Assembly: GCA_003568415.1 (NCBI GenBank) | Contig: PWXV01000058.1 | Coordinates: 1,952 to 65,951, forward strand | Source: Ignavibacteriales bacterium | Lineage (GTDB): Bacteria > Bacteroidota > Ignavibacteria > T3Sed10-11 | Reading direction: 5' to 3' | Length of the DNA stretch: 64,000 bases | Shown here: in pieces, positions 1 through 64,000 of the stretch | Layout of the letters: each line of letters starts with the position of its first letter | How positions within the stretch are numbered: position 1 is the stretch's first letter | Program-made: the position numbers and the translations under genes | The notes under the pieces: model-generated | What the model saw: only the letters and a program-made list of their open reading frames with translations | What the model was told of the DNA's origin: nothing | The model's database searches: none

Positions 1-2477
<2,477 letters not shown>

Positions 2478-2509
2478 AGTATTCTCGTTTTAATTTTTAA
2501 TTTCAATTT

Positions 2510-5500
2510 TTATTCATTCATTGTATTACGCACGCGTTCAATCTCGCGCCGGGCTGCTGCTTTATATTGCCCTTCAATCCCGCGCCGATCGATTATTTCC
2601 TGATACATTGCGATTGCTTCGTTCGGTTTATCCATTTGTTCATATGATTGACCGGCCATGTAGAGTGCTGTTGCGGTCCAATCGAGTTGTGTTGTGCGCG
2701 GATCAATTTCGGTAACTGTTTTGAATTCCCGTATTGCCCGTTTATAATTTCCCATCATATGATATGAATCACCGGTATAATATCGAAGTTCGGTTTCAAG
2801 TGGGCGGTCGGCATAAAGCGTGAGTGATTGAAATACAGATATCGAGCGCTCGTATTGATTCGTGCGCTGATATAATGTTCCCGTTTTAATTTTTTTATCG
2901 ATAACTGCTTCATCGTTCGGGAACCGCTCGATAAACTCTTCGGTCAGTTCAAGTGCCGCTTCGTGAAATCCGATCTCTTCGTATGCCTGGGCAAGGTTCT
3001 GAATTGCATAATACATTAAGCCGTCATCGTCAGAGGCTTTCTCGGAAACTATACGATAATGATCGATCGCGTCGATAAATTGTTCATTCCGTAAAAGGAG
3101 TCCTGCGTAGGCAAGATGAACATGCGGTATTATTTCGGCATTTGAGAAGTTTTGTAATATTTCCTCATACTTATTTCTCGCATCGGTTCTTCGCCCAACT
3201 GCCTCCCACGTCCTTCCGAGATAGAAGTGTGCATCGGCCAGTTTTTCATGTCGCCGGTGTTCCTGTATAAATTGTTGAAATGCCCGCGCCGCATTGTCGT
3301 ATGCTCTTGTCCTGAAACGATGCATTGCAATTTCAAATTCGAACTCTGCTGCTATATCGCTTTCATCCGGATAATTTGATTTGAATGCCTCAATGCGGCG
3401 TCTTCCATCATCGACATTATTACTACGCAAGAGGGCGATTATCTCACGTCGATGGTAGATTTTCCTGACATCGTTTGATCCGGCATGTTCGGCAACCGCG
3501 CGGAGGTGGGGAGCTGCCAGTTCGTATCTGCCGTTGAGATAGAGAAGATCTGCAATATCTTTATTTGCTATTCCGCCGGTAATGATCTCTGAAGCACGCG
3601 AGAAATGATAATCTGATACCTGTGTTTTTCCCTGCTGTCTGTATAATTCACCGAGTATGAGTGACGCAATACCCGCCCGGTCAGATGAGCGGTCCCGCAC
3701 AATATACCGTTCAAAATACTCGATAGCGGTACCATCCAACCCTGCGTGGTGAGCTGCGATTGCTGCATCATACAGTATCGCATCCGGCACATCGACCGGG
3801 TTAAAATATGATGTCTCATGTATTGCAATTATATCTTCGAATAACTCAACTGCTTCACGGTTACGGTTGTCTTTTTTATATGCACGAGCAAGTTCTTTTC
3901 TTGCTTCATTGATCTTGTTATGATAATAGTGATTACGGACAAATTGTGTGTATATCTCGATGGCCTCACGATACCGGTTGTTAGTCTGGTGGAGTTGTGC
4001 TGCCGAAAGCATTGCATCAGCTATATAAGCGCTGCCTGAATACCTGCGCATATATGTTATAAATAAATCGGCAGCCCGGCTTTCTTCCCCCGCAGCAAGA
4101 TGATAGTTCGCAAGCCGAATCGTTGCATCGCCGGCTGCAGGTTGATTTTGATATTGCTGCACTATCTGTTTGTATTTTTCTACGGCATTGGTTCGTTCAC
4201 CGATATCTTCCAGGGTTTCGGCGAGCATCATGCGTACTGTAAGTGTGTGATCCGAACGTGGAAATGTTTCAATGTACTTTTCCGCTGTATTAATAAATTC
4301 TGCCGGTCCGGCTACCGACCGTAACACATCGAGATGATAAAAAGAAATTGTCTCACTATGAGGTGCGCGAGCCGGTCGGTTACTGAGATCGGATAGTTTT
4401 GCAAGTGCTTCAGATCTGCGGTCTTCGGAACGCTGTGCCATTCGGTAAAGCGAATACGCATAAAGATATTCTGCCTGCGTTTTCTTATCGTCCGGCAGCT
4501 CCATAGATAAAGTGGTTTCAAACTGCCGTGCCGCTTCCGGATATTGCTTTAGTTTGTTGAGATATATCTCGCCAAGCTGGAACGCTAGCTCACCGCGGGG
4601 CGATCCGGCGATCATCTCGCTCATAAGCATTGTTATATTCTGAAATCCGCCGTCGCGATCCTGTAAATGGTAAATTTCAAGTTCTTTTTTTAGCTCAGCA
4701 ATATCCACCAATAACGTGCTTCCCGGAAAACGTTCTTGAAATTCCTGCACGATATAGTATGCGTTTTGATCGTTACCGATCTTTAATTGCATTCGTGCCT
4801 GGCCGTACAATGCATCGTCAATGAAACGTGATTCGGGAAAACGGTATGCAAGTTCCTCATAGACCGATAGTGCTTTACGCGGGTCGTTAAGATGCTCTTC
4901 GGCTAACGTACCTAACTGAAATAATGCCTCGGCAGTTAGTGGTGTGTTATAGAGCTCAGCATATCTTCTTAATTTATCGGCCGCATCCCGATAAAGACCT
5001 GCTTGAATTCTGTTCATTGCCGAGCGGATGTATGCCTCTTCTTTTTTGTCGTCGGGTGCGTCGATACCGATAATTCGATCCCACCAGTCTATAGCTTGAT
5101 AGAAATTTCGCATTCCCTCATTACTTCGTGCGGCACCCTGCCAGATTGTTATAAGTTCCTGCCTGGATGCTTCTGAAGCATATTGTCGTGCATAAAGATC
5201 GAAGAACGTTGCGGCGCTGGAGTAATCGCCGAGTGCATTATAACTTTCAGCAATACCGAGCATTGCACGGCGAGCTACATATAACTTGTTTTCATCGGCG
5301 GTTCCTTCTGTAGAACGTTGTGCCCGACGGAATAGATCTACTGCTTCAAGATGTTGACCCTGTTCCTGATGGAGTTCTGCGCGGTGAAGCAGGGCGTTCG
5401 GATAAGAAGAGGTGGTATTGTATCGATCCATAACGCGTTTGTATTCCTCATGTGCCCGATCGAATACACGGAGGTTGTGATATGATTGAGCCAGACCGAG

Positions 5501-6211
5501 TATAGCTTCGGCACGCATACTTACAGACCGGCTGTCGGTTGCTTGATCGGGAATTTCCGAAATAACTCTCCGGAATACGTCGCCGGCTCTTGAATACTCA
5601 CCGGCATCGAGACGATATTGACCGAACCGCAATCTTGCATCAAGAATTACACCCGAACCACTATGCCGCAGTATGATGCGACGTAAATACTCATCGGATT
5701 TATTCCGGTCGCCTGCTTTTTCAAAATAAGTACTTGCTTTAAACAGCGCATCTGGTACGATCTCATGGTCGGGATGAAATTGAAAAAGACGCTCAAGCGC
5801 AAGGCCTGCATCGGGAAACCGTTCCTGGTCGGCATATATAGCGGCGACTTGTACCCACGCATCGGGAGCCCGTGTATGATCGGGGAAGGTTAGCGCAAAT
5901 GTTTGCAATGTCATCCGTGCGTTTTCCTCCTGCCCGAGCTGGCGGTATATCATACCGAGATAATAGCGTGATTCGATACCCTGTGAGGTTTGCGGATGTT
6001 CTTCGATAATAGATCTGAAATGATCCATTGCAAGGCTGTAATTCCCCTCATCGAAGAGTTGCACTGCAAGTACAAAATCATCAATAATTGCAGTATCCCG
6101 GTCTTCAGTTATCACCGTGTCCCGGTCTTCGGTTATCAGAGTGTCAGCCGCATTAGTTGACAGATGAAAAAGGAGGAAGGGAATAACTGCTAAAAATATG
6201 AATACAATACG
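2510..6211 (-). CDS. large tetratricopeptide-repeat (TPR) protein with N-terminal signal/TM segment
   Basis: More than 20 TPR-like 34-aa units (W/LG/Y...A...F...A...P pattern, e.g. YYLGMIYRQLGQEENA, YRLANYHLAAGEES). The likely start is a GTG at 6211 preceded by GGAGAG, giving VQRRIVFIFLAVIPFLLFHLSTNA as a signal/TM. The track's ATG at 6391 is the alternative. Confidence 0.75.
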   Translation of the reverse strand, partial: RIVFIFLAVIPFLLFHLSTNAADTLITEDRDTVITEDRDTAIIDDFVLAVQLFDEGNYSLAMDHFRSIIEEHPQTSQGIESRYYLGMIYRQLGQEENARMTLQTFALTFPDHTRAPDAWVQVAAIYADQERFPDAGLALERLFQFHPDHEIVPDALFKASTYFEKAGDRNKSDEYLRRIILRHSGSGVILDARLRFGQYRLDAGEYSRAGDVFRRVISEIPDQATDSRSVSMRAEAILGLAQSYHNLRVFDRAHEEYKRVMDRYNTTSSYPNALLHRAELHQEQGQHLEAVDLFRRAQRSTEGTADENKLYVARRAMLGIAESYNALGDYSSAATFFDLYARQYASEASRQELITIWQGAARSNEGMRNFYQAIDWWDRIIGIDAPDDKKEEAYIRSAMNRIQAGLYRDAADKLRRYAELYNTPLTAEALFQLGTLAEEHLNDPRKALSVYEELAYRFPESRFIDDALYGQARMQLKIGNDQNAYYIVQEFQERFPGSTLLVDIAELKKELEIYHLQDRDGGFQNITMLMSEMIAGSPRGELAFQLGEIYLNKLKQYPEAARQFETTLSMELPDDKKTQAEYLYAYSLYRMAQRSEDRRSEALAKLSDLSNRPARAPHSETISFYHLDVLRSVAGPAEFINTAEKYIETFPRSDHTLTVRMMLAETLEDIGERTNAVEKYKQIVQQYQNQPAAGDATIRLANYHLAAGEESRAADLFITYMRRYSGSAYIADAMLSAAQLHQTNNRYREAIEIYTQFVRNHYYHNKINEARKELARAYKKDNRNREAVELFEDIIAIHETSYFNPVDVPDAILYDAAIAAHHAGLDGTAIEYFERYIVRDRSSDRAGIASLILGELYRQQGKTQVSDYHFSRASEIITGGIANKDIADLLYLNGRYELAAPHLRAVAEHAGSNDVRKIYHRREIIALLRSNNVDDGRRRIEAFKSNYPDESDIAAEFEFEIAMHRFRTRAYDNAARAFQQFIQEHRRHEKLADAHFYLGRTWEAVGRRTDARNKYEEILQNFSNAEIIPHVHLAYAGLLLRNEQFIDAIDHYRIVSEKASDDDGLMYYAIQNLAQAYEEIGFHEAALELTEEFIERFPNDEAVIDKKIKTGTLYQRTNQYERSISVFQSLTLYADRPLETELRYYTGDSYHMMGNYKRAIREFKTVTEIDPRTTQLDWTATALYMAGQSYEQMDKPNEAIAMYQEIIDRRGIEGQYKAAARREIERVRNTMNE

Positions 6212-6409
6212 TCGCTGCACGTTACATCTCTCCGTAAAGTTTGTTGATATCGTTTGTAAAGGGTGTAATGTCCTAATAATGTGTAAGTTAATATATTTCA
6301 ATGAATACAGCAAACTGGAAGCAGATGTGTGAAGTGTCAACCTGAGAACGGGTTGAAATATTTTTTTTGGCGTGATTATGTGTCTTTTCATACTTGGAAT
6401 AAAAAAAGG

Positions 6410-6461
6410 AGCACGCTTTTATCCCTACAGCAGGATTTTAAGCGTACTCCTCTAAATTGTA
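6410..6461 (-). terminator. intrinsic terminator after the three-gene complex II operon
   Basis: On the minus strand: GGAGTACGCTT...AAGCGTGCTCC, a 12-bp stem with one mismatch, followed by TTTTTTTA. Confidence 0.6.
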
Positions 6462-6489
6462 CATTTATTAGTCTACTGTCTACCGATTC

Positions 6490-7224
6490 TCAGAATACCG
6501 CTTTCATATACTCACGCCGCATACGTGCAATAGCTTCAATGGAAATCTCTTTCGGACAAACAGCTTCGCACTCGGCGTAGTTCGAACAGTCGCCGAATCC
6601 TTCTTGTTCCATCTGGTCGATCATTCGTCGTGCACGCCGTTTACGCTCGGGTTCACCCTGTGGAAGAAGTGAATATTGCGCGATTTTTGCACCGGTGAAT
6701 AAAGATGCCGATGAGTTCGGACACGCTGCGACACATGCACCGCATCCGATGCAAGCGGCAAAATCCATAGCCCGTTCGGCTTTGTCCTGTGGTATTGGAA
6801 TTGCATTCGCATCCGGCGGTGCTCCGGTGTTAACCGATACATAGCCGCCGGCAATCATAATACGGTCGAATGCACTACGATCGACAACAAGATCTTTAAT
6901 GACAGGAAAACCCTTTGCCCTGAATGGTTCAATTGTTATGGTATCGCCCTCCCGGTAATGGCGCATATGGAGCTGACATGTTGCAGCACCCTGCCAGGGT
7001 CCATGTGCGATGCCATCGATAACCATACCGCACGATCCGCAGATTCCTTCGCGGCAATCGCTATCGAACTCGACCGGTTCCTCACCGTTTGCTATGAGAT
7101 CTTCATTTAAAAAGTCGAGCATTTCAAGAAATGACATATGCTCGTTTGCCTCGACGGTGTAATTCCTGAAACCGCCACGGTCGTTTGGTCCTTTTTGCCG
7201 CCATACTTTCAGATTGAGTTTCAT
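6490..7224 (-). CDS. frdB: succinate dehydrogenase/fumarate reductase iron-sulfur subunit
   Basis: Cysteine clusters for 2Fe-2S ([11 protein letters not shown]), 4Fe-4S ([12 protein letters not shown]) and 3Fe-4S ([15 protein letters not shown]). A GGAGAA RBS precedes the start. Confidence 0.9.
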
Positions 7225-7247
7225 TGAGTGTGTTCTCCGAATAAATT

Positions 7248-9161
7248 TTACTTATAACTTCGTTGCGTAAGTTTAACAGCCTGGAATTTCAGGGGTTCTT
7301 TGTGTAGCTTAGGTTTTTTACCTTCACCTTTATATTCCCAGGCAGCAACGTATGCGAATTCTTTATCATTTCGCAATGCTTCTCCGTCCTCTGTTTGGTA
7401 CTCTTCGCGGAAGTGGCCGCCGCATGATTCGTTACGATGGAGCGCATCCTGTGCCATCAGTTCGCCCAGTTCAAAATAGTCTGCGAGGCGGCCTGCGTAT
7501 TCAAGGTCTTTATTGAGTTCCTGATCGCGGCCGATGAGTTTAAGGTTCTGCCAGAATTCTTCGCGCAGATTTTTGATCTTCTTGACGGCATCTTGCAGGC
7601 TCTTTTTCGTTCGTGCCATTCCCACATTGTTCCACATAATTTTACCGAGCTCGCGATGGAATTGCAGAACAGTCTTGCTGCCGTTAATGCCAAGCAGTTT
7701 TTGCGTCATTTGTTGAACACCATCAGCTGCATCGGCGAATGCATCGTGATTGGATGTAACTTTTGGCAGTTCGGTTGATGCGAGATAATCTCCAATTGTA
7801 TAAGGAATTACAAAATATCCGTCGGCAAGACCCTGCATTAATGCACTTGCACCGAGGCGGTTTGCGCCGTGATCGGAGAAGTTCGCTTCACCAAGCACAT
7901 AGAGCCCCGGTATTGTGCTCATTAAGTTATAATCAACCCAGAGACCGCCCATTGTATAATGTACCGCAGGATAAATGCGCATCGGTACTTCATACGGATT
8001 TTCATCGGTTATGCGTTGATACATATCGAACAGGTTGCTGTATCGCTGACGTATTACATCTTTGCCGAGACGATTAATTGCATCCTGGAAATCGAGATAC
8101 ACGGCAAGACCGGTGTCGCCGACACCACGCCCGTCATCACAGACTTCTTTCGCGGCACGCGAGGAGATGTCACGCGGTGCAAGATTACCGTAACTCGGAT
8201 ACTTTCGTTCAAGATAGTAATCGCGTTCCTCTTCGGGAATGTCACTCGGATGGCGGTTATCACCTTTATTTTTCGGTACCCATACACGCCCGTCGTTCCG
8301 TAGACTCTCGCTCATCAAGGTGAGTTTGGATTGATAGTCTCCCGATTGCGGTATACACGTGGGGTGTATCTGTGTGAAGCAGGGGTTACCGAAGGCTGCG
8401 CCGCGTTTGTAACATCGCCAGACGGCGGTAGCATTGGAGTTTTTAGCATTTGTTGAAAGGTAGTACACATTGCCATATCCGCCGGTACATAATAGCACCG
8501 CATCTGCTTCGTGCCGTTCTATAACACCGGTAATGAGGTTACGGGTAATGATTCCGCGTGCCTTGCCGTCGATAATGACAAGATCGAGCATTTCACGGCG
8601 GGGGAACTGTTTTACCTTTCCGGCTTCAACCTGACGCATCATAGCACTGTATGCACCGAGCAAAAGTTGCTGACCGGTTTGTCCGCGTGCATAGAATGTT
8701 CGTGATACCTGTGCACCTCCGAATGAACGGTTAGCAAGTAAACCGCCGTATTCCCGCGCGAATGGTACACCTTGAGCTACACATTGATCAATAATTGCAT
8801 TGCTCACTTGTGCGAGCCGGTATACGTTTGCTTCACGCGCACGGAAGTCGCCGCCTTTGACGGTATCTGCAAACAACCGTTCAATGGTATCACCGTCGTT
8901 TGGATAATTCTTGGCTGCATTAATACCACCCTGTGCTGCGATACTGTGGGCACGGCGCGATGTATCGTGAATGAAATAGGCTTTGACATTGTAGCCGAGT
9001 TCACCAAGCGATGCTGCGGCTGAAGCACCGGCAAGGCCGGTACCGACTACTATGATAGTGAATTTTCTTTTGTTAGCCGGATTGACAAGCTTTATGCTGT
9101 TTTTGTGGCGATCCCATTTTTCTTGAACGGGACCGGCAGGGATTTTAGAATCGAGTTTCAT
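7248..9161 (-). CDS. frdA: succinate dehydrogenase/fumarate reductase flavoprotein subunit
   Basis: N-terminal FAD-binding GxGxxG ([13 protein letters not shown]), the covalent-FAD His region ([12 protein letters not shown]), the HPT motif, and a C-terminal [14 protein letters not shown] active site. GAGGA RBS. Confidence 0.9.
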
Positions 9162-9184
9162 TATGATCCTCTATAAGATATGAT

Positions 9185-9895
9185 TCAGACGAAAAAGTAA
9201 ATGTAGATCGGTAGAAAGAGAAAACCAAATGCAATAAGCACGGCGAATATACCGCCAATCGTATAGATGATTGGTGATATGCGTGGATTATTTGCTCCCA
9301 GAGACTGAAAGGCGCTCCACACTCCGTGCCGTAGATGGAAACCGAGTAATATCATTACAAAAACATAACCGATGACGTATCCCTCTTTTTTAAATACGTC
9401 GGTGATACGTTGATGCACATCCTTAAGGGGTTCGCCATCAACAATGATCTCTTCCCCCGCTTCGGTAGCGACGTACCCTTCTTCCACACCGGGTCCCCAT
9501 TTAAATGTCTGCAGGTGAAAGATTATAAATATGCCGAGAATTATACCCGTCCATATCATGGTTTTTGAACTAAAATTTTTCTTACTCTCGCCACCCCGTG
9601 TTGCCGATACTGCGTAATCTACCGGTCGGAGTTTTTTCCTCCTGAGATAGATCACGATACCGAGTATAATGTGCAGCACGATCGCTACAAGGAGAATGAT
9701 CTCGGTTAGGTAAAACAGCGCACCAAGACTATGCAAGAAGTGTGCATATCTGTTGATGGCATTAGGATCGCTGTCGAAATACGCAAGATTTCCTAATAGG
9801 TGAACAAGCACGAACAAGCTGAGTAGTATGCCGGTTATTCCGGTAAATACTTTTTTCCCGACGCTTGTCCATGCTGCTGATTTTAACGAAGGCAT
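9185..9895 (-). CDS. succinate dehydrogenase/fumarate reductase cytochrome b subunit, single-anchor b558 family
   Basis: 236-aa protein with five predicted TM helices. It is the first gene of the CAB-order operon typical of type-B (Bacillus/Wolinella/Bacteroides-like) complex II. GAGGAA RBS. Confidence 0.8.
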   Translation of the reverse strand: MPSLKSAAWTSVGKKVFTGITGILLSLFVLVHLLGNLAYFDSDPNAINRYAHFLHSLGALFYLTEIILLVAIVLHIILGIVIYLRRKKLRPVDYAVSATRGGESKKNFSSKTMIWTGIILGIFIIFHLQTFKWGPGVEEGYVATEAGEEIIVDGEPLKDVHQRITDVFKKEGYVIGYVFVMILLGFHLRHGVWSAFQSLGANNPRISPIIYTIGGIFAVLIAFGFLFLPIYIYFFV

Positions 9896-10057
9896 GTTTT
9901 GATTCCTCTTAACATTACTTAATAGCGTGACGGTGAAACATGGAATTTTTCAGAAAAGGTGTCTGCAGATCGCAATTATATTGTTTTAAAGGTATTAAAG
10001 TATGAAATAATAATCAAGCGGTGAAATAGAGAAGGCGGGACAGGAAACAGTGTGATG

Positions 10058-10131
10058 GTATATATAAAGGCAAAACAATGAAGGGCAACATAATTATTAC
10101 AAGAAATGGTATTGCCCAAAATTGTTTTGCC
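10058..10131 (-). terminator. intrinsic terminator between the two complex II operons
   Basis: Perfect 11-bp inverted repeat GGCAAAACAAT / ATTGTTTTGCC with a nested GGGCAA/TTGCCC inner stem, followed on the minus strand by TTTATATATA. Confidence 0.55.
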
Positions 10132-10158
10132 TCTGGCTTCAAGAAAAATTGATTTATT

Positions 10159-10863
10159 TCAGATTTCTCTGGTTACGATCGCCTTTTTCAGTTGCGAGAG
10201 ATGAAAGGTAACATCGATCTCTTTTGGACAGGCTTCCACACAATTGAAGATTGTCCGGCAGCGCCATACGCCGTCACTGTGATCAAGAATATTCAGACGT
10301 TCACCGGCACCGTCATCGCGCGAGTCGAATATGAAACGGTATGCTTTCAGTAAAGCGGCCGGTCCGAGAAAGTCCGGGTTGCTCCAGTTCGACGGACAGC
10401 TCGTGCTGCAAGCACCACACATTATACACCAGGTGGATTCATCTATCAAGCGCTGTTCTTGCATGCTTTGCAAACGTTCCGTTGGCGGTGGAGGATTATT
10501 GTTGATCAGATATGGTTTTATCACCGTATATTTTTGGTAGAATGTGTCCATATTTACGATGAGATCCTTGATCACGGGAAGCGATGGTAATGGATCAATC
10601 GTTATGGTGTGTTGCTTTTTCAGGTTGCCGATCAACGCTTCGCAGGTGAGCATATTTTCACCGTTGACGGTCATAGCGCACGAACCGCATATGCCATGCG
10701 CGCAGGATCGCCTGAAGGCAAGTGTGCCGTCCTGTTCCCATTTCACTCTGTGCAGCAGATCGAGTACCTTTTCTTTCTTGTCCGCTTCAACTTCGTAGGT
10801 TTTATAATGCGGTTTGGTGTCGGTTTCAGGATTGTAACGGAATAATCTAAGTTTGATCTTCAT
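10159..10863 (-). CDS. sdhB: succinate dehydrogenase iron-sulfur subunit
   Basis: SCAHGICGSCAM (2Fe-2S), CIMCGACSTSCP and CVEACPKEI cysteine clusters. Confidence 0.9.
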   Translation of the reverse strand: MKIKLRLFRYNPETDTKPHYKTYEVEADKKEKVLDLLHRVKWEQDGTLAFRRSCAHGICGSCAMTVNGENMLTCEALIGNLKKQHTITIDPLPSLPVIKDLIVNMDTFYQKYTVIKPYLINNNPPPPTERLQSMQEQRLIDESTWCIMCGACSTSCPSNWSNPDFLGPAALLKAYRFIFDSRDDGAGERLNILDHSDGVWRCRTIFNCVEACPKEIDVTFHLSQLKKAIVTREI

Positions 10864-10864
10864 A

Positions 10865-12598
10865 TTAATATTTCCTTTCCTGCGGCTGGAATTTTGTAAT
10901 CACGACCGGTTTGTAAGTGAACTCAATAGTGCCGTCGTCTTTGCGAAGTGCGATGGTATGTTTCAGCCAGTCGTTATCATCGCGTTTCGGAAAATCGATG
11001 CGGGCGTGCCCGCCGCGGCTTTCGTGACGGTTAAGCGCGCCGGCTACGATGTGCCGGGCAAAATCGAGCAGATTGCCAAGCTCAAGTGCTTCGGCGAGGT
11101 CGGTGTTGAAAACCGTTCCTTTGTCATCGATCTGTATATTTGCAAACCGCTGCTCCAGCTCCTCAACTTTAGTCAGTCCTTCTTTCAGATTGTTTTCATC
11201 GCGATAAACACCGACTTTTTCATTCATTACTGCCTGTAATTCATTACGCAGTGTCCCGACCTTTTCGGTGCCGGTATTATTCTTAATTTTATCAACCCTG
11301 TCCAGCGATGCTTTGAATTGATCCTCGACATACTCAGCTTTCACGGTTCCGTTCTCATTCAGGAATCTTACAATCGATTTGCCGGCGCGTCTGCCGTAAA
11401 CCACTGCATCAAGCAAGCTGTTGGTACCGAGTCGATTGGCACCATGCACTGAAACACATGCACATTCACCTGCTGCATAAAAACCCTCGACTTTGTTATC
11501 GATACCGTCGGCGAGTACTTCGGCATCGACCGTTACCGGTATGCCGCCCATCGAGTAGTGTGCAGTCGGCTCAATGGGAATCGGTTCTTTAACCGGATCT
11601 ACGCCGACCAATTTTCTGCAAAATCCCATGATCTCCGGGAGTCGTTCTTTGAGGCGTTCCTCACCGAGATGCCGTAAGTCAAGGTGGACGCATCGTTTGC
11701 CGTCGATACCACGTCCTTCATTTATTTCCGTCCAGATCGACCGCGATACAAGATCGCGCGGGGCAAGCTCCATTACTTTCGGGGCATATTGTTTCATAAA
11801 GCGCTCGCCGTCATTATTTAACAGATACCCGCCTTCTCCACGCGCTCCTTCGGTAACAAGAATACCGTACGCATAAATACCTGTCGGGTGGAACTGCACG
11901 AACTCCATATCCTCAAGCGGAATACCTGCGCGCACCGTGATACCCAAACCGTCGCCGGTATTCGCGTGTGCATTTGATGTGATCTTGTATGCACGTCCGT
12001 ATCCACCGGTACCGAACATTACCACTTTTGAGTGGAACGAAACAAACCTTCCATTCGGCATATCGTATGCAACGAGTCCTCTGGTTATATTATCTTTAAC
12101 TAAAAGATCGACTGCATAATATTCATTGTAAAACTTCACATTGTTTTTGACGCATTGTTCATACAATGTGTGGAGGAGAACATGCCCGGTACGGTCGGCA
12201 GCGTAACAAGCACGGAGCACAGCAGCCTCACCGTAGTTTTTCGTATGACCGCCAAACTTGCGCTGGGCGATTTTGCCTTCGGCAGTTCGGCTGAATGGGG
12301 TTCCTAAGTGTTCGAGTTCAAAGAGTGTGGGGAGTGCATCGTTCACGAGCAGTTCGATTGCATCCTGATCACCGAGATAATCCGACCCCTTTACGGTATC
12401 GAAGAAATGCCAGTCAATATGGTCTTCTTCTTCATTTGCCAGAGCCGCCGCGATTCCGCCCTGGGCTGCACCTGAGTGCGAGCGAAGGGGAAAGAGTTTC
12501 GAAACGACGGCAACATCGTAATATTGAGATGCTTCAAGTGCTGCCCGTAATCCCGCTAATCCGCTTCCCACAATAACAACATCGTGTGATAGTTTCAT
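10865..12598 (-). CDS. sdhA: succinate dehydrogenase flavoprotein subunit
   Basis: [17 protein letters not shown] dinucleotide fold, [12 protein letters not shown] covalent-FAD histidine region, HPTG motif, C-terminal [10 protein letters not shown]. Confidence 0.9.
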
Positions 12599-12623
12599 GG
12601 TTTAATTTCCTTTTTCTTGAGCA

Positions 12624-12977
12624 TTAAAAATGTAAGATGTTTGCTATACCGAGTGCCCCGAATCCTATCCCGAGCAATATCAGCAAACTCAATACCGTCA
12701 TATTAAGCCAGGACGGTAGTTTAAAATCTCTGTAGATGTTCCATACACCCTGCAATCCGTGATACAGGGCGAGCACTACAAATGCAATCTGTAACATCTG
12801 GTAGTATGGATTCTGCATTCGTTCGTAGACCCGGTCGTATAAGTGTCCCATTTCAGGATTATAGTGCATAAGGATAAAGTGCCCGACCATGACAACTACG
12901 AGCACGACACCGCTGATGCGCTGAAGAAACCAGCTCATCGACCCGGACGCGCGTGATCCTATATATTTATATTCCAT
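12624..12977 (-). CDS. sdhD: succinate dehydrogenase hydrophobic membrane anchor subunit
   Basis: 117 aa with three hydrophobic helices, sitting between sdhC and sdhA. Confidence 0.65.
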   Translation of the reverse strand: MEYKYIGSRASGSMSWFLQRISGVVLVVVMVGHFILMHYNPEMGHLYDRVYERMQNPYYQMLQIAFVVLALYHGLQGVWNIYRDFKLPSWLNMTVLSLLILLGIGFGALGIANILHF

Positions 12978-12998
12978 GGTAAAACTCCTTGATCATAT

Positions 12999-13427
12999 TC
13001 AGGAAAAGAAAGAAACGGCATAGGACAGGAAATCATGGTCAGAGTGACCGAAGAAAATGATATATCCCATCCAGAGAAAGACGACAAGCCCGACTGCGAT
13101 GGCACCGTATAATAATTGTTTATGATATTTAGCGCCTCTGCCAAAGTCGATGATTACAATACGGATGCCGTTCAGGGTGTGGTAGATGACGAGTCCGAAA
13201 AGAATCCACGCAGCAAATAACCAATGGGGTTGCATAAAAACCTGCATCTTTGCATTAAATGCTTCGGGACCTTCCTGGAGTGATGCGAGCGTATTAATGT
13301 GGACAAGTACATATACCGTTAAGCCGAGTCCGGTAATGCGGTGCAGAAGCCACGCCCAGCTTCCTGAGAATTTCCTGTAACGCACTACATTTGAAATCCA
13401 TTCATTCGTTGGTGATTTTTCATACAT
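12999..13427 (-). CDS. sdhC: succinate dehydrogenase cytochrome b556 subunit
   Basis: 142 aa with three TM helices, an LHRITG motif and a conserved His. It is the first gene of an sdhCDAB-order operon. Confidence 0.75.
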   Translation of the reverse strand: MYEKSPTNEWISNVVRYRKFSGSWAWLLHRITGLGLTVYVLVHINTLASLQEGPEAFNAKMQVFMQPHWLFAAWILFGLVIYHTLNGIRIVIIDFGRGAKYHKQLLYGAIAVGLVVFLWMGYIIFFGHSDHDFLSYAVSFFS

Positions 13428-13631
13428 AGGAATTGACTCCTTGATTTGCTCTTGGTTAGAAAAGCGAGTGGTGAGATGATTTGGTTCATAAAGATAAACC
13501 TGCGCGTGGTGTGAGAAGTGTTACGAGACAGTAGGAAATACCATTATCGATAAGGTGCTGACTGTAATACTTCTCCGGTTTGTTTATATATTGTACAAGT
13601 TATAAAAGTACCGTAATGAAGTCAAGTAGCA

Positions 13632-14489
13632 TTACCGCAAAAACCGTCTGATCGAAACTGCACTACCGAGTAGTCCGAGAATACTGCCGGTAAGTAAGAC
13701 AGCACCATAGAAATATAGTTCATAATCCCCGAGTACAATCAGATGCTCGGAAAAATAGTTACTGATAAAATAGAGCATTATATAGATCAATATTGCAGCC
13801 AACACACCTCCGCACAAGCCCTGCACAAAACCTTCAAGGAGAAATGGTTTCCGAATAAAGCCGCGTGTGGCACCGACAAGTTTCATTGTCTGTATTAATT
13901 TACGCTTAGCATATATGGTAAGACGAATTGTGTTAGATACTAAGAATATTGCAGATATTGCCAGAAGAATGCCGACGCCGATCGAGACAGCAACAACAGT
14001 CTGGATACGATCGGTGAGCATTTCAAGCAGTGATTGACGATACTGTACGGACTCAGTTCCTTCAAGCGTCTCAATGAATGATGCCAGAGTCGCTATAGAA
14101 TCGGCATGTACATAGTCAGGTTGAAGAGAGACACGAAAGGATGCGGGCAGGGGATTAAAATCCAGCACACTGTATATATCTTCTCCGAATTCTTCCTTGA
14201 ATATTTCTGCTGCATCGTCTTTTGATATGTACGATATTGAATCGACACCGGATTGTGCACCGATTTGTTCGTTGATCCGGTTGCGCTGACTAACTGAAAT
14301 ATCATCAAGCAAAAAAACTTCAACCTGAACTTCGCGACGCAACGTATCGGCTAATTCGTGCAGATTGGCAAAAATCACTGCAAATGTACCGAGCAGCAGT
14401 AATGATATACTTATTGTGATAATCGATATTGTAGTTGACAGCTTTGCCCGTTTAAAACCGGAAAAACCTTCACGAAGTACGTAACCCAT
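13632..14489 (-). CDS. ftsX: cell-division ABC-transporter permease FtsX-like
   Basis: 285 aa with an N-terminal cytoplasmic region, TM1, a large periplasmic loop and three C-terminal TMs carrying the LVGATRGFIRKPFLLEG signature. No ftsE is adjacent. Confidence 0.8.
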   Translation of the reverse strand: MGYVLREGFSGFKRAKLSTTISIITISISLLLLGTFAVIFANLHELADTLRREVQVEVFLLDDISVSQRNRINEQIGAQSGVDSISYISKDDAAEIFKEEFGEDIYSVLDFNPLPASFRVSLQPDYVHADSIATLASFIETLEGTESVQYRQSLLEMLTDRIQTVVAVSIGVGILLAISAIFLVSNTIRLTIYAKRKLIQTMKLVGATRGFIRKPFLLEGFVQGLCGGVLAAILIYIMLYFISNYFSEHLIVLGDYELYFYGAVLLTGSILGLLGSAVSIRRFLR

Positions 14490-14544
14490 TAAAGAATAAC
14501 ATCCTCAGTTTGTGGATAATCTTTATGTTATGTGTACAAAGATT

Positions 14545-15078
14545 TTAAAAATCAGATTCATCAATCCAGCGGGTAATCCTCCAGCTATTCCCGGGATCAC
14601 TACGCTCGAACTGCATATTTGCATAGCCGCCGATACGAACAATGTCATCTGCTGAGAACGATATCGTCAGATTAAATGATCGTCGCACCATAGTTTTTAA
14701 TGAATCGCCCGATTGCATAATGATCTCATTCCAGATGAGATCGATGTTATTAGCGTTTCGGAACATCCGGTATGTTGCCCGCATATCCTCATCACGCCCC
14801 CACGATACATCGATACCTCTATCGTAATCAGTATAGACAAATACAAAATCAGGAGCAAGCAGTTGGCCGTACAGTAATGTGTCCTGGGTTGTATATGACA
14901 GCTTGAAATTTGTAAATGCACCGTCAATGGTTGTTTGATCTCCGAGGATATCCCGGCCCGGATCAGGAGAGTCATCAAACGACGGAGCGAACGGATTGAT
15001 GCAACTGCTAAAAATGACCGCGATAATTCCGATATAAATAACCTGCCGGTTCATAGACAATTTATAATTTAAATGCAC
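14545..15078 (-). CDS. hypothetical lipoprotein (tandem paralog A)
   Basis: Signal peptide with lipobox (IFSSC). The C-terminus carries NSWRITRWIDE, a motif shared with the adjacent gene. Confidence 0.55.
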   Translation of the reverse strand: MHLNYKLSMNRQVIYIGIIAVIFSSCINPFAPSFDDSPDPGRDILGDQTTIDGAFTNFKLSYTTQDTLLYGQLLAPDFVFVYTDYDRGIDVSWGRDEDMRATYRMFRNANNIDLIWNEIIMQSGDSLKTMVRRSFNLTISFSADDIVRIGGYANMQFERSDPGNSWRITRWIDESDF

Positions 15079-15658
15079 CTTTCAGTTCACTCCAACTGCG
15101 TTGTTCCTCGAAGGCACGATCCTCCCATCTGAAAATCACCCAGTTACTTGATTGATCGGCGAACATATCGAATTGCAATGTACCCTCGAATACATAATGC
15201 TGAAAGCCGTCGTTTGTATGTTCGGCGGTTAACCGGTATGAAGCGGTATATATTGCTTCGCTCGCGGTTTGACCTTCAAAACGGCCGTCGTGTAAACTCA
15301 GAGTGAGTGTTGCATTATCCGGAACATTCGCTATCAGATTTTCAAGGTAGCTCCGCTCATCCTGAACAGTCCACCCGTCAAATGAACCGAATTGATTGAG
15401 TGCTCTCTGGGTCGGATAAAACTCAAACTCTATATCATGTATTGTCGGGTCAACAAAACATTGCACATAGTGCTGAGCATTTCGTTCGCGTATAGCATTA
15501 ATTAAATTATCAATGACTAATTCAGGTTCGGTAGGTGGAATGAAATTACCGCGTGCTGCGGTCGGTTCTTCAGGTGTTCTCGGTTCAAATAGGTCGCAGG
15601 AGATCAATACCACCAGGCACACGAGATACAGCACGGTATGGATAACTATGCGTGGCAT
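15062..15658 (-). CDS. hypothetical lipoprotein (tandem paralog B)
   Basis: Signal peptide with lipobox (LISC). The C-terminus carries SNWVIFRWEDR. It overlaps the downstream paralog by 17 nt. Confidence 0.55.
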   Translation of the reverse strand: MPRIVIHTVLYLVCLVVLISCDLFEPRTPEEPTAARGNFIPPTEPELVIDNLINAIRERNAQHYVQCFVDPTIHDIEFEFYPTQRALNQFGSFDGWTVQDERSYLENLIANVPDNATLTLSLHDGRFEGQTASEAIYTASYRLTAEHTNDGFQHYVFEGTLQFDMFADQSSNWVIFRWEDRAFEEQRSWSELKGAFKL

Positions 15659-15718
15659 AGGTACATTAGATATTTACTTTTTGGTTTATTGCTTTCGACC
15701 AATATTGATATCGACCGA

Positions 15719-16330
15719 TCAGAGAACTACCCGGGCTTCGAGAGCGCGTGCCAGTGTTGCCTGGTCTGCAAACTCAAGATCGCTGCCGATCGGCAAGCCG
15801 CGGGCGATCCGCGTCAGTTTGATTTCATACGGCCGAAGTAGTTTGTTAAGATATACAGTTGTCGCCTCACCTTCCACATTCGGATCGAGTGCGAGAATTA
15901 TTTCAGCGATCGGATCCTGGGCCGTACGTTGTTGTATGCGTTCAAGCAATTCTTTTATTTTTAAATCGTCGGGACCGATACCGTCAAGCGGTGACAACGA
16001 ACTACCGAGAACGTGATACAATCCATGAAACTCGTTCGTTCGCTCAATTGCCATAACGTCTTTTGGTTCTTCGACAACACAAATTATCGAGCGATCGCGT
16101 TTCGGGTTTTTGCAAATGGAGCAAGGAACTTCCTCGGTAATGTTATAGCATTCCGAACAATACTTTACCCGTTCTTTGAGTTGAATAAGTGCGTTAGCGA
16201 GAGACTTGACCTCCTCATCCGGTAATTTAAGAATGAACAGTGCGAGTCTTTGCGCGGTCTTTTTCCCGATACCCGGCAGCTTCGATAAATGATCGGACAA
16301 AATCTCAATTGATTGAGAGGTGTAGATCAT
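15719..16330 (-). CDS. recR: recombination protein RecR
   Basis: N-terminal HhH (LPGIGKKTAQRLA), C4 zinc finger (CSEC...CSIC), and a Toprim region. Confidence 0.9.
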   Translation of the reverse strand: MIYTSQSIEILSDHLSKLPGIGKKTAQRLALFILKLPDEEVKSLANALIQLKERVKYCSECYNITEEVPCSICKNPKRDRSIICVVEEPKDVMAIERTNEFHGLYHVLGSSLSPLDGIGPDDLKIKELLERIQQRTAQDPIAEIILALDPNVEGEATTVYLNKLLRPYEIKLTRIARGLPIGSDLEFADQATLARALEARVVL

Positions 16331-16336
16331 AGGAGT

Positions 16337-16675
16337 TTACATGCCGGGGAATTTCATACCCGGAATATTCGGCATCATACCGCTCGTTGCTTTTGACATC
16401 TCTTCCTGTGCCATATTATTTGATTCCTCAAGTGCTTTGTTCACAGCAGCGACGATCAGGTCTTCGAGCATATCAATATCTTCAGGATCGACAACCTCTT
16501 TTTCCATCTCGATTTTAACGATTTGCTGACGACCGTTTGCCGTCACTTTAACCATACCGCCGCCAGCCTCGGCTGATACCGTTTTATTTTCAAGCTCTGC
16601 CTGAATTTCGCCCATTTTTTCCTGCATTTTCTGCACTTGTTTCATCATATTTTGCATGTTGGGCATTCCTTTCAT
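16337..16675 (-). CDS. ybaB: nucleoid-associated protein YbaB/EbfC
   Basis: About 110 aa reading [12 protein letters not shown]...[20 protein letters not shown], in the canonical ybaB-recR arrangement. Confidence 0.85.
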
Positions 16676-16928
16676 AGCGCACCTTTCATAAAATTTATAT
16701 GTTTACTCACATTAATGAGAAAATATAGATATTAATGCAGGAAAAGTCAAACAGGTATAAAAGGTCGCATTTCGTGTAACTACAATTAAAATCAATATCT
16801 TACACAAAAATGTTCATATACCGTTTCCTTGACTTTCTACAGTAAATGTTTTAATTTTAATTTTCTGACTATGTAACAAAGATAAATATAGATACGTCTA
16901 ACTCTCAAAGGACCGGGGGCAGCATATT

Positions 16929-17774
16929 TTGGAACGTGAGGCACCGAACAAACCGACGGAAGAAGATAAGAAAATTCAGGATGAGCTTCGAGCTTCGGGT
17001 GATATCCCGGCACATATAGCTGTTATCATGGATGGGAACGGCAGATGGGCCAAGAAACGAGCCTTACCACGAGTTGCAGGACATCGTGAGGGTGTCGGCT
17101 CAGTACGTGATATTGTTGAAGCTTGCGGGCAAGTTGGCGTGGAATATTTAACGTTGTATGCATTTTCTACAGAGAACTGGAATCGCCCTCAGGATGAAGT
17201 ATCAACACTAATGCGTTTGCTTTTAAGTTCGCTTCGTGATGAGGCGGACCGGTTGCATAAAAATAATGTACGTCTTACTGCTGTTGGTGATATTGCCAAA
17301 CTTCCGATAGAAGTGCAGGAGAAGCTGGCGGAAACAATGTCACTAACAAAAGTAAATAACGGGCTGACACTTAATCTTGCACTGAGCTATAGCGGTCGTT
17401 GGGAAATTTTGCAAGCAGTCAAAGCTATTGCAGAAAAAGTTAAACATGGTGAGATAAAAATTGATGAAATTAACGAATCGCTCTTGGCAAACAATCTCAC
17501 AACAGCCGGAATGCCTGAGCCCGATTTGTTGATACGAACCGGTGGCGAGTACCGGATAAGTAATTTTATGCTCTGGCAACTTGCATATTCAGAGCTTTAT
17601 ATCAGTGAGAAATATTGGCCCGAGTTTCGCCGGAGTCATCTATATGAAGCAATCAGAGATTATCAATCGCGGGAACGGCGTTTCGGTCTCGTGAGCGAAC
17701 AAGTACGAAGGAGGTCCAATGGAGGAGAGAAGAGTCTTGCAGCAAAAATATATGAAACAATTACGGGAACATAA
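16929..17774 (+). CDS. uppS: di-trans,poly-cis-undecaprenyl-diphosphate synthase
   Basis: VIMDGNGRWA and YAFSTENWNRP motifs. TTG start. Confidence 0.9.
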   Translation: MEREAPNKPTEEDKKIQDELRASGDIPAHIAVIMDGNGRWAKKRALPRVAGHREGVGSVRDIVEACGQVGVEYLTLYAFSTENWNRPQDEVSTLMRLLLSSLRDEADRLHKNNVRLTAVGDIAKLPIEVQEKLAETMSLTKVNNGLTLNLALSYSGRWEILQAVKAIAEKVKHGEIKIDEINESLLANNLTTAGMPEPDLLIRTGGEYRISNFMLWQLAYSELYISEKYWPEFRRSHLYEAIRDYQSRERRFGLVSEQVRRRSNGGEKSLAAKIYETITGT

Positions 17775-20172
17775 AAGAATTTTTGTGAAAACCCGCTGGC
17801 ATATCCTTCCGGTCATAACTCTTCTATTAGCGTATATATTAGTATTTTCAGTCGAAGGGCTTGGACAAAATTTTCAACAGCCCGAACGCTACCGGATACT
17901 CGGTGTATCTGTTGAAGGAAATGTCACGGCAGACGCATCGGCTGTTATTGCCAATTCCGGTTTACGTGTCGGTGATGAAATTACCATACCGGGCGATCGA
18001 ACACAACAGGCTATTCGACAACTTCATGCCTTGCGTATCTTCAGTGATATCAGTATTGAGATAGAGCAACGCACCGATGACGGTGTGTATCTTGTCATAA
18101 AAGTCGAAGAACATCCTCGCCTCGAACGAGTTGAATTTAGCGGAAATGAAAATGTCCGGGAGCGGGATCTGCGCCGGGCAATCAACATATCACGAGGGCA
18201 AGTCCTGAGACCGCAGGATTTGAACAGATTTAAACAAAATTTACAAGATGAATACCAGGAACGCGGACGCATTCTTGCAGAAATAGAATCCGAGATTATA
18301 CCTGCAACCGATGCCGGAATAAACCGGGTTATTTTGAGGTATAACATTACCGAGGGTGACGATATCCGCGTTCGTGGTGTTACGTTCGAAGGTAATGAAT
18401 ACGTCAGCGATCGCCGATTACGACGTGAACTGGGTGTCAGTACAAAAAGATGGTGGAAATTCTGGACGCGTGGCCGGTTTGATCATGACGAATACCGGGA
18501 AGGTCTCGATGAGATCGTTCGATACTATCAAAAAGAAGGCTTTCGGGATGCCGATGTCATTAGTGATTCTATATACTATGAGGATGCGAATATGTATGTC
18601 CACGTTCGTGTGGATGAAGGCCCGAGATATTATGTAAGAAATATAGAATGGTTAGGTAATACTGTTTATGAAGATGAACGCCTGACTGAACGGCTCGGAT
18701 TTGAAAAGGGCGATGTGTACAATATGGAGCGCTTTGAAAGAAATATGTTCTTCGATCAGCAGCAACGTGATGTTGCATCGCTCTATATGGATAACGGCTA
18801 TCTGGCATTCAATGCAGAGCCCGAAGAAATACGTGTTCCGCCCGATAGCATCGATCTCCGGATACGGATTCAGGAAAACAATCAGTTCCGGATCGGACAG
18901 GTACTGATTAGCGGTAACACGAAGACCCGTGAAAACGTCATAAGAAGAGCACTGTATACACGACCCGGCGATTATTATTCAAGACAAAATTTAATTCGGA
19001 GTATCCGGGAATTGCAGCAATTAAATTATTTCAATCCTGAAGCAATGGAACCCAATCAGTACCTTGAGGATGATGAAACAGTAAATATTGTTTACAACCT
19101 TGAGGAAAAATCGAGCGATACATTCAATGCCTCGGTCGGATACGCTCAGGGTTGGGGATTTACCGGCGGCCTTGGATTGAGCTTTAATAATTTTGATCTC
19201 CGGCGTCCGTTGCGCGGTGGAGGCGGACAACAACTCACGTTTGATTGGCAATTCGGAGAAGCAGGAAGTTACCGTACATTTAGTATTTCATTTACCGAAC
19301 CATGGCTCTACGATACCCCGACCTTATTTGGTGTAAACGTATACGATACTCGCTATATGTGGTTGTATGATTTACGGCAGACGGGGGGATCGGTAAGAAT
19401 AGGGCGGAGATTAACGTGGCCCGATGATTATTTCCGCGGCGATTGGATTGTCCGCGGTCAACGTAACGACGTTATCGACGGACGGGGCATATTCCCGCCG
19501 GGTGTAACGACACAATTCAGCATTGCTCAAATAATTCGCCGAAACAGTGTCGATAATCCGATATTCCCGACGCGGGGAAGCAATGTTTCAATTACAAGTG
19601 AAATGGCGGGCGGACCGTTGCTGCCGGGTACAGTAGAATTTCACCGGCATACTTTCGAAGCAAATTGGTATACACCGATGTTTAATTCTAATCAATTCGC
19701 ACTTTCATTGAAAACAAAAACATCGGCATTATTCCCGTTTAACGATGAGACGAGAATACCGCCGCTTGAATTATTCTTTATGGGTGGAACAGGTATCGGA
19801 CAATTCAACGTTACACCATTGCGCGGTTACGAAGACCGGCGTGTCGGGCCGCGTGATCAGGCAGGTAACCCGGTAGGTGGTAAAACGATGGCAGTGCATA
19901 CACTTGAACTTCGCTTCGCACCAACATTAAATCCGATTCCGATTTTCCTGATCGGTTTTCTTGAGGCAGGTAATATATGGACTGATTTTGAAAGTACAGA
20001 TTTCGGCGATCTCAGACGTTCAGCCGGTGTCGGGGTACGGATGCTCGTTCAACCGCTCGGAATGATCGGGTTTGATTATGCTTACGGTTTCGATGATGTA
20101 TGGCCCCGTGACGGTCAACCGGATGGATGGCAATTTCATTTCCAGTTCGGTCAGGGACAGGGTATGAGGTAA
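17719..20172 (+). CDS. bamA: outer membrane protein assembly factor BamA (Omp85)
   Basis: Signal/TM, then POTRA repeats, then a C-terminal beta-barrel ending ...WQFHFQFGQGQGMR. The start is the ATG at 17719, preceded by AGGAGG; it overlaps the uppS 3' end. Confidence 0.9.
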   Translation: MEERRVLQQKYMKQLREHKRIFVKTRWHILPVITLLLAYILVFSVEGLGQNFQQPERYRILGVSVEGNVTADASAVIANSGLRVGDEITIPGDRTQQAIRQLHALRIFSDISIEIEQRTDDGVYLVIKVEEHPRLERVEFSGNENVRERDLRRAINISRGQVLRPQDLNRFKQNLQDEYQERGRILAEIESEIIPATDAGINRVILRYNITEGDDIRVRGVTFEGNEYVSDRRLRRELGVSTKRWWKFWTRGRFDHDEYREGLDEIVRYYQKEGFRDADVISDSIYYEDANMYVHVRVDEGPRYYVRNIEWLGNTVYEDERLTERLGFEKGDVYNMERFERNMFFDQQQRDVASLYMDNGYLAFNAEPEEIRVPPDSIDLRIRIQENNQFRIGQVLISGNTKTRENVIRRALYTRPGDYYSRQNLIRSIRELQQLNYFNPEAMEPNQYLEDDETVNIVYNLEEKSSDTFNASVGYAQGWGFTGGLGLSFNNFDLRRPLRGGGGQQLTFDWQFGEAGSYRTFSISFTEPWLYDTPTLFGVNVYDTRYMWLYDLRQTGGSVRIGRRLTWPDDYFRGDWIVRGQRNDVIDGRGIFPPGVTTQFSIAQIIRRNSVDNPIFPTRGSNVSITSEMAGGPLLPGTVEFHRHTFEANWYTPMFNSNQFALSLKTKTSALFPFNDETRIPPLELFFMGGTGIGQFNVTPLRGYEDRRVGPRDQAGNPVGGKTMAVHTLELRFAPTLNPIPIFLIGFLEAGNIWTDFESTDFGDLRRSAGVGVRMLVQPLGMIGFDYAYGFDDVWPRDGQPDGWQFHFQFGQGQGMR

Positions 20173-20222
20173 TATAATTTCGATAATAATTAATCATTAA
20201 TCATTAATTGAGGTATATTGTG

Positions 20223-20780
20223 ATGAAAAAAAGAACCATTCTCTATTCAGGGATTGTATCGTTGGCAATTGCTCTGGTACTTACCATTGCATTTGATCAG
20301 CAAGTCTATTCTCAGGATTTACGTTTCGGGTTCGTGAATTCCGGTACCATTATGGTGCAGTACGAGGACGCTCAACGAGCACAGCGTCAATTTGAAAATA
20401 TTGTTGTTGGTTGGGAAAATGAATTGCGTGAGCGGTTTCAGGAACTGCAAGAAAAATATGATGACTTCCAGGCGCGGCAGGAAATGATGACCGAACAGGC
20501 ACGAATTGAAGAACAACAACGACTCTTTGAGCTTGAACAGGAAATCAATCAGTTCCGGATGGAGAAATTCGGTCAGGGTGGAGAGATCGTGAACGAACAG
20601 GAACGTATTTTCCGGCCTATCCGCGAACAGATTCTTGATGCGATAGAAGTAATTGCCCAACAAGAAAATCTCAACTTTGTACTTGACAAAACAGACGATG
20701 TCCCGGTTCTTCTGTACGCCGAACGGCGCTTTGATATTACTTTTAAAGTACTTGATTACCTCAAGCGTGGTAGTCAATAA
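20223..20780 (+). CDS. skp: periplasmic chaperone Skp/OmpH (copy 1)
   Basis: Signal peptide plus coiled-coil Q/E-rich OmpH architecture, downstream of bamA. ATG at 20223 after GAGG. Confidence 0.8.
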   Translation: MKKRTILYSGIVSLAIALVLTIAFDQQVYSQDLRFGFVNSGTIMVQYEDAQRAQRQFENIVVGWENELRERFQELQEKYDDFQARQEMMTEQARIEEQQRLFELEQEINQFRMEKFGQGGEIVNEQERIFRPIREQILDAIEVIAQQENLNFVLDKTDDVPVLLYAERRFDITFKVLDYLKRGSQ

Positions 20781-20804
20781 CACCAAACTATATTAGACCG
20801 GGTG

Positions 20805-21332
20805 ATGACGATGAAAAAAGTATTTTTAATCGCATTTATAATAGTGCTTATACCTGCGCTTGTCGGGGCGCAATCATTACGAATCGGCTATATTAATTCC
20901 GATGCAATAATGGATCAGTTACCCGAAGCACAGGAAGCGCAGCGCCAGCTCGATGAAATTGTCAGCGAGTGGCAGCATGAGTTATCACAAATGCAACAAA
21001 CCTGGCAGCGAAAATTTGAGGAGTATGATCAGCGTAAGCTCATTATGAGTGATCAGCGCCGGGCAGAAGCTGAACGCGAACTTATGGAACTCGATCGGGA
21101 GATTGCAGAATTCCGCGATAGAAAATTCGGCCAGGAAGGTGAACTCTTCTATTTGCAGGAAGAATTAATTCATCCGATTCAGGATAGAATATTTCTTGCT
21201 ATCCAGGAAATCGCAGAAGAGGAAGCATACGATTATGTCTTCGATCAAAGCGGTGATATTTTATTAATGTATGCTAATGAGCAATATGATCTGACGGAGA
21301 AGGTTCTTCAAAGAGTAATCGATATGCAATAA
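20805..21332 (+). CDS. skp: periplasmic chaperone Skp/OmpH (copy 2)
   Basis: Paralog of the preceding gene (LRIGYINSDAIMDQLPEAQEAQRQL...). The start could be ATG 20805 or ATG 20811. Confidence 0.8.
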   Translation: MTMKKVFLIAFIIVLIPALVGAQSLRIGYINSDAIMDQLPEAQEAQRQLDEIVSEWQHELSQMQQTWQRKFEEYDQRKLIMSDQRRAEAERELMELDREIAEFRDRKFGQEGELFYLQEELIHPIQDRIFLAIQEIAEEEAYDYVFDQSGDILLMYANEQYDLTEKVLQRVIDMQ

Positions 21333-21344
21333 AGGCATGCCGCC

Positions 21345-22415
21345 ATGACCATTCATGAAATAGCAGAAAAAATTGATGCAAACATAATCGGTGATGGCGG
21401 CATTTCTATACACGGTATCGCAAAAATTGAAGAGGCCGATGCAGGGGAAATTACTTTTATTGCAAATCAGAAGTATGAAAAATATCTTGATTCGACCAGG
21501 GCATCTGCAGTAATCATATCAAAAAAAATCGATGTTGAAAAACTTCCCCGCCGGGAAACCCCTCCTGTGGTATTACAAGTCGATGACCCGTACGTTGCGT
21601 TCTTATTTGTATTACGGATGTTTAATCCTCCGCCGGAAGTTTTACCGCCCGGTATACATCCGACAGCCGTGATCCCTGAAAGTGTACGGTTAGCCGATGA
21701 TGTTCGAATCGGTGCACACGTAGTTCTCGGAGAGAATTGCTCGATCGGTGCGCGGAGTGTTGTGGCGCATAGTACAATACTCGGTGATAATGTCCGGATA
21801 GGAGAGGACACAACCCTCTATCCAAACATTACCGTGCGGGAAGGATGCCGGATTGGTGCACGGGTTATTATTCACTCCGGAACGGTTGTCGGGAGTGATG
21901 GGTTCGGATTTGCCCCGCAAAAGGATGGTACCTATAGCAAGATTCCGCAGACCGGTATTGTAGTCATTGATGACGATGTGGAGATCGGATCGAATTGCTC
22001 GATTGATCGTGCGACTATGGGTGAAACCCGAATTGGAAAAGGTGTAAAACTTGATAATCTCATACAAGTTGCGCATAATGTAACAATCGGCGACAACACC
22101 GTTATTGCAGCTCAAACCGGCATCTCAGGCAGCACGAAAGTGGGCAAACAGTGTATTCTTGCCGGTCAGGTTGGCATTGTCGGCCACGTCGAGATTGCCG
22201 ACAATGTGACAATCGCAGCGCAATCGGGTATTCCGAAATCGATTAAAAAATCAGGTACATATTTCGGCTATCCTGCAAAAGAATTCAGCCGTTCACTTCG
22301 CATTGAAGCGGTTATCCGCAATTTACCTGAGCTTATGAACGATGTACAAAATCTGAAGAAAGAACTCGAGAGAATAAAGAACAAATCAGAAGACACGAAT
22401 TCATCACAAGAATAA
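21345..22415 (+). CDS. lpxD: UDP-3-O-acylglucosamine N-acyltransferase
   Basis: N-terminal LpxD domain followed by a left-handed beta-helix of hexapeptide repeats. Confidence 0.9.
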   Translation: MTIHEIAEKIDANIIGDGGISIHGIAKIEEADAGEITFIANQKYEKYLDSTRASAVIISKKIDVEKLPRRETPPVVLQVDDPYVAFLFVLRMFNPPPEVLPPGIHPTAVIPESVRLADDVRIGAHVVLGENCSIGARSVVAHSTILGDNVRIGEDTTLYPNITVREGCRIGARVIIHSGTVVGSDGFGFAPQKDGTYSKIPQTGIVVIDDDVEIGSNCSIDRATMGETRIGKGVKLDNLIQVAHNVTIGDNTVIAAQTGISGSTKVGKQCILAGQVGIVGHVEIADNVTIAAQSGIPKSIKKSGTYFGYPAKEFSRSLRIEAVIRNLPELMNDVQNLKKELERIKNKSEDTNSSQE

Positions 22416-22429
22416 AAAAATAGGAATGT

Positions 22430-23884
22430 ATGTTAGTTCAACAACGAACCATTAAACGACCGGTTACCTTTTCCGGTGTGGGAATACATACCGGAAACAC
22501 AACCAATATGACATTCAAACCGGCACCGGAAAATACCGGTATCCGTTTCCGGCGCATTGATCTCGGAGGCCAACCGGAAATCCCGGCGGATATTGATTAT
22601 GTCGTGGATGTATCGCGTGGAACGACAATCGCAATCGGCGATGCACAGGTGCATACCGTTGAGCATGTTATGGCTGCACTGGTCGGTTTGCAAATAGACA
22701 ACGTGATCATTGAACTGGATAATAATGAACCACCCATCGGCGATGGCAGCTCTAAACCGTATGTCGATGCTCTGTTGAAAGCGGAGTTTGAAAAACAAAA
22801 CGCACCGAAAGATTATCTCATCATCGATCAGACCGTTCATTATAAAAATGAAGAAAAAGGTGTTGATATCGTTGCACTCCCGACCGATGATTTTCGTGTA
22901 ACAATCATGGTCGATTATCAGAATCCGGCGCTTGGTAGTCAACATACAAGTCTCTTTAGCCTTGATCAGGAATTTGTGTCGGAATACGCTCCTGCCCGAA
23001 CGTTCTGCTTTCTCCACGAAGTTGAACAATTATATGAGCAAGGCCTAATACGTGGCGGCAATCTCGATAACGCAATTGTCATCGTTGATCGGAATCTCAG
23101 TGATGATGAGTTGAAACGAATTGCCGAGAAGTTAGGTATAGCAGGTTCGGTTATACTCGGTAAGAACGGAATATTAAACGATAATACGCTGCGATATAAA
23201 AACGAACCGGCACGACACAAACTACTCGACCTGATCGGTGACCTTTCGCTTATAGGGGTTCCCCTGAAAGCGCAGATACTTGCTGCACGGCCCGGCCATG
23301 CACACAATATCGAGTTTGCGCGGATGGTGAAGCGTTTATATCGCCAGAAGAAACTTGTGAGCAAGTATCAGCACGAGAAAAAAGAAGGATATGTATTCGA
23401 TGTTAATGCAATAAAAAGAATATTACCTCATCGGTATCCATTCCTGCTGGTCGATAAAATTATCGACTTCGAAATGGAAGAACGAATTGTCGGGGTAAAG
23501 AATGTCTCCGCAAATGAGGAGTTTTTCCAGGGACATTTCCCTGATTATCCGGTGATGCCCGGTGTTCTGATCATCGAAGGTATGGCACAGACCGGCGGTA
23601 TTTTGTTGCTGAACGGCACCGATAATACCGATGGAAAGATGGTCTTTTTTATGGGCATTAACAATGCAAAATTCCGGAGGACTGTTTTCCCGGGTGATCA
23701 AATTATCTATGAAGTTACAATGGTAAACCGTCGGAGCCGGACTTGCCAGGTTCAGGGTAAAGCATATGTCGACGGCAAGCTGGTTGCCGAAGCTGAAATG
23801 ATGGCTGCTATTATTGACGATCCTCAACAGAATACACCGGAAAAAAGCGGTAACGGTCAAAAAATTACACAAGACGAAAAATAA
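22430..23884 (+). CDS. lpxC/fabZ: bifunctional UDP-3-O-acyl-GlcNAc deacetylase / 3-hydroxyacyl-ACP dehydratase (LpxC-FabZ fusion)
   Basis: N-terminal LpxC (TFSGVGIHTGN...HTVEH) joined to a C-terminal FabZ hot-dog domain (LPHRYPFLLVDKI...GHFP..PVMPGVLIIE). This fusion is characteristic of Bacteroidota/Chlorobi-type lineages. Confidence 0.9.
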   Translation: MLVQQRTIKRPVTFSGVGIHTGNTTNMTFKPAPENTGIRFRRIDLGGQPEIPADIDYVVDVSRGTTIAIGDAQVHTVEHVMAALVGLQIDNVIIELDNNEPPIGDGSSKPYVDALLKAEFEKQNAPKDYLIIDQTVHYKNEEKGVDIVALPTDDFRVTIMVDYQNPALGSQHTSLFSLDQEFVSEYAPARTFCFLHEVEQLYEQGLIRGGNLDNAIVIVDRNLSDDELKRIAEKLGIAGSVILGKNGILNDNTLRYKNEPARHKLLDLIGDLSLIGVPLKAQILAARPGHAHNIEFARMVKRLYRQKKLVSKYQHEKKEGYVFDVNAIKRILPHRYPFLLVDKIIDFEMEERIVGVKNVSANEEFFQGHFPDYPVMPGVLIIEGMAQTGGILLLNGTDNTDGKMVFFMGINNAKFRRTVFPGDQIIYEVTMVNRRSRTCQVQGKAYVDGKLVAEAEMMAAIIDDPQQNTPEKSGNGQKITQDEK

Positions 23885-23908
23885 TAACAATCTAAATGAG
23901 CATATTGA

Positions 23909-24697
23909 ATGCCTTCAAAAATTCATGCAACCGCGATTGTAGACCCCGATACAAAACTCGGAAATAACGTAGAAATAGGGGCTTATTCAGTAATAGAAAA
24001 CGATGTGATCATCGGTGATGATTGCGTTATCGGTCATCAGGTGGTGATCGCATCGGGCACACGGCTCGGGAACGGTGTTCGTGTTTTTTCGGGAGCTGTT
24101 ATCGGTAATCCTCCCCAGGATTTGAAGTATAAAGGTGAACCCACTATTGTTGAGATTGGGGATATGACGGTAATTCGTGAGTGTGCGACCGTTAACCGCG
24201 GAACCAAAGAAACCCAGAAAACGAAGGTGGGAAAGAATTGTTTGCTTATGGCGTATTCACACGTTGCACATGATTGCGTACTCGGTGATGGTGTAATACT
24301 CGCTAACTCGGTAAATCTTGCAGGGCATGTAACAATTCACGACCACGTTATCATTGGTGGGTTAACCGGTGTTCATCAGTTTGTAACTATCGGTACCGGC
24401 GCGATGATAGGAGCATTATTCAGGGTTAGTAAAGATGTGCCGCCGTTTATATTGGCAGGTGGTCAACCGTTGTCATATGAAGGATTAAATCTTATCGGTT
24501 TGCGGAGAAGAGGATTCAGCCCCAATACGATTCAGACCATTGCCGACACCTATCATGTACTATATCGATCGAAGATGAATGTTTCACAAGCACTTCAGAA
24601 ACTGTCTTCAATGGATGGGAAGATACCCGAGGTAGATACTATCATCGACTTTATACAGAAGAGTAAACGCGGAATCGTTCCTGCAAAAGTCCGTTGA
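23909..24697 (+). CDS. lpxA: acyl-ACP--UDP-N-acetylglucosamine O-acyltransferase
   Basis: IHATAIVDP...hexapeptide repeats, plus the LpxA C-terminal helical domain. Confidence 0.9.
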   Translation: MPSKIHATAIVDPDTKLGNNVEIGAYSVIENDVIIGDDCVIGHQVVIASGTRLGNGVRVFSGAVIGNPPQDLKYKGEPTIVEIGDMTVIRECATVNRGTKETQKTKVGKNCLLMAYSHVAHDCVLGDGVILANSVNLAGHVTIHDHVIIGGLTGVHQFVTIGTGAMIGALFRVSKDVPPFILAGGQPLSYEGLNLIGLRRRGFSPNTIQTIADTYHVLYRSKMNVSQALQKLSSMDGKIPEVDTIIDFIQKSKRGIVPAKVR

Positions 24698-25497
24698 TCA
24701 TGACTCCGTGGATTTTTGTTGACTCAGGATTTCGAAGCGGTACAGAAAATATGCAGCTCGATGATTGGCTTGCACGTTATTGGTTTTCCGAAACCCGCCA
24801 GCCTGTGTTTCGATTGTACCGATGGTCGCCATATACGCTCTCACTCGGCTATCATCAACATTACGGGGATGTCGATATAGGAAAGTTAAACGATGCCGGT
24901 TTTGATCTTGTCCGGAGACCCACCGGAGGACGTGCTGTGTTTCACGCAGAGGAGATTACCTATAGTATCGTTATGGATGCTACGGGAAAAAGGGTTGATG
25001 AGGTGTATGAAATTATAAGCAGAGTGCTTGCCTCGGCGTTACAGGCAGCAGGATATGAAGTTGAATTTGCTGCCGGTAATCAAAATTTCTCAGATTTTTA
25101 CCGGAAGAAACATTCGGTTTCCTGTTTTACAGCAAGCAGTGATTATGAAATACAGATTGCAGGAAGAAAACTGGTCGGCAGTGCACAGCGCCGGTACGCC
25201 CGCCCTGACGGAGGAGTTACTGCTCTCCAACATGGCTCGATTTTAACCGGTCCGTCGCATCAGCAACTTGTAGATTTCCTGACAATCGATGATTCCCATA
25301 GACAAAAATTAAAGAAAATAATCCGGCAATCCAGTATTGATCTATCTGAATTGAGTACTAAGCCGGTTGAATATGATCTGCTAAAAAAACATCTAAAAGA
25401 TTCAGCTATGAAACATCTTGCCGGCGGTTATTTCGATGACTTCGATCATGAATCTTTTACTGCAAAGATGAATGAAAATGTATATAATCCGGAGTAA
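24694..25497 (+). CDS. lipoate-protein ligase / octanoyltransferase family protein (BPL_LplA_LipB domain)
   Basis: [11 protein letters not shown] and [10 protein letters not shown] (the catalytic lysine region), which align with E. coli LplA RRSSGGGAVFHD and RKVSGSAYR. Overlaps lpxA by 4 nt. Confidence 0.65.
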
Positions 25498-26318
25498 TGA
25501 CAATGGCCAAAGGTAGTGAACTCCGCAAGCTAACGACACGCTCTATTCGTGAACGCAAACAAACACATGAAAAGATTGCAGCATTGACTGCGTATGATTA
25601 TGTGTCTGCAAAACTTCTCGATGCTTCGGGGATCGATATTATTCTTGTCGGTGATTCATTAAGCAATGTATTTCAGGGCAATACGACAACACTGCCGGTG
25701 ACTATCGATGAAATGATATACCACACAAAAGCGGTTCAGAAAGGTGTTCAACGTGCTTTGCTGGTCACCGACATGCCGTTTCTTTCCTATCAGATAACCG
25801 TTGAAGACGCCGTGCGAAATTGCGGCCGTGTTATGAAAGAAACAGGTGCCGATGCCGTCAAGCTCGAAGGAGGATCTGCGATTATCGATGTTGTTAGGCG
25901 CGTAACCGAGATCGGTATTCCCGTGATGGGACATCTGGGCTTGACACCACAATCAATAAACGTTTTCGGAACGTATAAAGTACGCGGGACGCAGGCTGAT
26001 GAACAAAAGCAAATAATTGATGATGCGCAACGGCTTGAGGAAGCAGGGGTATTTTCCATAGTGTTGGAAAAAATTCCTGCTGCACTTGCGAAGCAAGTAA
26101 CCGAACACGTTTCGGTTCCCACAATAGGAATCGGAGCCGGTCCGGATTGTGACGGCCAGATCCTGGTCATCAACGATATGCTCGGTCTGACTGAAGAATT
26201 TCACCCCCGTTTTATACGACGCTATGCCGATCTGGGCAAGCTTATTCGTGAGCGTGTCAAGCAATATGTAGACGATGTGCGTTCTGCAAAGTTTCCTGAT
26301 AAAAATGAATCATATTAA
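25497..26318 (+). CDS. panB: 3-methyl-2-oxobutanoate hydroxymethyltransferase
   Basis: TAYDY..A, ILVGDSL, and the rest of the PanB TIM-barrel signature. Confidence 0.9.
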
Positions 26319-26363
26319 AATTGTAACTGTAATTATCTTCTTCCGATTGTGATACCGTAACGT

Positions 26364-28427
26364 ATGGAACAGTTGTCAGTGTATATTTTAGCTGTAGCAT
26401 TTATTGGACTCGCTGCAGCAATCGCAGTGTTATACTACGCTATAAAACAGCGTGATGATAATAACCGTGCGATACAGCTCTATGCTCATCATACTGATCA
26501 ATCCAGCGATCCGACCTTTATTATTAATCCGGGTGGAAAGATAGTATATGTCAACGATGCATTTGCAAAGTGGTTAGGTGTGCAATCCCGTGATCTGTAC
26601 GGGCGGAGTATATTTTTATATACTACCTATATGCAGGAAAATTCTATCGAACAAGCTATGAAGAAAGGAAAATCCTGGGCCGGTGCAATACTACAGAAGC
26701 AAAAGGATGGAACTTCGTTACCTGCTTATTTGCAATTATATCCAATCTTCGGAAAAGCTGATACAGTTAAAGAATATGTCGGTATTCAGCTCGATATGCG
26801 AAATCACACAATGACATCAGGCGATGTCCGTTTTGAAACGGCAGTCAATAACTTTCCGGATGGAATTTTAATTTTACAGGCAGACAGAATTGTATATGCG
26901 AATACAACGGCTGTTTCGATGCTCGGCTATGCTTCTTATGACGATCTCACACGGGTACACTTTGCCTCCTTCGTTGCACCGCAGAGCCGTACATTTGCAG
27001 AAGAGCTCTATACAAAAAGACTCAAGGGTGAAGAAACTCTTTCCAATTATGACATGAAATTTCTTACAAAAGAAAATGAACCAATAGATCTTGAGGTTAA
27101 CTCTTCACGTTTGATCTGGAACCGTGAACCTGCTGTGCTGCTTGCTATTCGTGATGTTGCCGAACGAAAAGCAACCGAACGCGAACAGGCACAATGGTTG
27201 TGGCAACAGGAAATGCTCAACAAAGTTGAACGCCAGCTTGTTTCAACCGTCGACCTATCCGAAGTTCTTAATATGATCGTGTATCACGCACGGTTATTGA
27301 TGCGCGCGGATATTGCTGCAGTCCTGACGATCGATCCGGAAAAAGCAACGTACCGCTGGCTTGCGATGAGAGGTAATGAAAAGGAATTTGCTACAACCTT
27401 TATGCACTTGAGTCCGAAGGCGAAAGAATTTTATCACGAAAGCGAACCCAGGATTATCCATGATCTCAATGATGAATCGGTATACACCGCAGATGACTTT
27501 CCTTTTTTCTCAGATGAGAATATCGTAACTATTATACAATATCCCTTGATGCGTGGCAGCATCGTGTTCGGGCATCTCACCATCGGGTATAAGGAACAAT
27601 ATGAATTTTCGGATCGATTACTGAAGCTGCTTCAATCTTTTACCGAACGGGCAACGGTCGCGATAATGAATGCTGAATTATATGATCAGCTTCGTCAACA
27701 AACAAAGAATTTACAGCAGTTATTCGAAACCAGAATGCAGGCCCAGGAGGAAGAGCGGCGCCGGATTGCTGCCGAACTTCACGATAGTCTCGGTCAGTTA
27801 TTAACATCCGTTAAGCTTCATATTGAAGTCTTACAGGATTCCGATATATTTGAAAGGTCTGCAGAGAAAGAACAGATGGCGGAAATCCGTGCATTGCTCG
27901 ATAATGCAATTACCGAAGCCCGAAATATTTCGTATGATCTTCGTCCGAGTATACTTGATGATTTTGGATTGATCCCTGCACTCGAAGTATTATGTGATAA
28001 ATTCTCAATGCGATCAGGTATAAAAGTCTCCTTCCAATCCCACAATCTTGAAGCCCGATTAAAAGGACAGCTCGAAACCGCTCTGTATCGTATTACGCAG
28101 GAAGCGCTTACGAATGTTCAAAAACATGCCGGCGCGACTGAAGTAAATGTACAGGTTATACGTACACCGAAAACAATCAATCTGGTGATCGAGGACAACG
28201 GGAAAGGATTCGATCCGGAAAAGGTCGGGCACGAACGATCCGGCGATGATAACGGAAACGTTGTACCTGGCATGGGATTGGTCAGTATGCGTGAGCGAAC
28301 CGCGCATTTTAACGGAACATTTACCGTCGATTCAACATCCGGTAAAGGCACGGATATAGTTGTTGAAATACCACTGAGCGGAGTAATCGAATATGCAAAA
28401 GAAAATACGGATAGTATTAGCGGATGA
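26364..28427 (+). CDS. sensor histidine kinase with N-terminal TM, PAS/GAF-like sensor domains and HisKA_3/HATPase_c
   Basis: ERRRIAAELHDSLGQ (H-box of NarX/DegS-type kinases) and a C-terminal ATPase with G-boxes. Confidence 0.85.
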   Translation: MEQLSVYILAVAFIGLAAAIAVLYYAIKQRDDNNRAIQLYAHHTDQSSDPTFIINPGGKIVYVNDAFAKWLGVQSRDLYGRSIFLYTTYMQENSIEQAMKKGKSWAGAILQKQKDGTSLPAYLQLYPIFGKADTVKEYVGIQLDMRNHTMTSGDVRFETAVNNFPDGILILQADRIVYANTTAVSMLGYASYDDLTRVHFASFVAPQSRTFAEELYTKRLKGEETLSNYDMKFLTKENEPIDLEVNSSRLIWNREPAVLLAIRDVAERKATEREQAQWLWQQEMLNKVERQLVSTVDLSEVLNMIVYHARLLMRADIAAVLTIDPEKATYRWLAMRGNEKEFATTFMHLSPKAKEFYHESEPRIIHDLNDESVYTADDFPFFSDENIVTIIQYPLMRGSIVFGHLTIGYKEQYEFSDRLLKLLQSFTERATVAIMNAELYDQLRQQTKNLQQLFETRMQAQEEERRRIAAELHDSLGQLLTSVKLHIEVLQDSDIFERSAEKEQMAEIRALLDNAITEARNISYDLRPSILDDFGLIPALEVLCDKFSMRSGIKVSFQSHNLEARLKGQLETALYRITQEALTNVQKHAGATEVNVQVIRTPKTINLVIEDNGKGFDPEKVGHERSGDDNGNVVPGMGLVSMRERTAHFNGTFTVDSTSGKGTDIVVEIPLSGVIEYAKENTDSISG

Positions 28428-29073
28428 CCATACGATGATTCGCAGCGGAATTAAAATGTTGCTGCGGGATGCATCGGATATTACCGTGGTCGGTGAAGCG
28501 GAAAACGGAGAAGAAGCAATACGTGCCGTTCAGGAACATACCCCGGATGTTCTTGTGATTGACCTGGCAATGCCGAAGATGTCGGGCATAGATGCAATCA
28601 GAATCATCCGGAAAAAATACCCCGCAATTAAAATTCTTGTCCTGACAATGCACGAGAATGAGGAGTATGTATTGCAGATCTTTAAAGCCGGGGCATCGGG
28701 GTATGTGGTAAAGACCGCCGGGAGAGACGAACTAACCGCTGCAATTCGTGCTGTTGCAAAAGGTGATCGCTATTTCAGCTCCCGTGTATCGGAGGTTCTT
28801 GTCGAAGGATTTACCCGCCGTGAGGGAGAGAAACAAAAAGACATCACCGGCGTTGATTTACCGTTAACCCGCAGGGAGAAAGAAGTACTTGCTCTTGTTG
28901 CAGACGGCCTTACCAATCAGGAAATCGGCGAAAAATTGTTCATCAGTCACCGCACGGTTGATACTCACCGTACGAACATCATGCAAAAACTCGATATACA
29001 CGATGTTGCCACTCTGGTACGATATGCCATACAACACGGTATCGTTTCAGGTGAAAGCAAATCTGATTCTTAG
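28393..29073 (+). CDS. response regulator, NarL/FixJ family (REC + LuxR-type HTH)
   Basis: IVLADDH...D..MP receiver domain, then LTRREKEVL...GLTNQEIGEKLFISHRTVDTHRTNIMQKL. Overlaps the kinase 3' end. Confidence 0.9.
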   Translation: MQKKIRIVLADDHTMIRSGIKMLLRDASDITVVGEAENGEEAIRAVQEHTPDVLVIDLAMPKMSGIDAIRIIRKKYPAIKILVLTMHENEEYVLQIFKAGASGYVVKTAGRDELTAAIRAVAKGDRYFSSRVSEVLVEGFTRREGEKQKDITGVDLPLTRREKEVLALVADGLTNQEIGEKLFISHRTVDTHRTNIMQKLDIHDVATLVRYAIQHGIVSGESKSDS

Positions 29074-29206
29074 TTAAAAATACCCTGCCAAGTACGGTTA
29101 AACCCGGCCCGGCTGTTTGGCGGGGAGAGATGCAATCCCAAATACCCAATACATTAAAACTCACCAAAATCATCTTATTTACATCGTTTTTCTTTTATGT
29201 GGCTTC

Positions 29207-29238
29207 TACGGTGATCACCGTATTTTTAAAAATACGTA
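29207..29238. promoter_or_regulatory. two overlapping perfect palindromes (candidate operator) upstream of orphan REC gene
   Basis: TACGGTGATCACCGTA (16 bp, 29207-29222) and CGTATTTTTAAAAATACG (18 bp, 29219-29236), about 95 nt upstream of the 29330 ATG. Confidence 0.3.
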
Positions 29239-29329
29239 GTGTACCGGATTGTCGGAGGGGCGATTAGTTCGTATTATTTGAGTGCATTAGTTAAATAATT
29301 GATATTTCATTGAAGATCGGGATGTACAT

Positions 29330-29716
29330 ATGAGCACAAAGGTACGAATACTTCTCGCCGATGATCACGCTGAATTTCGTCGTGCAATACGGTTATTTCT
29401 GAAAAAACACAAAAACATTGAAGTTGTCGGAGAAGCCAGTGACGGGGATGAAACCATCAAGCAGGCGCATAGTTTACATCCGGATGTTATTTTGATGGAT
29501 ATCAATATGCCCCGGTGTAATGGTTTTGATGCCGCAAAGAACATAAAACGTTCACTGCCCGGCACGCAGGTAATATTTTTAACAATGTACGCAGATGACC
29601 GGTATCGAAAGCTTGCAAATGAAGTATATGCCGATGGTTTTATAAATAAAGCCGACCTGAATATGAATATTTTTCAAAGTTTAAGTAACAAAATGACTTC
29701 CCGGTACATTATGTGA
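29330..29716 (+). CDS. stand-alone response-regulator receiver (REC) domain protein
   Basis: LLADDH...ILMDINMP...K motif set with no output domain. Confidence 0.8.
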   Translation: MSTKVRILLADDHAEFRRAIRLFLKKHKNIEVVGEASDGDETIKQAHSLHPDVILMDINMPRCNGFDAAKNIKRSLPGTQVIFLTMYADDRYRKLANEVYADGFINKADLNMNIFQSLSNKMTSRYIM

Positions 29717-29761
29717 AGGTAAGTGGTTTTTGGGATTTACAGAGCGCCGCTATTTTATTTA

Positions 29762-29826
29762 AAACAGGATTAACAGAATATACTTAATTAACCCACAATC
29801 ACGTTAACCCATTCTGTTAATCCTGT
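29762..29826. repeat. 17-bp perfect inverted repeat with 31-nt loop in gene-free AT-rich region
   Basis: AACAGGATTAACAGAAT ... ATTCTGTTAATCCTGTT. The loop carries a direct TTAACCCA duplication. Confidence 0.35.
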
Positions 29827-30199
29827 TACCATATTATAATCTTCTCTTTAAACCCTTCATTATATAGTATTTTATATCATAACCGACATCCCACCAGAAA
29901 CTGGGTATTGCAAATTTAGTGATATATTCATTTGGCTTGGTGATTACTATTAGCCACAGGGTTGAATTTAGCCAATTGTAATGTAAATTAATCATCCATA
30001 TTTGTTTATAATGTCTCTTTACTATGATTCATTTATTGGCATTGAATTTGTTGTTTTATGTAGACAGATCTAGTTAACATTGGTAAGGGTACTGTAGAAA
30101 ATTATACATTGTACTTTGTGAAGTGATATAGATTAAGTTTTTTTATAGTAATTATTCCCCAAGGAAATTCATAAGTTGCTGTAGCCCTGATCCTCCCCG

Positions 30200-30240
30200 A
30201 AAACCGCAAGTATTTGGTCCGCTTGCGGTTTTCTATTTCT
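30200..30240 (+). terminator. terminator-like hairpin 70 nt upstream of surE
   Basis: AAAACCGCAAG / CTTGCGGTTTT, an 11-bp perfect stem with an 11-nt loop, followed by TCTATTTCTT. Confidence 0.35.
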
Positions 30241-30311
30241 TGAACACCTCCGAAAATATCCGTATATTATATATTCTCTTTTTAGCGATTGTTTCACCCT
30301 ATACTTAAAAT

Positions 30312-31091
30312 ATGATGAAACCTTTACGAATACTCATATCGAATGACGACGGAATTTTCGCACCGGGTATTTTTTCATTAGCTCAATCGCTGCGTGAGAT
30401 CGGTGATGTTACGGTGGTAGCACCTGACCGGCAGCAAAGTGCAGTCGGGCATGCCATCACAATGCATTCACCCGTACGCGTCCATCCGTTCCATGTCAAC
30501 GGTACTATGTTCGGGTATGCAATAGACGGCACACCTGCTGATGCCGTGAAATTTGCCGTCAGGAATTTAATGAAAGATAACCCGCCCGATGTATTGGTGT
30601 CGGGCATTAATCACGGTTCGAATACGGCTGTTAATGTAATCTATTCCGGTACCGTTTCGGCAGCCACGGAGGGTGCGATTCTGGGTATACCGTCCATTGC
30701 AATTTCGCTTACAACCTATGATAGACCCGATTTTAGATATTCAGCAAAATTTGCACAGAAGCTTACGAAAATTGTCGCTGAAAAAGGTTTACCTCCGGGC
30801 ACCTTACTTAACGTAAATGTACCGAATGTTCCGGAAGAAGAAATTCAAGGTGTTGTTGTAACGCGGCAAGGTCGTTCTAATTGGAACGATTATTATGAGA
30901 AACGACTCGATCCGGGAAAACAGGAATACTACTGGTTAACCGGATCACTGCAAGTCCTCGATAACGATGAGGACATCGATCAGATTGCAATCAATAACAA
31001 AAAAGTATCGATCACACCGATACATTACGATCTGACGAATTATAGTGTTCTGGATACACTAAAGACATGGAACCTGGAAACATTAAAGTAG
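30312..31091 (+). CDS. surE: 5'/3'-nucleotidase SurE
   Basis: Reads ILISNDDGIFAPGI...VVAPDRQQSAVGHAIT. Confidence 0.9.
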   Translation: MMKPLRILISNDDGIFAPGIFSLAQSLREIGDVTVVAPDRQQSAVGHAITMHSPVRVHPFHVNGTMFGYAIDGTPADAVKFAVRNLMKDNPPDVLVSGINHGSNTAVNVIYSGTVSAATEGAILGIPSIAISLTTYDRPDFRYSAKFAQKLTKIVAEKGLPPGTLLNVNVPNVPEEEIQGVVVTRQGRSNWNDYYEKRLDPGKQEYYWLTGSLQVLDNDEDIDQIAINNKKVSITPIHYDLTNYSVLDTLKTWNLETLK

Positions 31092-31108
31092 AAAAGGAGT
31101 AACAGTAG

Positions 31109-32143
31109 ATGAAATTTGGAATTCTCACAGGCGGCGGCGACTGCCCGGGTTTGAACGCGGTGATACGAGCCGTTGCACGGAAAGCTTTTATGAATAATGA
31201 TGTGATTTACGGATTTAATTACGGATGGAAAGGAGTTATGGAAGGCGATGGAAATTGGCTCACGCATTATCATGTGTCGGGAATTTTACATCGCGGCGGT
31301 ACCATCCTTGGAACATCACGAACAAATCCATATAAAACTGAAGATGGTGAAAAGCAAATAAGAAAAACACTTGATAATCTTGGTATTGATGCGCTTATTG
31401 CCGTCGGTGGTGAGGATACACTCGGCGTAGCCGCAAAACTTGCAGCGGCAGGACTGCCGGTTGTCGGTGTACCGAAAACAATTGATAACGATCTGAGCGG
31501 AACCGATGTAACATTCGGATTTGATACTGCTATCAATATCGCAATGGAAGCAATTGATAGAATTCATACCACGGCAGAATCACATAACAGGGTCATGGTT
31601 GTTGAAGTCATGGGACGACATGCGGGCTGGATAGCATTATATTCAGGACTTGCCGGGGGTGCAGATGTAATCCTCATACCGGAAAAGCCGTTTGATCTCG
31701 ATGAGGTTTGTGATATTATAAAGAAACGGCACGAACGTGGAAAAACATTTAGCATCGTGGTTGCTTCGGAAGGAGCAAAAATTGATTCAACTAAAGATGA
31801 TAGCTTTGTTGTCCAGGCGAAAGAAGTTGACGAGTTCGGTCACGTTCGTCTTGGCGGGGTCGGAAACCTGCTTGCCGGAGAGATTGAAAACCGAACCGGA
31901 TTTGAAACGAGAGCAACAATTCTCGGACACATCCAGCGTGGTGGAACTCCCACGGCTGCTGATCGCGTACTCGGATCCCGTTATGGTGTGTTTGCCTATG
32001 ATCTTGCCAAAAAAGGAGAATATGGCAAGATGGCGGCATTGCGGGGACAGGAAATTGTGGCTGTCGATATTCAGGACGCAACAAAAGAACTGAAAACAGT
32101 TGACCTCGGTTTGTATAAAGTTGCCGAAGTATTTTTCGGTTAA
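31109..32143 (+). CDS. pfkA: 6-phosphofructokinase
   Basis: GILTGGGDCPGLNAVIRAV, GGEDTL, PKTIDNDL and MGRHAGW motifs. Confidence 0.9.
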   Translation: MKFGILTGGGDCPGLNAVIRAVARKAFMNNDVIYGFNYGWKGVMEGDGNWLTHYHVSGILHRGGTILGTSRTNPYKTEDGEKQIRKTLDNLGIDALIAVGGEDTLGVAAKLAAAGLPVVGVPKTIDNDLSGTDVTFGFDTAINIAMEAIDRIHTTAESHNRVMVVEVMGRHAGWIALYSGLAGGADVILIPEKPFDLDEVCDIIKKRHERGKTFSIVVASEGAKIDSTKDDSFVVQAKEVDEFGHVRLGGVGNLLAGEIENRTGFETRATILGHIQRGGTPTAADRVLGSRYGVFAYDLAKKGEYGKMAALRGQEIVAVDIQDATKELKTVDLGLYKVAEVFFG

Positions 32144-32158
32144 AAGACCTCATATAGA

Positions 32159-32204
32159 GTCCCCCCTCGCCAAGGGGGGACACCGTATTGTAATTGTATT
32201 TTTT
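32159..32204 (+). terminator. intrinsic terminator after pfkA
   Basis: GTCCCCCC-TCGCCAA-GGGGGGAC, an 8-bp GC stem, followed downstream by a T-rich run (TATTTTTTGGG). Confidence 0.6.
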
Positions 32205-32346
32205 GGGCAGCCCCATTTCAATTTTATCACACCTATTTATGTAGTATAGACTCTTAGACCAGACTTGCTTCTCCCCTCCACCTTTTCTATATTATATGTG
32301 ATGTGAAAAACCGTGCTTTGTTAACTATTTTGAATAAAATGTGGGG

Positions 32347-33057
32347 ATGTTGATCTACATGCAGAGATTGTTTGGAGGGAAGACTTTCCGGCCTTTACTA
32401 ATCATATTGATTTTCATGTTTGCTGGAATACCGGATCTGTTTGCCGGTGAAGCGGAGGAATCCGCATTTCGCATCGGCAGGTTGGAATACCGGGGGGGCG
32501 GTGATTGGTATGTCGGACCGAGTGCCGAACCCAATTTACTTGAGTATATCCGTGAACATACCAATGTACCGGTAAAACCGGCTTATGAGCCTGTGGATAT
32601 AATGAGTGATAAGCTCTTTAGCTACTCGATGATATTTTTAACCGGTCACGGCAATATTTCTTTCAATGAGCAGGAACGGCAGCGCCTGCGTGAATATTTC
32701 CGGCGTGGTGGCTTTCTTTATGCAGACGATTGTTATGGTATGGATGCTGCCTTCCGCCGCGAGATGGGAAAGCTGTTTCCCGATCAGGAATTGGTTGAAC
32801 TACCGTTCTCGCACCCGATCTATACTATAAAATACGATTTTTCAAACGGACCGCCAAAGATTCATGAGCATGACGGAAAACCTCCACAGGGATTCGGACT
32901 TTTTAAAGACGGACGACTTGTTGTATATTATACGTACGAAGCCGATCCGCATGACGGATGGGTTGATGAGCGAGTTCACGGGAATCCATGGGATGTTCGG
33001 GAAATGGCATTGCAATTCGGAACGAACATTGTCCTCTGGCTGTTGACAAAATCATAA
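32347..33057 (+). CDS. DUF4159-like protein (predicted class-I glutamine amidotransferase-like fold) with N-terminal signal/TM
   Basis: About 235 aa, starting with a hydrophobic segment and containing IFLTGHGNISFNEQERQRLREYFRRGGFLYADDC. I assign it to DUF4159 from memory of that family and its genomic partners; I did not search. The start could be 32341, 32347 or 32359. Confidence 0.55.
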   Translation: MLIYMQRLFGGKTFRPLLIILIFMFAGIPDLFAGEAEESAFRIGRLEYRGGGDWYVGPSAEPNLLEYIREHTNVPVKPAYEPVDIMSDKLFSYSMIFLTGHGNISFNEQERQRLREYFRRGGFLYADDCYGMDAAFRREMGKLFPDQELVELPFSHPIYTIKYDFSNGPPKIHEHDGKPPQGFGLFKDGRLVVYYTYEADPHDGWVDERVHGNPWDVREMALQFGTNIVLWLLTKS

Positions 33058-33073
33058 GAGGAATAAGGATAGT

Positions 33074-36000
33074 ATGTCGCCGCATCGTGTTTCTGAAATA
33101 GAAAAAACCATATCGAAAAAGCTCCATGCACTGCGTAAGAAAGATGAACGCCTAAATCTATTATCCGGTGCATTGTTGGTGGCCGGGGCTTTCATCGCAT
33201 CATTCGGTTTACTCAGTATTCTCGAAGGGCTTTTTTATTTTCCGGCTGCTGTTCGAACCGGTTTGGTTTTCGGTGCAGCAATAATTGTGGCGATACTCGG
33301 CATTATCTTTTTGGTAAAACCTCTTCTTGTTTCGGTTGGAGTACTGAAACGTAAAAATGATCTCGACCTTGCCCATATCGCCGGGAAACATTTCCCGGCC
33401 ATAAAAGACCGGTTATATAATCTGCTTCAACTCGCTGAAGACAGAAAGAGCGGAACACTTCGATATTCCGCCGAACTCATTGACGCATCCTATAGTGATC
33501 TTGCAGACGAAGTAGAGAAAAACGATTTCAATCAGTCGATTACCTTTACTAAACCGATACAGATTGGTCGAAGCGTACTCTACGGATGTATATTTCTGGG
33601 TATATTGTTTCTCATATCTCCTCAATATTTTGGCGATGCTGTTTATCGTGTTGCTCACTTCGGTGAGGAGTTTGAGACACCACAGGCGTTTGCACTCTCA
33701 ATCGAACCGGGTGATATTGAAACAGTCAGAGGTGACAGCGTAACAATTCGGGTTCATGTTGAAGGCGATCCCCAACCGGAAATATCTCTCTATACACGAC
33801 AGGAAGGTCAGGTAGACTTTGAGAAGTTTGTAATCGATGACCCATCCGGTGCTGCATTTACCTATCCAATAAATCAGATACGACGGACAACGGAATACTA
33901 CGCAGCCCGGAAAGATCAAAAAACACCGCAGCATAAAATTACAGTACATGACCGCCCGACGGTAAGGAATTTAAATGTCACTTTAAATTATCCCTCGTAT
34001 ACGGCATTACCGGCCCGTACTCTTGATGATGATACCGGCAATATAACAGCTATTCGCGGTACCCGTGCGACGGTAGAGATTTTATCGAACAAAGAACTTG
34101 CCGAAGCAACGATAGTGTTTCGTGAATATGATGATGTCGAAATGGATGTTGAGGGAAATAAAGCGCGTGCACAGTTCACAGTCAATAACGACGACCGCTA
34201 TCATATTGACCTGCAGGACACCGGTGAGATCCGGAGCGCTGATCCTGTAGAATACCAGATTCGCATGGTAGAGGATGAATATCCCCTGATTACAATCGTT
34301 GAACCGGGGCGCGATAAGAACATTGATGAAAATCTCCGGGTGCCGATGATGTTCCGGATACAGGACGATTATGGTTTTACCAGACTTCAGCTTGGTTATA
34401 AACTGGATGAATCGCGCTATGAGCCGGCACATGAAGAATATACCTATATCGATATTCCGATCTCCTCCGGTGCATCGAATGATGAAATCGTTGAATATCT
34501 ATGGAATGTACGTGATCATATGAGTCTCGCCCCTGAAGATGTGGTCAGTTATTATGCTGTCGTGTATGATAACGATACGGTCAGCGGTCCAAAGCGGGGG
34601 GAAAGTGAAACCTATGTATTCAGATTGCCGTCACTCGATGAGGTGTTTGCAGAGATGGACAGGCAGCAATCGGAATCACGTGAAGATCTTGAATACTCTG
34701 CTGAAGAAGCTGAACTACTTAAACGTGAACTTGACGATATACGTAAAGAATTACAGCTTGCACAGCATGAAATGAACTGGGAACGCGAGCAACGGATGAA
34801 AGATATGCTCGACCGGTATGAGGAACTGCAGCAAAACCTCGAACAGATGGGGCAGGATCTCGATGAGATGATCGACGATATGCAGCGGCATGATGTTTTG
34901 TCACCTGAAACCCTCGAAAAATATCTCGAACTGCAGGAGTTATATCAACAGCTCAGCGATCCTGAATTCAAGAAAGCGATGGAAAAACTGCGTGAAGCGA
35001 TGGATAAAATGGATCCAAATCAATTGCGTGAAGCAATGCAGGATATGACCTTTAATGAAGAGCAGTTCAGACAATCGCTTGACCGCACACTAAATCTGTT
35101 AAAGAGAGTGCAGATTGAACAAAAAGTTGATGAATTATTAAAACGTGCTGAACAAATGGTCGAAGAGCAGCACGCTGTTGAAGATGAACTTGATGCAATG
35201 GATGAGGCCGATACAGAAGCAACGCAGCAACTTGATCAGCAACTTGATGATTTGAAGCAGCAGCTTGAGCGGATGAAAGAAGAACTTGCAGATCTGCAAG
35301 ACCGGATGGAAGAATTTCCGACAGAGATGCCCCTTGATGATCTGCAAAAAACAATGGATGATATGGATGCCGCCGGTATGGAGCAAAAGATTGACCAAAT
35401 GAAACAGCAGATGCAGCAAGGGGAAATGCAGGACGCCAAACAGCAGCACGGTCAAATCCGGCAGGACCTCAATCAGATGCAGGATAATCTCGCACGAATG
35501 CAGCAATCGTTGCTTGAGGATCAGATGCGTCAGATAGTGAATGAGATGCGGCGTGCATTGCGAAATATTAACGATCTTTCAAAACGGCAGGAACGGTTGC
35601 GTGATGAAACCCGCTCGCTCGAACCCAATTCTCAGTTGTTCCGCGATAATGCGCGAAAACAAAGCGAGGTGAGGTCAGATCTCAGCAGCGTTGTCGACGA
35701 TCTGGTATCCTTGTCACAAAAAACGTTCGCGATTACCCCGGAAATGGGTCGTGCTATCGGTCGTTCATTTCAACAGATGGAAGAAGCTCTTGACCGTCTT
35801 AATGCCAGAAGCGGTAATCAGGCATCACGGCAGCAGGAAGGGGCAATGGCTTCATTAAATGATGCATCGTTGTTATTGCAGCAATCGTTACAGGCGATGA
35901 TGGAGGGGGGCGGTCAGGGAGGCATGCAGGGTTTTATGCAGCAACTTCAGAATATGGCCGGTCAACAGCAGCAAATTAATTTAGAAACGGGAGAACTCGG

Positions 36001-36472
36001 TGACGGTCAGATGACGATGGAGCAACAGGCACAGATGGCGCGGTTAGCGGGAGAGCAGGAAGCGGTTCGCCGGTCGCTTGAAGAACTTCAACATGAAATG
36101 GAGGGTAGAGGCGCCCGCGAAAGAATCCTCGGTGATCTCGACCGGATCGAAGAGGATATGCGTGAGGTGGTGAGCGGTTTGTCTGCTGATGAACTGCAGC
36201 CTGAAACTATACGACGGCAGGAACGAATTCTCAGCCGTTTACTCGATGCCCAGCGCTCTATACGTGAACGCGATTATGAAGAGAGACGTGAAGGTGAAAT
36301 TGCCGATCAGATTCTAAGAGATAGTCCACCCGAAATCGATTTAACAACACAGGAGGGCCGTGACAGATTACGTGAGGATATGCTTCGCGCAGTACGCGAG
36401 GGATATTCACGCGACTATGAACAATTGATACGACGATATTTTGAATTATTGCAGGACATTGAACAAGAGTAA
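33074..36472 (+). CDS. 1132-aa membrane protein: 2 N-terminal TM helices, beta-rich domain, ~550-aa Q/E/M-rich coiled-coil (DUF4175-like?)
   Basis: Good RBS (AGAGGAA). Two TM helices at aa ~30-85. A long heptad-like region (…MQQGEMQDAKQQHGQIRQDLNQMQDNLARMQQSL…) and a Gly/Gln stretch (GGGQGGMQGFMQQLQNMAGQQQQ). Confidence 0.65.
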   Translation: MSPHRVSEIEKTISKKLHALRKKDERLNLLSGALLVAGAFIASFGLLSILEGLFYFPAAVRTGLVFGAAIIVAILGIIFLVKPLLVSVGVLKRKNDLDLAHIAGKHFPAIKDRLYNLLQLAEDRKSGTLRYSAELIDASYSDLADEVEKNDFNQSITFTKPIQIGRSVLYGCIFLGILFLISPQYFGDAVYRVAHFGEEFETPQAFALSIEPGDIETVRGDSVTIRVHVEGDPQPEISLYTRQEGQVDFEKFVIDDPSGAAFTYPINQIRRTTEYYAARKDQKTPQHKITVHDRPTVRNLNVTLNYPSYTALPARTLDDDTGNITAIRGTRATVEILSNKELAEATIVFREYDDVEMDVEGNKARAQFTVNNDDRYHIDLQDTGEIRSADPVEYQIRMVEDEYPLITIVEPGRDKNIDENLRVPMMFRIQDDYGFTRLQLGYKLDESRYEPAHEEYTYIDIPISSGASNDEIVEYLWNVRDHMSLAPEDVVSYYAVVYDNDTVSGPKRGESETYVFRLPSLDEVFAEMDRQQSESREDLEYSAEEAELLKRELDDIRKELQLAQHEMNWEREQRMKDMLDRYEELQQNLEQMGQDLDEMIDDMQRHDVLSPETLEKYLELQELYQQLSDPEFKKAMEKLREAMDKMDPNQLREAMQDMTFNEEQFRQSLDRTLNLLKRVQIEQKVDELLKRAEQMVEEQHAVEDELDAMDEADTEATQQLDQQLDDLKQQLERMKEELADLQDRMEEFPTEMPLDDLQKTMDDMDAAGMEQKIDQMKQQMQQGEMQDAKQQHGQIRQDLNQMQDNLARMQQSLLEDQMRQIVNEMRRALRNINDLSKRQERLRDETRSLEPNSQLFRDNARKQSEVRSDLSSVVDDLVSLSQKTFAITPEMGRAIGRSFQQMEEALDRLNARSGNQASRQQEGAMASLNDASLLLQQSLQAMMEGGGQGGMQGFMQQLQNMAGQQQQINLETGELGDGQMTMEQQAQMARLAGEQEAVRRSLEELQHEMEGRGARERILGDLDRIEEDMREVVSGLSADELQPETIRRQERILSRLLDAQRSIRERDYEERREGEIADQILRDSPPEIDLTTQEGRDRLREDMLRAVREGYSRDYEQLIRRYFELLQDIEQE

Positions 36473-36489
36473 TATAACTAATAAAGTAC

Positions 36490-38646
36490 ATGCCTGATCT
36501 GTCACTTGCATTACAAACGAGTCCGGTATTATTCGGTCTTCTTGCGTTGATTATTGCAGCGGTATCATATTTTATATACCGTGTAACCGTTCCGCCTATT
36601 CCCGGTGGCTTAAAGACTGTATTAATATTTTTACGCACCGCCGGTCTTATCGCAGTTTTAATGATATTTTTCGAACCGGTGCTCACCGTTGTTACCCGTT
36701 CCGAAACTCCCCCGCGTGTTGCATTAATGGTTGATAATTCAAAGAGTATGCGCCTGGTCGACGGTGCCGGTGACCGTGCCGGAATCCTTGACCGTGTGCT
36801 CAATAATGAAGTATTCAACAGTCTGGATAGACAAAACAAACTAACCACTATATCGTTTGCCGGTGATGCCGGTATGCTTGAAACTTTTTCACCCGATAGT
36901 TTTCAACTCGACGGTTCTGCAACAAATATCGATGCCGCATTGAAAAAATTACGTGAAGTGCGTGAACGCGAGAATATCAAACTCGGGGTTCTGATCTCCG
37001 ATGGTAATTATAATGTCGGTCCCCGTCCTGTGTATGAAGCAGAACGTCTCAACATACCGCTGTTTACTGTGGGAATTGGTGATTCACTTGAACAAAAAGA
37101 TATATTGATTTCACGGGTCATAGCAAATGAGATCGCGTACCTCGATACCGAAGCACCGGTTGATGTTCGGGTGCGCAGTTCAGGATTCGGCGGCGAGCGA
37201 GTTGCGGTTACCCTCTCGGACGACGACACAGTCATTGAAGAAAAGACCATTACACTCGAAGACGGTACCGCCGATTACGAGCTATCGTTTTCATTCCAAC
37301 CCGAAGAAGAAGGCGTGCAGAGATACACGGTAAGTGTACAGGAGATGCCCGGTGAAGTTACCCATGAAAATAACCATCAATCGTTTTATGTTACTGTGCT
37401 CGACCGTAAAGTTCAGGTATACCTGCTTGCCGGCGCACCAACGCAGGATCTCACCTTTCTACGGCGAACGCTATATAACGACGAAACAATTGATGTGACT
37501 ATGTCGGTGTTGGGAGCGGGTGGTGCCGTTATCGGCGGGGAGCCGACCGAGTCCCGCCTGCGTGAAGCAGATCTGATTGTTCTTGTAGGATTTCCGACAG
37601 AGGAAACACCATCATCATTAATTAATGATGTTCAAGCAATAATTGAAGACGAAAACAAACCGGTATTGTTTCTCGAAAATATAACAGCCGATGTGCAGCG
37701 AATTGATGATTTGCTTCCGGTTGCGATTGAGCAGACTCGTCGAGAGGAACATCAAACATTTGTTAACGTTCCGGAAGCACAAGCGGGGCATTCATTATTC
37801 CGCATAGGAGAAGAACGGAAAACCGTCCGGTGGGAAGCATTACCTCCGGTATTCAGGACGATGCATCGCTATGCAGTGCGTCCCGGCTCGGAAACAGTAA
37901 TGACTCATCGCTTACAAAACACACCGCTCGACGATCCGTTTCTTGTAATACGCTCGGTCGGGGGCAGAAGATCGGCAACCATACTTGGATATGGGATATG
38001 GCGCTGGAGAATGATGGGACGCGGAGATGTTGACGGTGTTGCAGTATATGATAATCTGATGTATAATCTCGTGCAATGGTTGACCACCGATGAAGATCAG
38101 GATCGTGTACGCATCACCGCATCCAAAGAACAGTATCATACAGGCGAAGCAATAGAATTTACAGGGCAGGTATACGATGAACAATACCGGCCGCTCGCAA
38201 ATGCCGAAGTCCGGGTAACCGTGCACTCCGATGATGAAACATTCGAAACAGTATTATCACCCCGTGGTCATGGAAGATATGAAGGATCATTAAATCCATT
38301 GCCAGAGGGAGATTATGAATATGTCGGCTTTGCGGAGTTTGAGGGTGCGGATGTCGGCGAAGACGATGGTCGATTTATGGTGGGAGAGCTAAATCTGGAA
38401 TTTCGCGATACAAGAATGCATATACAAATAATGAGACAGTTGGCTGCGATTACCGGTGGAGATTTCATACATTCCGGTGAACCGGAAAAACTTGAGGAAA
38501 AATTGCGTGAAATCGATACGTATGAAGCGAGAATCGAGACTGCCTCGGTGGATTATCAAGTCTGGAATTTACCCGCTGCTCTTGCGGTTTTGATATTATT
38601 CTTCAGTATTGAGTGGTTTCTCCGGAAAAGAAATGGTATGTTATAA
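36490..38646 (+). CDS. BatA_N (aerotolerance-regulator N-terminal) + von Willebrand factor A domain membrane protein
   Basis: N-terminal LFGLLALIIAAVSYFIYR plus a second TM. vWA with MIDAS DNSKS...S...T...D (VALMVDNSKSMRL...GVLISDGNYN). C-terminal TM (LAVLILFFSIEWFLRKR). Starts 17 nt after the upstream gene. Confidence 0.75.
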   Translation: MPDLSLALQTSPVLFGLLALIIAAVSYFIYRVTVPPIPGGLKTVLIFLRTAGLIAVLMIFFEPVLTVVTRSETPPRVALMVDNSKSMRLVDGAGDRAGILDRVLNNEVFNSLDRQNKLTTISFAGDAGMLETFSPDSFQLDGSATNIDAALKKLREVRERENIKLGVLISDGNYNVGPRPVYEAERLNIPLFTVGIGDSLEQKDILISRVIANEIAYLDTEAPVDVRVRSSGFGGERVAVTLSDDDTVIEEKTITLEDGTADYELSFSFQPEEEGVQRYTVSVQEMPGEVTHENNHQSFYVTVLDRKVQVYLLAGAPTQDLTFLRRTLYNDETIDVTMSVLGAGGAVIGGEPTESRLREADLIVLVGFPTEETPSSLINDVQAIIEDENKPVLFLENITADVQRIDDLLPVAIEQTRREEHQTFVNVPEAQAGHSLFRIGEERKTVRWEALPPVFRTMHRYAVRPGSETVMTHRLQNTPLDDPFLVIRSVGGRRSATILGYGIWRWRMMGRGDVDGVAVYDNLMYNLVQWLTTDEDQDRVRITASKEQYHTGEAIEFTGQVYDEQYRPLANAEVRVTVHSDDETFETVLSPRGHGRYEGSLNPLPEGDYEYVGFAEFEGADVGEDDGRFMVGELNLEFRDTRMHIQIMRQLAAITGGDFIHSGEPEKLEEKLREIDTYEARIETASVDYQVWNLPAALAVLILFFSIEWFLRKRNGML

Positions 38647-38728
38647 AGTTATTTTGGAACAAAATTCCTTTTTTTGTAAATTATAATTCACAATATTAAA
38701 TTACATATTCTGTTGGGGCGATTTGCAA

Positions 38729-39754
38729 GTGAAAAAGATAATTAGTGTTGTATGCATTGTTTTATTGTTGCCTGCCTCCGCCGGCGCGGGTGGTTTTGGT
38801 GTGGGGAAATATGCCGGTGAATTTATGTCCATTGGTGTCGGAGGCCGTGCACTCGGTTTAGGCAGTGCTTATGTGGCTATTGCTAACGATGTCACTGCCG
38901 GTTATTGGAATCCTGCCGGACTTTCGCGAATTACCTATCCTGAAATAATCCTGATGCACGACGAACGTTTCGGCAATCTGATGAACTATGATTACGGAGC
39001 GGTTGCCCTACCGTACGGGTCTGATGCCAGTATTGGTATTAGTGTCATGCGACTCGGTATCGATGGAATTCCGGATACCCGGGATGCATTGGTCGACTAT
39101 ACCGGCGGCGGGATCCTTGATGCTGCTGCACGCCTTGATTACGATCGAATAACTGAACATAGCTGGGCCGACTGGGTTCTATACCTTACCTACAGTAAGC
39201 GACATAGTGATCGTCTCTCGTATGGATTTAATGTCAAGTTGGTGCGCCGTGATTTTATGGAATTCCATGCCACCGGTATCGGCTTTGATGTAGGCTTGTG
39301 GTATAACCCGACCGGCAATCTATTTCTCGGTCTGAATGCACAGGATATTACAACGACACTGGTGGCGTGGAATACCGGAACGAACGATCTTATTTCACCG
39401 ACGTTAAAGGTAGGCAGCGGTTATATGTTTGATGTACCCGGTGGTCGATTGATACCGCTTATAGATCTGGATTTTCGATTTGAGAACCGTCAATTTGCCT
39501 CGAACATGAGTCTCGGTCCGGTGAGTGTGGACTTTCACGGTGGGCTTGAATACAGTGTTCGCAATCTATTTGCTCTCCGTGCCGGGTATAATGATATCGG
39601 TAACCTTACTTTTGGTGCAGGGATTCATTTACCGAAACTTGATCTCGATTATTCATTCGCACAATTCGATGGCACCGGTCAACTTGGTAATACGCATCGC
39701 ATCTCATTGCGCATTACCTTATCCGAAGACCGCTTTGCCAGAAAAACTGATTAA
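38729..39754 (+). CDS. FadL/PorV/PorQ-superfamily outer-membrane beta-barrel protein
   Basis: Signal peptide followed by a GxxAxGxGxAxxAxxxDxxAxxxNPAGL signature (GGRALGLGSAYVAIANDVTAGYWNPAGL), then alternating beta-strand pattern. ~340 aa, which is a PorQ-like size. GTG start at 38729 (the track's TTG is at 38723). Confidence 0.55.
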   Translation: MKKIISVVCIVLLLPASAGAGGFGVGKYAGEFMSIGVGGRALGLGSAYVAIANDVTAGYWNPAGLSRITYPEIILMHDERFGNLMNYDYGAVALPYGSDASIGISVMRLGIDGIPDTRDALVDYTGGGILDAAARLDYDRITEHSWADWVLYLTYSKRHSDRLSYGFNVKLVRRDFMEFHATGIGFDVGLWYNPTGNLFLGLNAQDITTTLVAWNTGTNDLISPTLKVGSGYMFDVPGGRLIPLIDLDFRFENRQFASNMSLGPVSVDFHGGLEYSVRNLFALRAGYNDIGNLTFGAGIHLPKLDLDYSFAQFDGTGQLGNTHRISLRITLSEDRFARKTD

Positions 39755-39774
39755 CTGTCAGGAACTAATGTATA

Positions 39775-40452
39775 ATGAAAACACCCGTAGCATATAGCCT
39801 CACCATTTCGTTATTAGTAATACTATTCATATCCGGTTGCAGTGAAGACCCCAAAGAACAGGCCATTCGTGAAAAACTCGAAACACCGATCTTTTCCTCA
39901 TTGACCGAAGAGCAGGAGTATGTTGACAGCTTACAAGGCGTGCGCCATTTTAAGGATGAGTGGATGCTGGAGAGCCGTGACTCACCGCTGAAAGAAGAGG
40001 ACCGGGAGAGGTTTTCCGGACTCAATTATTTCCCGGTTGACTTACAGTATGTGTTTAGAACCCGGCTGCATAAATATGAAGATCCGGAGATAATCACCAT
40101 TGGAACTACCACCGGCGATGACCGTGAAGCAATTCGCTATGGATATATAGAATTTACGATATATGAGGATACATATCGTTTACATGCATATAAGTTTACC
40201 GCGCACCAGGGAACGGATCTGGATCAGTATATTTTTATACCATTCAAAGATGCAACCTCGGGATCGCAAACGTACAGCGGCGGCAGATATATGGATGTTC
40301 AGGAAGAAATTCCCGGGGTGGTAGTAGTTGATTTTAATGATGCATATAACCCCTATTGTGTATACAATGAGGCCTATAGTTGCCCGATCCCTCCGCGGGA
40401 GAATCATATCGATATAGCAATAGAGGCAGGTGAGAAAGATTTTAAGTTGTAA
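39775..40452 (+). CDS. DUF1684-like lipoprotein
   Basis: Lipobox (LFISGCSE) and a C-terminal YNPYCVYNEAYSCPIPP motif, which resembles the DUF1684 CPxPP signature. Confidence 0.55.
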   Translation: MKTPVAYSLTISLLVILFISGCSEDPKEQAIREKLETPIFSSLTEEQEYVDSLQGVRHFKDEWMLESRDSPLKEEDRERFSGLNYFPVDLQYVFRTRLHKYEDPEIITIGTTTGDDREAIRYGYIEFTIYEDTYRLHAYKFTAHQGTDLDQYIFIPFKDATSGSQTYSGGRYMDVQEEIPGVVVVDFNDAYNPYCVYNEAYSCPIPPRENHIDIAIEAGEKDFKL

Positions 40453-42660
40453 TCACTTGGATTCCATCACTGTGTAACCATCCCAGTCAGCGGGTGGCGG
40501 ATTCTCGAGAAATGCTTGTGAACGTTCAAGATAGATCTTGCCGGGAATATCGTGGGGATATTTCTGTGTTAATTCGTTAAAATATTCTATTGCTTCTTTC
40601 CACTGGCGGTTACGATACAATCTGATTCCCTCATTGTATAATTCAGTAATTTTGTGGTCATCATCAGAAATGCTGTCGTCCCGCATGCCGATTAATTCAT
40701 AAATGGTAGTGCCTTCTGTTTTTCCCTTGACGACGATAGTATCCAACTCGCGCACGACAACGGATTCCTGAACATACTGATAGGTGTTCTGGCTGATTAT
40801 GATATTTGTTCCGTAATATTTATTCGCCGCTTCCAGACGTGCTGCAAGATTCACGCTGTCACCGATTACCGTATAATCGAATCGTTCTTTGCCGCCCATA
40901 TTTCCCACAATCATATCGCCGGTATTGATCCCGATCCTGACGTGCATTTTTAAATGTTTTTTTCTTGCGGTGTGATCTTCCCGTAATTTATTCAATGTTT
41001 TCTGCATTTGAATCGCAGAAAAGCAGGCAAGATATGGATGGTCGGGGAGTGAAATCGGAGCGCCCCAGAATGCCATTATAGCATCACCTTCATATTTATC
41101 AAGTGTTCCTTTGTTCTTAATAATTATATCGGTCATTGCATCGAGATACTCATTCAAAAGTTCCACGAGTTTTTCGGGTGGAAGACCTTCTGAGATAGAC
41201 GTAAATCCCGCTATATCGCTGAAGAGCACCGTCAATTCCTTTTTCTCACCACCGAGCCGAAGTTTATCCGTGTCGCTGAGCAGTTCATTCACGATTGCCG
41301 GACTCACATAATGACTGAAAATAGATTTGACGATTTCCTTTTGTCGACGCTCGGTTAAATATTGATGAATTGCAGATCCGAAATAGCCGAGAATAAGGGC
41401 TGCAACCGGTCCGATAACGGGTGTGATTACTTGCTGATTTATAAAGTACCAATTACCGAGGTAGAATACTAAATAAATTGCTCCCGCGGTTATGAGAATT
41501 GCAGCAAATTCCAGTATATATTGATGACGGAATTTAACTGCTTTAATAACCGAAATAAGCATAAATAGTATAAATGCAGTGGCTATGACAATGAGTGCAC
41601 CTGACGTTTCAGACGTCGGTTTAAGATAGTTATCATCGATCATTGCCTGTATCATATTGGCGTGAATTTCAACACCATACATCTCGTTAAAATCGGGAGT
41701 TCCCTCGGGATGGACAGGAGTAGAGTGAAGGTCCTGTGATTCGGGAAACACAGGGCCTATGAGCACGACCTTGTCTTTAAACGGATTGGTCTCAACGAAG
41801 TCGTAAAATATATCAAGGTCTACACCGTACCGGAGTTCGTCAAGGGTTGTAAATGTTTCATCGTCAATGACATCGATAAGGTCAAACTTGGTAAACGTAC
41901 CCGAAGGTCCGTAGTAATTAATATGCGTTGTTTCGGCGGTGCGGGGTATGATTCGTTTCCCGAGTATGAATGCATGCTCGCGTATCTGAGGCTGGGTGAG
42001 TGCATCACGTCCGTCATAGCGATTTAAGACTGCTGTACCGAACGACGGCATCATACGTGCACCGCCATGAGTAAACATTGAAACCGGATACCGACGAATC
42101 ACACCATCGGGATCTTTACGCATCTGCACGAAACCCAGTGAGCTGTCCGCTTCAAAGAATATATTACCGAACATATCACCTTCTTGAACGATAACTGCTT
42201 CAACTTCCCCGCGGCGTTCGATACCGCGGATCACACCTGCAAGCACAACATTGCCCGCATCTTTTATTTCATCGAAGAGTAATGCATCCTGCTGTGGGTC
42301 ATGGTAAGATGGAGTATCAAATATAAGGTCGATGCCGATAACTTTAGCGCCAAGTCTGTCGAGATTACGGATTGCACGTGCATAATAATCCCGGGGAAAG
42401 GGATATGGATCGGGAGCAAGTTCGAAACTTTCACGGGAGATGCCGACGATGACAACGTCGAGATCCGTCCCGTCACGTGCAAGCGGTCCGCGTTGATCGA
42501 ACCGGTAGTCAATACTTGCAAGATGGAGTTTATGAAATAATCCAAAATGATAGAATGTATCCTGAACAAAGGTGGTTACCAGGATGCCGATGCATAAACC
42601 GATGATAAGTCTTTGAATCCAATCTTTACTGCCGGTGATTTTTAATTTCTTTTCTATCAT
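40453..42660 (-). CDS. CHASE2 sensor domain-containing class III adenylate/guanylate cyclase
   Basis: N-terminal TM, a periplasmic CHASE2-like region, four TM helices, then a cyclase catalytic core (LTVLFSDIAGFTSISE...KYEGDAIMAFWGAP...GINTGDMIVGNMG) and a C-terminal TPR-like tail. Confidence 0.85.
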   Translation of the reverse strand: MIEKKLKITGSKDWIQRLIIGLCIGILVTTFVQDTFYHFGLFHKLHLASIDYRFDQRGPLARDGTDLDVVIVGISRESFELAPDPYPFPRDYYARAIRNLDRLGAKVIGIDLIFDTPSYHDPQQDALLFDEIKDAGNVVLAGVIRGIERRGEVEAVIVQEGDMFGNIFFEADSSLGFVQMRKDPDGVIRRYPVSMFTHGGARMMPSFGTAVLNRYDGRDALTQPQIREHAFILGKRIIPRTAETTHINYYGPSGTFTKFDLIDVIDDETFTTLDELRYGVDLDIFYDFVETNPFKDKVVLIGPVFPESQDLHSTPVHPEGTPDFNEMYGVEIHANMIQAMIDDNYLKPTSETSGALIVIATAFILFMLISVIKAVKFRHQYILEFAAILITAGAIYLVFYLGNWYFINQQVITPVIGPVAALILGYFGSAIHQYLTERRQKEIVKSIFSHYVSPAIVNELLSDTDKLRLGGEKKELTVLFSDIAGFTSISEGLPPEKLVELLNEYLDAMTDIIIKNKGTLDKYEGDAIMAFWGAPISLPDHPYLACFSAIQMQKTLNKLREDHTARKKHLKMHVRIGINTGDMIVGNMGGKERFDYTVIGDSVNLAARLEAANKYYGTNIIISQNTYQYVQESVVVRELDTIVVKGKTEGTTIYELIGMRDDSISDDDHKITELYNEGIRLYRNRQWKEAIEYFNELTQKYPHDIPGKIYLERSQAFLENPPPADWDGYTVMESK

Positions 42661-45074
42661 ATATCATAACGAAGCATAAGTTGCGATACCATATCATTCC
42701 GGGCATCCGGATTCAGGAGGTAATCTGCCTGAAACACGACCGAGAGGTTTCGCATAAAATAATACTGTGCTCCGGCTTGGAAGATCGTCCGGTTATAATC
42801 GCCGAATGTCGGAATAAACGATGCATTGATTCTAAGATCGTCTTCGAGAAACCGGTATTCACCGCCGAGGATAATGTTATAGTAATCAAAATTGGTTTGA
42901 ACAAATTGTCCCTGACCGTTGTCTTCTTCAGGAGCTTGAAAGAAAGGAATTTTACTGTGATACATACCGAGACCGATTGTTGTTCGGAGCGGCAGGTCGT
43001 CAAAACGGCTGTTCACCATAGCAATTACATTATAGATATCAACGTCTGCGTCACGGTCTGTTTGATCATCACGAAGTGACATATTAAATGAAATTGAACC
43101 GTTGTGATGTGCCCGCCAGAAAAAGTTATGGGATAATTGAGTGAAAAACCGGTTTGTGACATCGCGTATCGCCATCGGTTCCATCAGTGCGACATTATTA
43201 TCATTTTTATAATATCCATATCCTACAGAAATAGACGGAAAATCGCGTCGCGGATAATATGAAACAGAAGCATCATATCTGTTAAAATGAGTTGTATGGG
43301 CCTTCGTATCGTGCAGGTTGTCACGTAAACTTTCCACAGAGACGTCAAAGTATAATTGATTTTCCATTACCCTGAGCCGATCGCGTACTCGTATACCGGC
43401 CACATCGCGTCTGAGGGCAGCCAATCCGAATGAATTATAATCGTTCCCCCGTCTTATGTATCCGATTTGTAAATTGTTCCCGAAATAATTTAACCGCAAA
43501 TTAAGATCCATGGCAAGGGATGATAGTTGTGTTGGATCGAATGGAACGAGGTATTGATTGACGGTGATAAAACTCTGTAACGTTGACAATGAGATAACAT
43601 CCTCAAGCTGTTCCACAGCGCCGCCACCCATCAACTCATCCAGCTCTTCGCGTGTAAGATTGCCCCGTGATATATCGGTGTTTTGCATGCTTCCTGCAAT
43701 TTCACCGACGAACTGTATTCTTCGGCGGTCAAGTGATACTCGCAAGTCGCTGCCGACAACCAGATTTTCAGCAGGCCGTCTGCCGAACTCCACCGAACCT
43801 ACATCGTCTTGTGAATGAAGATAGGTAAAACCTATTTGAACAAAATCACGGCTGCCAAAACTTGGTCTGATTGCTGTTAATGTCCGTGTATGAGTTCCAA
43901 ATCTAAATACTGCATAGGTAGAATCATCGACGAGGATGCTGTTGGAGGGAGGTTGAATTGCAAAACCGTCCTCATCAAATGCTGCTATACGATCCAGCTC
44001 ATTTCCTTCAACGCCGCGTATTGTCTGTCCTGTTGCATATTCAAGATTAAACCACCCCAGTTCAAGTTCGCCGAAGAAACCGCGAAGACGTCGTCCGTTC
44101 ATAATTAAAGATGGAAAACGCGGATAAGTATCACCGGCGTGAAGTCGAAGCCAGGGCATTTCGGCTGAGAATGAATACCGGTTCTGTGGCTGCCTGAAAC
44201 TGCGTTCTTCATTTGTTACATGAAGATTCGAGCGAAAACGTACCCAGGGTAACCGTCCGTCGAAGGTAACCGTACTGCGATTATACCATGTCGATGCACC
44301 TCCGAACGATTCGTTGCGGGATTCACCTCGCATTGAAACATCATAGCGAAAATCCTGGGTAACGGGATCGATTGTGGGTACACCGGTTAAATTAAACCTC
44401 CAGGAAAATGAGTGAACTTCACCGGTATTTCTTTCTTGCAATGCTAACCGGATTGTTTGTTGGCCGCCCGGTAATTCGAGTCCATCGATATTTGCAGGAA
44501 CGGCGATGAGTATATCACCGGAGATTATTGTATGGCCTGTTATATCCTTGTCACTGATGAAGACCTGTGTTTCGTCTTTAGTATATTTGTCAGGAAGTTC
44601 GAAAAGTGATACCGAAACAACGAGATCCTGAAACTCGACGGTTTCATTTTCCTGGGGACTGAGGATTATAATTTCATCCCGTAACCGTGTTACCGATGTA
44701 ACCGGTGCCATTTCGGGATGATACTCAGGATCGGTTACCGGATAGGTATGTTCTGAACCATCATTGGAAATAAGTTTAATGTAATATTCAATGTGAGGAG
44801 GTGACACATTCTCTTCGGGTATAACGGCAGTAGCCGAATTTCCGGCGACGGTCATCTCAATCGGGGTATACTCGGATGAACCGAATTGCCGGTACATTAA
44901 AAATATTTCCTGAATTCCTCCAGCGCGTATTAGGTCAACGCGAATTTCAAGTGAGGTTTCTTCAGTTGCTTCCTGATGGTGAACGGATAGAAAATAATCG
45001 GATGGCTGCGCACTACTATACAATGAAGCAGACACCGAGATAACAATGATAAAAAATGCGCGGGGGATTCGCAT
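42657..45074 (-). CDS. 805-aa predicted outer-membrane protein (signal peptide + N-terminal domains + beta-rich C-terminal region)
   Basis: Strong RBS (GAGGAGG). Signal peptide MRIPRAFFIIVISVSASLYSSAQ. Aromatic-rich alternating pattern throughout the C-terminal 550 aa. Overlaps the cyclase start by 4 nt. Confidence 0.55.
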   Translation of the reverse strand: MRIPRAFFIIVISVSASLYSSAQPSDYFLSVHHQEATEETSLEIRVDLIRAGGIQEIFLMYRQFGSSEYTPIEMTVAGNSATAVIPEENVSPPHIEYYIKLISNDGSEHTYPVTDPEYHPEMAPVTSVTRLRDEIIILSPQENETVEFQDLVVSVSLFELPDKYTKDETQVFISDKDITGHTIISGDILIAVPANIDGLELPGGQQTIRLALQERNTGEVHSFSWRFNLTGVPTIDPVTQDFRYDVSMRGESRNESFGGASTWYNRSTVTFDGRLPWVRFRSNLHVTNEERSFRQPQNRYSFSAEMPWLRLHAGDTYPRFPSLIMNGRRLRGFFGELELGWFNLEYATGQTIRGVEGNELDRIAAFDEDGFAIQPPSNSILVDDSTYAVFRFGTHTRTLTAIRPSFGSRDFVQIGFTYLHSQDDVGSVEFGRRPAENLVVGSDLRVSLDRRRIQFVGEIAGSMQNTDISRGNLTREELDELMGGGAVEQLEDVISLSTLQSFITVNQYLVPFDPTQLSSLAMDLNLRLNYFGNNLQIGYIRRGNDYNSFGLAALRRDVAGIRVRDRLRVMENQLYFDVSVESLRDNLHDTKAHTTHFNRYDASVSYYPRRDFPSISVGYGYYKNDNNVALMEPMAIRDVTNRFFTQLSHNFFWRAHHNGSISFNMSLRDDQTDRDADVDIYNVIAMVNSRFDDLPLRTTIGLGMYHSKIPFFQAPEEDNGQGQFVQTNFDYYNIILGGEYRFLEDDLRINASFIPTFGDYNRTIFQAGAQYYFMRNLSVVFQADYLLNPDARNDMVSQLMLRYDI

Positions 45075-45122
45075 TACCTCCTCGGTTAGTACTGATGAAT
45101 AATAAGTTATAGAGAATTTACA

Positions 45123-45872
45123 TTATTGATCTGTTTTATCTTCTTCGTATTCAATGATTAATGTTCGTGGATTTCCATCCTCATCCATAGTACGAATCTC
45201 GATAGTTCTCTGCTGCCGTTCACCAGGTGTATCGTCTAACTCATCGCCCGGTTCTCCGTATTCTTCGAGATCATCATCGGTAAGCTCACGTTTTTCTAAG
45301 TTCCCGTCGGAGAATGAAAATGCAATTTCACCGCCATATACTTCAATCTCTTCGCCCGTGATCCTATTGAGAAACATAGCGAGCCCGGTTACCATCAACA
45401 GTACGTCCGCTTGGCCCGGTCTAACGATTAGTATCCCGGTCGAACCGCGAATCGATGCGACCGAAGTAGGCGTTGAGAATTCAAACCGGTCGGCTTCTTT
45501 TTTCCTGACATCGAAACTAACCGAACCCTCATCTACTTCAATATCACGATGATAGTTATCGCGGTCCCGGTCTGCATAGACAGTAACCTCTGATAATTCA
45601 CGAACACGAAGTAAACTGTTATCGTAAAATCTGATTAATGAAAACGATCCTGCTCCTGTTTTGACGATATCGCCTGAATTAAGCAGGTCACCGATCTTTG
45701 CCGTTTGCCAATCAATCTCGGGTGATCGGCGCTCCACTATTTCAACAACCCGGTTAACCAGGGCAATCGTTGGCCGCTCATCGTTATTTTCATTCTCGCC
45801 GGCTCCTACAATATCCCCCGGAAGAGCCAGCCAAAAAGCCAAAAGAACTGTTGTCAGTAATATAGTACGCAT
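45123..45872 (-). CDS. FecR-domain protein (secreted)
   Basis: FecR-like beta-sandwich motif GDIVKTGAGSFSLIRFYDNSLLRVRELSEV. ATG at 45872 gives the signal peptide MRTILLTTVLLAFWLALPG; the track's TTG start is at 45905. Confidence 0.7.
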   Translation of the reverse strand: MRTILLTTVLLAFWLALPGDIVGAGENENNDERPTIALVNRVVEIVERRSPEIDWQTAKIGDLLNSGDIVKTGAGSFSLIRFYDNSLLRVRELSEVTVYADRDRDNYHRDIEVDEGSVSFDVRKKEADRFEFSTPTSVASIRGSTGILIVRPGQADVLLMVTGLAMFLNRITGEEIEVYGGEIAFSFSDGNLEKRELTDDDLEEYGEPGDELDDTPGERQQRTIEIRTMDEDGNPRTLIIEYEEDKTDQ

Positions 45873-45908
45873 AATATAAATCCCCTGTGTTAGATTTCCA
45901 TCCAATTA

Positions 45909-47087
45909 TTATTCCTGAAATGAAACATTCAAAATTTCCGGATTGTTGACGCCGGCACGAATTGCATTGATAACCATCTGGAGTTCCTCGCCTGTGATTT
46001 GTGAACCATCGAGGAATATTTGTTCAATGTCTTCGTAATTCCCCCGCTCGATTTCTTCGACAATATGTGGGTGTCGTTCTTCAAGTAATTGCCGGAGTTC
46101 GATCCACAAAACATTTCGTGCACTTTCGTGTGCCGGATCCACCACCGTGAAGGTATGCAGATCGCTTAGAATCCCTTCTTCTCTGTTTGCGCTGGTTTTA
46201 TACAATCCTTCGAGATACCATACATATTGCATGCCGGGTTCCAGTGCTCTGACGCCTGCTCCGGTTTGTGGATAGGTCAGTTGATTGTTATTGGAAACTC
46301 TCTGTTCGAGGTGCGGAATTCCTGTTATTGCTTCCTCAGGAGAGCGAACACCGGGACGTTTCTCAAATACACGCAGTACAACTTCACGGGTATCCGAGCG
46401 CCATTGGAAATGCGGAAACTGTGAAACGATTCGGGCACCATCCATAGGTGTTAATAACTCAACCCGTGTTGGATTTATAATATGGAGCTCTCTTGATATT
46501 TGATCAAGCATTGTTCTCGGTTGATATGGCTCGGTATCACGTTCAGTATAATAGGCAGTCAGTGTGAAGGTGTAAATACCATCGGGAACCCGTGACGTAG
46601 CCCGGATTGCATCAACGATATCCTGTGCATGGCCCGAATTTCCGGAGATATCGATAGTCTCGGATCTATACAGTTCAAGCCGGCCGCCCTGACCGAGATC
46701 GCGGCTGGTGAAAAACCGTGGTTGATTTGCTTCAAGACTGATCGGTTTTGTTAATCCCGAAAAGAGTTCAACCTCACCCTGCGCAACCTCGGTATCTGCA
46801 GTCAGGTCAATGCCGAACATAATGTTTGCAGGTTGATCCGATGTGATATTCATAGAAAAAAATATCGGGCTCTGTGGTGATAGTACCAGATTTTGGAGGT
46901 TAAATGCAACATCGCCAATATAAAATACATCCACATCAATAACCTGTGCACTAAATGTGATGTTTACATTGGGATGTGGTTGTGCTTGTACCTGTTGATG
47001 AGAACCACCTGCCAACAGTATGCCTAGCAGGCACAACGCTATGGTTCCCCTGATAAAAGAATTAAACATCGAATTACGCAGCCGCAT
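45909..47087 (-). CDS. hypothetical secreted protein
   Basis: ATG at 47087 preceded by AAAGGGGG. Signal peptide MRLRNSMFNSFIRGTIALCLLGILLAGG. No recognised domain. Ends 3 nt before the FecR-domain gene. Confidence 0.5.
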   Translation of the reverse strand: MRLRNSMFNSFIRGTIALCLLGILLAGGSHQQVQAQPHPNVNITFSAQVIDVDVFYIGDVAFNLQNLVLSPQSPIFFSMNITSDQPANIMFGIDLTADTEVAQGEVELFSGLTKPISLEANQPRFFTSRDLGQGGRLELYRSETIDISGNSGHAQDIVDAIRATSRVPDGIYTFTLTAYYTERDTEPYQPRTMLDQISRELHIINPTRVELLTPMDGARIVSQFPHFQWRSDTREVVLRVFEKRPGVRSPEEAITGIPHLEQRVSNNNQLTYPQTGAGVRALEPGMQYVWYLEGLYKTSANREEGILSDLHTFTVVDPAHESARNVLWIELRQLLEERHPHIVEEIERGNYEDIEQIFLDGSQITGEELQMVINAIRAGVNNPEILNVSFQE

Positions 47088-47217
47088 AATTGCCCCCTTT
47101 TTCAATTAAAATAATGGTCATACTAATTTTTGACCTTGCTTTAGTAGTTTCATACTACTATATAGTTATATGAAATCACCTTTATCTGCCGTGTTTTAGA
47201 GCACAGTGTGATGGTTG

Positions 47218-48534
47218 TCACAATCGCATAATGTCATTATAGATGACAAACGCCATTAAGGCAAGTATAAGCACAAATCCTATTTGTTGCAATGCAATTT
47301 GTACTTTTGCAGGTACCTCTCTACCGACGATCATTTCATACACCAGATACATCAGATGGCCGCCATCCAGCACCGGGAACGGCAGAATATTGATGAATGC
47401 AATCATAATACTGAGCAATCCGACAAAGGATAAAAATGAAATGATTCCCGCTTGTGCAGTTTGAGAAGCGAGATTTGCAATCATAATCGGACCACCCACA
47501 TTTTCACTGAATGACAGGGTTCCCGTAATCATCATCCAGATTGATCGAAGCAATAAACCGAGCATTTCAAACATATCGTTTAATCCGGCAGGTATTGCTG
47601 CGAAAAATCCGTACTGAATGTGATGTACGGGGCCGGTATATTCTCTGCCGATCCCAATACCAATGCGTCCCTCATCCGTGGGGATGACACTCCCCATAAG
47701 AACCTCACCGTTGCGTTCCCATTCAATGGTTATTTCCTGTCCGGCATGTGCTGATATGATCTGAATTACCTGCTGTTCGTTTGTGATCGGTTCACCGTTT
47801 ATGGTGACAAACCGGTCGCCCGCCTCCATACCGACTTCCTCTGCAGGTGAACCTGACATCACCTGTGTAGCCACAGCTCTGGTATGTTGCTGTACCATAC
47901 CGAATTGTTCCTGGGGTGAGGAAATGTTTTCACGTGCAGGCAGCGTAAGGGTTTGCTGAACACCTTCACGTTCTACAACGAATGTTATCTCCTGGCCGAT
48001 TGCTTCGGCGTTAACAACCCGCTGGACTTCGCCCCAGTGTTTGATTTCCCGGTTGTTTATTTGAAGTATTTGATCCTCCGGCTGCAATCCGGCCATATAT
48101 GCAGGAGATTCCGGTGCAACATACCCGATCGTTGTGGTATCTTCAACATGTTGTCCCTGGGTGAAATTGATGCCCCAGAAAATCATGACGGCAACGATTG
48201 CATTCATCAAAACACCGGCGCTAATAACGAACATTCGCTGGTATATCGGTTTCGACCGGTATTCCCAGGGTTGGGGTTCCTGTTTTTGAAATTCGGTATC
48301 CAAACTTTCATCAACCATACCGCTGATCTTCACATATCCGCCGAGCGGAATAAGTGCCAGGGTATATTCTGTATCGCCGTATTTTTTACTGATAAGTTTC
48401 GGTGGAAAACCAATTGAAAACTTTTCAACGCGCATGCCACACAGTTTTGCTGCAAGAAAATGCCCGAGTTCGTGGACAAAGATAATTATTCCGATTGTTA
48501 TCAAAAAGTAAAAAACGGCAGAAAGTATATCCAT
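47218..48534 (-). CDS. rseP: RIP metalloprotease RseP (site-2 protease with PDZ domains)
   Basis: HELGHF zinc motif in TM1, two PDZ-like regions, and a C-terminal LDGG motif. ATG at 48534 lies 4 nt after the dxr stop; the alternative ATG at 48558 would overlap dxr by 20 nt. Confidence 0.85.
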   Translation of the reverse strand: MDILSAVFYFLITIGIIIFVHELGHFLAAKLCGMRVEKFSIGFPPKLISKKYGDTEYTLALIPLGGYVKISGMVDESLDTEFQKQEPQPWEYRSKPIYQRMFVISAGVLMNAIVAVMIFWGINFTQGQHVEDTTTIGYVAPESPAYMAGLQPEDQILQINNREIKHWGEVQRVVNAEAIGQEITFVVEREGVQQTLTLPARENISSPQEQFGMVQQHTRAVATQVMSGSPAEEVGMEAGDRFVTINGEPITNEQQVIQIISAHAGQEITIEWERNGEVLMGSVIPTDEGRIGIGIGREYTGPVHHIQYGFFAAIPAGLNDMFEMLGLLLRSIWMMITGTLSFSENVGGPIMIANLASQTAQAGIISFLSFVGLLSIMIAFINILPFPVLDGGHLMYLVYEMIVGREVPAKVQIALQQIGFVLILALMAFVIYNDIMRL

Positions 48535-48538
48535 AAAA

Positions 48539-49702
48539 TCACTCGCTCCTTCGATCATTTTGTATTAAAGACCTTACACGCTTGCGCGTTTCACGGTCTG
48601 TTTCTTCTATAACGTGTAATGACGGATTCATAATAGTTGTATGATCGTTCATTGCTTGTTCAATATATGCAGGGATCTGCATAAATGTAATTTCATTATT
48701 TAAAAACGCATGGACGGCTATTTCATTTGCCGCGTTTAACACCGTCGGCATCGTGCCGCCTGCCTGCATTGCCTCAAGCGCTAACCGGAGACAGGGAAAC
48801 TGTTTCATATCCGGTTCTTGAAATGCCATTGTACCTGTCCTGGTAAAATTTACCCGTTCAAAACTTGATACCGTACGTTCGGGATACGTGAGCGCATATT
48901 GGATCGGTATTTTCATATCCGGTACACCCAGTTGTGCTTTGACCGATCCGTCTATAAATTCCACCATCGAATGAATGATTGATTGCGGATGTATGACAAC
49001 CTCGATTTTATCGGCCGGAATCCCGAACAAATGGTGTGCCTCAATTACTTCGAGACCTTTATTCATAAGCGTGGCCGAGTCGATGGTTATTTTATTGCCC
49101 ATTTTCCAGTTCGGGTGATTCAGAGCCTCATCAACGGTGACCGTTTCCAACCTTTCAATCGGTGTGTTGAGGAATGGACCTCCCGATGCAGTGAGGATTA
49201 CCTTGGCGACCGTTGCGGGGTCTTCACCTATCAAACACTGCAAAATTGCACTGTGTTCACTATCGACCGGAATTATTGAAACATTGTTTTCATGTGCCAG
49301 TGTCATTATAAGCTCGCCGGCAACGACTAATGTCTCCTTATTTGCCAGGGCAATGGTTTTTCCGGCTTTAATGGCCTTTATAGTTGGCCGAAGCCCGGCA
49401 AATCCGACAAGGGAACTGATTACAATATCCGTGTCATCGCGCTGCACGATTTCTTCAACGCCCTCTAAACCGGTGAGGATTTCGGTCGTGCCATTGACCA
49501 GCTTTTGCAGGACCGATGCGGCACAATCGTCAATAACTGCTACACCCCGCGGATTATATTGCGCAATCTGCTTTTCGAGCAGATTAATATTTTTATTCGC
49601 AATTAAATATGAAACCCTGTACCGATCCGGATTTTGTGCAATAACATCAAGACTGCTTGTTCCGATAGATCCTGTGGATCCCAGAATTGCTATATTTTTC
49701 AT
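48539..49702 (-). CDS. dxr: 1-deoxy-D-xylulose 5-phosphate reductoisomerase
   Basis: N-terminal NADPH fold MKNIAILGSTGSIGTSSLDV and the Dxr catalytic region (LANKE...DSEHSA). Confidence 0.9.
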   Translation of the reverse strand: MKNIAILGSTGSIGTSSLDVIAQNPDRYRVSYLIANKNINLLEKQIAQYNPRGVAVIDDCAASVLQKLVNGTTEILTGLEGVEEIVQRDDTDIVISSLVGFAGLRPTIKAIKAGKTIALANKETLVVAGELIMTLAHENNVSIIPVDSEHSAILQCLIGEDPATVAKVILTASGGPFLNTPIERLETVTVDEALNHPNWKMGNKITIDSATLMNKGLEVIEAHHLFGIPADKIEVVIHPQSIIHSMVEFIDGSVKAQLGVPDMKIPIQYALTYPERTVSSFERVNFTRTGTMAFQEPDMKQFPCLRLALEAMQAGGTMPTVLNAANEIAVHAFLNNEITFMQIPAYIEQAMNDHTTIMNPSLHVIEETDRETRKRVRSLIQNDRRSE

Positions 49703-50287
49703 TCCCTCACATCCGGTTTTTTAAAAGTTTCTAATCATACTAATGTAGTAAAACCTGAGCTCGAAATCAAGAAAATTAATTTTCGCTTAATTGTTGTTTT
49801 TATTCGATTTATTGTTGATTGTAGTTTAGATAGATTCCATTAAACACAATAAAATTTGACTTTTAATAAATTTCTTGTAATTTAGTGTATTCATGACGTT
49901 AGTAAAGTAGCAAATATATCCTGTCATTAGTCAACTTTTTGTTTACCCGTCTTCGATATATACAATAGGTAACACTTACTATTGCTTATTTATTTGTATA
50001 TATATAATTAATTGTTGAATTTTTTAAAAAGGTAATTTATCGAACATCTTTACAGCGAGTTCCTTGATAATAAAATTCTTCCTATGAGGGCAAATACCCA
50101 AAGTTTTCTTCGCCCATCATTTTACAACTAAAGCAACACCTTAATACAGATACCGTTTATGCAGTTCCGAATTTTTATGTTGAAATTTGAACTGTAATGG
50201 TTGAATCTGTGTTAACCCAAACTGCCGCCTGTAAAAAGGTGGTTGAAGTACGTTATATAAATATCAATAAAAAAAGGAGGCAAAAAA

Positions 50288-51517
50288 ATGCAGTTTTTAC
50301 AGAGGATGTTGATTTTTGCGATGGCACTATTTATTGTAAAATCAGGTGGAGTTACAGGTGTCGCACAGGCAGAGGATAGTCCTTCACTACACGTTGGAGG
50401 AGCGGTACGATATAATATCCTTTTAGCGAGTTATGAAAGCGATATCGACGCAAACAGCTCCCAGTTTACGTGGGATACCTGGCGGGTAAATGTTATATAC
50501 GATAATCCGGGTGGAATCGGTTTAAATTTTGAATATCGTTTTTACCCGACATTCGGTACGCATTTCATCAAACAAGGTTGGCTGCAATACGATTTTTCAG
50601 AATCCACACAAATGCAGCTTGGTGTAACGCAAACCCCGTTTGGCAATCTTCAGTACAATTCACATAACTGGTGGTTCAGTCTTCCGTATTATGTTGGCTT
50701 GGAAGACGACCATGATATGGGTGTAAAGATAACCCATCATTCCAGCAACTGGCAATGGGATTTCGCGTATTTCTTCCAACCGGAACCTGAAGGCCCATCA
50801 TTTGGCGGCGAATCAAACTTTGGTTTTGGCGGTGCAGGCCGGTATTCATACGATGTGATACCCGGTGGAAACGCATCATTGACAGAAAGAAATCAATTTA
50901 ACGTTCGCGGTGCTTATCAGTTTGACGGCGGTGAGATTGGTGCATCGGTTCAGTTCGGACAACTCTACAGTCAAGCACTGGATCAATTTGACAGCAGATA
51001 TGCCTTTGCCGTTCACGGACGCTTCACCTCCGGTAACTGGGGAATTCTTCCGCAATTCTTATATTACGGCTATGATGCATTCGATAATGACGGAAATGAA
51101 ATTTCCACCGTTTATATGGGTGCTTATGGTATTCCCTATGAAGTATCGACTGAAGCATGGATTGCCACACTTGGTATATCCTACTCGTATGATGTTGATT
51201 GGGGTCCTATTACAAACCTGATGTTCTATAACGATTTCAGTTATATGGAAAATCAAGTTGGTGAGGGTACTACCCAGCTTGCAAGCGGAGAATCACTTAC
51301 TCTGACCGATAATTTTCAATCCACAATACAAAATATCACCGGGTTTCTGGTTTCTGCCGGACCGGTATTTACCTATTTCGATATCGCACAGGGTATTAAT
51401 CAACCCTGGCTGACCGATGCATTTGGTGTTGGTGTAGGGCCAGGCCATGAAGATCTTGGACTTGGTGACTCAGAATACAATATCCGATTTAACATCAATA
51501 TCGGATTCTATTTCTAA
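50288..51517 (+). CDS. putative outer-membrane porin (beta-barrel, C-terminal Phe)
   Basis: AAGGAGG RBS. Signal peptide ...GVAQA. Alternating hydrophobic/aromatic pattern, ending NINIGFYF. Heads the osmolyte-transport cluster. Confidence 0.5.
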   Translation: MQFLQRMLIFAMALFIVKSGGVTGVAQAEDSPSLHVGGAVRYNILLASYESDIDANSSQFTWDTWRVNVIYDNPGGIGLNFEYRFYPTFGTHFIKQGWLQYDFSESTQMQLGVTQTPFGNLQYNSHNWWFSLPYYVGLEDDHDMGVKITHHSSNWQWDFAYFFQPEPEGPSFGGESNFGFGGAGRYSYDVIPGGNASLTERNQFNVRGAYQFDGGEIGASVQFGQLYSQALDQFDSRYAFAVHGRFTSGNWGILPQFLYYGYDAFDNDGNEISTVYMGAYGIPYEVSTEAWIATLGISYSYDVDWGPITNLMFYNDFSYMENQVGEGTTQLASGESLTLTDNFQSTIQNITGFLVSAGPVFTYFDIAQGINQPWLTDAFGVGVGPGHEDLGLGDSEYNIRFNINIGFYF

Positions 51518-51547
51518 ATGTACAATTAATATGAACGGAGGTTCACT

Positions 51548-52411
51548 ATGAATAAGAAGAGTAAACTGTCAATGACGACAGTAATTGGCTTTGCGCTGGT
51601 TTTCGCAATTATGTTCGGTTTGAACTCATGCGCGCCGGCTGAAGATGAAATCCATCTCGGCTATGTTCTCTGGGATTCAGAGATAGCATCGACACACGTT
51701 GTTGCTGCCATTCTTGAAGATGATCTCGGCTACAATGTACGGTTAACATCAGTTGATGCTGGTCCGATGTGGACCGGTTTAGCACGGGGTGATTTCGATG
51801 CAATGGTTGCAGCATGGCTGCCCGCAACACACGAAGCATATCTCGAGCAAACGCAGGATCGGGTTCGTGATCTCGGACCGAATCTTGACGGCGCAAAAAT
51901 CGGTTGGGTTGTACCGCAATATGTACCTGTTAACAGCATTGATGAACTCAACGATTACGTCGATGAGTTTGACGGTGAAGTTATCGGTATCGATCCGGGC
52001 GCCGGCCTGATGGCGGCAAGCGATAGGGCGATGGATGAATATGATCTTAACTATACGCTTGTTGAAGGATCAGATGCTGCCATGACCGCCGCTCTTGATC
52101 GGGCATATGATCGTGAAGAATGGATTATCGTTACCGGCTGGATACCACACTGGAAGTTCGCAGCGTATGATCTGAAGTTCCTCGATGACCCGCTCGGTAC
52201 ATTCGGTGAAGCAGAGTCGATCCATACTATCGTAACGCCGGACCTCGACGAGCGGATGCCCGAAGCATTTGCTTTCCTGGATAACTTCTACTGGACGGCT
52301 GAAGATATGGGTGAAGTTATGATCATGGTCGAAGACGGTATGGAGCCTTTTGATGCAGCACGAGCGTGGATAGCCGATAACCGTGATAAAGTAGAAACAT
52401 GGTTACCGTAA
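51548..52411 (+). CDS. opuAC: glycine betaine/proline ABC transporter substrate-binding lipoprotein (OpuAC/ProX family)
   Basis: Lipobox LNSCA. HLGYVLWDSEIASTHV...DAMVAAWLP...IVTGWIPHWKF, the OpuAC-fold aromatic cage. Confidence 0.85.
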   Translation: MNKKSKLSMTTVIGFALVFAIMFGLNSCAPAEDEIHLGYVLWDSEIASTHVVAAILEDDLGYNVRLTSVDAGPMWTGLARGDFDAMVAAWLPATHEAYLEQTQDRVRDLGPNLDGAKIGWVVPQYVPVNSIDELNDYVDEFDGEVIGIDPGAGLMAASDRAMDEYDLNYTLVEGSDAAMTAALDRAYDREEWIIVTGWIPHWKFAAYDLKFLDDPLGTFGEAESIHTIVTPDLDERMPEAFAFLDNFYWTAEDMGEVMIMVEDGMEPFDAARAWIADNRDKVETWLP

Positions 52412-52424
52412 TCTAACGTAATTC

Positions 52425-52460
52425 AGAGAGCGGGAAAACCTCCCGCTCTCTTTTTTTATT
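52425..52460 (+). terminator. intrinsic terminator/attenuator between opuAC and opuAA
   Basis: AGAGAGCGGGA-AAACC-TCCCGCTCTCT, an 11-bp stem, followed by TTTTTTT. Confidence 0.7.
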
Positions 52461-52490
52461 TAATCCGTGAAAAACATTACAAAGAAATTT

Positions 52491-53741
52491 ATGAGCACTA
52501 TAGAAGTTAAAAATATATCAAAGATCTTCGGACCTCGTCCCGAACGCGCGTTCAAGCTTTTAGAGCAGGGAATGTCGAAAGAAGAGGTTCAAAAAAAATT
52601 AGGGCTTGTTATTGGTGTATACGATATTTCATTTGAAGTGAAGAGCGGAGAAGTGTTTGTGATCATGGGGTTATCGGGAAGCGGTAAATCAACTCTCGAA
52701 CGGCTGCTCAACCGGCTTCACGATCCGACCCGTGGTTCAATCATAATAGACGGAAAAGATATTACAAAAATGGATCATAAAGAATTGATTCAATTCCGCC
52801 GTAAGGCATTTAGCGGTATGGTATTTCAAAATTTTGCCATATTACCACACCGTACCGTTCTCGGCAATGTTGAGTTTGGCCTTGAATTGCATGGTATTGA
52901 TAAGGAGAAAAGACAAAAACGAGCCCGCGAAGTTATTGAGGTTGTAGGATTACAGGGCTACGAAAACAGTTATCCCAGCGAGCTCTCCGGCGGTATGCAA
53001 CAGCGTGTTGGATTAGCCCGTGGGCTTGCGCTCGATGCCGATATTTTATTAATGGACGAAGCTTTCAGTGCTCTCGATCCACTCATCAGGCGTGAAATGC
53101 AGGATGAATTGCTTGAGCTGCAAACAAAAATGAAAAAGACTATTATATTTGTGACGCATGATCTTGATGAGGCATTTAAGATTGGCGATCGTATCGCTAT
53201 TCTGAAAGACGGTAAAATGGTACAACTCGGAACAGCAGAAGAAATTATTGTTAACCCGAAAGACGAGTATGTAAGAGCATTTGTTGAAGGACTCGATCGG
53301 ACCGGTGTCTTTACTGCCGGAACGATAATGCAGCCGGTAAAAGCAACGGCACACGTGAATGACGGACTAAATACAGTTTTACACAAAATCCGTCGTGCCG
53401 GATTATCAAGTATGCTGCTTGTCGATTCGGAGCGTAAATTGCACGGCTATCTGAAAGCCGAAGAGGTGGCTGAAGAAGTGAAAAAGAAATCGGTTGATGA
53501 AGAGAAGAAACCCGACTCATCATTGATTCATACACCGGAAACCGTTCATCCCGATACACAACTTACCGAAGTAATTGAACTTTATTCCGAATCGGCCGGG
53601 CCAATTGCGGTTGTTGATGATAATAATAAATTGCGTGGTGTTATTGTGCGTGGTGCAATTATAGCCGCATTGTCAAAAGGCTACAAACCCGAAGACAACG
53701 GGTATACCAGCGAAACCACCGCCGATGAAAAAGTAGAATAA
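52491..53741 (+). CDS. opuAA: glycine betaine/proline ABC transporter ATP-binding protein with tandem CBS domains
   Basis: Walker A GLSGSGKST, ABC signature LSGGMQQRVGLAR, Walker B ILLMDEA, and a C-terminal CBS pair. ATG at 52491; the track's GTG at 52467 abuts the terminator. Confidence 0.9.
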   Translation: MSTIEVKNISKIFGPRPERAFKLLEQGMSKEEVQKKLGLVIGVYDISFEVKSGEVFVIMGLSGSGKSTLERLLNRLHDPTRGSIIIDGKDITKMDHKELIQFRRKAFSGMVFQNFAILPHRTVLGNVEFGLELHGIDKEKRQKRAREVIEVVGLQGYENSYPSELSGGMQQRVGLARGLALDADILLMDEAFSALDPLIRREMQDELLELQTKMKKTIIFVTHDLDEAFKIGDRIAILKDGKMVQLGTAEEIIVNPKDEYVRAFVEGLDRTGVFTAGTIMQPVKATAHVNDGLNTVLHKIRRAGLSSMLLVDSERKLHGYLKAEEVAEEVKKKSVDEEKKPDSSLIHTPETVHPDTQLTEVIELYSESAGPIAVVDDNNKLRGVIVRGAIIAALSKGYKPEDNGYTSETTADEKVE

Positions 53742-53762
53742 TTTTTTAAAGGAGATTGAGAG

Positions 53763-54599
53763 ATGTTACCATTTCGGATACCCATACGTGACTGGATCTC
53801 ATCTATGGTTGATTATTTATCGACTCAGTTCGCGGTTGTATTTGATTCAATCAGTGATCTTGTCCTTTTTTTAGTCGATAATTTTAAAGATGGTCTGTTA
53901 GCGCTTCATCCGTTGGTACTCATAGTTATAATCGGACTCATAACGTATCGTATGGCAGGACTGACGATGGCCATCGTTGCAGTTTTTGGATTATTCATAG
54001 TTGAGAACATTGGACTCTGGATTGCCTTTAATGAAACACTTGCCCTCGTACTCTCGGCGGAAGTATTTGTAGTTGTACTTGGTCTGCCATTAGGTATTCT
54101 TGCAGCCGGAAGCGATCGTTTCAATGGTTTAATCCGTCCAATTCTTGATTTTATGCAAACAATGCCCGCTTTTGTCTATCTCATTCCTGCAGTTATGTTC
54201 TTCGGATTAGGCCTCGTTCCGGGAGTAATTGCAACATTTGTTTTCGCTATCCCACCGCTCATTCGTCTCACGAATTTAGGCATCCGCCAGGTGCCGAAAG
54301 AACTTATCGAAGCCAGCGATGCTTTTGGTGCAACCCGTACCCAGAAATTATTGAAGGTACAGATGCCGGTCGCGCTGCCAACGGTTATGGCCGGTGTGAA
54401 TCAATCTATTATGCTTGGTTTGTCTATGGTTGTTATTGCCGCGATGATCGGTGCTGGCGGTCTTGGAGCAGATGTGTTGCGGGGTATCTCACGTCTGCAG
54501 GTCGGTCAGGGATTTGAGGCAGGACTTGCCGTTGTGATCCTTGCTATCATTCTCGATCGAATAACTGCGGGTTTCGGACAAATGAAAAAACCGAATTAA
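53763..54599 (+). CDS. opuAB: glycine betaine/proline ABC transporter permease
   Basis: Six-TM BPD-transporter permease whose EAA-like loop reads (ASDAFGATRTQKLLKVQMP). Confidence 0.9.
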   Translation: MLPFRIPIRDWISSMVDYLSTQFAVVFDSISDLVLFLVDNFKDGLLALHPLVLIVIIGLITYRMAGLTMAIVAVFGLFIVENIGLWIAFNETLALVLSAEVFVVVLGLPLGILAAGSDRFNGLIRPILDFMQTMPAFVYLIPAVMFFGLGLVPGVIATFVFAIPPLIRLTNLGIRQVPKELIEASDAFGATRTQKLLKVQMPVALPTVMAGVNQSIMLGLSMVVIAAMIGAGGLGADVLRGISRLQVGQGFEAGLAVVILAIILDRITAGFGQMKKPN

Positions 54600-54639
54600 G
54601 CATAGTAATCCCCTCGTTAATTTATATGAAGGAGTTTTT

Positions 54640-54975
54640 ATGCAAAGAAAAGGTACCTATAGTCACAACTACAACCCGGAACGGCTGCGCGAGTTAATAG
54701 AGGAGGGGAGGACAGCCAAAGAAATCATGAAAGATCTGAAGATATCGAAGTACAGTCTCTATGAGCATTTGCTTATGCTGCAGGACGAAGATGGGAAGCT
54801 TTACACAATTGAGGGACTATTCGATATTCCCACAGAAGAAGAGCGAAAGTGGATGAAGTATAAGAAAAACGGCGTCATTTTTTCAGAGCGCATGCTCGAG
54901 TATGCCGGTTTTAAACCCGGGGACGCTTTTGAGATGGTGGTTGAGGAGGATCGGGTGATACTAAAAAAGATTTAA
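54640..54975 (+). CDS. small putative DNA-binding protein: N-terminal HTH-like + C-terminal AbrB/SpoVT-like swapped-hairpin domain
   Basis: AAGGAG RBS. HTH-like RTAKEIMKDLKISKYSLYEHL, and a C-terminal GVIFSERMLEYAGFKPGDAFEMVVEEDRVILKK. Confidence 0.5.
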   Translation: MQRKGTYSHNYNPERLRELIEEGRTAKEIMKDLKISKYSLYEHLLMLQDEDGKLYTIEGLFDIPTEEERKWMKYKKNGVIFSERMLEYAGFKPGDAFEMVVEEDRVILKKI

Positions 54976-55011
54976 TCAACCAAACTATAATTAATACGTT
55001 AAGGAAAAAAT

Positions 55012-56580
55012 ATGCCTGACGAATTAAAAGTACCTACCTCTGAAATAAAAAAAGTACGAACATGGAAAAATCTGGATAGAAAATTTCTAAGGTACAATAT
55101 CCAACCGTGGGTGTTCTTCGGTGGTGCTGGATTGATTATAGTTGGTGTTGTTCTCACGCTCTTAGCCGGTGAAGCCGCTGAGAGTTTTTTTGCCTCAATT
55201 CAAGACTGGATTGCCAACCAGGCCGGATGGTTCTTTATTCTGGTAATGAACACCGTCCTTATTTTCTGTATCATATTAATTTTATCAAAATATTCAACGA
55301 TGCGTCTCGGAGGAGAGGATGCCGAACCCGAGTTTAGTGTCACAGGATGGTTTGCAATGCTCTTCAGTGCCGGTATGGGGATCGGCTTACTTTTCTATGG
55401 TGTTGCAGAACCGATGTTTCACTACGTTGCAAATCCCCTGAGTGAACCCGGCACGCCTGAATCAGCCCAGAAAGCGATGGAACTTACCTTCTTACACTGG
55501 GGATTTCATCCATGGGCAATATACGCAATGGTCGGACTGGGACTTGCCTTTTTCGGATTTTCCAAGGGGCTACCGTTGTCAATCCGGAATATATTTTATC
55601 CTTTACTCGGAGATAAAATATATGGCCCGATCGGTAATCTCATCGACATACTCGCGACTATTGCAACCCTATTCGGAGTTGCTACGTCACTCGGTCTCGG
55701 TGTTCAGCAGGTCAATGCCGGTCTGAGTCATCTTTTCGGAATTCCACAAAATGTAGTTGTACAGAGTATCCTGATAGCAGGTATTACGGCAATAGCCGTT
55801 TGGTCGGTTGTTCGGGGTCTCGATGCCGGTATAAAAGTTCTGAGTCAATTCAATATGATTGTCGCCGGGGTGTTGATGCTTTTTGTGTTCCTGCTCGGCC
55901 CGACACTTTTTATCTTAAACGGTGTACTTGAAAATACCGGTAATTATCTGCAGAATCTTCCGTCATTGGCGCTCTGGAATGAAGCTTTTGAAGAAGGCGG
56001 TTGGCAAAATGCATGGACCATCTTCTACTGGGGATGGTGGATTGCATGGTCACCGTTTGTGGGTATGTTTATAGCCCGCGTTTCATACGGAAGGACAATC
56101 CGCGAATACCTCCTCGGAGTTCTCATTGTGCCGGTCGGGGTCACTATTGTTTGGATGACAGTGTTCGGCAATAGCGCCATCTTTATTGAACATTACGGTG
56201 CAGGCGGTATGGCGAGAGCCGTGCAGGAGAATATCCCGGTTTCATTATTTGTATTTCTTGAAAATTTCCCGCTTGATATTGTTACATCATTACTTGCAGT
56301 AGTTGTTATCATAACCTTCTTTGTAACGTCATCAGACTCCGGTTCGATGGTTATTGATATCATAACGGCAGGAGGTAATCCCAATCCACCCAAACCGCAG
56401 CGTGTATTCTGGGCGGTGTCAGAGGGTGTTGTTGCTGCAGTATTATTACTGGGAGGCGGGTTGGTTGCACTGCAAACGGCTGCTATTATTACCGGACTAC
56501 CTTTTGCGATAATTATATTTATAATGTGCTGGTCTGTATTTAAAGGGCTGAGAGACCATTGGGAAACGTATTACGAATAA
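55012..56580 (+). CDS. BCCT-family betaine/carnitine/choline transporter (copy 1)
   Basis: BCCT hallmark WTIFYWGWWIAWSPFVGMFIARVSYGRTIREY, and 12 TM helices. Confidence 0.9.
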   Translation: MPDELKVPTSEIKKVRTWKNLDRKFLRYNIQPWVFFGGAGLIIVGVVLTLLAGEAAESFFASIQDWIANQAGWFFILVMNTVLIFCIILILSKYSTMRLGGEDAEPEFSVTGWFAMLFSAGMGIGLLFYGVAEPMFHYVANPLSEPGTPESAQKAMELTFLHWGFHPWAIYAMVGLGLAFFGFSKGLPLSIRNIFYPLLGDKIYGPIGNLIDILATIATLFGVATSLGLGVQQVNAGLSHLFGIPQNVVVQSILIAGITAIAVWSVVRGLDAGIKVLSQFNMIVAGVLMLFVFLLGPTLFILNGVLENTGNYLQNLPSLALWNEAFEEGGWQNAWTIFYWGWWIAWSPFVGMFIARVSYGRTIREYLLGVLIVPVGVTIVWMTVFGNSAIFIEHYGAGGMARAVQENIPVSLFVFLENFPLDIVTSLLAVVVIITFFVTSSDSGSMVIDIITAGGNPNPPKPQRVFWAVSEGVVAAVLLLGGGLVALQTAAIITGLPFAIIIFIMCWSVFKGLRDHWETYYE

Positions 56581-56655
56581 AGTTTACAAACCGGCTCCCA
56601 TAATGGCCTCGTGGGGGTTGTGATTTATTAACCAGAGGCAATTTTGAGGTTAATT

Positions 56656-57579
56656 ATGAGCACAAAATTTTCTGTACCGCTTATAGTTTTCTTCCTACTC
56701 GTCGGAATGTCTGCATTATTTACCGGTACAACACACGGCCAGGATGAAGGAAGACAGGTGGTGCGGCTTGCCTATGTTGAGTGGTCTTCTGAGATTGCAA
56801 GTACGAATCTTGTAAGAGCAGTATTACAGGAAGAGATGGGATACCAGTGTGAGATAATTCCAATGGCTGCAGATGAAATGTGGGAAGCTGTCGCAACCGG
56901 AGAAGTAGATGCAATGGTGGCTGCCTGGCTGCCGGGCACCCACGGCCATTTTTATGAGGAATATAAAGATCAAATTGAGGATTTAGGTCCCAATCTGGAA
57001 GGAACACGAACCGGTCTGGTAATACCGCAGGTTACACCCGGCAGACAAACCGGAAGAACGGGTTTGCAGAATGTTCCGTATATGAATATCAGTTCAATAA
57101 CCGAATTACCCGAGCACGCAGATAGGGTACGGGGCAGAATCATAGGAATCGACCCGGAAGCGGGTATTATGCGGCAAACCAGAGAGGCAATAGAAGTATA
57201 CGGTCTCGATGGTTTCGAATTAATATCGGGAAGTGAGATATCGATGGCAGCGGAACTTGCCAACGCCATTCGCCGGCTGGAGTGGATCGTGGTTACCGGC
57301 TGGATACCCCATTGGAAATTCGCCCGCTGGAATTTGAAATTCCTCGAGGATCCGGAAGGTGTGTTCGGCGGCAGGGAAGAAATTCATACAATTACTCGTC
57401 AGGGTCTCAGAGACGATATGCCCGAAGTGTATGAATTCTTAAATAATTTTTACTGGACTGCCGCTGATATGGAACAACTTATGCTATGGATCGAAGAACA
57501 ACAGGGTGTTTATCCGGCCGATCAAGCCAGACGGTGGATACGCCACCACCGTGACAAAGTTGAAGCATGGCTTCCATAA
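56656..57579 (+). CDS. second OpuAC-like glycine-betaine-binding protein (orphan, between two BCCT genes)
   Basis: Paralog of 51548..52411 (VVRLAYVEWSSEIASTNLV...DAMVAAWLP...IVVTGWIPHWKF) with an extra ~25-aa insert. ATG at 56656 after GAGGT; the track's TTG is at 56644. Confidence 0.8.
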   Translation: MSTKFSVPLIVFFLLVGMSALFTGTTHGQDEGRQVVRLAYVEWSSEIASTNLVRAVLQEEMGYQCEIIPMAADEMWEAVATGEVDAMVAAWLPGTHGHFYEEYKDQIEDLGPNLEGTRTGLVIPQVTPGRQTGRTGLQNVPYMNISSITELPEHADRVRGRIIGIDPEAGIMRQTREAIEVYGLDGFELISGSEISMAAELANAIRRLEWIVVTGWIPHWKFARWNLKFLEDPEGVFGGREEIHTITRQGLRDDMPEVYEFLNNFYWTAADMEQLMLWIEEQQGVYPADQARRWIRHHRDKVEAWLP

Positions 57580-57785
57580 ATTACGATGCCGGGTATATTG
57601 GGTGATATGGTTTTTTAAATGAGATTATCCGGTATACCCGGCAGTACTAAGGTAGATTGTTTTATCCCCCAATTGTCTCAGGCTATATGAGATTCGTTCA
57701 TCTCTAATAAAGTTTGTAGAATTCATTCCTTCTACTTATCATTATATTCAAATTAATATTTTAGACACAATACCGGCACATAGTT

Positions 57786-59336
57786 ATGTCTGTCATTAAA
57801 AAGTTCTTTACTGATATTAATCCGTATGTATTTTTCATATCTGTTGTAGTCATCGGATTCTTTCTTTTCTTTGGTGTGTTCTTCACCGAGGGAACGGGAG
57901 TTGTTTTTGCAATAATCCAGAATTTTATTGTTGTAAAATTTGGCTGGTTTTATACGCTTGCTGTGGGAGTTTTCCTGGTATTTGTGATATTTTTATTTTT
58001 CAGTCCCTATGGCGGATTTAGACTCGGCCCGGATGAATCAGAGCCTGACTATACCTACGCAAGTTGGTTTGCGATGCTCTTCAGTGCTGGCATGGGAATC
58101 GGTCTGGTATTTTTCGGAGTTGCCGAACCGATGTATCATTACCTTGCGCCCCCAACAATGGATGGTGAGACTATAGAAGCAGCAAAAGAATCGATGAAGC
58201 TTACCTTTTTTCATTGGGGCTTTCATGCCTGGGCTATTTATATTATCGTCGGCCTATCGTTAGCATATTTTTCATTTCGTCATAACTTGCCGCTATCAAT
58301 CCGGTCGGCTTTTTATCCATTGCTCGGTGAGCGGATATATGGCCCTATCGGTAATATCGTCGATATACTCGCAATATTCGGGACGATGTTCGGAGTTGCA
58401 ACTTCTCTGGGTATCGGGGTTTTACAGATCAATGAAGGTTTGAATTTTCTGTTCGGTATTGGTACTTCTACAACACTTCAAATCATTTTAATAATCATCA
58501 TATCGTTGATTGCAACCGGGTCGGTTGCACTGGGTCTTGATAAGGGAATACGTAGATTAAGTAACTTTAATATGACAATTGCTATTTCCATTATAGGATT
58601 TGTGTTTCTTACCGGTCCGACGATATTTATATTAAATTCTATGGTAGAGAATACCGGCTATTATTTGCAGAACCTCGTCGAAACCACCTTCTGGTTAAAT
58701 TCATACGAGGGAACCGAATGGTTAGGAGATTGGACGCTCTTTTATTGGGGCTGGTGGATTGCATGGTCGCCGTTTGTCGGAACCTTTATTGCACGTGTCT
58801 CCCGCGGAAGAACCGTTCGTGAATTTATTGCCGGTGTGTTGCTTGCGCCGACGGGGTTTACCTTTATCTGGCTGACGGTATTCGGTAATACAGGACTGCA
58901 TATGGAGATCTTCGGTGTCGGTGGAATCTCACAAGGAACGACCGAACAAATGTTGTTCCTTATGTTGCAAAACCTTCCCATTGCAGAAGTGATGTCGATG
59001 TTATGTGTTCTTATCATTGTATCGTTTTTTGTGACTTCGTCAGACTCCGGCTCGCTCGTTATTGGTATGCTTGCATCGAACGGTAACCCCGATCCGCCAC
59101 TCGGACAACGAATTTTCTGGGCACTGGGAGAAGGTGCAGTTGCGGCTGTTCTCTTGCTTGCAGGAGGACTCGGCGCTCTGCAAACTGCGTCTATTACTAC
59201 GGGATTGCCATTTACCGTAGTATTGCTGGTTATATGTTATAGTCTGGTTAAAGGAATGAACCGTGAACGCGAAACATTAATGATGACCCGGCGATATTTT
59301 GTGGCACGGGAACCGAAAGAAAAAAAACCGGAATAA
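57786..59336 (+). CDS. BCCT-family betaine/carnitine/choline transporter (copy 2)
   Basis: WTLFYWGWWIAWSPFVGTFIARVSRGRTVREF. Paralog of copy 1. Confidence 0.9.
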   Translation: MSVIKKFFTDINPYVFFISVVVIGFFLFFGVFFTEGTGVVFAIIQNFIVVKFGWFYTLAVGVFLVFVIFLFFSPYGGFRLGPDESEPDYTYASWFAMLFSAGMGIGLVFFGVAEPMYHYLAPPTMDGETIEAAKESMKLTFFHWGFHAWAIYIIVGLSLAYFSFRHNLPLSIRSAFYPLLGERIYGPIGNIVDILAIFGTMFGVATSLGIGVLQINEGLNFLFGIGTSTTLQIILIIIISLIATGSVALGLDKGIRRLSNFNMTIAISIIGFVFLTGPTIFILNSMVENTGYYLQNLVETTFWLNSYEGTEWLGDWTLFYWGWWIAWSPFVGTFIARVSRGRTVREFIAGVLLAPTGFTFIWLTVFGNTGLHMEIFGVGGISQGTTEQMLFLMLQNLPIAEVMSMLCVLIIVSFFVTSSDSGSLVIGMLASNGNPDPPLGQRIFWALGEGAVAAVLLLAGGLGALQTASITTGLPFTVVLLVICYSLVKGMNRERETLMMTRRYFVAREPKEKKPE

Positions 59337-59366
59337 CGCACCTTTTTACTCAAAGGAGGACTCTAC

Positions 59367-59822
59367 ATGAGTGATTGGAAAAAAACACTTGAACATCTTT
59401 TCAGCGAAGAATACCGTCAACGATCGGTACAGCGGCAGGAAGAACGTAAAGGAAAACTGCGTGCAAAAAAATTCATTGCCGAGGTTGTTGAACCGGCTTT
59501 TGAAGAAATTGCCGATGCACTGGGAGATTACGGCCGGGATGCGGAAGTGTTGACATCAAAAAATAAGGCTATTATACGGGTAATTTATCAAGGGAAAGAA
59601 GAATTTTATTTTGCCGTTACCATGCAGCCGTATCAGGAACGCAAATTTATGTTTCCCGTCTTACCGATTCGTGATGATGAAGGCAAGTTATATCGTGCAG
59701 TTATACATTTAAAAGAAACGAAAGAACGTCAGGTTGAACACGATGTTACGAATTACACACGTGCAGAATTGATAGAAACATTTTTATTTTATTACCGGCG
59801 CCATTTTGAATGGCGGCATTAA
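59367..59822 (+). CDS. hypothetical protein
   Basis: 151 aa with a strong RBS (AAGGAGG). No recognisable motif. Confidence 0.55.
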   Translation: MSDWKKTLEHLFSEEYRQRSVQRQEERKGKLRAKKFIAEVVEPAFEEIADALGDYGRDAEVLTSKNKAIIRVIYQGKEEFYFAVTMQPYQERKFMFPVLPIRDDEGKLYRAVIHLKETKERQVEHDVTNYTRAELIETFLFYYRRHFEWRH

Positions 59823-60361
59823 ACCGACGGTGGCTTTCCGCTTTCGTTTGCCTTCGTTTGATAGTACTTACTTTTTTCCTCATCACCGATGATACTATAC
59901 AAACGGGAAAGCCGAAGATATAATGCTTTCGGCTGCGGTACCTGTGTTACACCGAATTGACAGAGTTCGATCAACTGATCTATAGGAGGAATATTCAAAT
60001 CCGGTTCGTAGCAATCGCATGCATCGAGATAGGGATCGGGTTCGTTTGGTTTAACTTCGGCGGCTTTCCGGTAATACAGTAATGCCAGCTCATAATTATC
60101 GTATTGAAAGAATGTCAGCTCAAACACATTGGCAAGCCACATATATACATCGTATGCTATGTGCGGAAATTCCTTGGCAAGCTTTTCACCAAATAAGCAC
60201 AGCTCGTCGGGGGTAAGCGCCTTATTCCAGAAAAGCTGCCGGTACAGCTCTATATCGTCATTTTTATTGGTGATCGCTGCTTCGAATGCATCAAATATTT
60301 GATTAAAATCCTTGGAGGAGGTAAATATATTTCGAATCTCATCGAAAGAAAGTTTTGCCAT
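59819..60361 (-). CDS. hypothetical protein (helical, TPR-like)
   Basis: 180 aa, convergent with the previous gene and overlapping it by 4 nt. Confidence 0.45.
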   Translation of the reverse strand: MAKLSFDEIRNIFTSSKDFNQIFDAFEAAITNKNDDIELYRQLFWNKALTPDELCLFGEKLAKEFPHIAYDVYMWLANVFELTFFQYDNYELALLYYRKAAEVKPNEPDPYLDACDCYEPDLNIPPIDQLIELCQFGVTQVPQPKALYLRLSRLYSIIGDEEKSKYYQTKANESGKPPSV

Positions 60362-60491
60362 GGACCATCTCAGAATATACCGTTTTCGGGACAGAAGAGT
60401 GTGGCTGCCTGTCCATTATAAACCATTGGGGTACTATATCATTATAGTATAAAAAAGGTAGTAAAGCCATGAAATAAATGCAAGACTTTCA

Positions 60492-60520
60492 TTGACAAGC
60501 TTGACTATTTTTATTATAAT
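60492..60520 (+). promoter_or_regulatory. consensus sigma-70-type promoter upstream of fdxA
   Basis: TTGACA, then a 17-nt spacer, then TATAAT: a perfect -35/-10, about 107 nt upstream of the fdxA ATG. Confidence 0.5.
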
Positions 60521-60627
60521 TAACCATACTACAGTTGTGAGTATCTTTTCATATCTCAGAGAATAAAGAAACTCATCAGGATTTATTAATATAATAGACA
60601 TACTCTATCACCACAAAGGAGGAAATT

Positions 60628-60942
60628 ATGACATATGTAGTAACTCAGGTGTGTTATGACTGCAAGTATACTGATTGTGTGGAGGTATGTCCGGTCGACT
60701 GTTTCTATGAAGATGAACACATGCTATACATTCATCCCGATGAATGCATAGACTGTGATGCCTGTGTGCCTGAATGTCCGATCGAGGCAATATTCCCGGA
60801 AGATGAAGTGCCGGATCGATGGAAGGATGATATCCAATTGAATGCAGAAAAAGCGCCGGAATGTGAAAATATCACCGAGAAAAAAGAAGCGCTTGCCGGC
60901 AAAACCGATCGGGATTGTAAAAAAGCAAGCGAATACGACTAA
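60628..60942 (+). CDS. fdxA: 7Fe ferredoxin (Azotobacter FdxA type; one 3Fe-4S plus one 4Fe-4S)
   Basis: [55 protein letters not shown], which closely matches the A. vinelandii FdI cysteine spacing. AAGGAGG RBS. Confidence 0.9.
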
Positions 60943-60974
60943 CCGATATACTATACTTTCGATTATGTCAAAAG

Positions 60975-61013
60975 CGGGAGGTGTTGCATCCTATGCATCT
61001 CCCGTTTTTTTAT
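60975..61013 (+). terminator. intrinsic terminator after fdxA
   Basis: CGGGAG...CTCCCG stem with an inner TGCAT/ATGCA pairing, followed by TTTTTTT. Confidence 0.7.
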
Positions 61014-61022
61014 AGTAATTTT

Positions 61023-62765
61023 ATGATCCGTACATTTTTTATCTGCCTTTCTGTTTTATGTATTCCTGCAGCGATTTTTGCACAGGCATTGCCCATTACC
61101 CTTGATGGGGAATTTGATGACTGGGATGGTGCTTCTGTTTTGTTTGATATTACCGGAACAGATATACAAACAGAACAGCTTCACGTTACACAAATGTGGG
61201 GAGCGAACGATGACGACTTTTTATTTCTCCTGATAGAATTCGACCGGGAAATAACGCTGCTTGATAACAACCCTGTTGTTCTTCTCCTTAACACCGATAA
61301 TGACATTAGCACCGGGTACGATCCGAATACTGTCGGTGCCGAGCTTCGATGGGAATTCGGTGAGCGAGAGGGAATGTTTTACGATGGACCTGCCGGGCAT
61401 TGGATACGATTTCCAAGTATTCGTCTACGCACAGCACCTACCGTTACCTCGACAGCATTTGAGATAGCACTCGGCCGCGATGCAACGCCTGCCGGTTCAA
61501 CGCCGTTGTTTCGATCGGATACGGTTCATATACATATACGTTTTGATGAGCAGGATAATGATGCTTTCGCTGCCGGAAAATATATTTTTGATCCCGAATC
61601 AGTTCCACCGCCCGATCCGATCCCGCTTGAACGACATGATAAAGACGATCTCCGGGTGCTCGCCTTTAATGCATGGGATGATAAATTATTTGAAGAGGAG
61701 TTTACCGACCAATATAATAGAATTTTACATGCACTTGAGCCCGATATCATTGCCTTTCAAGAAATCTGGGATCACGATGGAGATAAAACTGCAGAACGGG
61801 TGGAGAATTTATTCCAGGCAGGTAACAATTCTCAATGGTATGGGGTAAAGAAAGATCCCGGCAATGTTACCGTAAGCAGATTTCCCATACTCGATTCGTG
61901 GCAGATTCTTTTATGGTATAATAATAATTGGCAGCACACTCATCGCCTGACTATCTCATTGATAGATATTCGCGAAGCTTATGATACCAAATTATTGTTC
62001 GTGAATGTTCATTTGAGGTGTTGTGCCTGGGGAGAAACGAATCGCTGGAGAGAGATACATGGATTGATTGATTTTCTCAATAATGCACGTGAGCCGGGCG
62101 GTCATCTTTATCTTGAAAAAGACACTCCGATTATCCTTGCAGGCGATTTTAATCTTGTTGGAAGTTGGGAGCAGCTTGCAGCTATTGAGAACGATATACT
62201 GGATTGGGACGGAACTGGTATCGAGCGTGTTCGTGCGCGGCAAACCGAGAAACGGATGCATTATACGTGGCGGAATGACCAAAGCCGGTTCAGTCCCGGA
62301 AAACTCGATTATATTTTTTACACCGGCAGTCTTTTGGATCTGAAGAATACCTACACGCTTCAGGTAGAGAAAATGTCTCCGGAACAGCGCACATTGTATG
62401 GTTTACAATACGGGGATACCCGGGTTGCCTCGGATCACCTCCCCCACGTTGCGGATTTTACCGTTAAATCGGCAACGACGGTCTCCGATAATCATGCGTA
62501 TCCCGAATATTATCTGGCAGAAAATTATCCCAATCCGTTTAATGCGCAAACAACTATATCATTCATATTACCCGAATCCAGCGATGTCTCTATCGTCCTG
62601 TATAATGTCCTTGGCGAAAAAGTCGATCTTTTGATTGATGGAAGAAAGAGTGCAGGACGGCACACCGTTACTTTCGATGCAGCAGGTTTGGCAAGCGGGG
62701 TATATTTTTATAGAATGAGGGCAAGGGACTACACGGAAACCAGGAGTATGGTTTTTATTCAATAA
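61023..62765 (+). CDS. endonuclease/exonuclease/phosphatase (EEP)-family protein with C-terminal T9SS sorting domain
   Basis: Signal peptide MIRTFFICLSVLCIPAAIFAQA. EEP motifs (LAFNAWD, IIAFQEIW, GDFN, SDHLP). C-terminal ~80-aa Por_Secre_tail (YPNPFNAQTTISFILPESSDVSIVLYNVLGEKV...GVYFYRM). The track's start at 60981 overlaps the fdxA terminator. Coordinates +/-1. Confidence 0.8.
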   Translation: MIRTFFICLSVLCIPAAIFAQALPITLDGEFDDWDGASVLFDITGTDIQTEQLHVTQMWGANDDDFLFLLIEFDREITLLDNNPVVLLLNTDNDISTGYDPNTVGAELRWEFGEREGMFYDGPAGHWIRFPSIRLRTAPTVTSTAFEIALGRDATPAGSTPLFRSDTVHIHIRFDEQDNDAFAAGKYIFDPESVPPPDPIPLERHDKDDLRVLAFNAWDDKLFEEEFTDQYNRILHALEPDIIAFQEIWDHDGDKTAERVENLFQAGNNSQWYGVKKDPGNVTVSRFPILDSWQILLWYNNNWQHTHRLTISLIDIREAYDTKLLFVNVHLRCCAWGETNRWREIHGLIDFLNNAREPGGHLYLEKDTPIILAGDFNLVGSWEQLAAIENDILDWDGTGIERVRARQTEKRMHYTWRNDQSRFSPGKLDYIFYTGSLLDLKNTYTLQVEKMSPEQRTLYGLQYGDTRVASDHLPHVADFTVKSATTVSDNHAYPEYYLAENYPNPFNAQTTISFILPESSDVSIVLYNVLGEKVDLLIDGRKSAGRHTVTFDAAGLASGVYFYRMRARDYTETRSMVFIQ

Positions 62766-62776
62766 GGATGTAACCG

Positions 62777-64000
62777 ATGATAAAGAAAACGATACCGTTT
62801 GATGATATCGAATCACAGAACGATGATGAGCTGCTTTTTGATAACATCCTTGCAAGCGGAAAGACGTATCTCACCGAATCCCCGGATTCATTCGATGCTG
62901 TCTGGCAATCTGTTGACGAGAATGATCCGGCAAATATCTGTTATACTTCGGGCACAACCGCCGACCCCAAGGGAATTATCCTGACCCACATAAATTACAT
63001 TACCAATGTTGAACAGGCATCTGCGTTGCTACCTATTCCTGCATGGTATAGTTCATTGTTGATATTACCGTGGGATCATTCGTTTGCTCATACCGCGGGT
63101 ATTTATACACTATCAAAAAATGGTGCCAGTATGGCGTCTGTGCAACCGGGCAAAACACAGATGGAGACGTTGCGGAACATTCCCGTTAATATAAAAGAAA
63201 CCCGCCCTGTGTTTTTGTTGAGTGTACCGGCCCTTGCCAAAAATTTGCGTAAAAATATAGAAGCAGGGGTAAAAGCAAAGGGAGAGAAAGTAGAAAAAAT
63301 GTTCAATCATGCACTGGCTATTGCACAAAAATATAACGGGAACGGTTGGGACAGGGGAACGGGTTTTAGAAAAATCTATAAACCGCTTTACTCGTTATAC
63401 GATAAGATACTCTTCAGCAAGATCCGTGAAAATTTCGGCGGTCGGCTCGAGTTCTTCATCGGCGGCGGTGCATTGCTCGATATCGACCTGCAGCGTTTCT
63501 TCTATGCAATTGGAATACCAATGTATCAGGGGTACGGGTTGACGGAAGCGGCTCCGATCATATCTGCTAATGTGCCCGCTGTTCATAAGCTCGGGTCTTC
63601 AGGGAAAGTGGTCAAAGACCTCGAATTGAAAATATGCGATTCCAACGGAAGGGAAGTACCCATCGGAGAAAAAGGTGAGATTGTGGTGAGGGGAAAAAAC
63701 GTTATGACCGGTTACTGGAAAAATGAAACGGCTACGCGCGATACCATACGCGGCGGGTGGTTATATACCGGCGATATCGGGTATCTTGATGAGGATGGAT
63801 TCTTGTTTGTACTCGGTCGCGAAAAGAGTTTGCTCATCAGTCACGATGGTGAGAAATATAGTCCGGAAGGCATTGAAGAGATGATCGTATCCCAAACGCC
63901 GTATATAGAGCAGGTGATGTTGTATAACAATCAGTCACCTTATACGGTTGCTCTTGTGGTGCCGAATAAAGAAGCTATTAGCGCGTGGATAAAGGATCAT
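62777..64000 (+). CDS. long-chain acyl-CoA synthetase (AMP-binding family), N-terminally short and 3'-truncated by window end
   Basis: ATG at 62777. The AMP-binding motif I (YTSGTTADPKGIILTH) sits at residue ~66, then GYGLTEA, YTGDIGYLDEDGFLFVLGR. Continues past 64000. Confidence 0.8.
   Translation, partial: MIKKTIPFDDIESQNDDELLFDNILASGKTYLTESPDSFDAVWQSVDENDPANICYTSGTTADPKGIILTHINYITNVEQASALLPIPAWYSSLLILPWDHSFAHTAGIYTLSKNGASMASVQPGKTQMETLRNIPVNIKETRPVFLLSVPALAKNLRKNIEAGVKAKGEKVEKMFNHALAIAQKYNGNGWDRGTGFRKIYKPLYSLYDKILFSKIRENFGGRLEFFIGGGALLDIDLQRFFYAIGIPMYQGYGLTEAAPIISANVPAVHKLGSSGKVVKDLELKICDSNGREVPIGEKGEIVVRGKNVMTGYWKNETATRDTIRGGWLYTGDIGYLDEDGFLFVLGREKSLLISHDGEKYSPEGIEEMIVSQTPYIEQVMLYNNQSPYTVALVVPNKEAISAWIKDH

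Follow-up and report, generated by a model that had tools for sequence, protein, structure and literature searches.

Complex II enzymes with two-haem membrane anchors (types A and B) serve menaquinone organisms both for succinate oxidation and for fumarate reduction, the latter being downhill with this quinone. The complex II of Thermus, like Sdh2 of Mycobacterium smegmatis, is of type A, and those of Bacillus and Bacteroides are of type B, like the enzyme of Chloroflexus. Anciently diverged complex II paralogues occur within one genome in Escherichia coli (Sdh and Frd), mycobacteria (Sdh1, Sdh2, and Frd), Wolinella (Frd and MFR), and Pelotomaculum (two SDHs), in all of which, to our knowledge, the operons are dispersed. 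Studies of genomes with several such paralogues have shown the paralogues to be under differential regulation (PMC4145680, PMC10308238, PMC2680327). The locus described here was analysed in a stretch of 64,000 nucleotides (hereafter the window), the host of which is an uncultured soda-lake bacterium. In contrast to the organisms named above, its two operons stand head-to-tail with a 263-nt spacer between them, and they combine a type A with a type B enzyme, both predicted to be of the two-haem kind.

Within the window, the minus strand carries sdhCDAB (13427-10159) and, beyond the spacer, a cytochrome b558-flavoprotein-FeS operon (9895-6490; Table 1). All seven open reading frames were found again on that strand at unchanged coordinates, and all seven gene assignments exceed the curated cut-offs of their Pfam and NCBIfam profiles, with PF00890, PF02910, and PF13085 found in both enzyme sets; this agrees with the preliminary description, which had reported two different complex II operons placed one behind the other on the same strand. 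The b558 protein is present on 18 contigs, and in the six places listed, drawn from ENA, JGI, Logan, and NCBI assemblies, the gene order is identical, which rules out an assembly artefact. Identity between the two sets is 28% both for the flavoproteins (SdhA1 and SdhA2) and for the Fe-S subunits (SdhB1 and SdhB2), which makes them ancient paralogues, excludes a duplication, and bears out their initial characterization as distinct paralogues. Both sets possess the covalent-FAD histidine motif (R-S/A-H-S/T-x-A-A-Q/E-G-G) and the three cysteine clusters for the 2Fe-2S, 4Fe-4S, and 3Fe-4S centers. The region thus holds two independent, anciently diverged respiratory complex II isoenzymes in neighbouring operons, and the anatomy and history of these operons are near certain. 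For the explanation taken as a whole, namely two two-haem isoenzymes, encoded in separate units, adjacent for historical reasons and dividing the labor between them, we estimate a probability of roughly 0.55.

Table 1. Genes and putative regulatory elements of the two complex II operons (positions in the window)
Feature	Coordinates	Strand	Length	Basis
sdhC, larger membrane anchor	12999..13427	-	142 aa	PF01127; TIGR02970 71.9 bits vs cut-off 52.3
sdhD, smaller membrane anchor	12624..12977	-	117 aa	PF01127; TIGR02968 46.1 bits vs cut-off 41.8
sdhA, flavoprotein (SdhA1)	10865..12598	-	577 aa	TIGR01816 sdhA_forward 815 bits vs cut-off 727
sdhB, Fe-S subunit (SdhB1)	10159..10863	-	234 aa	NF004616 328 bits vs cut-off 228
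Cytochrome b558-family single anchor	9185..9895	-	236 aa	TIGR02046 158 bits vs cut-off 96
Flavoprotein (SdhA2)	7248..9161	-	637 aa	NF005749 1182 bits vs 866; TIGR01811 sdhA_Bsu 965 vs 541
Fe-S subunit (SdhB2)	6490..7224	-	244 aa	NF005746 413 bits vs cut-off 243
sdhCDAB promoter-like block, CTTGACT-N17-TAACTT	13595..13626	-		Read from sequence; conserved, alignment A3
Type B operon promoter-like block, TTGATT-N17-TACCTT	9985..10017	-		Conserved in six lineages, alignments A1, A2
Imperfect long hairpin, terminator-like	10068..10132	-		Arms 10068-10095/10105-10132; 26 nt past sdhB stop
Type B operon intrinsic terminator	6401..6451	-		12-bp GC-rich stem 6407-6418/6440-6451, then seven T

The enzyme encoded by sdhCDAB is of type A, with two small anchors and two predicted haems b, since the four histidines that bind the haems in M. 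smegmatis Sdh2, a representative of the type A class (PMC4145680), are all kept in SdhC and SdhD. In type A enzymes the proximal haem is held by helices II and V and the distal haem by helices I and IV; the candidate ligands here are His43 (distal) and His83 (proximal) of SdhC, aligned to His47 and His87 of Sdh2, and His33 (distal) and His73 (proximal) of SdhD, aligned to His65 and His107 of chain 6LUM_D, the axial ligands of Sdh2 being those listed in PMC7447783. The likeness to Sdh2 extends to the four genes in the order sdhC-D-A-B, to the two small anchors of the Sdh_cyt family, to the glutamine after the FAD histidine, and to the best PDB matches of SdhC (6LUM_C), SdhD (6LUM_D), and SdhA1, the last of which scores 687 bits against 6LUM_A, 583 against E. 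coli SdhA, and 467 against E. coli FrdA. The differences are that the anchors are only distantly similar (E = 6e-18 for SdhC and 1.5e-7 for SdhD) and that the host is an FCB-group bacterium, not an actinobacterium. Sdh2 further comprises SdhF, a subunit reported mainly in mycobacteria (PMC7447783). The cysteine clusters of SdhB1 are C54/59/62/74, C146/149/152/156, and C202/208/212.

Type B enzymes have three genes, one of which encodes a b558-family anchor of ~210-260 aa; this anchor spans the membrane with five helices, and its four haem-ligand histidines lie in helices I, II, IV, and V. The second operon has three genes, and its b558 anchor shows five hydrophobic helices in a hydropathy scan and four conserved candidate haem ligands (His32, His75, His127, and His187), all of which align with histidines of its sole PDB match, chain C of the Chloroflexus aurantiacus SDH (9LAY_C, E = 4e-21); the same four-histidine pattern is reported for the FrdC of Prevotella and Wolinella (PMC10739449). 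A b558 subunit with five helices and four histidines as in the Chloroflexus SDH identifies the second enzyme as type B, with one five-helix anchor and, by prediction, two haems b. It shares with the C. aurantiacus enzyme the three-subunit composition, a flavoprotein that aligns with 9LAY_A without gaps over 635 residues (1081 bits), and the lack of equivalents of the Wolinella residues Glu66 (quinol site) and Glu180 (E-pathway), in place of which the 9LAY_C alignment gives His55 and Gly185 for the b558 anchor, the Chloroflexus counterparts being Arg54 and Ala186 (PMC12663545). It departs from that enzyme in its anchor, the similarity of which (79 bits) is far below that of the flavoprotein, and in the absence from b558 of the Glu64-bearing seven-residue loop of the unusual distal quinone site of Chloroflexus (PMC12663545). 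By description, the second enzyme also resembles the FrdCAB of Bacteroides and Prevotella in its three-gene architecture, in the four-histidine two-haem pattern, in the presumed use of menaquinone, and in an E-pathway position without a protonatable residue (PMC10739449), although those organisms are obligate anaerobes with one complex II. In SdhB2 the cysteine clusters are C56/61/64/83, C157/160/163/167, and C214/220/224.

The sequence cannot tell in which direction either enzyme works. Both are predicted two-haem enzymes and, given this design and the FCB-group host, probably use menaquinone. We propose that the type A enzyme would serve as the succinate:menaquinone reductase of the TCA cycle, with the membrane potential helping electrons across the membrane, and that the type B enzyme would be reversible, reducing fumarate with menaquinol for the most part or serving as an additional dehydrogenase at low oxygen or membrane energisation. 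A division of labor between a succinate oxidizer and a fumarate reducer stays plausible because the two flavoproteins fall in different clades rather than in a shared one: SdhA1 passes TIGR01816, for which SdhA2 (252 bits) lies below the cut-off, and SdhA2 is placed by TIGR01811/NF005749 in the B. subtilis-type clade, in which both directions occur. Sdh2, the closest solved relative of SdhA1, showed no fumarate reductase activity (PMC4145680), and type B relatives from the FCB group act as quinol:fumarate reductases (QFRs) in Prevotella (PMC10739449). Taken by itself, the assignment of type A as oxidizer and type B as mainly reducer is tentative, its odds being slightly short of even.

The preliminary description went further and saw in the pair a dedicated succinate:quinone reductase (SQR) and a dedicated QFR, an assignment that the evidence does not support in that form. 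Both anchors are predicted to be of the two-haem kind, and both flavoproteins have glutamine, not glutamate, five residues past the FAD histidine (Q46 after His41 in SdhA1 and Q77 after His72 in SdhA2), which is SQR-type by the E. coli criterion (PMC4145680). Of the dedicated fumarate-reductase equivalogs TIGR01176, NF006686, and NF006383, none has its cut-off reached by either flavoprotein, the scores for TIGR01176 being 600 bits for SdhA1 and 245 for SdhA2 against 932.7. The reductive TCA branch that had been implied likewise has no support within the window. Two known fumarate reductase designs were considered and rejected, namely the E. coli FrdABCD type (type D), as the cut-offs are missed, glutamine replaces glutamate, and the anchors carry haem ligands, and the electroneutral Wolinella FrdCAB type, as Glu66 and Glu180 have no equivalents and the type B flavoprotein scores 241 bits against a cut-off of 663 for NF006383.

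It is also possible, though on balance unlikely, that both enzymes are succinate:menaquinone reductases suited to different oxygen or membrane-potential conditions, neither being a physiological fumarate reductase, an arrangement that has against it the downhill direction of the reaction with menaquinone, which is fumarate reduction. The SQR-type glutamine in both flavoproteins and the failure of either to pass a QFR equivalog fit two such reductases, as do the closest solved relatives, 6LUM and 9LAY, which are described as SQRs (PMC7447783, PMC12663545), and there are precedents in M. smegmatis, which regulates its two SDHs differentially and lacks Frd activity (PMC4145680), and in Pelotomaculum, which employs two SDHs (PMC10308238). 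On the other hand, type B enzymes act as QFRs within the superphylum, in Prevotella (PMC10739449) and in Bacteroides thetaiotaomicron (PMC5210497), and the Chloroflexus enzyme, now presented as an SQR (PMC12663545), was originally purified as a menaquinol:fumarate oxidoreductase according to the reference list of the same paper.

In the explanation that we prefer, the two isoenzymes with their divided labor would be encoded in two separate transcription units that are neighbours by chance. Separate transcription is likely, as each operon in this genome has its own promoter-like element and its own terminator-like hairpin, and the separate regulation proposed at the outset is upheld to that extent. 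The two promoter-like blocks share the form TTGAyT-N17-TAmCTT and, as consensus-like matches, we infer them to be housekeeping-type promoters. The sdhCDAB block begins 6 nt past the FtsX stop (-35 at 13625-13620, -10 at 13602-13597), precedes a leader of about 170-190 nt, and is conserved in the window and in L009, L095, L092, L096, L008, and L010. The type B block (-35 at 10017-10012, -10 at 9994-9989, leader ~90 nt) is unique within the window and travels with its operon, being kept in L087, where the operon follows a PFK gene and not sdhB. The palindrome said to be all that separates the operons is real, but the spacer also contains this conserved block and its leader. The inter-operon hairpin has a dG of -29.4 kcal/mol and a z of -5.3, with none of 200 shuffles folding equally well, and its sequence is unique within the window. 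It is terminator-like, but its tail is weak (UUUAUAUAUA instead of an uninterrupted run of U), and the scan for terminators passed over it. The hairpin at the end of the type B operon (dG -27.3 kcal/mol, z = -5.7) is a textbook terminator. In L009 the corresponding position is occupied by a hairpin that is unrelated in sequence (z = -5.5), and L092/93 has none between sdhB and the type B promoter block, so that read-through co-transcription of both operons is possible in lineages like the latter.

These features bear on the improbable alternative that all seven genes form one co-transcribed unit for a functionally coupled pair, the hairpin acting as an attenuator or RNA-stability element. The common strand, the retention of the tandem in five of eight lineages, the poor tail of the unflagged hairpin, and the missing hairpin of L092/93 are all consistent with such a unit, but the conserved promoter-like block before the b558 gene, which moves with that gene to other contexts, speaks against it, as do relatives in which the operons are parted or stand alone.

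The comparison of relatives points instead to two separate units, the adjacency of which is historical, the tandem having been inherited by most of a haloalkaliphilic FCB-group family. Among the eight lineages of this family of metagenome-assembled genomes (MAGs) that were sampled via their type B operon, five carry the tandem (the window species, L009, L095, L092/93, and L089/90), and a ninth lineage has sdhCDAB with no type B operon downstream. The adjacency is not functionally required, since both operons are still intact on a 1.29-Mb contig, carrying L087 and L096, where they have been moved apart by an inversion of ~22 kb that has one of its breakpoints in the spacer. The operons are found singly in L094, L091, and L007; L091 has the type B operon at this locus with no adjacent sdhCDAB, and if its genome truly lacks sdhCDAB, the type B enzyme must be the sole dehydrogenase there. 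In outgroup phyla, represented by many of the Kryptoniota and "Bacteroidetes" MAGs in the set L026-L050, a TPR homologue comes directly after sdhCDAB, and in the window the type B operon sits after sdhB and ahead of a large TPR gene. This side-by-side placement is a lineage-specific curiosity. Strong purifying selection acts on all seven genes (dN = 0.03-0.12, with dS saturated and dN/dS < 0.07 wherever calculable), the two operons diverge in parallel in the four lineages compared, and both operons are, by all sequence indications, functional. The suggestion that one of them arose by recent duplication, is decaying, or came in lately by transfer as a functionless passenger, for which one could cite the type B operon, which by outgroup synteny looks inserted after sdhB and before the TPR gene, is effectively refuted by the low identity of the paralogues, the intact reading frames with every cofactor ligand present, this selection and parallel divergence, and the unremarkable GC content of the region.

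Several complex II isoenzymes per bacterium are already well known, and no concept is changed by the present case; what it does show is that the annotation rule by which a four-subunit enzyme is called SDH and a three-subunit enzyme FRD is unjustified for two-haem menaquinone enzymes. A far more speculative idea, to which we assign little likelihood, is that the pairing of type A with type B is an adaptation to life at ~pH 10, an idea drawn solely from where the bacteria live, from the predicted two haems of each enzyme, and from the fact that most sampled lineages have kept the pair. In such a habitat the pH gradient is inverted, and succinate oxidation by menaquinone is difficult to drive. 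With the membrane potential as the pull, menaquinone would be reduced at the distal site of one enzyme, whereas its partner would use the proximal site unaided, or run in reverse, and, if this were true, the succinate/fumarate step could be run or buffered at any membrane energisation. The close relatives with tandem, inverted-apart, or single operons, in which the promoter blocks are kept, provide a natural experiment on operon adjacency, and this uncultured haloalkaliphilic FCB lineage, once it can be cultured or studied through metatranscriptomes, would offer a convenient system for asking why cells keep two membrane-potential-dependent enzymes.

The two complex II operons that the preliminary description had claimed to lie head-to-tail were found as seven contiguous minus-strand ORFs at precisely the coordinates tabulated below. 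The b558-type protein is present on 18 contigs, and the gene order is identical in all six of the places shown, which are drawn from assemblies of Kulunda-type soda-lake samples at ENA, JGI, Logan, and NCBI and include the MAG GCA_003561255.1; the tandem arrangement is therefore real, and an assembly artefact is ruled out by one gene order recurring at six places from four sources. Recent duplication is ruled out as well, since the subunit pairs of the two enzymes share just 28% identity, in keeping with their earlier description as distinct paralogues. For all seven genes, dN lies at 0.03-0.12 with dS saturated, dN/dS stays below 0.07 wherever calculable, and in four lineages the divergence of one operon parallels that of the other; both operons are functional and co-inherited.

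Features of the complex II region (window positions; every ORF scores above curated Pfam and NCBIfam cut-offs)
Feature	Position	Strand	Remarks
sdhCDAB promoter-like block	13595-13626	minus	CTTGACT-N17-TAACTT; same design as type B block; 6 bases past the FtsX stop, upstream of sdhC
sdhC	13427-12999	minus	ORF
sdhD	12977-12624	minus	ORF
sdhA (type A)	12598-10865	minus	ORF
sdhB (type A)	10863-10159	minus	ORF
Inter-operon spacer	9896-10158		263 nt, between sdhB and the b558 gene
Imperfect hairpin	10068-10132		65 nt, in spacer; dG -29.4 kcal/mol, z = -5.3
Type B promoter-like block	9985-10017	minus	GCTTGATTATTATTTCATACTTTAATACCTTTAAA; upstream alignment of the b558 gene, eight lineages
b558-type cytochrome b gene	9895-9185	minus	ORF
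Second flavoprotein gene	9161-7248	minus	ORF
Second Fe-S gene	7224-6490	minus	ORF
Canonical terminator, type B operon	6401-6451		Stem plus seven T, at end of second operon

Enzyme 1, SdhCDAB, is assigned to type A. Its SdhC and SdhD find their best matches in chains C and D of M. smegmatis Sdh2 (PDB 6LUM), and SdhC His43 and His83 together with SdhD His33 and His73 align with the Sdh2 haem ligands C47, C87, D65, and D107 listed in PMC7447783, Sdh2 itself being assigned to type A, with two anchors and two haems (PMC4145680). The PDB ranking of SdhA1 places 6LUM_A (687 bits) ahead of E. coli SdhA (583) and E. coli FrdA (467), and the protein scores 815 bits against the cut-off of 727 for the 'sdhA_forward' equivalog TIGR01816. 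Phe85 of SdhD stands at what we take to be the position of E. coli SdhD Tyr83.

Enzyme 2 is assigned to type B. Its anchor scores 158 bits against a cut-off of 96 for the b558 family TIGR02046, shows five hydrophobic helices in a hydropathy scan, and has as its sole PDB relative chain C of the Chloroflexus aurantiacus enzyme (9LAY), in which a histidine aligns with each of His32, His75, His127, and His187. SdhA2 matches 9LAY_A with zero gaps across 635 residues (1081 bits) and falls within the B. subtilis-type families NF005749 and TIGR01811, and the Fe-S subunit of each enzyme carries three standard Cys clusters. Because the His ligands of the type A and type B anchors could be aligned, both enzymes are predicted to have two haems, a design linked to low-potential menaquinone and transmembrane electron transfer (PMC7447783, PMC12663545).

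The available sequence markers do not favour the further reading of the pair as a succinate:quinone reductase (SQR) and a quinol:fumarate reductase (QFR), nor the metabolic switch that this would imply. The paralogues were placed by HMM family cut-offs and PDB rankings, and neither flavoprotein reaches the QFR equivalog cut-offs (TIGR01176, NF006686, NF006383). In both flavoproteins Gln sits five residues past the FAD histidine (Q46, Q77), where, by an E. coli-based criterion, Gln marks enzymes that are efficient as SQR and Glu those that are efficient as QFR (PMC4145680). The b558 subunit carries His55 and Gly185 in place of Wolinella FrdC Glu66 and Glu180 (positions located in the 9LAY_C alignment through the Chloroflexus equivalents given in PMC12663545) and therefore lacks the E-pathway signature, as do the Prevotella QFR (PMC10739449) and the Bacillus and Chloroflexus SQRs. 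A dedicated fumarate reductase is, on this reading, supported by none of the markers.

Characterised relatives of type B operate in both directions: one acts as a QFR in Prevotella (PMC10739449) and, according to the title of PMC5210497, in Bacteroides, and that of Chloroflexus serves as an SQR under oxic conditions (PMC12663545) and, to go by an entry in the reference list of the same paper, was originally purified as a menaquinol:fumarate reductase. The Wolinella 'SdhABE', which proved to be a fumarate reductase (PMC2680327), cautions against inferring direction from annotation. Our preferred guess is that type A oxidises succinate and type B chiefly reduces fumarate, a division of labour that we infer and do not read from the markers, because these favour no QFR and type B relatives run both ways. 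Its chief rival, for which mycobacteria offer a parallel, is that both enzymes are dehydrogenases serving different energetic conditions.

Separate regulation, also part of the preliminary description, holds insofar as the isoenzymes are distinct and each operon has a conserved promoter-like block, and the two are probably transcribed separately. Both blocks have the common form TTGAyT, a 17-nt spacer, and TAmCTT, which we read as a housekeeping-sigma-like layout and hence as predicted promoters; they were identified by cross-species alignment, a sigma-70 consensus scan having missed both because their -10 elements (TAACTT, TACCTT) match at only 3/6 positions. The type B block, followed by a conserved leader of ~90 nt, recurs in each of the five tandem lineages and also in L087, a relative's locus where the type B operon comes after PFK and not sdhB; being kept away from sdhB, it belongs to the type B operon. 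The sdhC leader is long (~170-190 nt) and conserved across species, with conserved motifs that include CTTCTCA and AGGTTTAC..TATGAA. Such cross-species conservation extends to both leaders (13428-13631 and 9896-10017, minus strand), which could be targets of post-transcriptional control; no Rfam family was found in the whole window, leaders included.

That each operon ends in its own terminator stands for the type B operon and is weaker for sdhCDAB, where the tail of the spacer hairpin, UUUAUAUAUA, forms no clean U-run and the terminator scan raised no flag. The hairpin has no further copy in the window, and on that ground a dispersed repeat (REP/MITE) was rejected. The spacer portion nearest sdhB is hypervariable (133-430 nt among lineages): in the relative L009 it contains a hairpin with a different, unrelated sequence (z = -5.5), in a co-occurring relative (L095, 5834-6130) sdhB is followed by ~150 nt of GGATGA/GGATGG-rich purine repeats and then a CCATTCC-rich complementary arm, and in L092/93 no hairpin lies between sdhB and the type B operon. 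Termination between the operons is likely in this genome; given this variation and the lack of a hairpin in L092/93, it is not a conserved feature. Two MAG contigs (L008 and L010) stop exactly after sdhB, which suggests that this spot is especially prone to rearrangement and to breaks in assembly.

One such rearrangement emerges from L087 and L096, which are parts of a single 1.29-Mb contig (JGI Ga0645779_00027). There the order is typeB<-PFK<-...<-BamA<-UppS / YbaB->...->FtsX->sdhCDAB->DUF4159->1132 aa->718 aa, and in the window it is TPR<-typeB<-sdhCDAB<-FtsX...YbaB / UppS->BamA...->PFK->DUF4159->1132 aa->718 aa; a segment of ~22 kb (window 10159-32143, sdhCDAB to PFK) is therefore inverted between the two genomes, one breakpoint falling within the inter-operon spacer and the other within the spacer between PFK and DUF4159 (32144-32340). 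The flavoproteins of the inverted relative are ~91-92% identical to those of the window, and both its operons are intact. No convincing inverted repeat was found at the two breakpoints, with only ~17/20 nt similarity by eye, and divergence of these spacers between the genomes prevents mapping of the junction. The conserved trio at 32341-38646 (a DUF4159 protein, a 1132-aa DUF4175 protein, and a 718-aa protein without a Pfam match) follows PFK in the window and sdhB in the inverted relative.

SdhB1 was used to scan 185,579 species genomes, and the loci retrieved were then searched by tblastn with all seven proteins; sdhCDAB of this kind turned up in Calditrichota (SdhB 64-69%, SdhA 72-78% identity), as well as in Kryptoniota, Ignavibacteria, Marinimicrobia, and some Chloroflexota and Acidobacteriota. 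The gene that comes straight after sdhB in many MAGs of Kryptoniota and 'Bacteroidetes' encodes a homologue of the 1293-aa TPR protein, whose own gene in the window stands after the type B operon; from this outgroup order, the type B operon seems to have been inserted between sdhB and the TPR gene. The TPR ORF (2510-6391) starts 10 nt past the T-run of the type B terminator and is called as 1293 aa or 1236 aa on identical contigs, the shorter start probably being the real one. Relatives of SdhA2 share 84-93% identity inside the same family and 76-79% outside it, in KSB1, Calditrichota, Balneolales, Acidobacteriota, and others. As the flavoprotein of each operon has relatives of about 75-79% identity in several phyla (Calditrichota for SdhA1; KSB1, Calditrichota, Balneolales, Acidobacteriota, and Chloroflexota for SdhA2), horizontal and vertical origin of either operon are not separable.

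The tandem occurs in five of the eight family lineages inspected (the window species, L009, L095, L092/93, and L089/90). Elsewhere the type B operon is located after PFK (L087/88), in an unrelated context (L094), or, in L091 (4336-7267), after FtsX, two small unannotated genes, and ~1.6 kb of repeat-rich non-coding DNA, at a locus from which sdhCDAB is absent and where the type B flavoprotein is 84% identical to that of the window. In L007, separate from the eight, a photolyase gene follows sdhCDAB. An Acidobacteriota MAG (L085, 3533-10696) has a second complex II-like gene set, in divergent orientation, adjoining sdhCDAB (A-like gene 47%, B-like gene 34% identical), a further side-by-side pair of complex II loci in a different phylum. 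Caldithrix abyssi possesses a single three-gene complex II (PMC5317091), complex II of Melioribacter roseus receives no more than a mention (PMC5492636), and the soda-lake MAG papers PMC6146748 and PMC6704655 do not discuss these genes.

The genes around the two operons are housekeeping genes: BamA and UppS come from gene calls and Pfam matches of L001, a locus identical to the window, and Pfam scans of the window gave Skp/OmpH, LpxD, an LpxC-FabZ fusion, SurE, PFK, RseP, and Dxr, as well as a PAS kinase with a LuxR-type regulator. The 64-kb window contains no oxidase, quinone-biosynthesis, or reductive-TCA genes and no tRNAs. A cluster of glycine-betaine ABC and BCCT transporters and a type IX secretion sorting domain in one protein agree with a halophile from the FCB superphylum; related MAGs are labelled 'Ignavibacteriales' or 'Bacteroidetes bacterium' at NCBI. 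The compatible-solute uptake cluster (51548-59336; two OpuAC binding proteins, an ABC ATPase with CBS domains, a permease, and two BCCT transporters) is consistent with a hypersaline habitat.

Several complex II enzymes per genome are already well known from E. coli, mycobacteria, Wolinella, and Pelotomaculum, and the head-to-tail layout of type A and type B found here is lineage-specific and explicable by history.

Follow-up and report, generated by a model that had tools for sequence, protein, structure and literature searches.

A DUF4159-DUF4175-VWA gene trio of an Ignavibacteriales bacterium as the probable extracytoplasmic part of a MoxR-associated envelope system

Introduction

The Bat operon of Bacteroides, which has homologues in Leptospira, Borrelia, Francisella and Riemerella, runs moxR-DUF58-batA-batB-batC-batD-batE. 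The nearest studied relative of the locus considered here is presumably a different cluster, RL3499-RL3502 of Rhizobium leguminosarum, because we take its two membrane proteins to carry BatA_N plus DUF4159 and DUF4175/TIGR02302, respectively. This assumes that the alphaproteobacterial family TIGR02302 is equivalent to DUF4175. The cluster is reported to encode a MoxR protein, a DUF58 protein and the two membrane proteins, and mutants in it are reported to be defective in cell morphology and membrane integrity (Vanderlinde et al. 2011, J Bacteriol 193:2684). CenR, a regulator of division and the envelope, targets a TIGR02302-family gene (PMC9275681), and AdvA, an essential division protein of Acinetobacter baumannii, has a DUF4175 match beside two transmembrane (TM) helices (PMC7481262). 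Here we analyze three genes, P1, P2 and P3, in a 64-kb stretch of DNA from an Ignavibacteriales bacterium (the window). All coordinates count from its first nucleotide and refer to the plus strand.

Results

P1 (32359-33057), P2 (33074-36472) and P3 (36490-38646) are co-oriented and separated by gaps of 16 and 17 nt, in the places where the original prediction had put them. Each is a genuine gene and has full-length homologues at 20-90% identity. The longest open reading frame of P1 spans 32341-33057; among its possible starts (GTG 32341, ATG 32347 and ATG 32359), both ATGs are likelier, and gene callers chose 32359.

Profile searches confirm pfkA on the upstream side of the trio, as first proposed, together with surE; on the other side they confirm a PorV/PorQ-family outer-membrane barrel gene (38729-39754) that begins 76-82 nt after P3. 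The barrel scores 122.3 bits against NCBIfam NF033709 (cut-off 90), and the equivalog models PorV2, PorQ and PorV all score below their own cut-offs. It follows P3 in all complete loci of the window's own clade, defined as loci whose P2 is at least 62% identical; within that clade it is followed in turn by a DUF1684 gene (39775-40452; Pfam PF07920, 157.6 bits). PADLOC anti-phage defence models matched none of the five proteins screened. A clean terminator had also been described in front of the trio. There is indeed a G+C-rich hairpin 3' of the pfkA stop codon (32152-32188), with a 9-bp core stem at 32159-32181 that folds at -23 kcal/mol (z -1.8). It went uncalled in a terminator scan because its T-run lies about 19 nt downstream, leaving it a possible terminator between pfkA and the trio.

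P1 belongs to the DUF4159 family, as proposed: it matches Pfam PF13709 over profile positions 1-202 of 202 with 204.3 bits (cut-off 25.9). At its N-terminus, a hydrophobic segment precedes an acidic start of the mature protein, and residues 1-29 (32359-32445) form a predicted signal peptide, suggesting that P1 is secreted. The protein falls in the GATase1-like clan and matches PDB 4i66 at E 4e-5. The nucleophilic cysteine of class I glutamine amidotransferases is not conserved in P1 or its DUF4159 homologues, most of which have aspartate in place of the sole candidate cysteine of P1. The motifs GGFL..DD, GHGN and DGW are invariant or almost so among homologues.

P2, a predicted inner-membrane protein of the expected 1132 residues, matches Pfam DUF4175 (PF13779) with 117.6 bits (cut-off 27.3), residues 268-851 aligning to profile positions 164-628 of 825. 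The alphaproteobacterial DUF4175-type equivalog, NCBIfam TIGR02302, found no match in P2 at E<=0.01; the DUF4175-like proteins of loci L088 and L090 are unmatched by it as well. At E<=1e-30, relatives of P2 fill 1,959 clusters (50% identity), and among the best 150 of these nearly all are about 1100-1250 residues long and align almost end to end. Neither P1 nor P2 belongs to a well-characterized family, and the large protein is without characterized function, as the original prediction held.

The architecture of P2 departs from what was first proposed. Instead of two N-terminal TM helices, hydropathy reveals three hydrophobic segments (residues 32-50, 63-81 and 164-182). These make up a predicted membrane region (33167-33619), assigned from hydropathy, positive-inside counts and helices in an AlphaFold2 model of mean pLDDT 83.3. 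The region comprises TM1 (33167-33223), TM2 (33260-33316) and TM3 (33563-33619). Between TM2 and TM3 lies a mini-domain (33317-33562), predicted to be cytoplasmic, whose conserved motif AIKDRLYNLLQL is among the three best-conserved 12-mers of the family. The predicted periplasmic part opens with a beta-rich region (33689-34624), modeled as tandem Ig/FN3-like sandwiches, in which the motifs DDYGF and DND.VSGPK are invariant; a Foldseek search of this region against the PDB returned nothing beyond generic Ig/FN3/MG arrays. It continues with a helical region (34634-36466) rich in Glu, Gln, Leu and Met, with a net charge of -58. Rather than the single coiled coil of about 550 residues once envisaged, the C-terminal 610 residues are modeled as some 18 helices of 13-63 residues, the longest being 61-63.

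P3 (718 residues) resembles BatA and BatB in topology, with two N-terminal TM helices and a third near its C-terminus (36520-36576, 36616-36672 and 38554-38610, from hydropathy and the model). Its Pfam scores for VWA (20.9), VWA_2 (20.0) and CarboxypepD_reg fall under threshold. The AlphaFold2 model (mean pLDDT 85.5) nevertheless confirms, as a predicted structure, a VWA fold with a complete MIDAS. The N-terminal part of this fold (36679-37095) carries D82-x-S84-x-S86, T145 and D171; an alignment of 63 homologues shows no variation at D82, S84, S86 or D171 and almost none at T145. Residues 634-688 (38389-38553) probably complete the fold. The original prediction was thus right about the VWA domain, its MIDAS and the C-terminal TM helix. 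For its BatA_N domain the topology is alike, but PF07584 and TIGR02226 gave no match in P3 at E<=0.01, and it overlooked a 440-residue insert of three domains (37096-38388). The insert comprises a CARDB-like Ig domain (37096-37401), a GATase1-like alpha/beta domain nested in the VWA protein (37402-38094) and a second Ig-like domain (38101-38388). The central domain was assigned by its profile or fold match to GATase1_like (PF07090) or the class I glutamine amidotransferase-like fold.

For both P2 and P3, hydropathy together with the positive-inside rule predicts large domains that lie outside the cytoplasm. In P3, the last TM helix (residues 689-707) is followed by RKR, which supports a predicted periplasmic position of the VWA domain. 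BB0173, a BatA-like protein that also has three TM helices, was found by experiment to have a periplasmic VWA domain (PMC5700661). Only two short parts of P3 are predicted to be cytoplasmic, a loop between the first two helices (YRVTVPPIPGGLK, 36577-36615) and the C-terminal tail EWFLRKRNGML (38611-38643). The tail is the best-conserved segment of P3, with a conservation of 0.80 compared with 0.59 for the loop and 0.49 overall. Together, tail and loop may be where a cytoplasmic partner makes contact. The tail is fully intact in the window, and both elements are at the family consensus in the clade.

The reported lack of MoxR and DUF58 in the window is borne out by our searches. A tblastn search using four MoxR and two DUF58 sequences as queries reached a best E of only 0.006, and window ORFs of suitable size have other Pfam assignments. 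On its upstream side the trio is flanked by 32 kb of the window, and on its downstream side by 25 kb, so a canonical moxR-DUF58 pair beyond those edges would not be adjacent to it. MoxR was not found within 8-10 kb of the trio in six clade relatives, nor were MoxR or DUF58 found in the flanks of L002, L006, L007, L091, L092 and L171. Among the trio and its neighbors, Pfam gave no match for TPR proteins (BatC/BatE) or BatD.

The picture differs outside the clade, where MoxR lies directly upstream of P3 homologues in 47 of 59 informative loci (80%); L020, L028 and L086 show this order too. A MoxR-independent complex, one of the options first raised, is therefore unlikely. The 78 metagenome P3 loci divide into 26 with MoxR next to P3, 21 with an S8 peptidase between them, 12 without MoxR, 11 in which S8 precedes P3 and the contig ends before the MoxR position, and 8 that are uninformative; many of the compared loci come from related MAGs, and such counts are not independent events. 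The intervening S8 peptidase carries a Por_Secre_tail in at least 21 loci, and in 30 of 36 loci surA is the gene immediately before moxR, defining a module surA-moxR-(S8 peptidase)-P3. None of the 47 moxR-P3 loci, which represent an Ignavibacteria-type module, contains a DUF58 gene. In this the module differs from canonical MRP operons.

P1 and P2 belong to a different conserved unit. In 71 of 75 loci, DUF4159 is the gene just before DUF4175, and in 20 of 60 the pair follows ftsQ-ftsA-ftsZ, with ftsZ at most 3.5 kb upstream. Most such pairs lack a MoxR gene within 10 kb. Of 71 loci, only 5 place P3 directly behind DUF4175, and all 5 belong to the window's clade. The conserved core is therefore this pair and not, as had been supposed, the trio, which is conserved in that clade alone. 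Although the two modules are far apart in most lineages, they meet in several. Two metagenome contigs have them side by side: L132 reads surA-moxR-S8-P3-DUF4159-DUF4175 with overlaps or gaps of at most 10 nt, and L142 reads surA-moxR-P3-DUF4175. In L020 and L028 the modules lie within 5-8 kb of each other. L088 combines a P3-like gene, MoxR, DUF58, BatA and DUF4175 (62 bits). Plasmid 1 of Gemmatirosa kalamazoonensis (NZ_CP007129) carries P3-like, DUF4159-domain, MoxR, DUF58, BatA_N/VWA/GATase1-like and DUF4175-like genes; the DUF4159 domain is C-terminal (152.6 bits), the P3-like protein is 25% identical over 715 residues, and the DUF4175-like protein (1268 residues) scores 26 bits, slightly under the Pfam cut-off. 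The record is unannotated, and no published work on the cluster came to light. Together, L088 and the plasmid uphold the link to MoxR, DUF58 and Bat systems drawn in the original prediction.

Discussion

P3 is like the Bat operon in that its homologues follow an MRP-type MoxR and its predicted periplasmic orientation agrees with the experimental topology of BB0173. However, the window lacks MoxR, DUF58, a TPR protein and BatD, P3 combines its CARDB/GATase1-like/Ig insert with the lack of a BatA_N match, and its partners, DUF4159 and DUF4175, lie outside the described Bat operon. RL3499-RL3502 likewise encodes large membrane proteins, presumably of the same families, in association with MoxR, but it includes MoxR and DUF58, whereas the window trio has no linked ATPase. 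In addition, we assume that DUF4159 is fused to a membrane anchor in Rhizobium, while P1 would be a free secreted protein. The Gemmatirosa cluster contains all families of the trio but, again, MoxR and DUF58 as well. RavA-ViaA and other MoxR-VWA pairs recall the moxR-P3 module, since an AAA+ MoxR neighbors a VWA/MIDAS partner. Yet ViaA is cytoplasmic and membrane-peripheral; because P3 is predicted to hold its VWA domain in the periplasm, direct contact with the ATPase is unlikely. AdvA shares a DUF4175 match, and its division role echoes the ftsZ-adjacent pair, but it is far smaller and the match concerns its N-terminal membrane region. Orthology with P2 is unlikely.

Because P3 homologues accompany MoxR and the two modules are contiguous or joined elsewhere, the trio most likely supplies the periplasmic half of a system associated with MoxR. 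We put the probability at roughly 0.6 that it forms the extracytoplasmic part of an envelope system served by an MRP-type MoxR AAA+ ATPase acting in trans. The gene for that ATPase most likely lies elsewhere, and a trans-acting MoxR, which the original prediction also allowed, is a better reading than a MoxR-independent complex.

Alternatively, the clade may have lost or uncoupled MoxR, leaving the three proteins as an autonomous, passive envelope scaffold or adhesion-type assembly. The lack of MoxR and DUF58 in the 64 kb and in the relatives' flanks would fit, as would the 12 informative P3 loci without an upstream MoxR and the many DUF4159-DUF4175 pairs with none nearby. Absence from the flanks, however, is uninformative about the remainder of the genome, and the dominant MoxR-P3 arrangement and the consensus tail and loop of P3 both argue against uncoupling. 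We consider this alternative improbable.

Somewhat less probable still is a chance juxtaposition, in which a local rearrangement brought P3 beside the pair and nothing ties the two functionally; the partners of the pair would be the divisome, and those of P3 would be MoxR, SurA and the S8 peptidase. Their separation in most lineages and their distinct ftsQAZ (a third of loci) and surA-moxR settings are consistent with this, and in L171 the P2-P3 gap widens to 113 nt. It is only 17 nt in the window, though, and the modules are joined in at least five separate cases (the window's clade, L132, L142, L088 and the Gemmatirosa plasmid) and close in L020 and L028. We estimate the chance of two loci falling within 10 kb in a 3-4 Mb genome at well below 1%.

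The weakest candidate is a type IX secretion (T9SS) accessory handling, together with the adjacent barrel, cargo with a T9SS C-terminal domain: the PorV/PorQ-family gene following P3 across the clade and the Por_Secre_tail of the S8 peptidase suggest it, but in seven other loci 7-9 kb and unrelated genes separate the barrel from DUF4175, indicating retained synteny, 26 loci have MoxR and P3 without the peptidase, and DUF4159 and DUF4175-related families are reported in Alphaproteobacteria, which are not known to have a T9SS.

Returning to the MoxR-associated system, we propose that the window's lineage brought together two modules, the DUF4159-DUF4175 pair and P3 from surA-moxR-(S8 peptidase)-P3. 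P1 would be exported to the periplasm. P2 would be anchored by its three TM helices, with the conserved domain of 80 residues on the cytoplasmic side and the Ig-like domains and long acidic helical region reaching into the periplasm. The VWA/MIDAS domain of P3, with its nested GATase1-like domain, would face the same compartment, leaving the short loop and almost invariant tail in the cytoplasm. The MIDAS may bind an acidic residue of a periplasmic partner, whether P1, P2 or a client protein, and MoxR could engage the assembled proteins by way of their conserved cytoplasmic parts. This coupling step is speculative, as a periplasmic VWA domain is out of reach of a cytoplasmic ATPase.

We count the surA and ftsZ neighborhoods as envelope context for this proposal, and the complex would help to build or maintain the envelope, perhaps where the cell divides. 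On this reading, the trio represents an already known envelope system of unsolved mechanism in rearranged form, rather than a new stand-alone machine.

The DUF4159, DUF4175 and VWA genes form a compact locus

The three genes predicted to be tightly coupled are present and co-oriented. P1 (32341-33057) encodes a DUF4159 protein, P2 (33074-36472) a 1132-aa DUF4175 membrane protein and P3 (36490-38646) a 718-aa BatA/BatB-like VWA membrane protein, with gaps of 16 nt between P1 and P2 and 17 nt between P2 and P3. Because each has many full-length homologues, we regard all three as real genes. ATG codons at 32347 or 32359 are likelier starts for P1 than the GTG at 32341, and a gene caller applied to an identical contig chose 32359. 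The trio is flanked by surE and pfkA on its 5' side and by a PorV/PorQ-family barrel gene and a DUF1684 gene on its 3' side.

A clean terminator had been proposed ahead of the trio. The candidate, a 9-bp G+C hairpin 3' of pfkA (-23 kcal/mol), has its T-run about 19 nt away and was not called in a terminator scan of the window; it is at most a possible terminator. Overall, scans for sigma-70 promoters and terminators gave counts no higher than the shuffle level. A defense-system reading was rejected, as PADLOC returned no matches.

Several other features of the window were recorded. A cluster for outer-membrane biogenesis at 16929-24697, 8 kb 5' of the trio, has the order uppS-bamA-(two small genes)-lpxD-lpxC/fabZ fusion-lpxA, and rseP (M50 with PDZ) and dxr occupy 47218-49702. 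On the opposite strand near the trio, a block at 40453-47105 encodes a CHASE2-adenylate/guanylate cyclase with TPR, an 805-aa protein, a FecR-domain protein and a 398-aa protein; the 805-aa and 398-aa products have no Pfam match, and the block also adjoins the trio in two compared loci, L002 and L171. A 594-aa ORF at 60981-62765 is probably a T9SS cargo gene, judging by its C-terminus, which is 37% identical over 86 residues to the T9SS C-terminal sorting tail of an S8 peptidase from another locus (L086). Finally, 51548-57579 encodes two OpuAC-type glycine betaine binding proteins, an ABC ATPase with CBS domains and a permease. Both the OpuAC genes and the closest metagenome-assembled genomes (MAGs) are in keeping with a saline or soda-lake origin.

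DUF4159 and DUF4175 form the conserved unit

To place the trio in a wider context, we scanned species-representative genomes for DUF4175 and read gene order at 80 loci after ORF calling and clustering. Nearly all were MAGs labelled Ignavibacteria or Bacteroidota, the closest coming from soda-lake sediments. DUF4159 lies directly 5' of DUF4175 in 71 of the 75 loci with enough sequence. In three of the four exceptions an antisense shadow ORF occupies the DUF4159 position, and two of these also carry an inserted transporter gene. P3 directly follows DUF4175 in only 5 of 71 loci, all from close relatives, and the trio order recurs in L091 and L092 (70% identity) and in L171, where P2 is 62% identical. 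The original prediction of a conserved trio should therefore be replaced by a conserved pair plus a relocated MoxR partner. A Bacteroidales-type DUF4175 homologue (25% identity) lacks DUF4159.

Elsewhere, the genes 3' of DUF4175 vary: a peptidase-like gene, an ECF sigma/anti-sigma pair, Lon, AddAB-like genes and a TonB receptor are among them. In seven loci (L009, L036, L037, L046, L054, L059 and L066), a PorV/PorQ-family gene sits about 7-9 kb 3' of DUF4175; in those whose gene order was read, for example L036, L054 and L066, the intervening genes are peptidase-like, ECF sigma or anti-sigma, and Lon. Because the barrel lies further downstream in these seven loci, its position beside P3 in the window looks like retained synteny after P3 replaced the intervening genes.

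In 20 of 60 loci, ftsZ lies upstream of the pair, co-oriented with it and no more than 3.5 kb away, most often in the order ftsQ-ftsA-ftsZ-DUF4159-DUF4175. Among the Ignavibacteria-like species representatives, about one in three (L003:296-13441 and 19 others) has the pair at the 3' end of the division/cell-wall cluster. The pair of Ignavibacterium album comes after ftsZ (L032). MoxR occurs within 10 kb in only two of the DUF4175 loci.

P3 homologues are usually encoded beside MoxR, often with SurA

MRP-type MoxR proteins are AAA+ ATPases encoded in Bat operons beside DUF58 and BatA-like VWA genes. The original prediction held that the window contains neither MoxR nor DUF58, and this stands: tblastn with four MoxR and two DUF58 queries across the whole 64 kb found nothing (best E 0.006), and ORFs of suitable size are otherwise assigned. 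surA, GT2 and the S8 catalytic domain are likewise absent from the window.

MoxR does appear near P3 homologues, in three separate look-ups. A metagenome scan for P3 yielded 80 loci, two from the window's own clade and 78 encoding proteins 33-40% identical to P3. Among these 78, MoxR is directly upstream of P3 in 26, and in 21 an S8 peptidase with a T9SS tail intervenes; a further 11 have the S8 peptidase before P3 and reach the contig end before the MoxR position, 12 have no MoxR upstream and 8 are uninformative. In all, MoxR is upstream of P3 in 47 of 59 informative loci.

A gene for a SurA-like chaperone lies directly 5' of MoxR in 30 of 36 loci. This order, surA-like PPIase chaperone, MoxR, (S8 peptidase with T9SS C-terminal tail), P3, is kept at L132:1517-8096, L142:2284-6975 and 28 further loci (L095-L169). 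DUF58 is absent from all metagenome P3 loci examined, and we found no description of such a DUF58-less module.

A few loci join the P3 module to the pair. L132 has surA-moxR-S8-P3-DUF4159-DUF4175 with overlaps or gaps of at most 10 nt, L142 has surA-moxR-P3-DUF4175, and in L020 and L028 the two modules are separated by 5-8 kb. L088 encodes a distantly related P3-like protein (GATase1_like, E 8e-8) 5' of MoxR-DUF58-BatA-x-DUF4175 (62 bits). In Gemmatirosa kalamazoonensis, a cultured bacterium, plasmid 1 encodes in order a P3-like protein, a protein with a C-terminal DUF4159 domain (152.6 bits), a MoxR sharing 54.5% identity with one from Ignavibacteria, DUF58 (140.6 bits), a BatA_N/VWA_2/GATase1-like protein and a DUF4175-like protein (26 bits, slightly under the cut-off). 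Including the window's clade, we count at least five separate juxtapositions; because the compared loci are related MAGs, locus counts overstate the number of independent events.

A tblastn search of plasmids with P1 returned only two records, the Gemmatirosa cluster and an unrelated resistance-plasmid remnant. The latter, on Corynebacterium crudilactis plasmid pCRULAC1 (NZ_CP015623; L089:8968-9585), is a DUF4159 gene 47.7% identical to P1 that adjoins a dihydrofolate reductase gene in a multiresistance region, amid IS26, ISVsa3, sul2 and aph genes. The gene was apparently picked up as a passenger from a distant donor.

Most of the trio is predicted to lie in the periplasm

Profile searches confirmed the expected families, with P1 matching Pfam DUF4159 at 204 bits and P2 matching DUF4175 at 117.6 bits. 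P1 begins with a signal-like hydrophobic segment and is strongly conserved, most of its best 120 homologues being 57-68% identical. Its distant relatives include the structural-genomics protein 4i66 (E 4e-5), and Pfam, relying on structure, assigns DUF4159 to the class I glutaminase clan (PMC4702930). The motifs GGFL..DD, GHGN and DGW are wholly or almost invariant. The sole candidate nucleophile Cys of P1 is Asp in most homologues, making Cys-dependent amidotransferase activity unlikely, and we rejected a catalytic reading on this basis. The P1 matches listed, close stand-alone relatives, included no fused DUF4159 architectures. Sequence does not show that P1 shares ancestry with the GATase1-like domain found in P3; a profile-profile comparison of DUF4159 with P3 was not significant (probability 1.1%).

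P2 has three hydrophobic segments (residues 32-50, 63-81 and 164-182), one more than the two TM helices first proposed, and all three are helices in its AlphaFold2 model (mean pLDDT 83.3). Charge counts predict that the N-terminus and loop 82-163 are cytoplasmic and residues 183-1132 outside. Instead of a single coiled coil of ~550 residues, the model has a beta-rich stretch (206-517) followed by about 18 helices, each 13-63 residues long, between 521 and 1131. Foldseek against the PDB returned only generic Ig/FN3/MG arrays, and a PDB sequence search found no relative. Conservation is highest at DND.VSGPK and DDYGF, both within the beta region, at AIKDRLYNLLQL, part of the cytoplasmic domain, and at RQERILSRLL, close to the C-terminus. 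The family comprises 1,959 clusters at 50% identity (E≤1e-30); the best 150 are nearly all ~1100-1250 aa and align almost end to end.

Pfam matches to P3 were all sub-threshold, and PF07090 is present in distant homologues. In the AlphaFold2 model of P3 (mean pLDDT 85.5), two N-terminal TM helices lead into the VWA domain. A CARDB-like sandwich comes next, then an alpha/beta domain, another sandwich and a short alpha/beta piece before the C-terminal TM helix. As originally predicted, the MIDAS is intact: D82, S84, S86 and D171 are invariant among 63 homologues, and T145 is nearly so. The positive-inside rule predicts a periplasmic large domain, in agreement with the experimentally mapped topology of BatA-like BB0173 (PMC5700661). 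The best conserved segment is the predicted cytoplasmic tail, EWFLRKRNGML (0.80 vs 0.49 overall).

A probable MoxR-associated envelope system with a distant ATPase

We conclude that the trio is a lineage-specific union of the DUF4159-DUF4175 pair and the VWA partner of an MRP-type MoxR. Most likely, it makes up the periplasmic portion of an envelope system associated with MoxR, with the ATPase gene located elsewhere. The original observation stands with the corrections given above, and its interpretation has partial support; of the two possibilities first raised, we favor a trans-acting MoxR over a MoxR-independent complex. The ATPase might be coupled to the trio by way of P3's conserved cytoplasmic tail and loop, together with P2's cytoplasmic domain, and the P3 MIDAS may bind an acidic residue in either P1 or P2.

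The surA and ftsZ contexts, together with reports from other bacteria, suggest a role in the envelope or in division. We take the TIGR02302 family to be linked to DUF4175; the TIGR02302 model itself matched none of the proteins tested. Envelope and morphology phenotypes are reported for the Rhizobium leguminosarum MoxR operon RL3499-RL3502, in which RL3501 and RL3502 presumably share domain content with the trio (BatA_N plus DUF4159, and DUF4175/TIGR02302). A further line is a reported Azorhizobium TIGR02302 mutant. The CenR division/envelope regulon includes a TIGR02302-family gene (PMC9275681), and Riemerella Bat/MoxR mutants have stress phenotypes (PMC11834572).

A bolder proposal, to which we give roughly one chance in five, is that the trio and its distant MoxR form a trans-membrane-coupled machine that would join SurA in assembling outer-membrane or secreted proteins where the cell divides. 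The cytoplasmic AAA+ ATPase would grip the near-invariant tail and loop of P3 and the DUF4175 cytoplasmic mini-domain, thereby remodeling a scaffold that spans the periplasm and is built from Ig-like domains, the long acidic array of helices, VWA/MIDAS and DUF4159.

The trio is a variant of MoxR-type envelope systems already known. MRP-type MoxR operons, Bat included, are widespread and affect stress tolerance, envelope integrity and virulence. Repeated gene linkage now assigns two large DUF families to the MoxR system and defines a DUF58-less surA-moxR-(S8)-P3 module in Ignavibacteria-like bacteria. The short conserved cytoplasmic elements are likely coupling points. Together, these results supply targets for predicting the structures of complexes and for genetic work in relatives that have been cultured, for instance Ignavibacterium album or Gemmatirosa. 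If the coupled machine exists, this clade would be a natural experiment in which the ATPase and the periplasmic module are genetically separable.

Follow-up and report, generated by a model that had tools for sequence, protein, structure and literature searches.

A conserved four-gene module combining a predicted outer-membrane barrel, a FecR-domain protein and a CHASE2 adenylate cyclase

Described systems with FecR domains and CHASE2 receptors

In Sinorhizobium meliloti, the outer-membrane protein NsrA is required for perception via the CHASE2 cyclases CyaK, CyaD1 and CyaD2. As far as PMC7529298 describes this system (Garnerone et al. 2018, J Bacteriol 200:e00019-18), the NsrA-dependent signal is external and proteinaceous and raises cAMP. 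NsrA is a single polypeptide of 1200 aa, in which a FecR domain is followed by TPRs and a barrel at the C-terminus; the nsrA and cyaK genes overlap by 1 nt. In Fec-type signalling, the N-terminal periplasmic domain of an outer-membrane barrel contacts a FecR-family domain that controls the inner-membrane or cytoplasmic output, and FecR domains act as protein-protein signalling adaptors in the systems studied (PMC11637429). FecR-domain proteins are also encoded next to CHASE2 receptors. Burkholderia BiofilmReg combines a LysM-FecR protein with a CHASE2 histidine kinase, P. aeruginosa has the FecR-CHASE2 pair PA4035/4036 (PMC5192318), and the FecR-type MtxA of the magnetotactic M. gryphiswaldense is paired with a CHASE2 cyclase (PMC4439547). 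The S. meliloti FecR-domain protein SMc02177 is encoded at cyaD1, and signal perception did not depend on it in the assay employed (PMC5498481). Finally, a cAMP cluster of the Campylobacterota, proposed as one pathway from synteny, comprises a CHASE2 adenylate cyclase, a phosphodiesterase, a FecR-domain protein of the outer membrane and a protein with TPRs (PMC9239204). This literature (PMC5498481, PMC5192318, PMC9239204, PMC4439547) bears out the statement in an earlier, sequence-only reading of the locus analysed here that CHASE2 cyclases pair with FecR-domain proteins.

The four genes and their predicted products

The locus lies in a stretch of 64,000 nucleotides from an Ignavibacteriales bacterium (the window). 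The ORF list gives four frames, all on the minus strand as previously read, at 40453-42660 (735 aa), 42657-45074 (805 aa), 45123-45905 (260 aa) and 45909-47105 (398 aa). When the longest start is taken, the 260-aa and 398-aa frames both begin from TTG. The latter has an in-frame ATG (M7) at 47087, where the database homologues begin, and its database homologue P0121 is 392 aa long and 100% identical. For the FecR gene, the ATG at 45872 (M12) is the more probable start over the TTG at 45905, because the alignment with the homologue of locus L006 begins at M12. With these starts, the features are as follows.

45909..47087, minus strand: gene 1, 392-aa predicted secreted protein (alternative TTG start at 47105)
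45123..45872, minus strand: gene 2, 249-aa predicted periplasmic FecR-domain protein (alternative TTG start at 45905)
42657..45074, minus strand: gene 3, 805-aa predicted outer-membrane protein (signal peptide and AlphaFold model)
44388..44993, minus strand: two N-terminal Ig-like domains of gene 3, aa 28-126 and 136-229 (secondary structure of the model)
42660..44348, minus strand: predicted beta-barrel of gene 3, aa 243-805 (DSSP on the AlphaFold model)
40453..42660, minus strand: gene 4, 735-aa predicted inner-membrane receptor adenylate cyclase (Pfam, hydropathy, PDB match)
41569..42549, minus strand: CHASE2 sensor domain of gene 4, aa 38-364 (PF05226, flanked by predicted TM helices)
40705..41244, minus strand: class III cyclase catalytic domain of gene 4, aa 473-652 (PF00211, E 4e-26)

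With the longest-ORF starts, the intergenic distances are 3 nt, 48 nt and then a 4-nt ATGA overlap, exactly as claimed before; the start at 45872 changes the first gap to 36 nt, which is operon-like even so. Strong Shine-Dalgarno sites had been claimed for all genes. They are present 5' of the 392-aa gene (AAGGGGG), the FecR gene (AGGGGA) and the 805-aa gene (GAGGAGG), but not of the cyclase gene. Its start overlaps the stop of the barrel gene, which suggests that cyclase translation is coupled to that of the barrel gene. Among the neighbouring genes scanned, there is no gene for a cAMP receptor or a phosphodiesterase near the module.

The 735-aa protein matches CHASE2 (PF05226, E 1e-46, 160 bits vs a cut-off of 26.3, residues 38-364) and the catalytic family Guanylate_cyc. 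Hydropathy predicts hydrophobic segments at aa 14-36, 354-372, 381-399 and 411-429. The resulting layout is TM1 (14-36), CHASE2, three TM helices (354-429), the catalytic domain (473-652) and a C-terminal TPR-like segment (aa 674-704) that scores below the Pfam cut-off. This predicted TM-CHASE2-3TM-cyclase topology is that of a CHASE2 receptor and would place the CHASE2 domain in the periplasm. A catalytically competent class III homodimer has two metal-binding Asp residues together with a transition-state Asn and Arg. Lys and Thr as substrate-defining residues stand for class IIIb and ATP, while guanylate cyclases carry Glu and Cys/Ser/Gly. Among PDB entries, CyaB of P. aeruginosa (3r5g, E 4.7e-39) matches best, and alignment to it gives D482 and D526 as metal-binding, K522 and T597 as substrate-defining and N604 and R608 as transition-state residues. 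In the two substrate columns, K and T are found in the adenylate cyclase CyaB, but E and G in the guanylate cyclase Cya2 (2w01). All six catalytic residues are invariant in 70 module-linked cyclases bar one T-to-S change, so that the substrate-defining pair is K in 70/70 and T in 69/70. Because K522 and T597 define class IIIb, the product of gene 4 is, judged by its residues, a class IIIb adenylate cyclase and not a guanylate cyclase. The choice between the two specificities, for which these residues had been proposed as the check, is thereby settled.

The FecR domain of the second gene is clear (PF04773, E 4.3e-12, 46.7 bits vs a cut-off of 24) and spans residues 80-167 of the 260-aa ORF. The protein has a single N-terminal hydrophobic segment, a signal peptide without lipobox cysteine, and an acidic C-terminus with a conserved hairpin-like motif; in 73 homologues, conservation covers the FecR core and this motif (about aa 222-242). 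The KSB1 homologue also carries an MtxA_N domain. We rejected a FecR-type anti-sigma factor: Pfam and NCBIfam searches gave no anti-sigma domain match, the cytoplasmic anti-sigma domain and the TM helix of full-length FecR are missing, and the neighbours scanned include zero sigma-70 family ECF genes.

The 805-aa protein belongs to a predicted outer-membrane family without annotation in any library searched (Pfam, NCBIfam, PDB). Indeed, it has zero Pfam and NCBIfam matches, and the PDB sequence search returned none to the barrel. With over 224 homologues at E values reaching down to 0, and 2652 cluster representatives of its family at E<=1e-3, the sequence comparison tells us that the genes of the module are real. 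Hydropathy gives a cleavable signal peptide (likely site SSA↓QPS) and no internal hydrophobic helix. The AlphaFold model (pLDDT 85.6) consists of the signal peptide, two N-terminal Ig-like beta-sandwiches and a large beta-barrel of about 26 strands, counted by DSSP on the model, with a 54-residue helical insert within barrel loop 6 (aa 466-519). Because the Ig-like domains are placed before an even-stranded barrel, we infer from the model that they are periplasmic. Separately, the Ig-like domain recurs 18-20 times in two giant proteins. The barrel connections alternate between long and short, as extracellular loops and periplasmic turns would, read from secondary structure only. Conservation is highest in the loops L2, L3, L7 and L8 (0.69-0.77 vs 0.55 for strands), and the chain ends with Ile or Leu in place of the classic Phe. 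With these features the protein conforms to the general picture of an outer-membrane beta-barrel, a localisation predicted from the model. The outer-membrane relay of the sequence-only reading would have fallen if the protein were cytoplasmic or an unrelated enzyme; signal peptide, lack of an internal hydrophobic helix and barrel model speak against both.

The closest structural matches of the model are MtrB and the FimD usher, and Foldseek agrees that the best matches are outer-membrane barrels only. MtrB is the 26-strand sheath that encloses MtrA in Shewanella MtrCAB, while FimD/PapC is the chaperone-usher pore that passes pilus subunits. We rejected membership of the MtrB/PioB or fimbrial usher families: Pfam gives no match, the structural-alignment identity is about 10%, TM-scores reach at most 0.5, and no decahaem cytochrome, pilin or chaperone genes accompany the module in any locus inspected. 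On the model, the resemblance is only one of fold class and barrel size, not of family. A TonB-dependent transducer or receptor was rejected as well, with no match to the plug PF07715, to PF00593 or to STN at E<=0.1 in Pfam and NCBIfam, and with about 26 strands and Ig-like N-terminal domains in the model instead of a 22-strand barrel.

Pfam and NCBIfam searches with the first protein (392/398 aa) also gave zero matches. It has one N-terminal hydrophobic segment with likely cleavage at VQA↓QPH; from its sequence it is possibly signal-anchored instead of secreted. Its AlphaFold model (pLDDT 75.9) contains FN3/Ig-like beta-sandwich domains and a C-terminal helical segment. A jackhmmer search from this protein among 1001 ORFs found the ORF directly upstream of FecR in 73/73 loci and one truncated copy, with no other matches; the gene in this position is thus always a family member. 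The family HMM matches the equivalent genes of KSB1 (4e-27) and Fidelibacterota (8e-14). Gene 1 is the fastest-evolving gene of the module and was found in Ignavibacteria only through profile search.

Synteny and relation to the described systems

We analysed the synteny in 80 species-level genomes, with 76 loci evaluable for gene pairs and 72 for all four genes. The complete set is found in the same order in 66 of the 72 loci, mostly from Ignavibacteria. The cyclase follows downstream of the barrel gene in 73/76 loci, and the FecR gene stands directly upstream of the barrel gene, again in 73/76. A genome of the candidate division KSB1 has the identical four-gene order, which establishes the synteny across phyla, and a Fidelibacterota locus keeps genes 1-3 with no adjacent cyclase. 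The proteins of both are 31-40% identical or lower, and their flanks are unrelated; within the sample too, the genes flanking the module differ from locus to locus. Synteny in relatives, on which the four-gene interpretation of the sequence-only reading depended, is therefore what we see. In the loci inspected, neither cytochrome, pilin, chaperone or other cargo genes nor transporter, binding-protein or catabolic genes are conserved beside the module. The pair dxr-rseP adjoins it in six loci, so neutral linkage occurs here. Because three Ignavibacteriaceae loci and the Fidelibacterota locus have genes 1-3 without an adjacent cyclase, the products of these genes may also serve a function by themselves. 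One clade retains barrel and cyclase alone; the FecR and FN3-like proteins are therefore not always needed in cis.

The closest precedent of the module is NsrA–CyaK. In both systems, the gene for a CHASE2 class III adenylate cyclase directly follows a barrel gene and overlaps it (here by 4 nt), and both systems contain a FecR domain. Aligned over 90% of its length, the cyclase of the window shares 28% identity with CyaK. The overlapping-gene context is common to both systems but is no proof of NsrA family membership. FecR is fused in NsrA and a separate 249-aa protein here, the periplasmic part is TPR in NsrA and two Ig-like domains in the 805-aa protein, and some NsrA barrel homologues match PF00593, the TonB-dependent receptor barrel. 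Moreover, the NsrA system has no counterpart of the FN3-like gene, and its hosts are alpha-proteobacteria, whereas the module is found in the FCB group. A tblastn search with the 805-aa protein against all plasmids including pSymB gave no match, and hhalign of the family profile gave probabilities of 0.1 against NsrA and 0.17 against the alignment of NsrA barrel homologues. With a different architecture and no sequence similarity detectable by tblastn and hhalign, we rejected the 805-aa protein as an NsrA family member. Because the barrels are not detectably homologous, the analogy is one of architecture, not of descent. As a functional precedent, NsrA–CyaK lowers the novelty of the module.

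With the Fec systems (FecA/FoxA, FecR/FoxR, ECF sigma), the module shares the FecR domain and the logic of barrel, FecR and output. It differs from them in that the 805-aa protein has no detected plug, TonB-dependent receptor barrel or STN domain, that the module's FecR protein lacks anti-sigma domain and TM helix with no ECF sigma gene nearby, and that cAMP synthesis takes the place of regulated proteolysis and transcription as output. The FecR-CHASE2 pairs likewise encode a secreted FecR-domain protein beside a CHASE2 receptor, but have no dedicated barrel or FN3-like gene, and their outputs vary between histidine kinase and cyclase. Compared by description, the Campylobacterota cluster shares the CHASE2 adenylate cyclase and a FecR-containing outer-membrane protein, in which FecR is fused and not separate as here; it has a phosphodiesterase and a separate TPR protein, whereas the module has no phosphodiesterase and carries a TPR-like segment at the cyclase's cytoplasmic end.

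A possible trans-envelope relay and its alternatives

We consider it fairly probable that the four genes form one functional unit, an envelope-spanning sensory complex with cAMP as output. The outer-membrane barrel of about 26 strands, with its two periplasmic Ig-like domains, would detect an extracellular or outer-membrane cue, acting jointly with the soluble periplasmic FecR-domain protein and the secreted FN3-like protein. The FecR-domain protein would hand the signal on to the cyclase's CHASE2 domain in the periplasm, from where a conformational change would traverse the four-helix membrane region and the juxtamembrane linker and switch the homodimeric class IIIb catalytic domain to convert ATP to cAMP. 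The protein contacts, the direction of signal flow, the cue-binding component and the cue are those we infer; as a whole, the proposed trans-envelope relay has good support in the predicted localisation, the synteny and the analogy.

Alternatively, the barrel, FecR and FN3-like proteins could build an outer-membrane conduit or surface-display machine, modelled on an MtrB/MtrA-type sheath, an usher-like secretion pore or threading as of RcsF in OmpA/C/F. The CHASE2 cyclase would then not sense a ligand from outside but monitor assembly or occupancy and report envelope integrity or assembly stress as cAMP. In its favour, MtrB as the sheath of MtrA and FimD as an usher for pilus subunits are the top structural matches, and the conservation of L2, L3, L7 and L8, not of strands, fits inward-folding loops or a grip on a conserved partner. 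The conserved C-terminal hairpin-like motif of the FecR proteins could dock by strand addition, four loci keep genes 1-3 without a neighbouring cyclase, and the fast evolution of gene 1 is as expected of a surface-exposed protein. However, at the low identity and TM-scores given above the likeness is one of barrel size, Pfam supports neither usher nor MtrB, cargo genes are not conserved alongside in the loci inspected, and the loop topology is read from secondary structure only. We therefore regard this machine as unlikely, if worth keeping in mind.

cAMP is classically tied to carbon-source control, which would suit an 805-aa protein serving as a nutrient channel or uptake porin beside a cyclase that is a separate, co-transcribed sensor of nutrient status, with no signal from barrel to CHASE2. 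Yet the lock to FecR and a CHASE2 receptor in at least three phyla, with all flanks changing, is unexpected for a co-regulated porin, and conserved transporter, binding-protein or catabolic neighbours are missing in the loci inspected. FecR domains act as signalling adaptors where studied (PMC11637429), and the NsrA barrel works, in the description of PMC7529298, in perception and not in uptake. A porin is thus quite improbable. Already disfavoured, and hardly credible to us, is the view that the adjacency is inherited gene order and that the four proteins act independently. It is true that most of the data stem from Ignavibacteria, a single class in which some gene order is kept by vertical inheritance alone, and that dxr-rseP is an example of neutral linkage. 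Still, the order reappears in KSB1 and, in part, in Fidelibacterota at low identity and with unrelated flanks, the genes overlap or abut, and alpha-proteobacteria and Campylobacterota independently brought together the same set of domains with another barrel (PMC9239204).

Returning to the sensory complex, the module has been conserved in several bacterial phyla, and it probably conveys a cell-surface signal into cAMP synthesis by means of a so far undescribed outer-membrane protein family. Tentatively, one may speculate that CHASE2 does not itself bind a ligand but is a docking module for secreted FecR-domain proteins which carry information from outer-membrane barrels inward, and that non-homologous barrels were recruited independently by different lineages. 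If this is true, the barrel taken up by alpha-proteobacteria is the TonB-receptor-like one of NsrA, in fusion with FecR and TPR, while the FCB group (Ignavibacteria, to which the window belongs, KSB1, Fidelibacterota) relies on a barrel not described before, with about 26 strands and Ig-like periplasmic domains, and on an FN3-like accessory protein. The conserved loops and the MtrB-like size would then allow a threaded or enclosed partner protein, and with a barrel that encloses a partner the module would be a sensor of surface display or envelope integrity and not a receptor for small molecules.

Gene order, surroundings and spread of the module

The ORF listing bears out the proposal of the sequence-only reading that the four module genes are co-oriented on the minus strand:

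40453-42660, minus strand: cyclase ORF (gene 4), 735 aa
42657-45074, minus strand: barrel ORF (gene 3), 805 aa
45123-45905, minus strand: FecR ORF (gene 2), 260 aa
45909-47105, minus strand: FN3-like ORF (gene 1), 398 aa

With the longest-ORF starts, the spacing is also as that reading gave it, with gaps of 3 nt and 48 nt and, at the third junction, an ATGA overlap of 4 nt. Its upper bound for the module, 47087, is an ATG seven codons inside the 398-aa ORF. This is the start used by the homologues in the databases, among them P0121, a protein of 392 aa that is 100% identical. For the FecR gene, the ATG at 45872 is the more likely start, because the alignment with the homologue from survey locus L006 begins at that residue; the first gap would thereby become 36 nt. 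The strong SD sites claimed for the module genes were found for three of them, namely AAGGGGG ahead of the 392-aa gene, AGGGGA ahead of the FecR gene and GAGGAGG ahead of the 805-aa gene. The cyclase gene has no ribosome-binding site upstream, and its start codon overlaps the preceding stop. Since the genes beyond the cyclase (DUF1684, a PorP/SprF-like protein and a Bat-like cluster) run on the opposite strand, the module ends there. Scans for sigma-70 promoters and intrinsic terminators gave no enrichment over shuffled sequences and do not define the transcript ends, and an Rfam search of the entire window returned no RNA element. The surroundings contain the following features:

47218-49702, minus strand: dxr and a gene for an RseP-like M50/PDZ site-2 protease, upstream of the module, 130 nt from gene 1
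50288-51517, plus strand: 409-aa ORF with no Pfam match, a signal-like N-terminus and the C-terminal end GFYF, immediately ahead of the osmolyte transporter genes
51548-59336, plus strand: dense compatible-solute transporter cluster with two OpuAC binding proteins, an ABC ATPase with a CBS domain, a permease and two BCCT transporters
32341-39754 and 60981-62765: Bat-like cluster (DUF4159, DUF4175, VWA-containing protein), PorP/SprF-like outer-membrane protein and an Exo_endo_phos (endonuclease/exonuclease/phosphatase-family) protein with a type IX secretion C-terminal sorting domain

The 409-aa ORF probably encodes an uncharacterised outer-membrane protein or porin. The transporter cluster is in keeping with a halophilic host, and L006 and L007, the closest genomes, are MAGs from soda-lake sediment. 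The Bat-like cluster, the PorP/SprF-like protein and the sorting domain together indicate that the host belongs to the FCB group, related to Bacteroidota, and has a type IX secretion system.

For the species survey, one genome per species was scanned with a 10-sequence barrel alignment, which furnished 80 loci, mostly from Ignavibacteria (Melioribacteraceae and Ignavibacteriaceae); the two soda-lake genomes are labelled Bacteroidetes. Synteny had been named as the check on the four-gene reading, and the order is indeed kept in most loci.

Gene order at the evaluable survey loci (tblastn)
Cyclase directly downstream of the barrel gene: 73/76
FecR directly upstream of the barrel gene: 73/76
Four genes in the same order: 66/72

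The synteny extends across phyla. In a KSB1 genome all four genes recur in this order and a Fidelibacterota genome carries genes 1-3 only, with gene 1 matching the HMM of the 392-aa family at 4e-27 and 8e-14, respectively, while the flanking genes vary between the Ignavibacteria, KSB1 and Fidelibacterota loci. Shorter versions also occur: one clade (L001/L065, L008, L009) has only barrel and cyclase, with the FecR and FN3-like genes absent at the locus, and three Ignavibacteriaceae loci together with the Fidelibacterota locus (L073, L080, L085, L087) have genes 1-3 without an adjacent cyclase. Cultured carriers are two Melioribacter isolates and Rosettibacter primus.

Properties of the four proteins

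The 735-aa protein matches CHASE2 (E 1e-46) and the class III cyclase domain (E 4e-26) in Pfam, and a TPR-like segment at its C-terminus falls under the Pfam cut-off. Hydropathy gives one helix ahead of CHASE2 and three behind it, which predicts a periplasmic CHASE2 and a cytoplasmic catalytic domain. Among solved structures, CyaB of P. aeruginosa, an adenylate cyclase, is the closest relative (3r5g, E 4.7e-39). Alignment to CyaB identifies D482 and D526 as the metal-binding aspartates, N604 and R608 as the transition-state residues, and K522 and T597 as the substrate-defining residues. K522 and T597 form the Lys/Thr pair typical of class IIIb adenylate cyclases, where a guanylate cyclase, Cya2 (2w01), carries Glu and Gly instead. 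Across 70 distinct module-linked cyclases all six residues are unchanged, save one Thr-to-Ser. Because the six residues match CyaB and stay invariant, gene 4 is predicted to encode an adenylate cyclase that is active as a homodimer. The question of ATP or GTP specificity, which the sequence-only reading had left to these residues, is thus settled in favour of adenylate cyclase, with K522 and T597 ruling out a guanylate cyclase.

The 805-aa protein has a signal peptide (predicted site SSA|QPS) and no internal hydrophobic helix. Sequence searches of its barrel against Pfam, NCBIfam and PDB gave no family match; the sole sequence match is a weak one between N-terminal domain 1 and the Ig-like domain of PPAD from P. 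gingivalis. In an AlphaFold model built with 44 homologues (pLDDT 85.6), two N-terminal beta-sandwich domains (aa 28-126 and 136-229) precede a barrel that spans aa 243 to the C-terminus, with 26 strands counted from the DSSP string. The connections alternate between short ones of 1-7 residues and longer ones of up to 54 residues, the usual sign of periplasmic turns and extracellular loops. The best structural matches of the model are MtrB and the FimD usher, a ranking that Foldseek repeats, with TM-scores of at most 0.5. On the model, the 805-aa protein is predicted to be a large outer-membrane barrel of an undescribed family, and the earlier assignment to the outer membrane agrees with both signal peptide and modelled barrel. 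The family has more than 224 close homologues, and a profile search recovered 2652 cluster representatives at E<=1e-3, of which 637 reach E<=1e-30.

Within this family, four predicted loops, extracellular or lumenal, are more conserved (0.69-0.77) than the strands (mean 0.55). These are L2 (aa 288-298), L3 (317-329), L7 (543-557) and L8 (586-595) of the barrel at window 42660-44348, and they include the near-invariant RQPQNRYS...GDxYPxFPSLIMNGxRxRG. This is unusual because surface loops are usually the most variable regions of outer-membrane proteins, and it points to loops that either turn inward into the lumen or contact a conserved partner. Ig-like domain 1 (window 44697-44993) also occurs 18-20 times in two giant database proteins, P0285 (3051 aa) and P0294 (4022 aa), the former of which also has PKD, Big_7 and beta-helix domains. 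A Gln directly follows the predicted signal-peptidase site in both the barrel (SSA|QPS, 45009-45074) and the 392-aa protein (VQA|QPH, 46980-47087), and the barrel family keeps A22 and Q23; the Gln in both proteins agrees with the Bacteroidetes 'Q-rule' of N-terminal pyroglutamate (PMC5837995).

The FecR protein matches PF04773 with 46.7 bits against a cut-off of 24, and nothing but a signal peptide precedes the domain. The protein lacks a lipobox cysteine, an anti-sigma domain and a membrane anchor, and a sequence comparison with PDB gave no match. As judged from these features, gene 2 encodes a soluble periplasmic FecR-domain protein rather than an anti-sigma factor of the FecR type. Classical cell-surface signalling uses RseP as the site-2 protease that processes such anti-sigma factors. 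The rseP gene next to the module was nevertheless set aside as a functional partner, given the missing anchor and anti-sigma domain and a linkage of dxr-rseP to the module in only 6 loci (L003, L006, L007, L032, L056, L069); this neighbourhood is probably neutral. The module FecR-domain proteins share a hairpin-like C-terminal motif (consensus KIxIKT...IEIEY, aa about 222-242), which comes after a variable acidic linker and lies within the last ~30 codons of 45123-45872. It is a possible docking element. In classical cell-surface signalling, the periplasmic domain of a FecR-family anti-sigma factor touches the N-terminal periplasmic signalling domain of the outer-membrane transducer (PMC11637429).

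For the 392-aa protein, Pfam, NCBIfam and PDB gave no family match. Its model (pLDDT 75.9) shows FN3/Ig-like sandwiches and a short helical C-terminal region. Plain tblastn picks the family up only in the nearest relatives, and BLASTP between the 398-aa protein and the 514-aa protein upstream of FecR in locus L004 was not significant (E 0.27). Iterative profile searching did reveal these two to be homologous: a jackhmmer search of 1001 ORFs, started from the window's 392-aa protein and with E-values calculated for a million sequences, settled on exactly the immediate upstream neighbour of FecR in 73/73 loci plus one truncated copy, and on nothing else. Gene 1 thus belongs to the module as a conserved component, although one that evolves fast.

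Precedents and competing readings

The earlier claim that CHASE2 pairs with FecR-domain proteins is well founded. Burkholderia and P. aeruginosa pair a LysM-FecR protein with a CHASE2 histidine kinase (PMC5192318), in magnetotactic bacteria MtxA is followed by a CHASE2 cyclase (PMC4439547), and S. meliloti cyaD1 is paired with SMc02177, which was dispensable for perception in the assay used (PMC5498481). The closest precedent is NsrA-CyaK of S. meliloti, where nsrA (pSymB) overlaps cyaK by 1 nt. In its 1200 aa, NsrA combines a FecR domain (aa 66-160) with TPR repeats and, at the C-terminus, a barrel; some homologues of this barrel have the TonB-dependent receptor barrel domain PF00593. Homology between the 805-aa protein and NsrA was rejected: tblastn against all plasmids gave nothing, and hhalign returned probabilities of 0.1 for the family profile against NsrA and 0.17 against an alignment of NsrA barrel homologues. 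The module resembles NsrA-CyaK architecturally, and probably also in its logic, without belonging to the NsrA family. Its barrel is unrelated by sequence, a protein of its own carries the FecR domain, Ig-like domains stand where NsrA has the TPR region, and the FN3-like protein is additional.

The best-supported reading, which we consider reasonably probable, is a trans-envelope sensory unit that ends in cAMP synthesis. This sustains the relay put forward in the sequence-only reading, which did not cite NsrA-CyaK as its functional precedent. The N-terminal domains or the lumen of the barrel would contact the FecR protein, which in turn would contact CHASE2. The analysis shows the gene set, the domains, the adenylate-cyclase residues, the predicted outer-membrane fold, the secretion signals and the synteny across phyla, whereas these contacts, the direction of signal flow and the cue are inferred.

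The main competing explanation holds that the cyclase monitors the state of a conduit or display machine made up of the three outer proteins. A barrel equal in size to MtrB and the ushers, the conserved loops, the C-terminal hairpin-like motif common to the FecR proteins and the loci without an adjacent cyclase would all suit such a machine, which we nonetheless judge unlikely. If the 805-aa protein were a plain nutrient porin and the cyclase unrelated to it, the data would be poorly accounted for, and we hold this to be quite improbable. A neutral gene order with no functional link fits the data poorly too, and is the least credible of all, at a very low probability.

Implications for CHASE2 receptors

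CHASE2 is a widespread bacterial sensor domain that was described in 2003. We know of no ligand for it, and to our knowledge NsrA-CyaK has so far been the only functional clue. In the module, an outer-membrane barrel, a FecR domain and a CHASE2 cyclase are locked together in distant phyla, here with a barrel unrelated to that of NsrA and with one further secreted protein. Because the same logic recurs in this way, the module argues for trans-envelope input via FecR-domain partners as a general mode of CHASE2 receptors. A signalling logic that was already known is built here, in another part of the bacterial tree, from two undescribed protein families without Pfam or NCBIfam models, the barrel family and the fast-evolving FN3-like family. 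The module is testable, since cultured carriers exist and cAMP output is easily read in an E. coli cya background, and it is relevant to what CHASE2 domains sense, a question of long standing.
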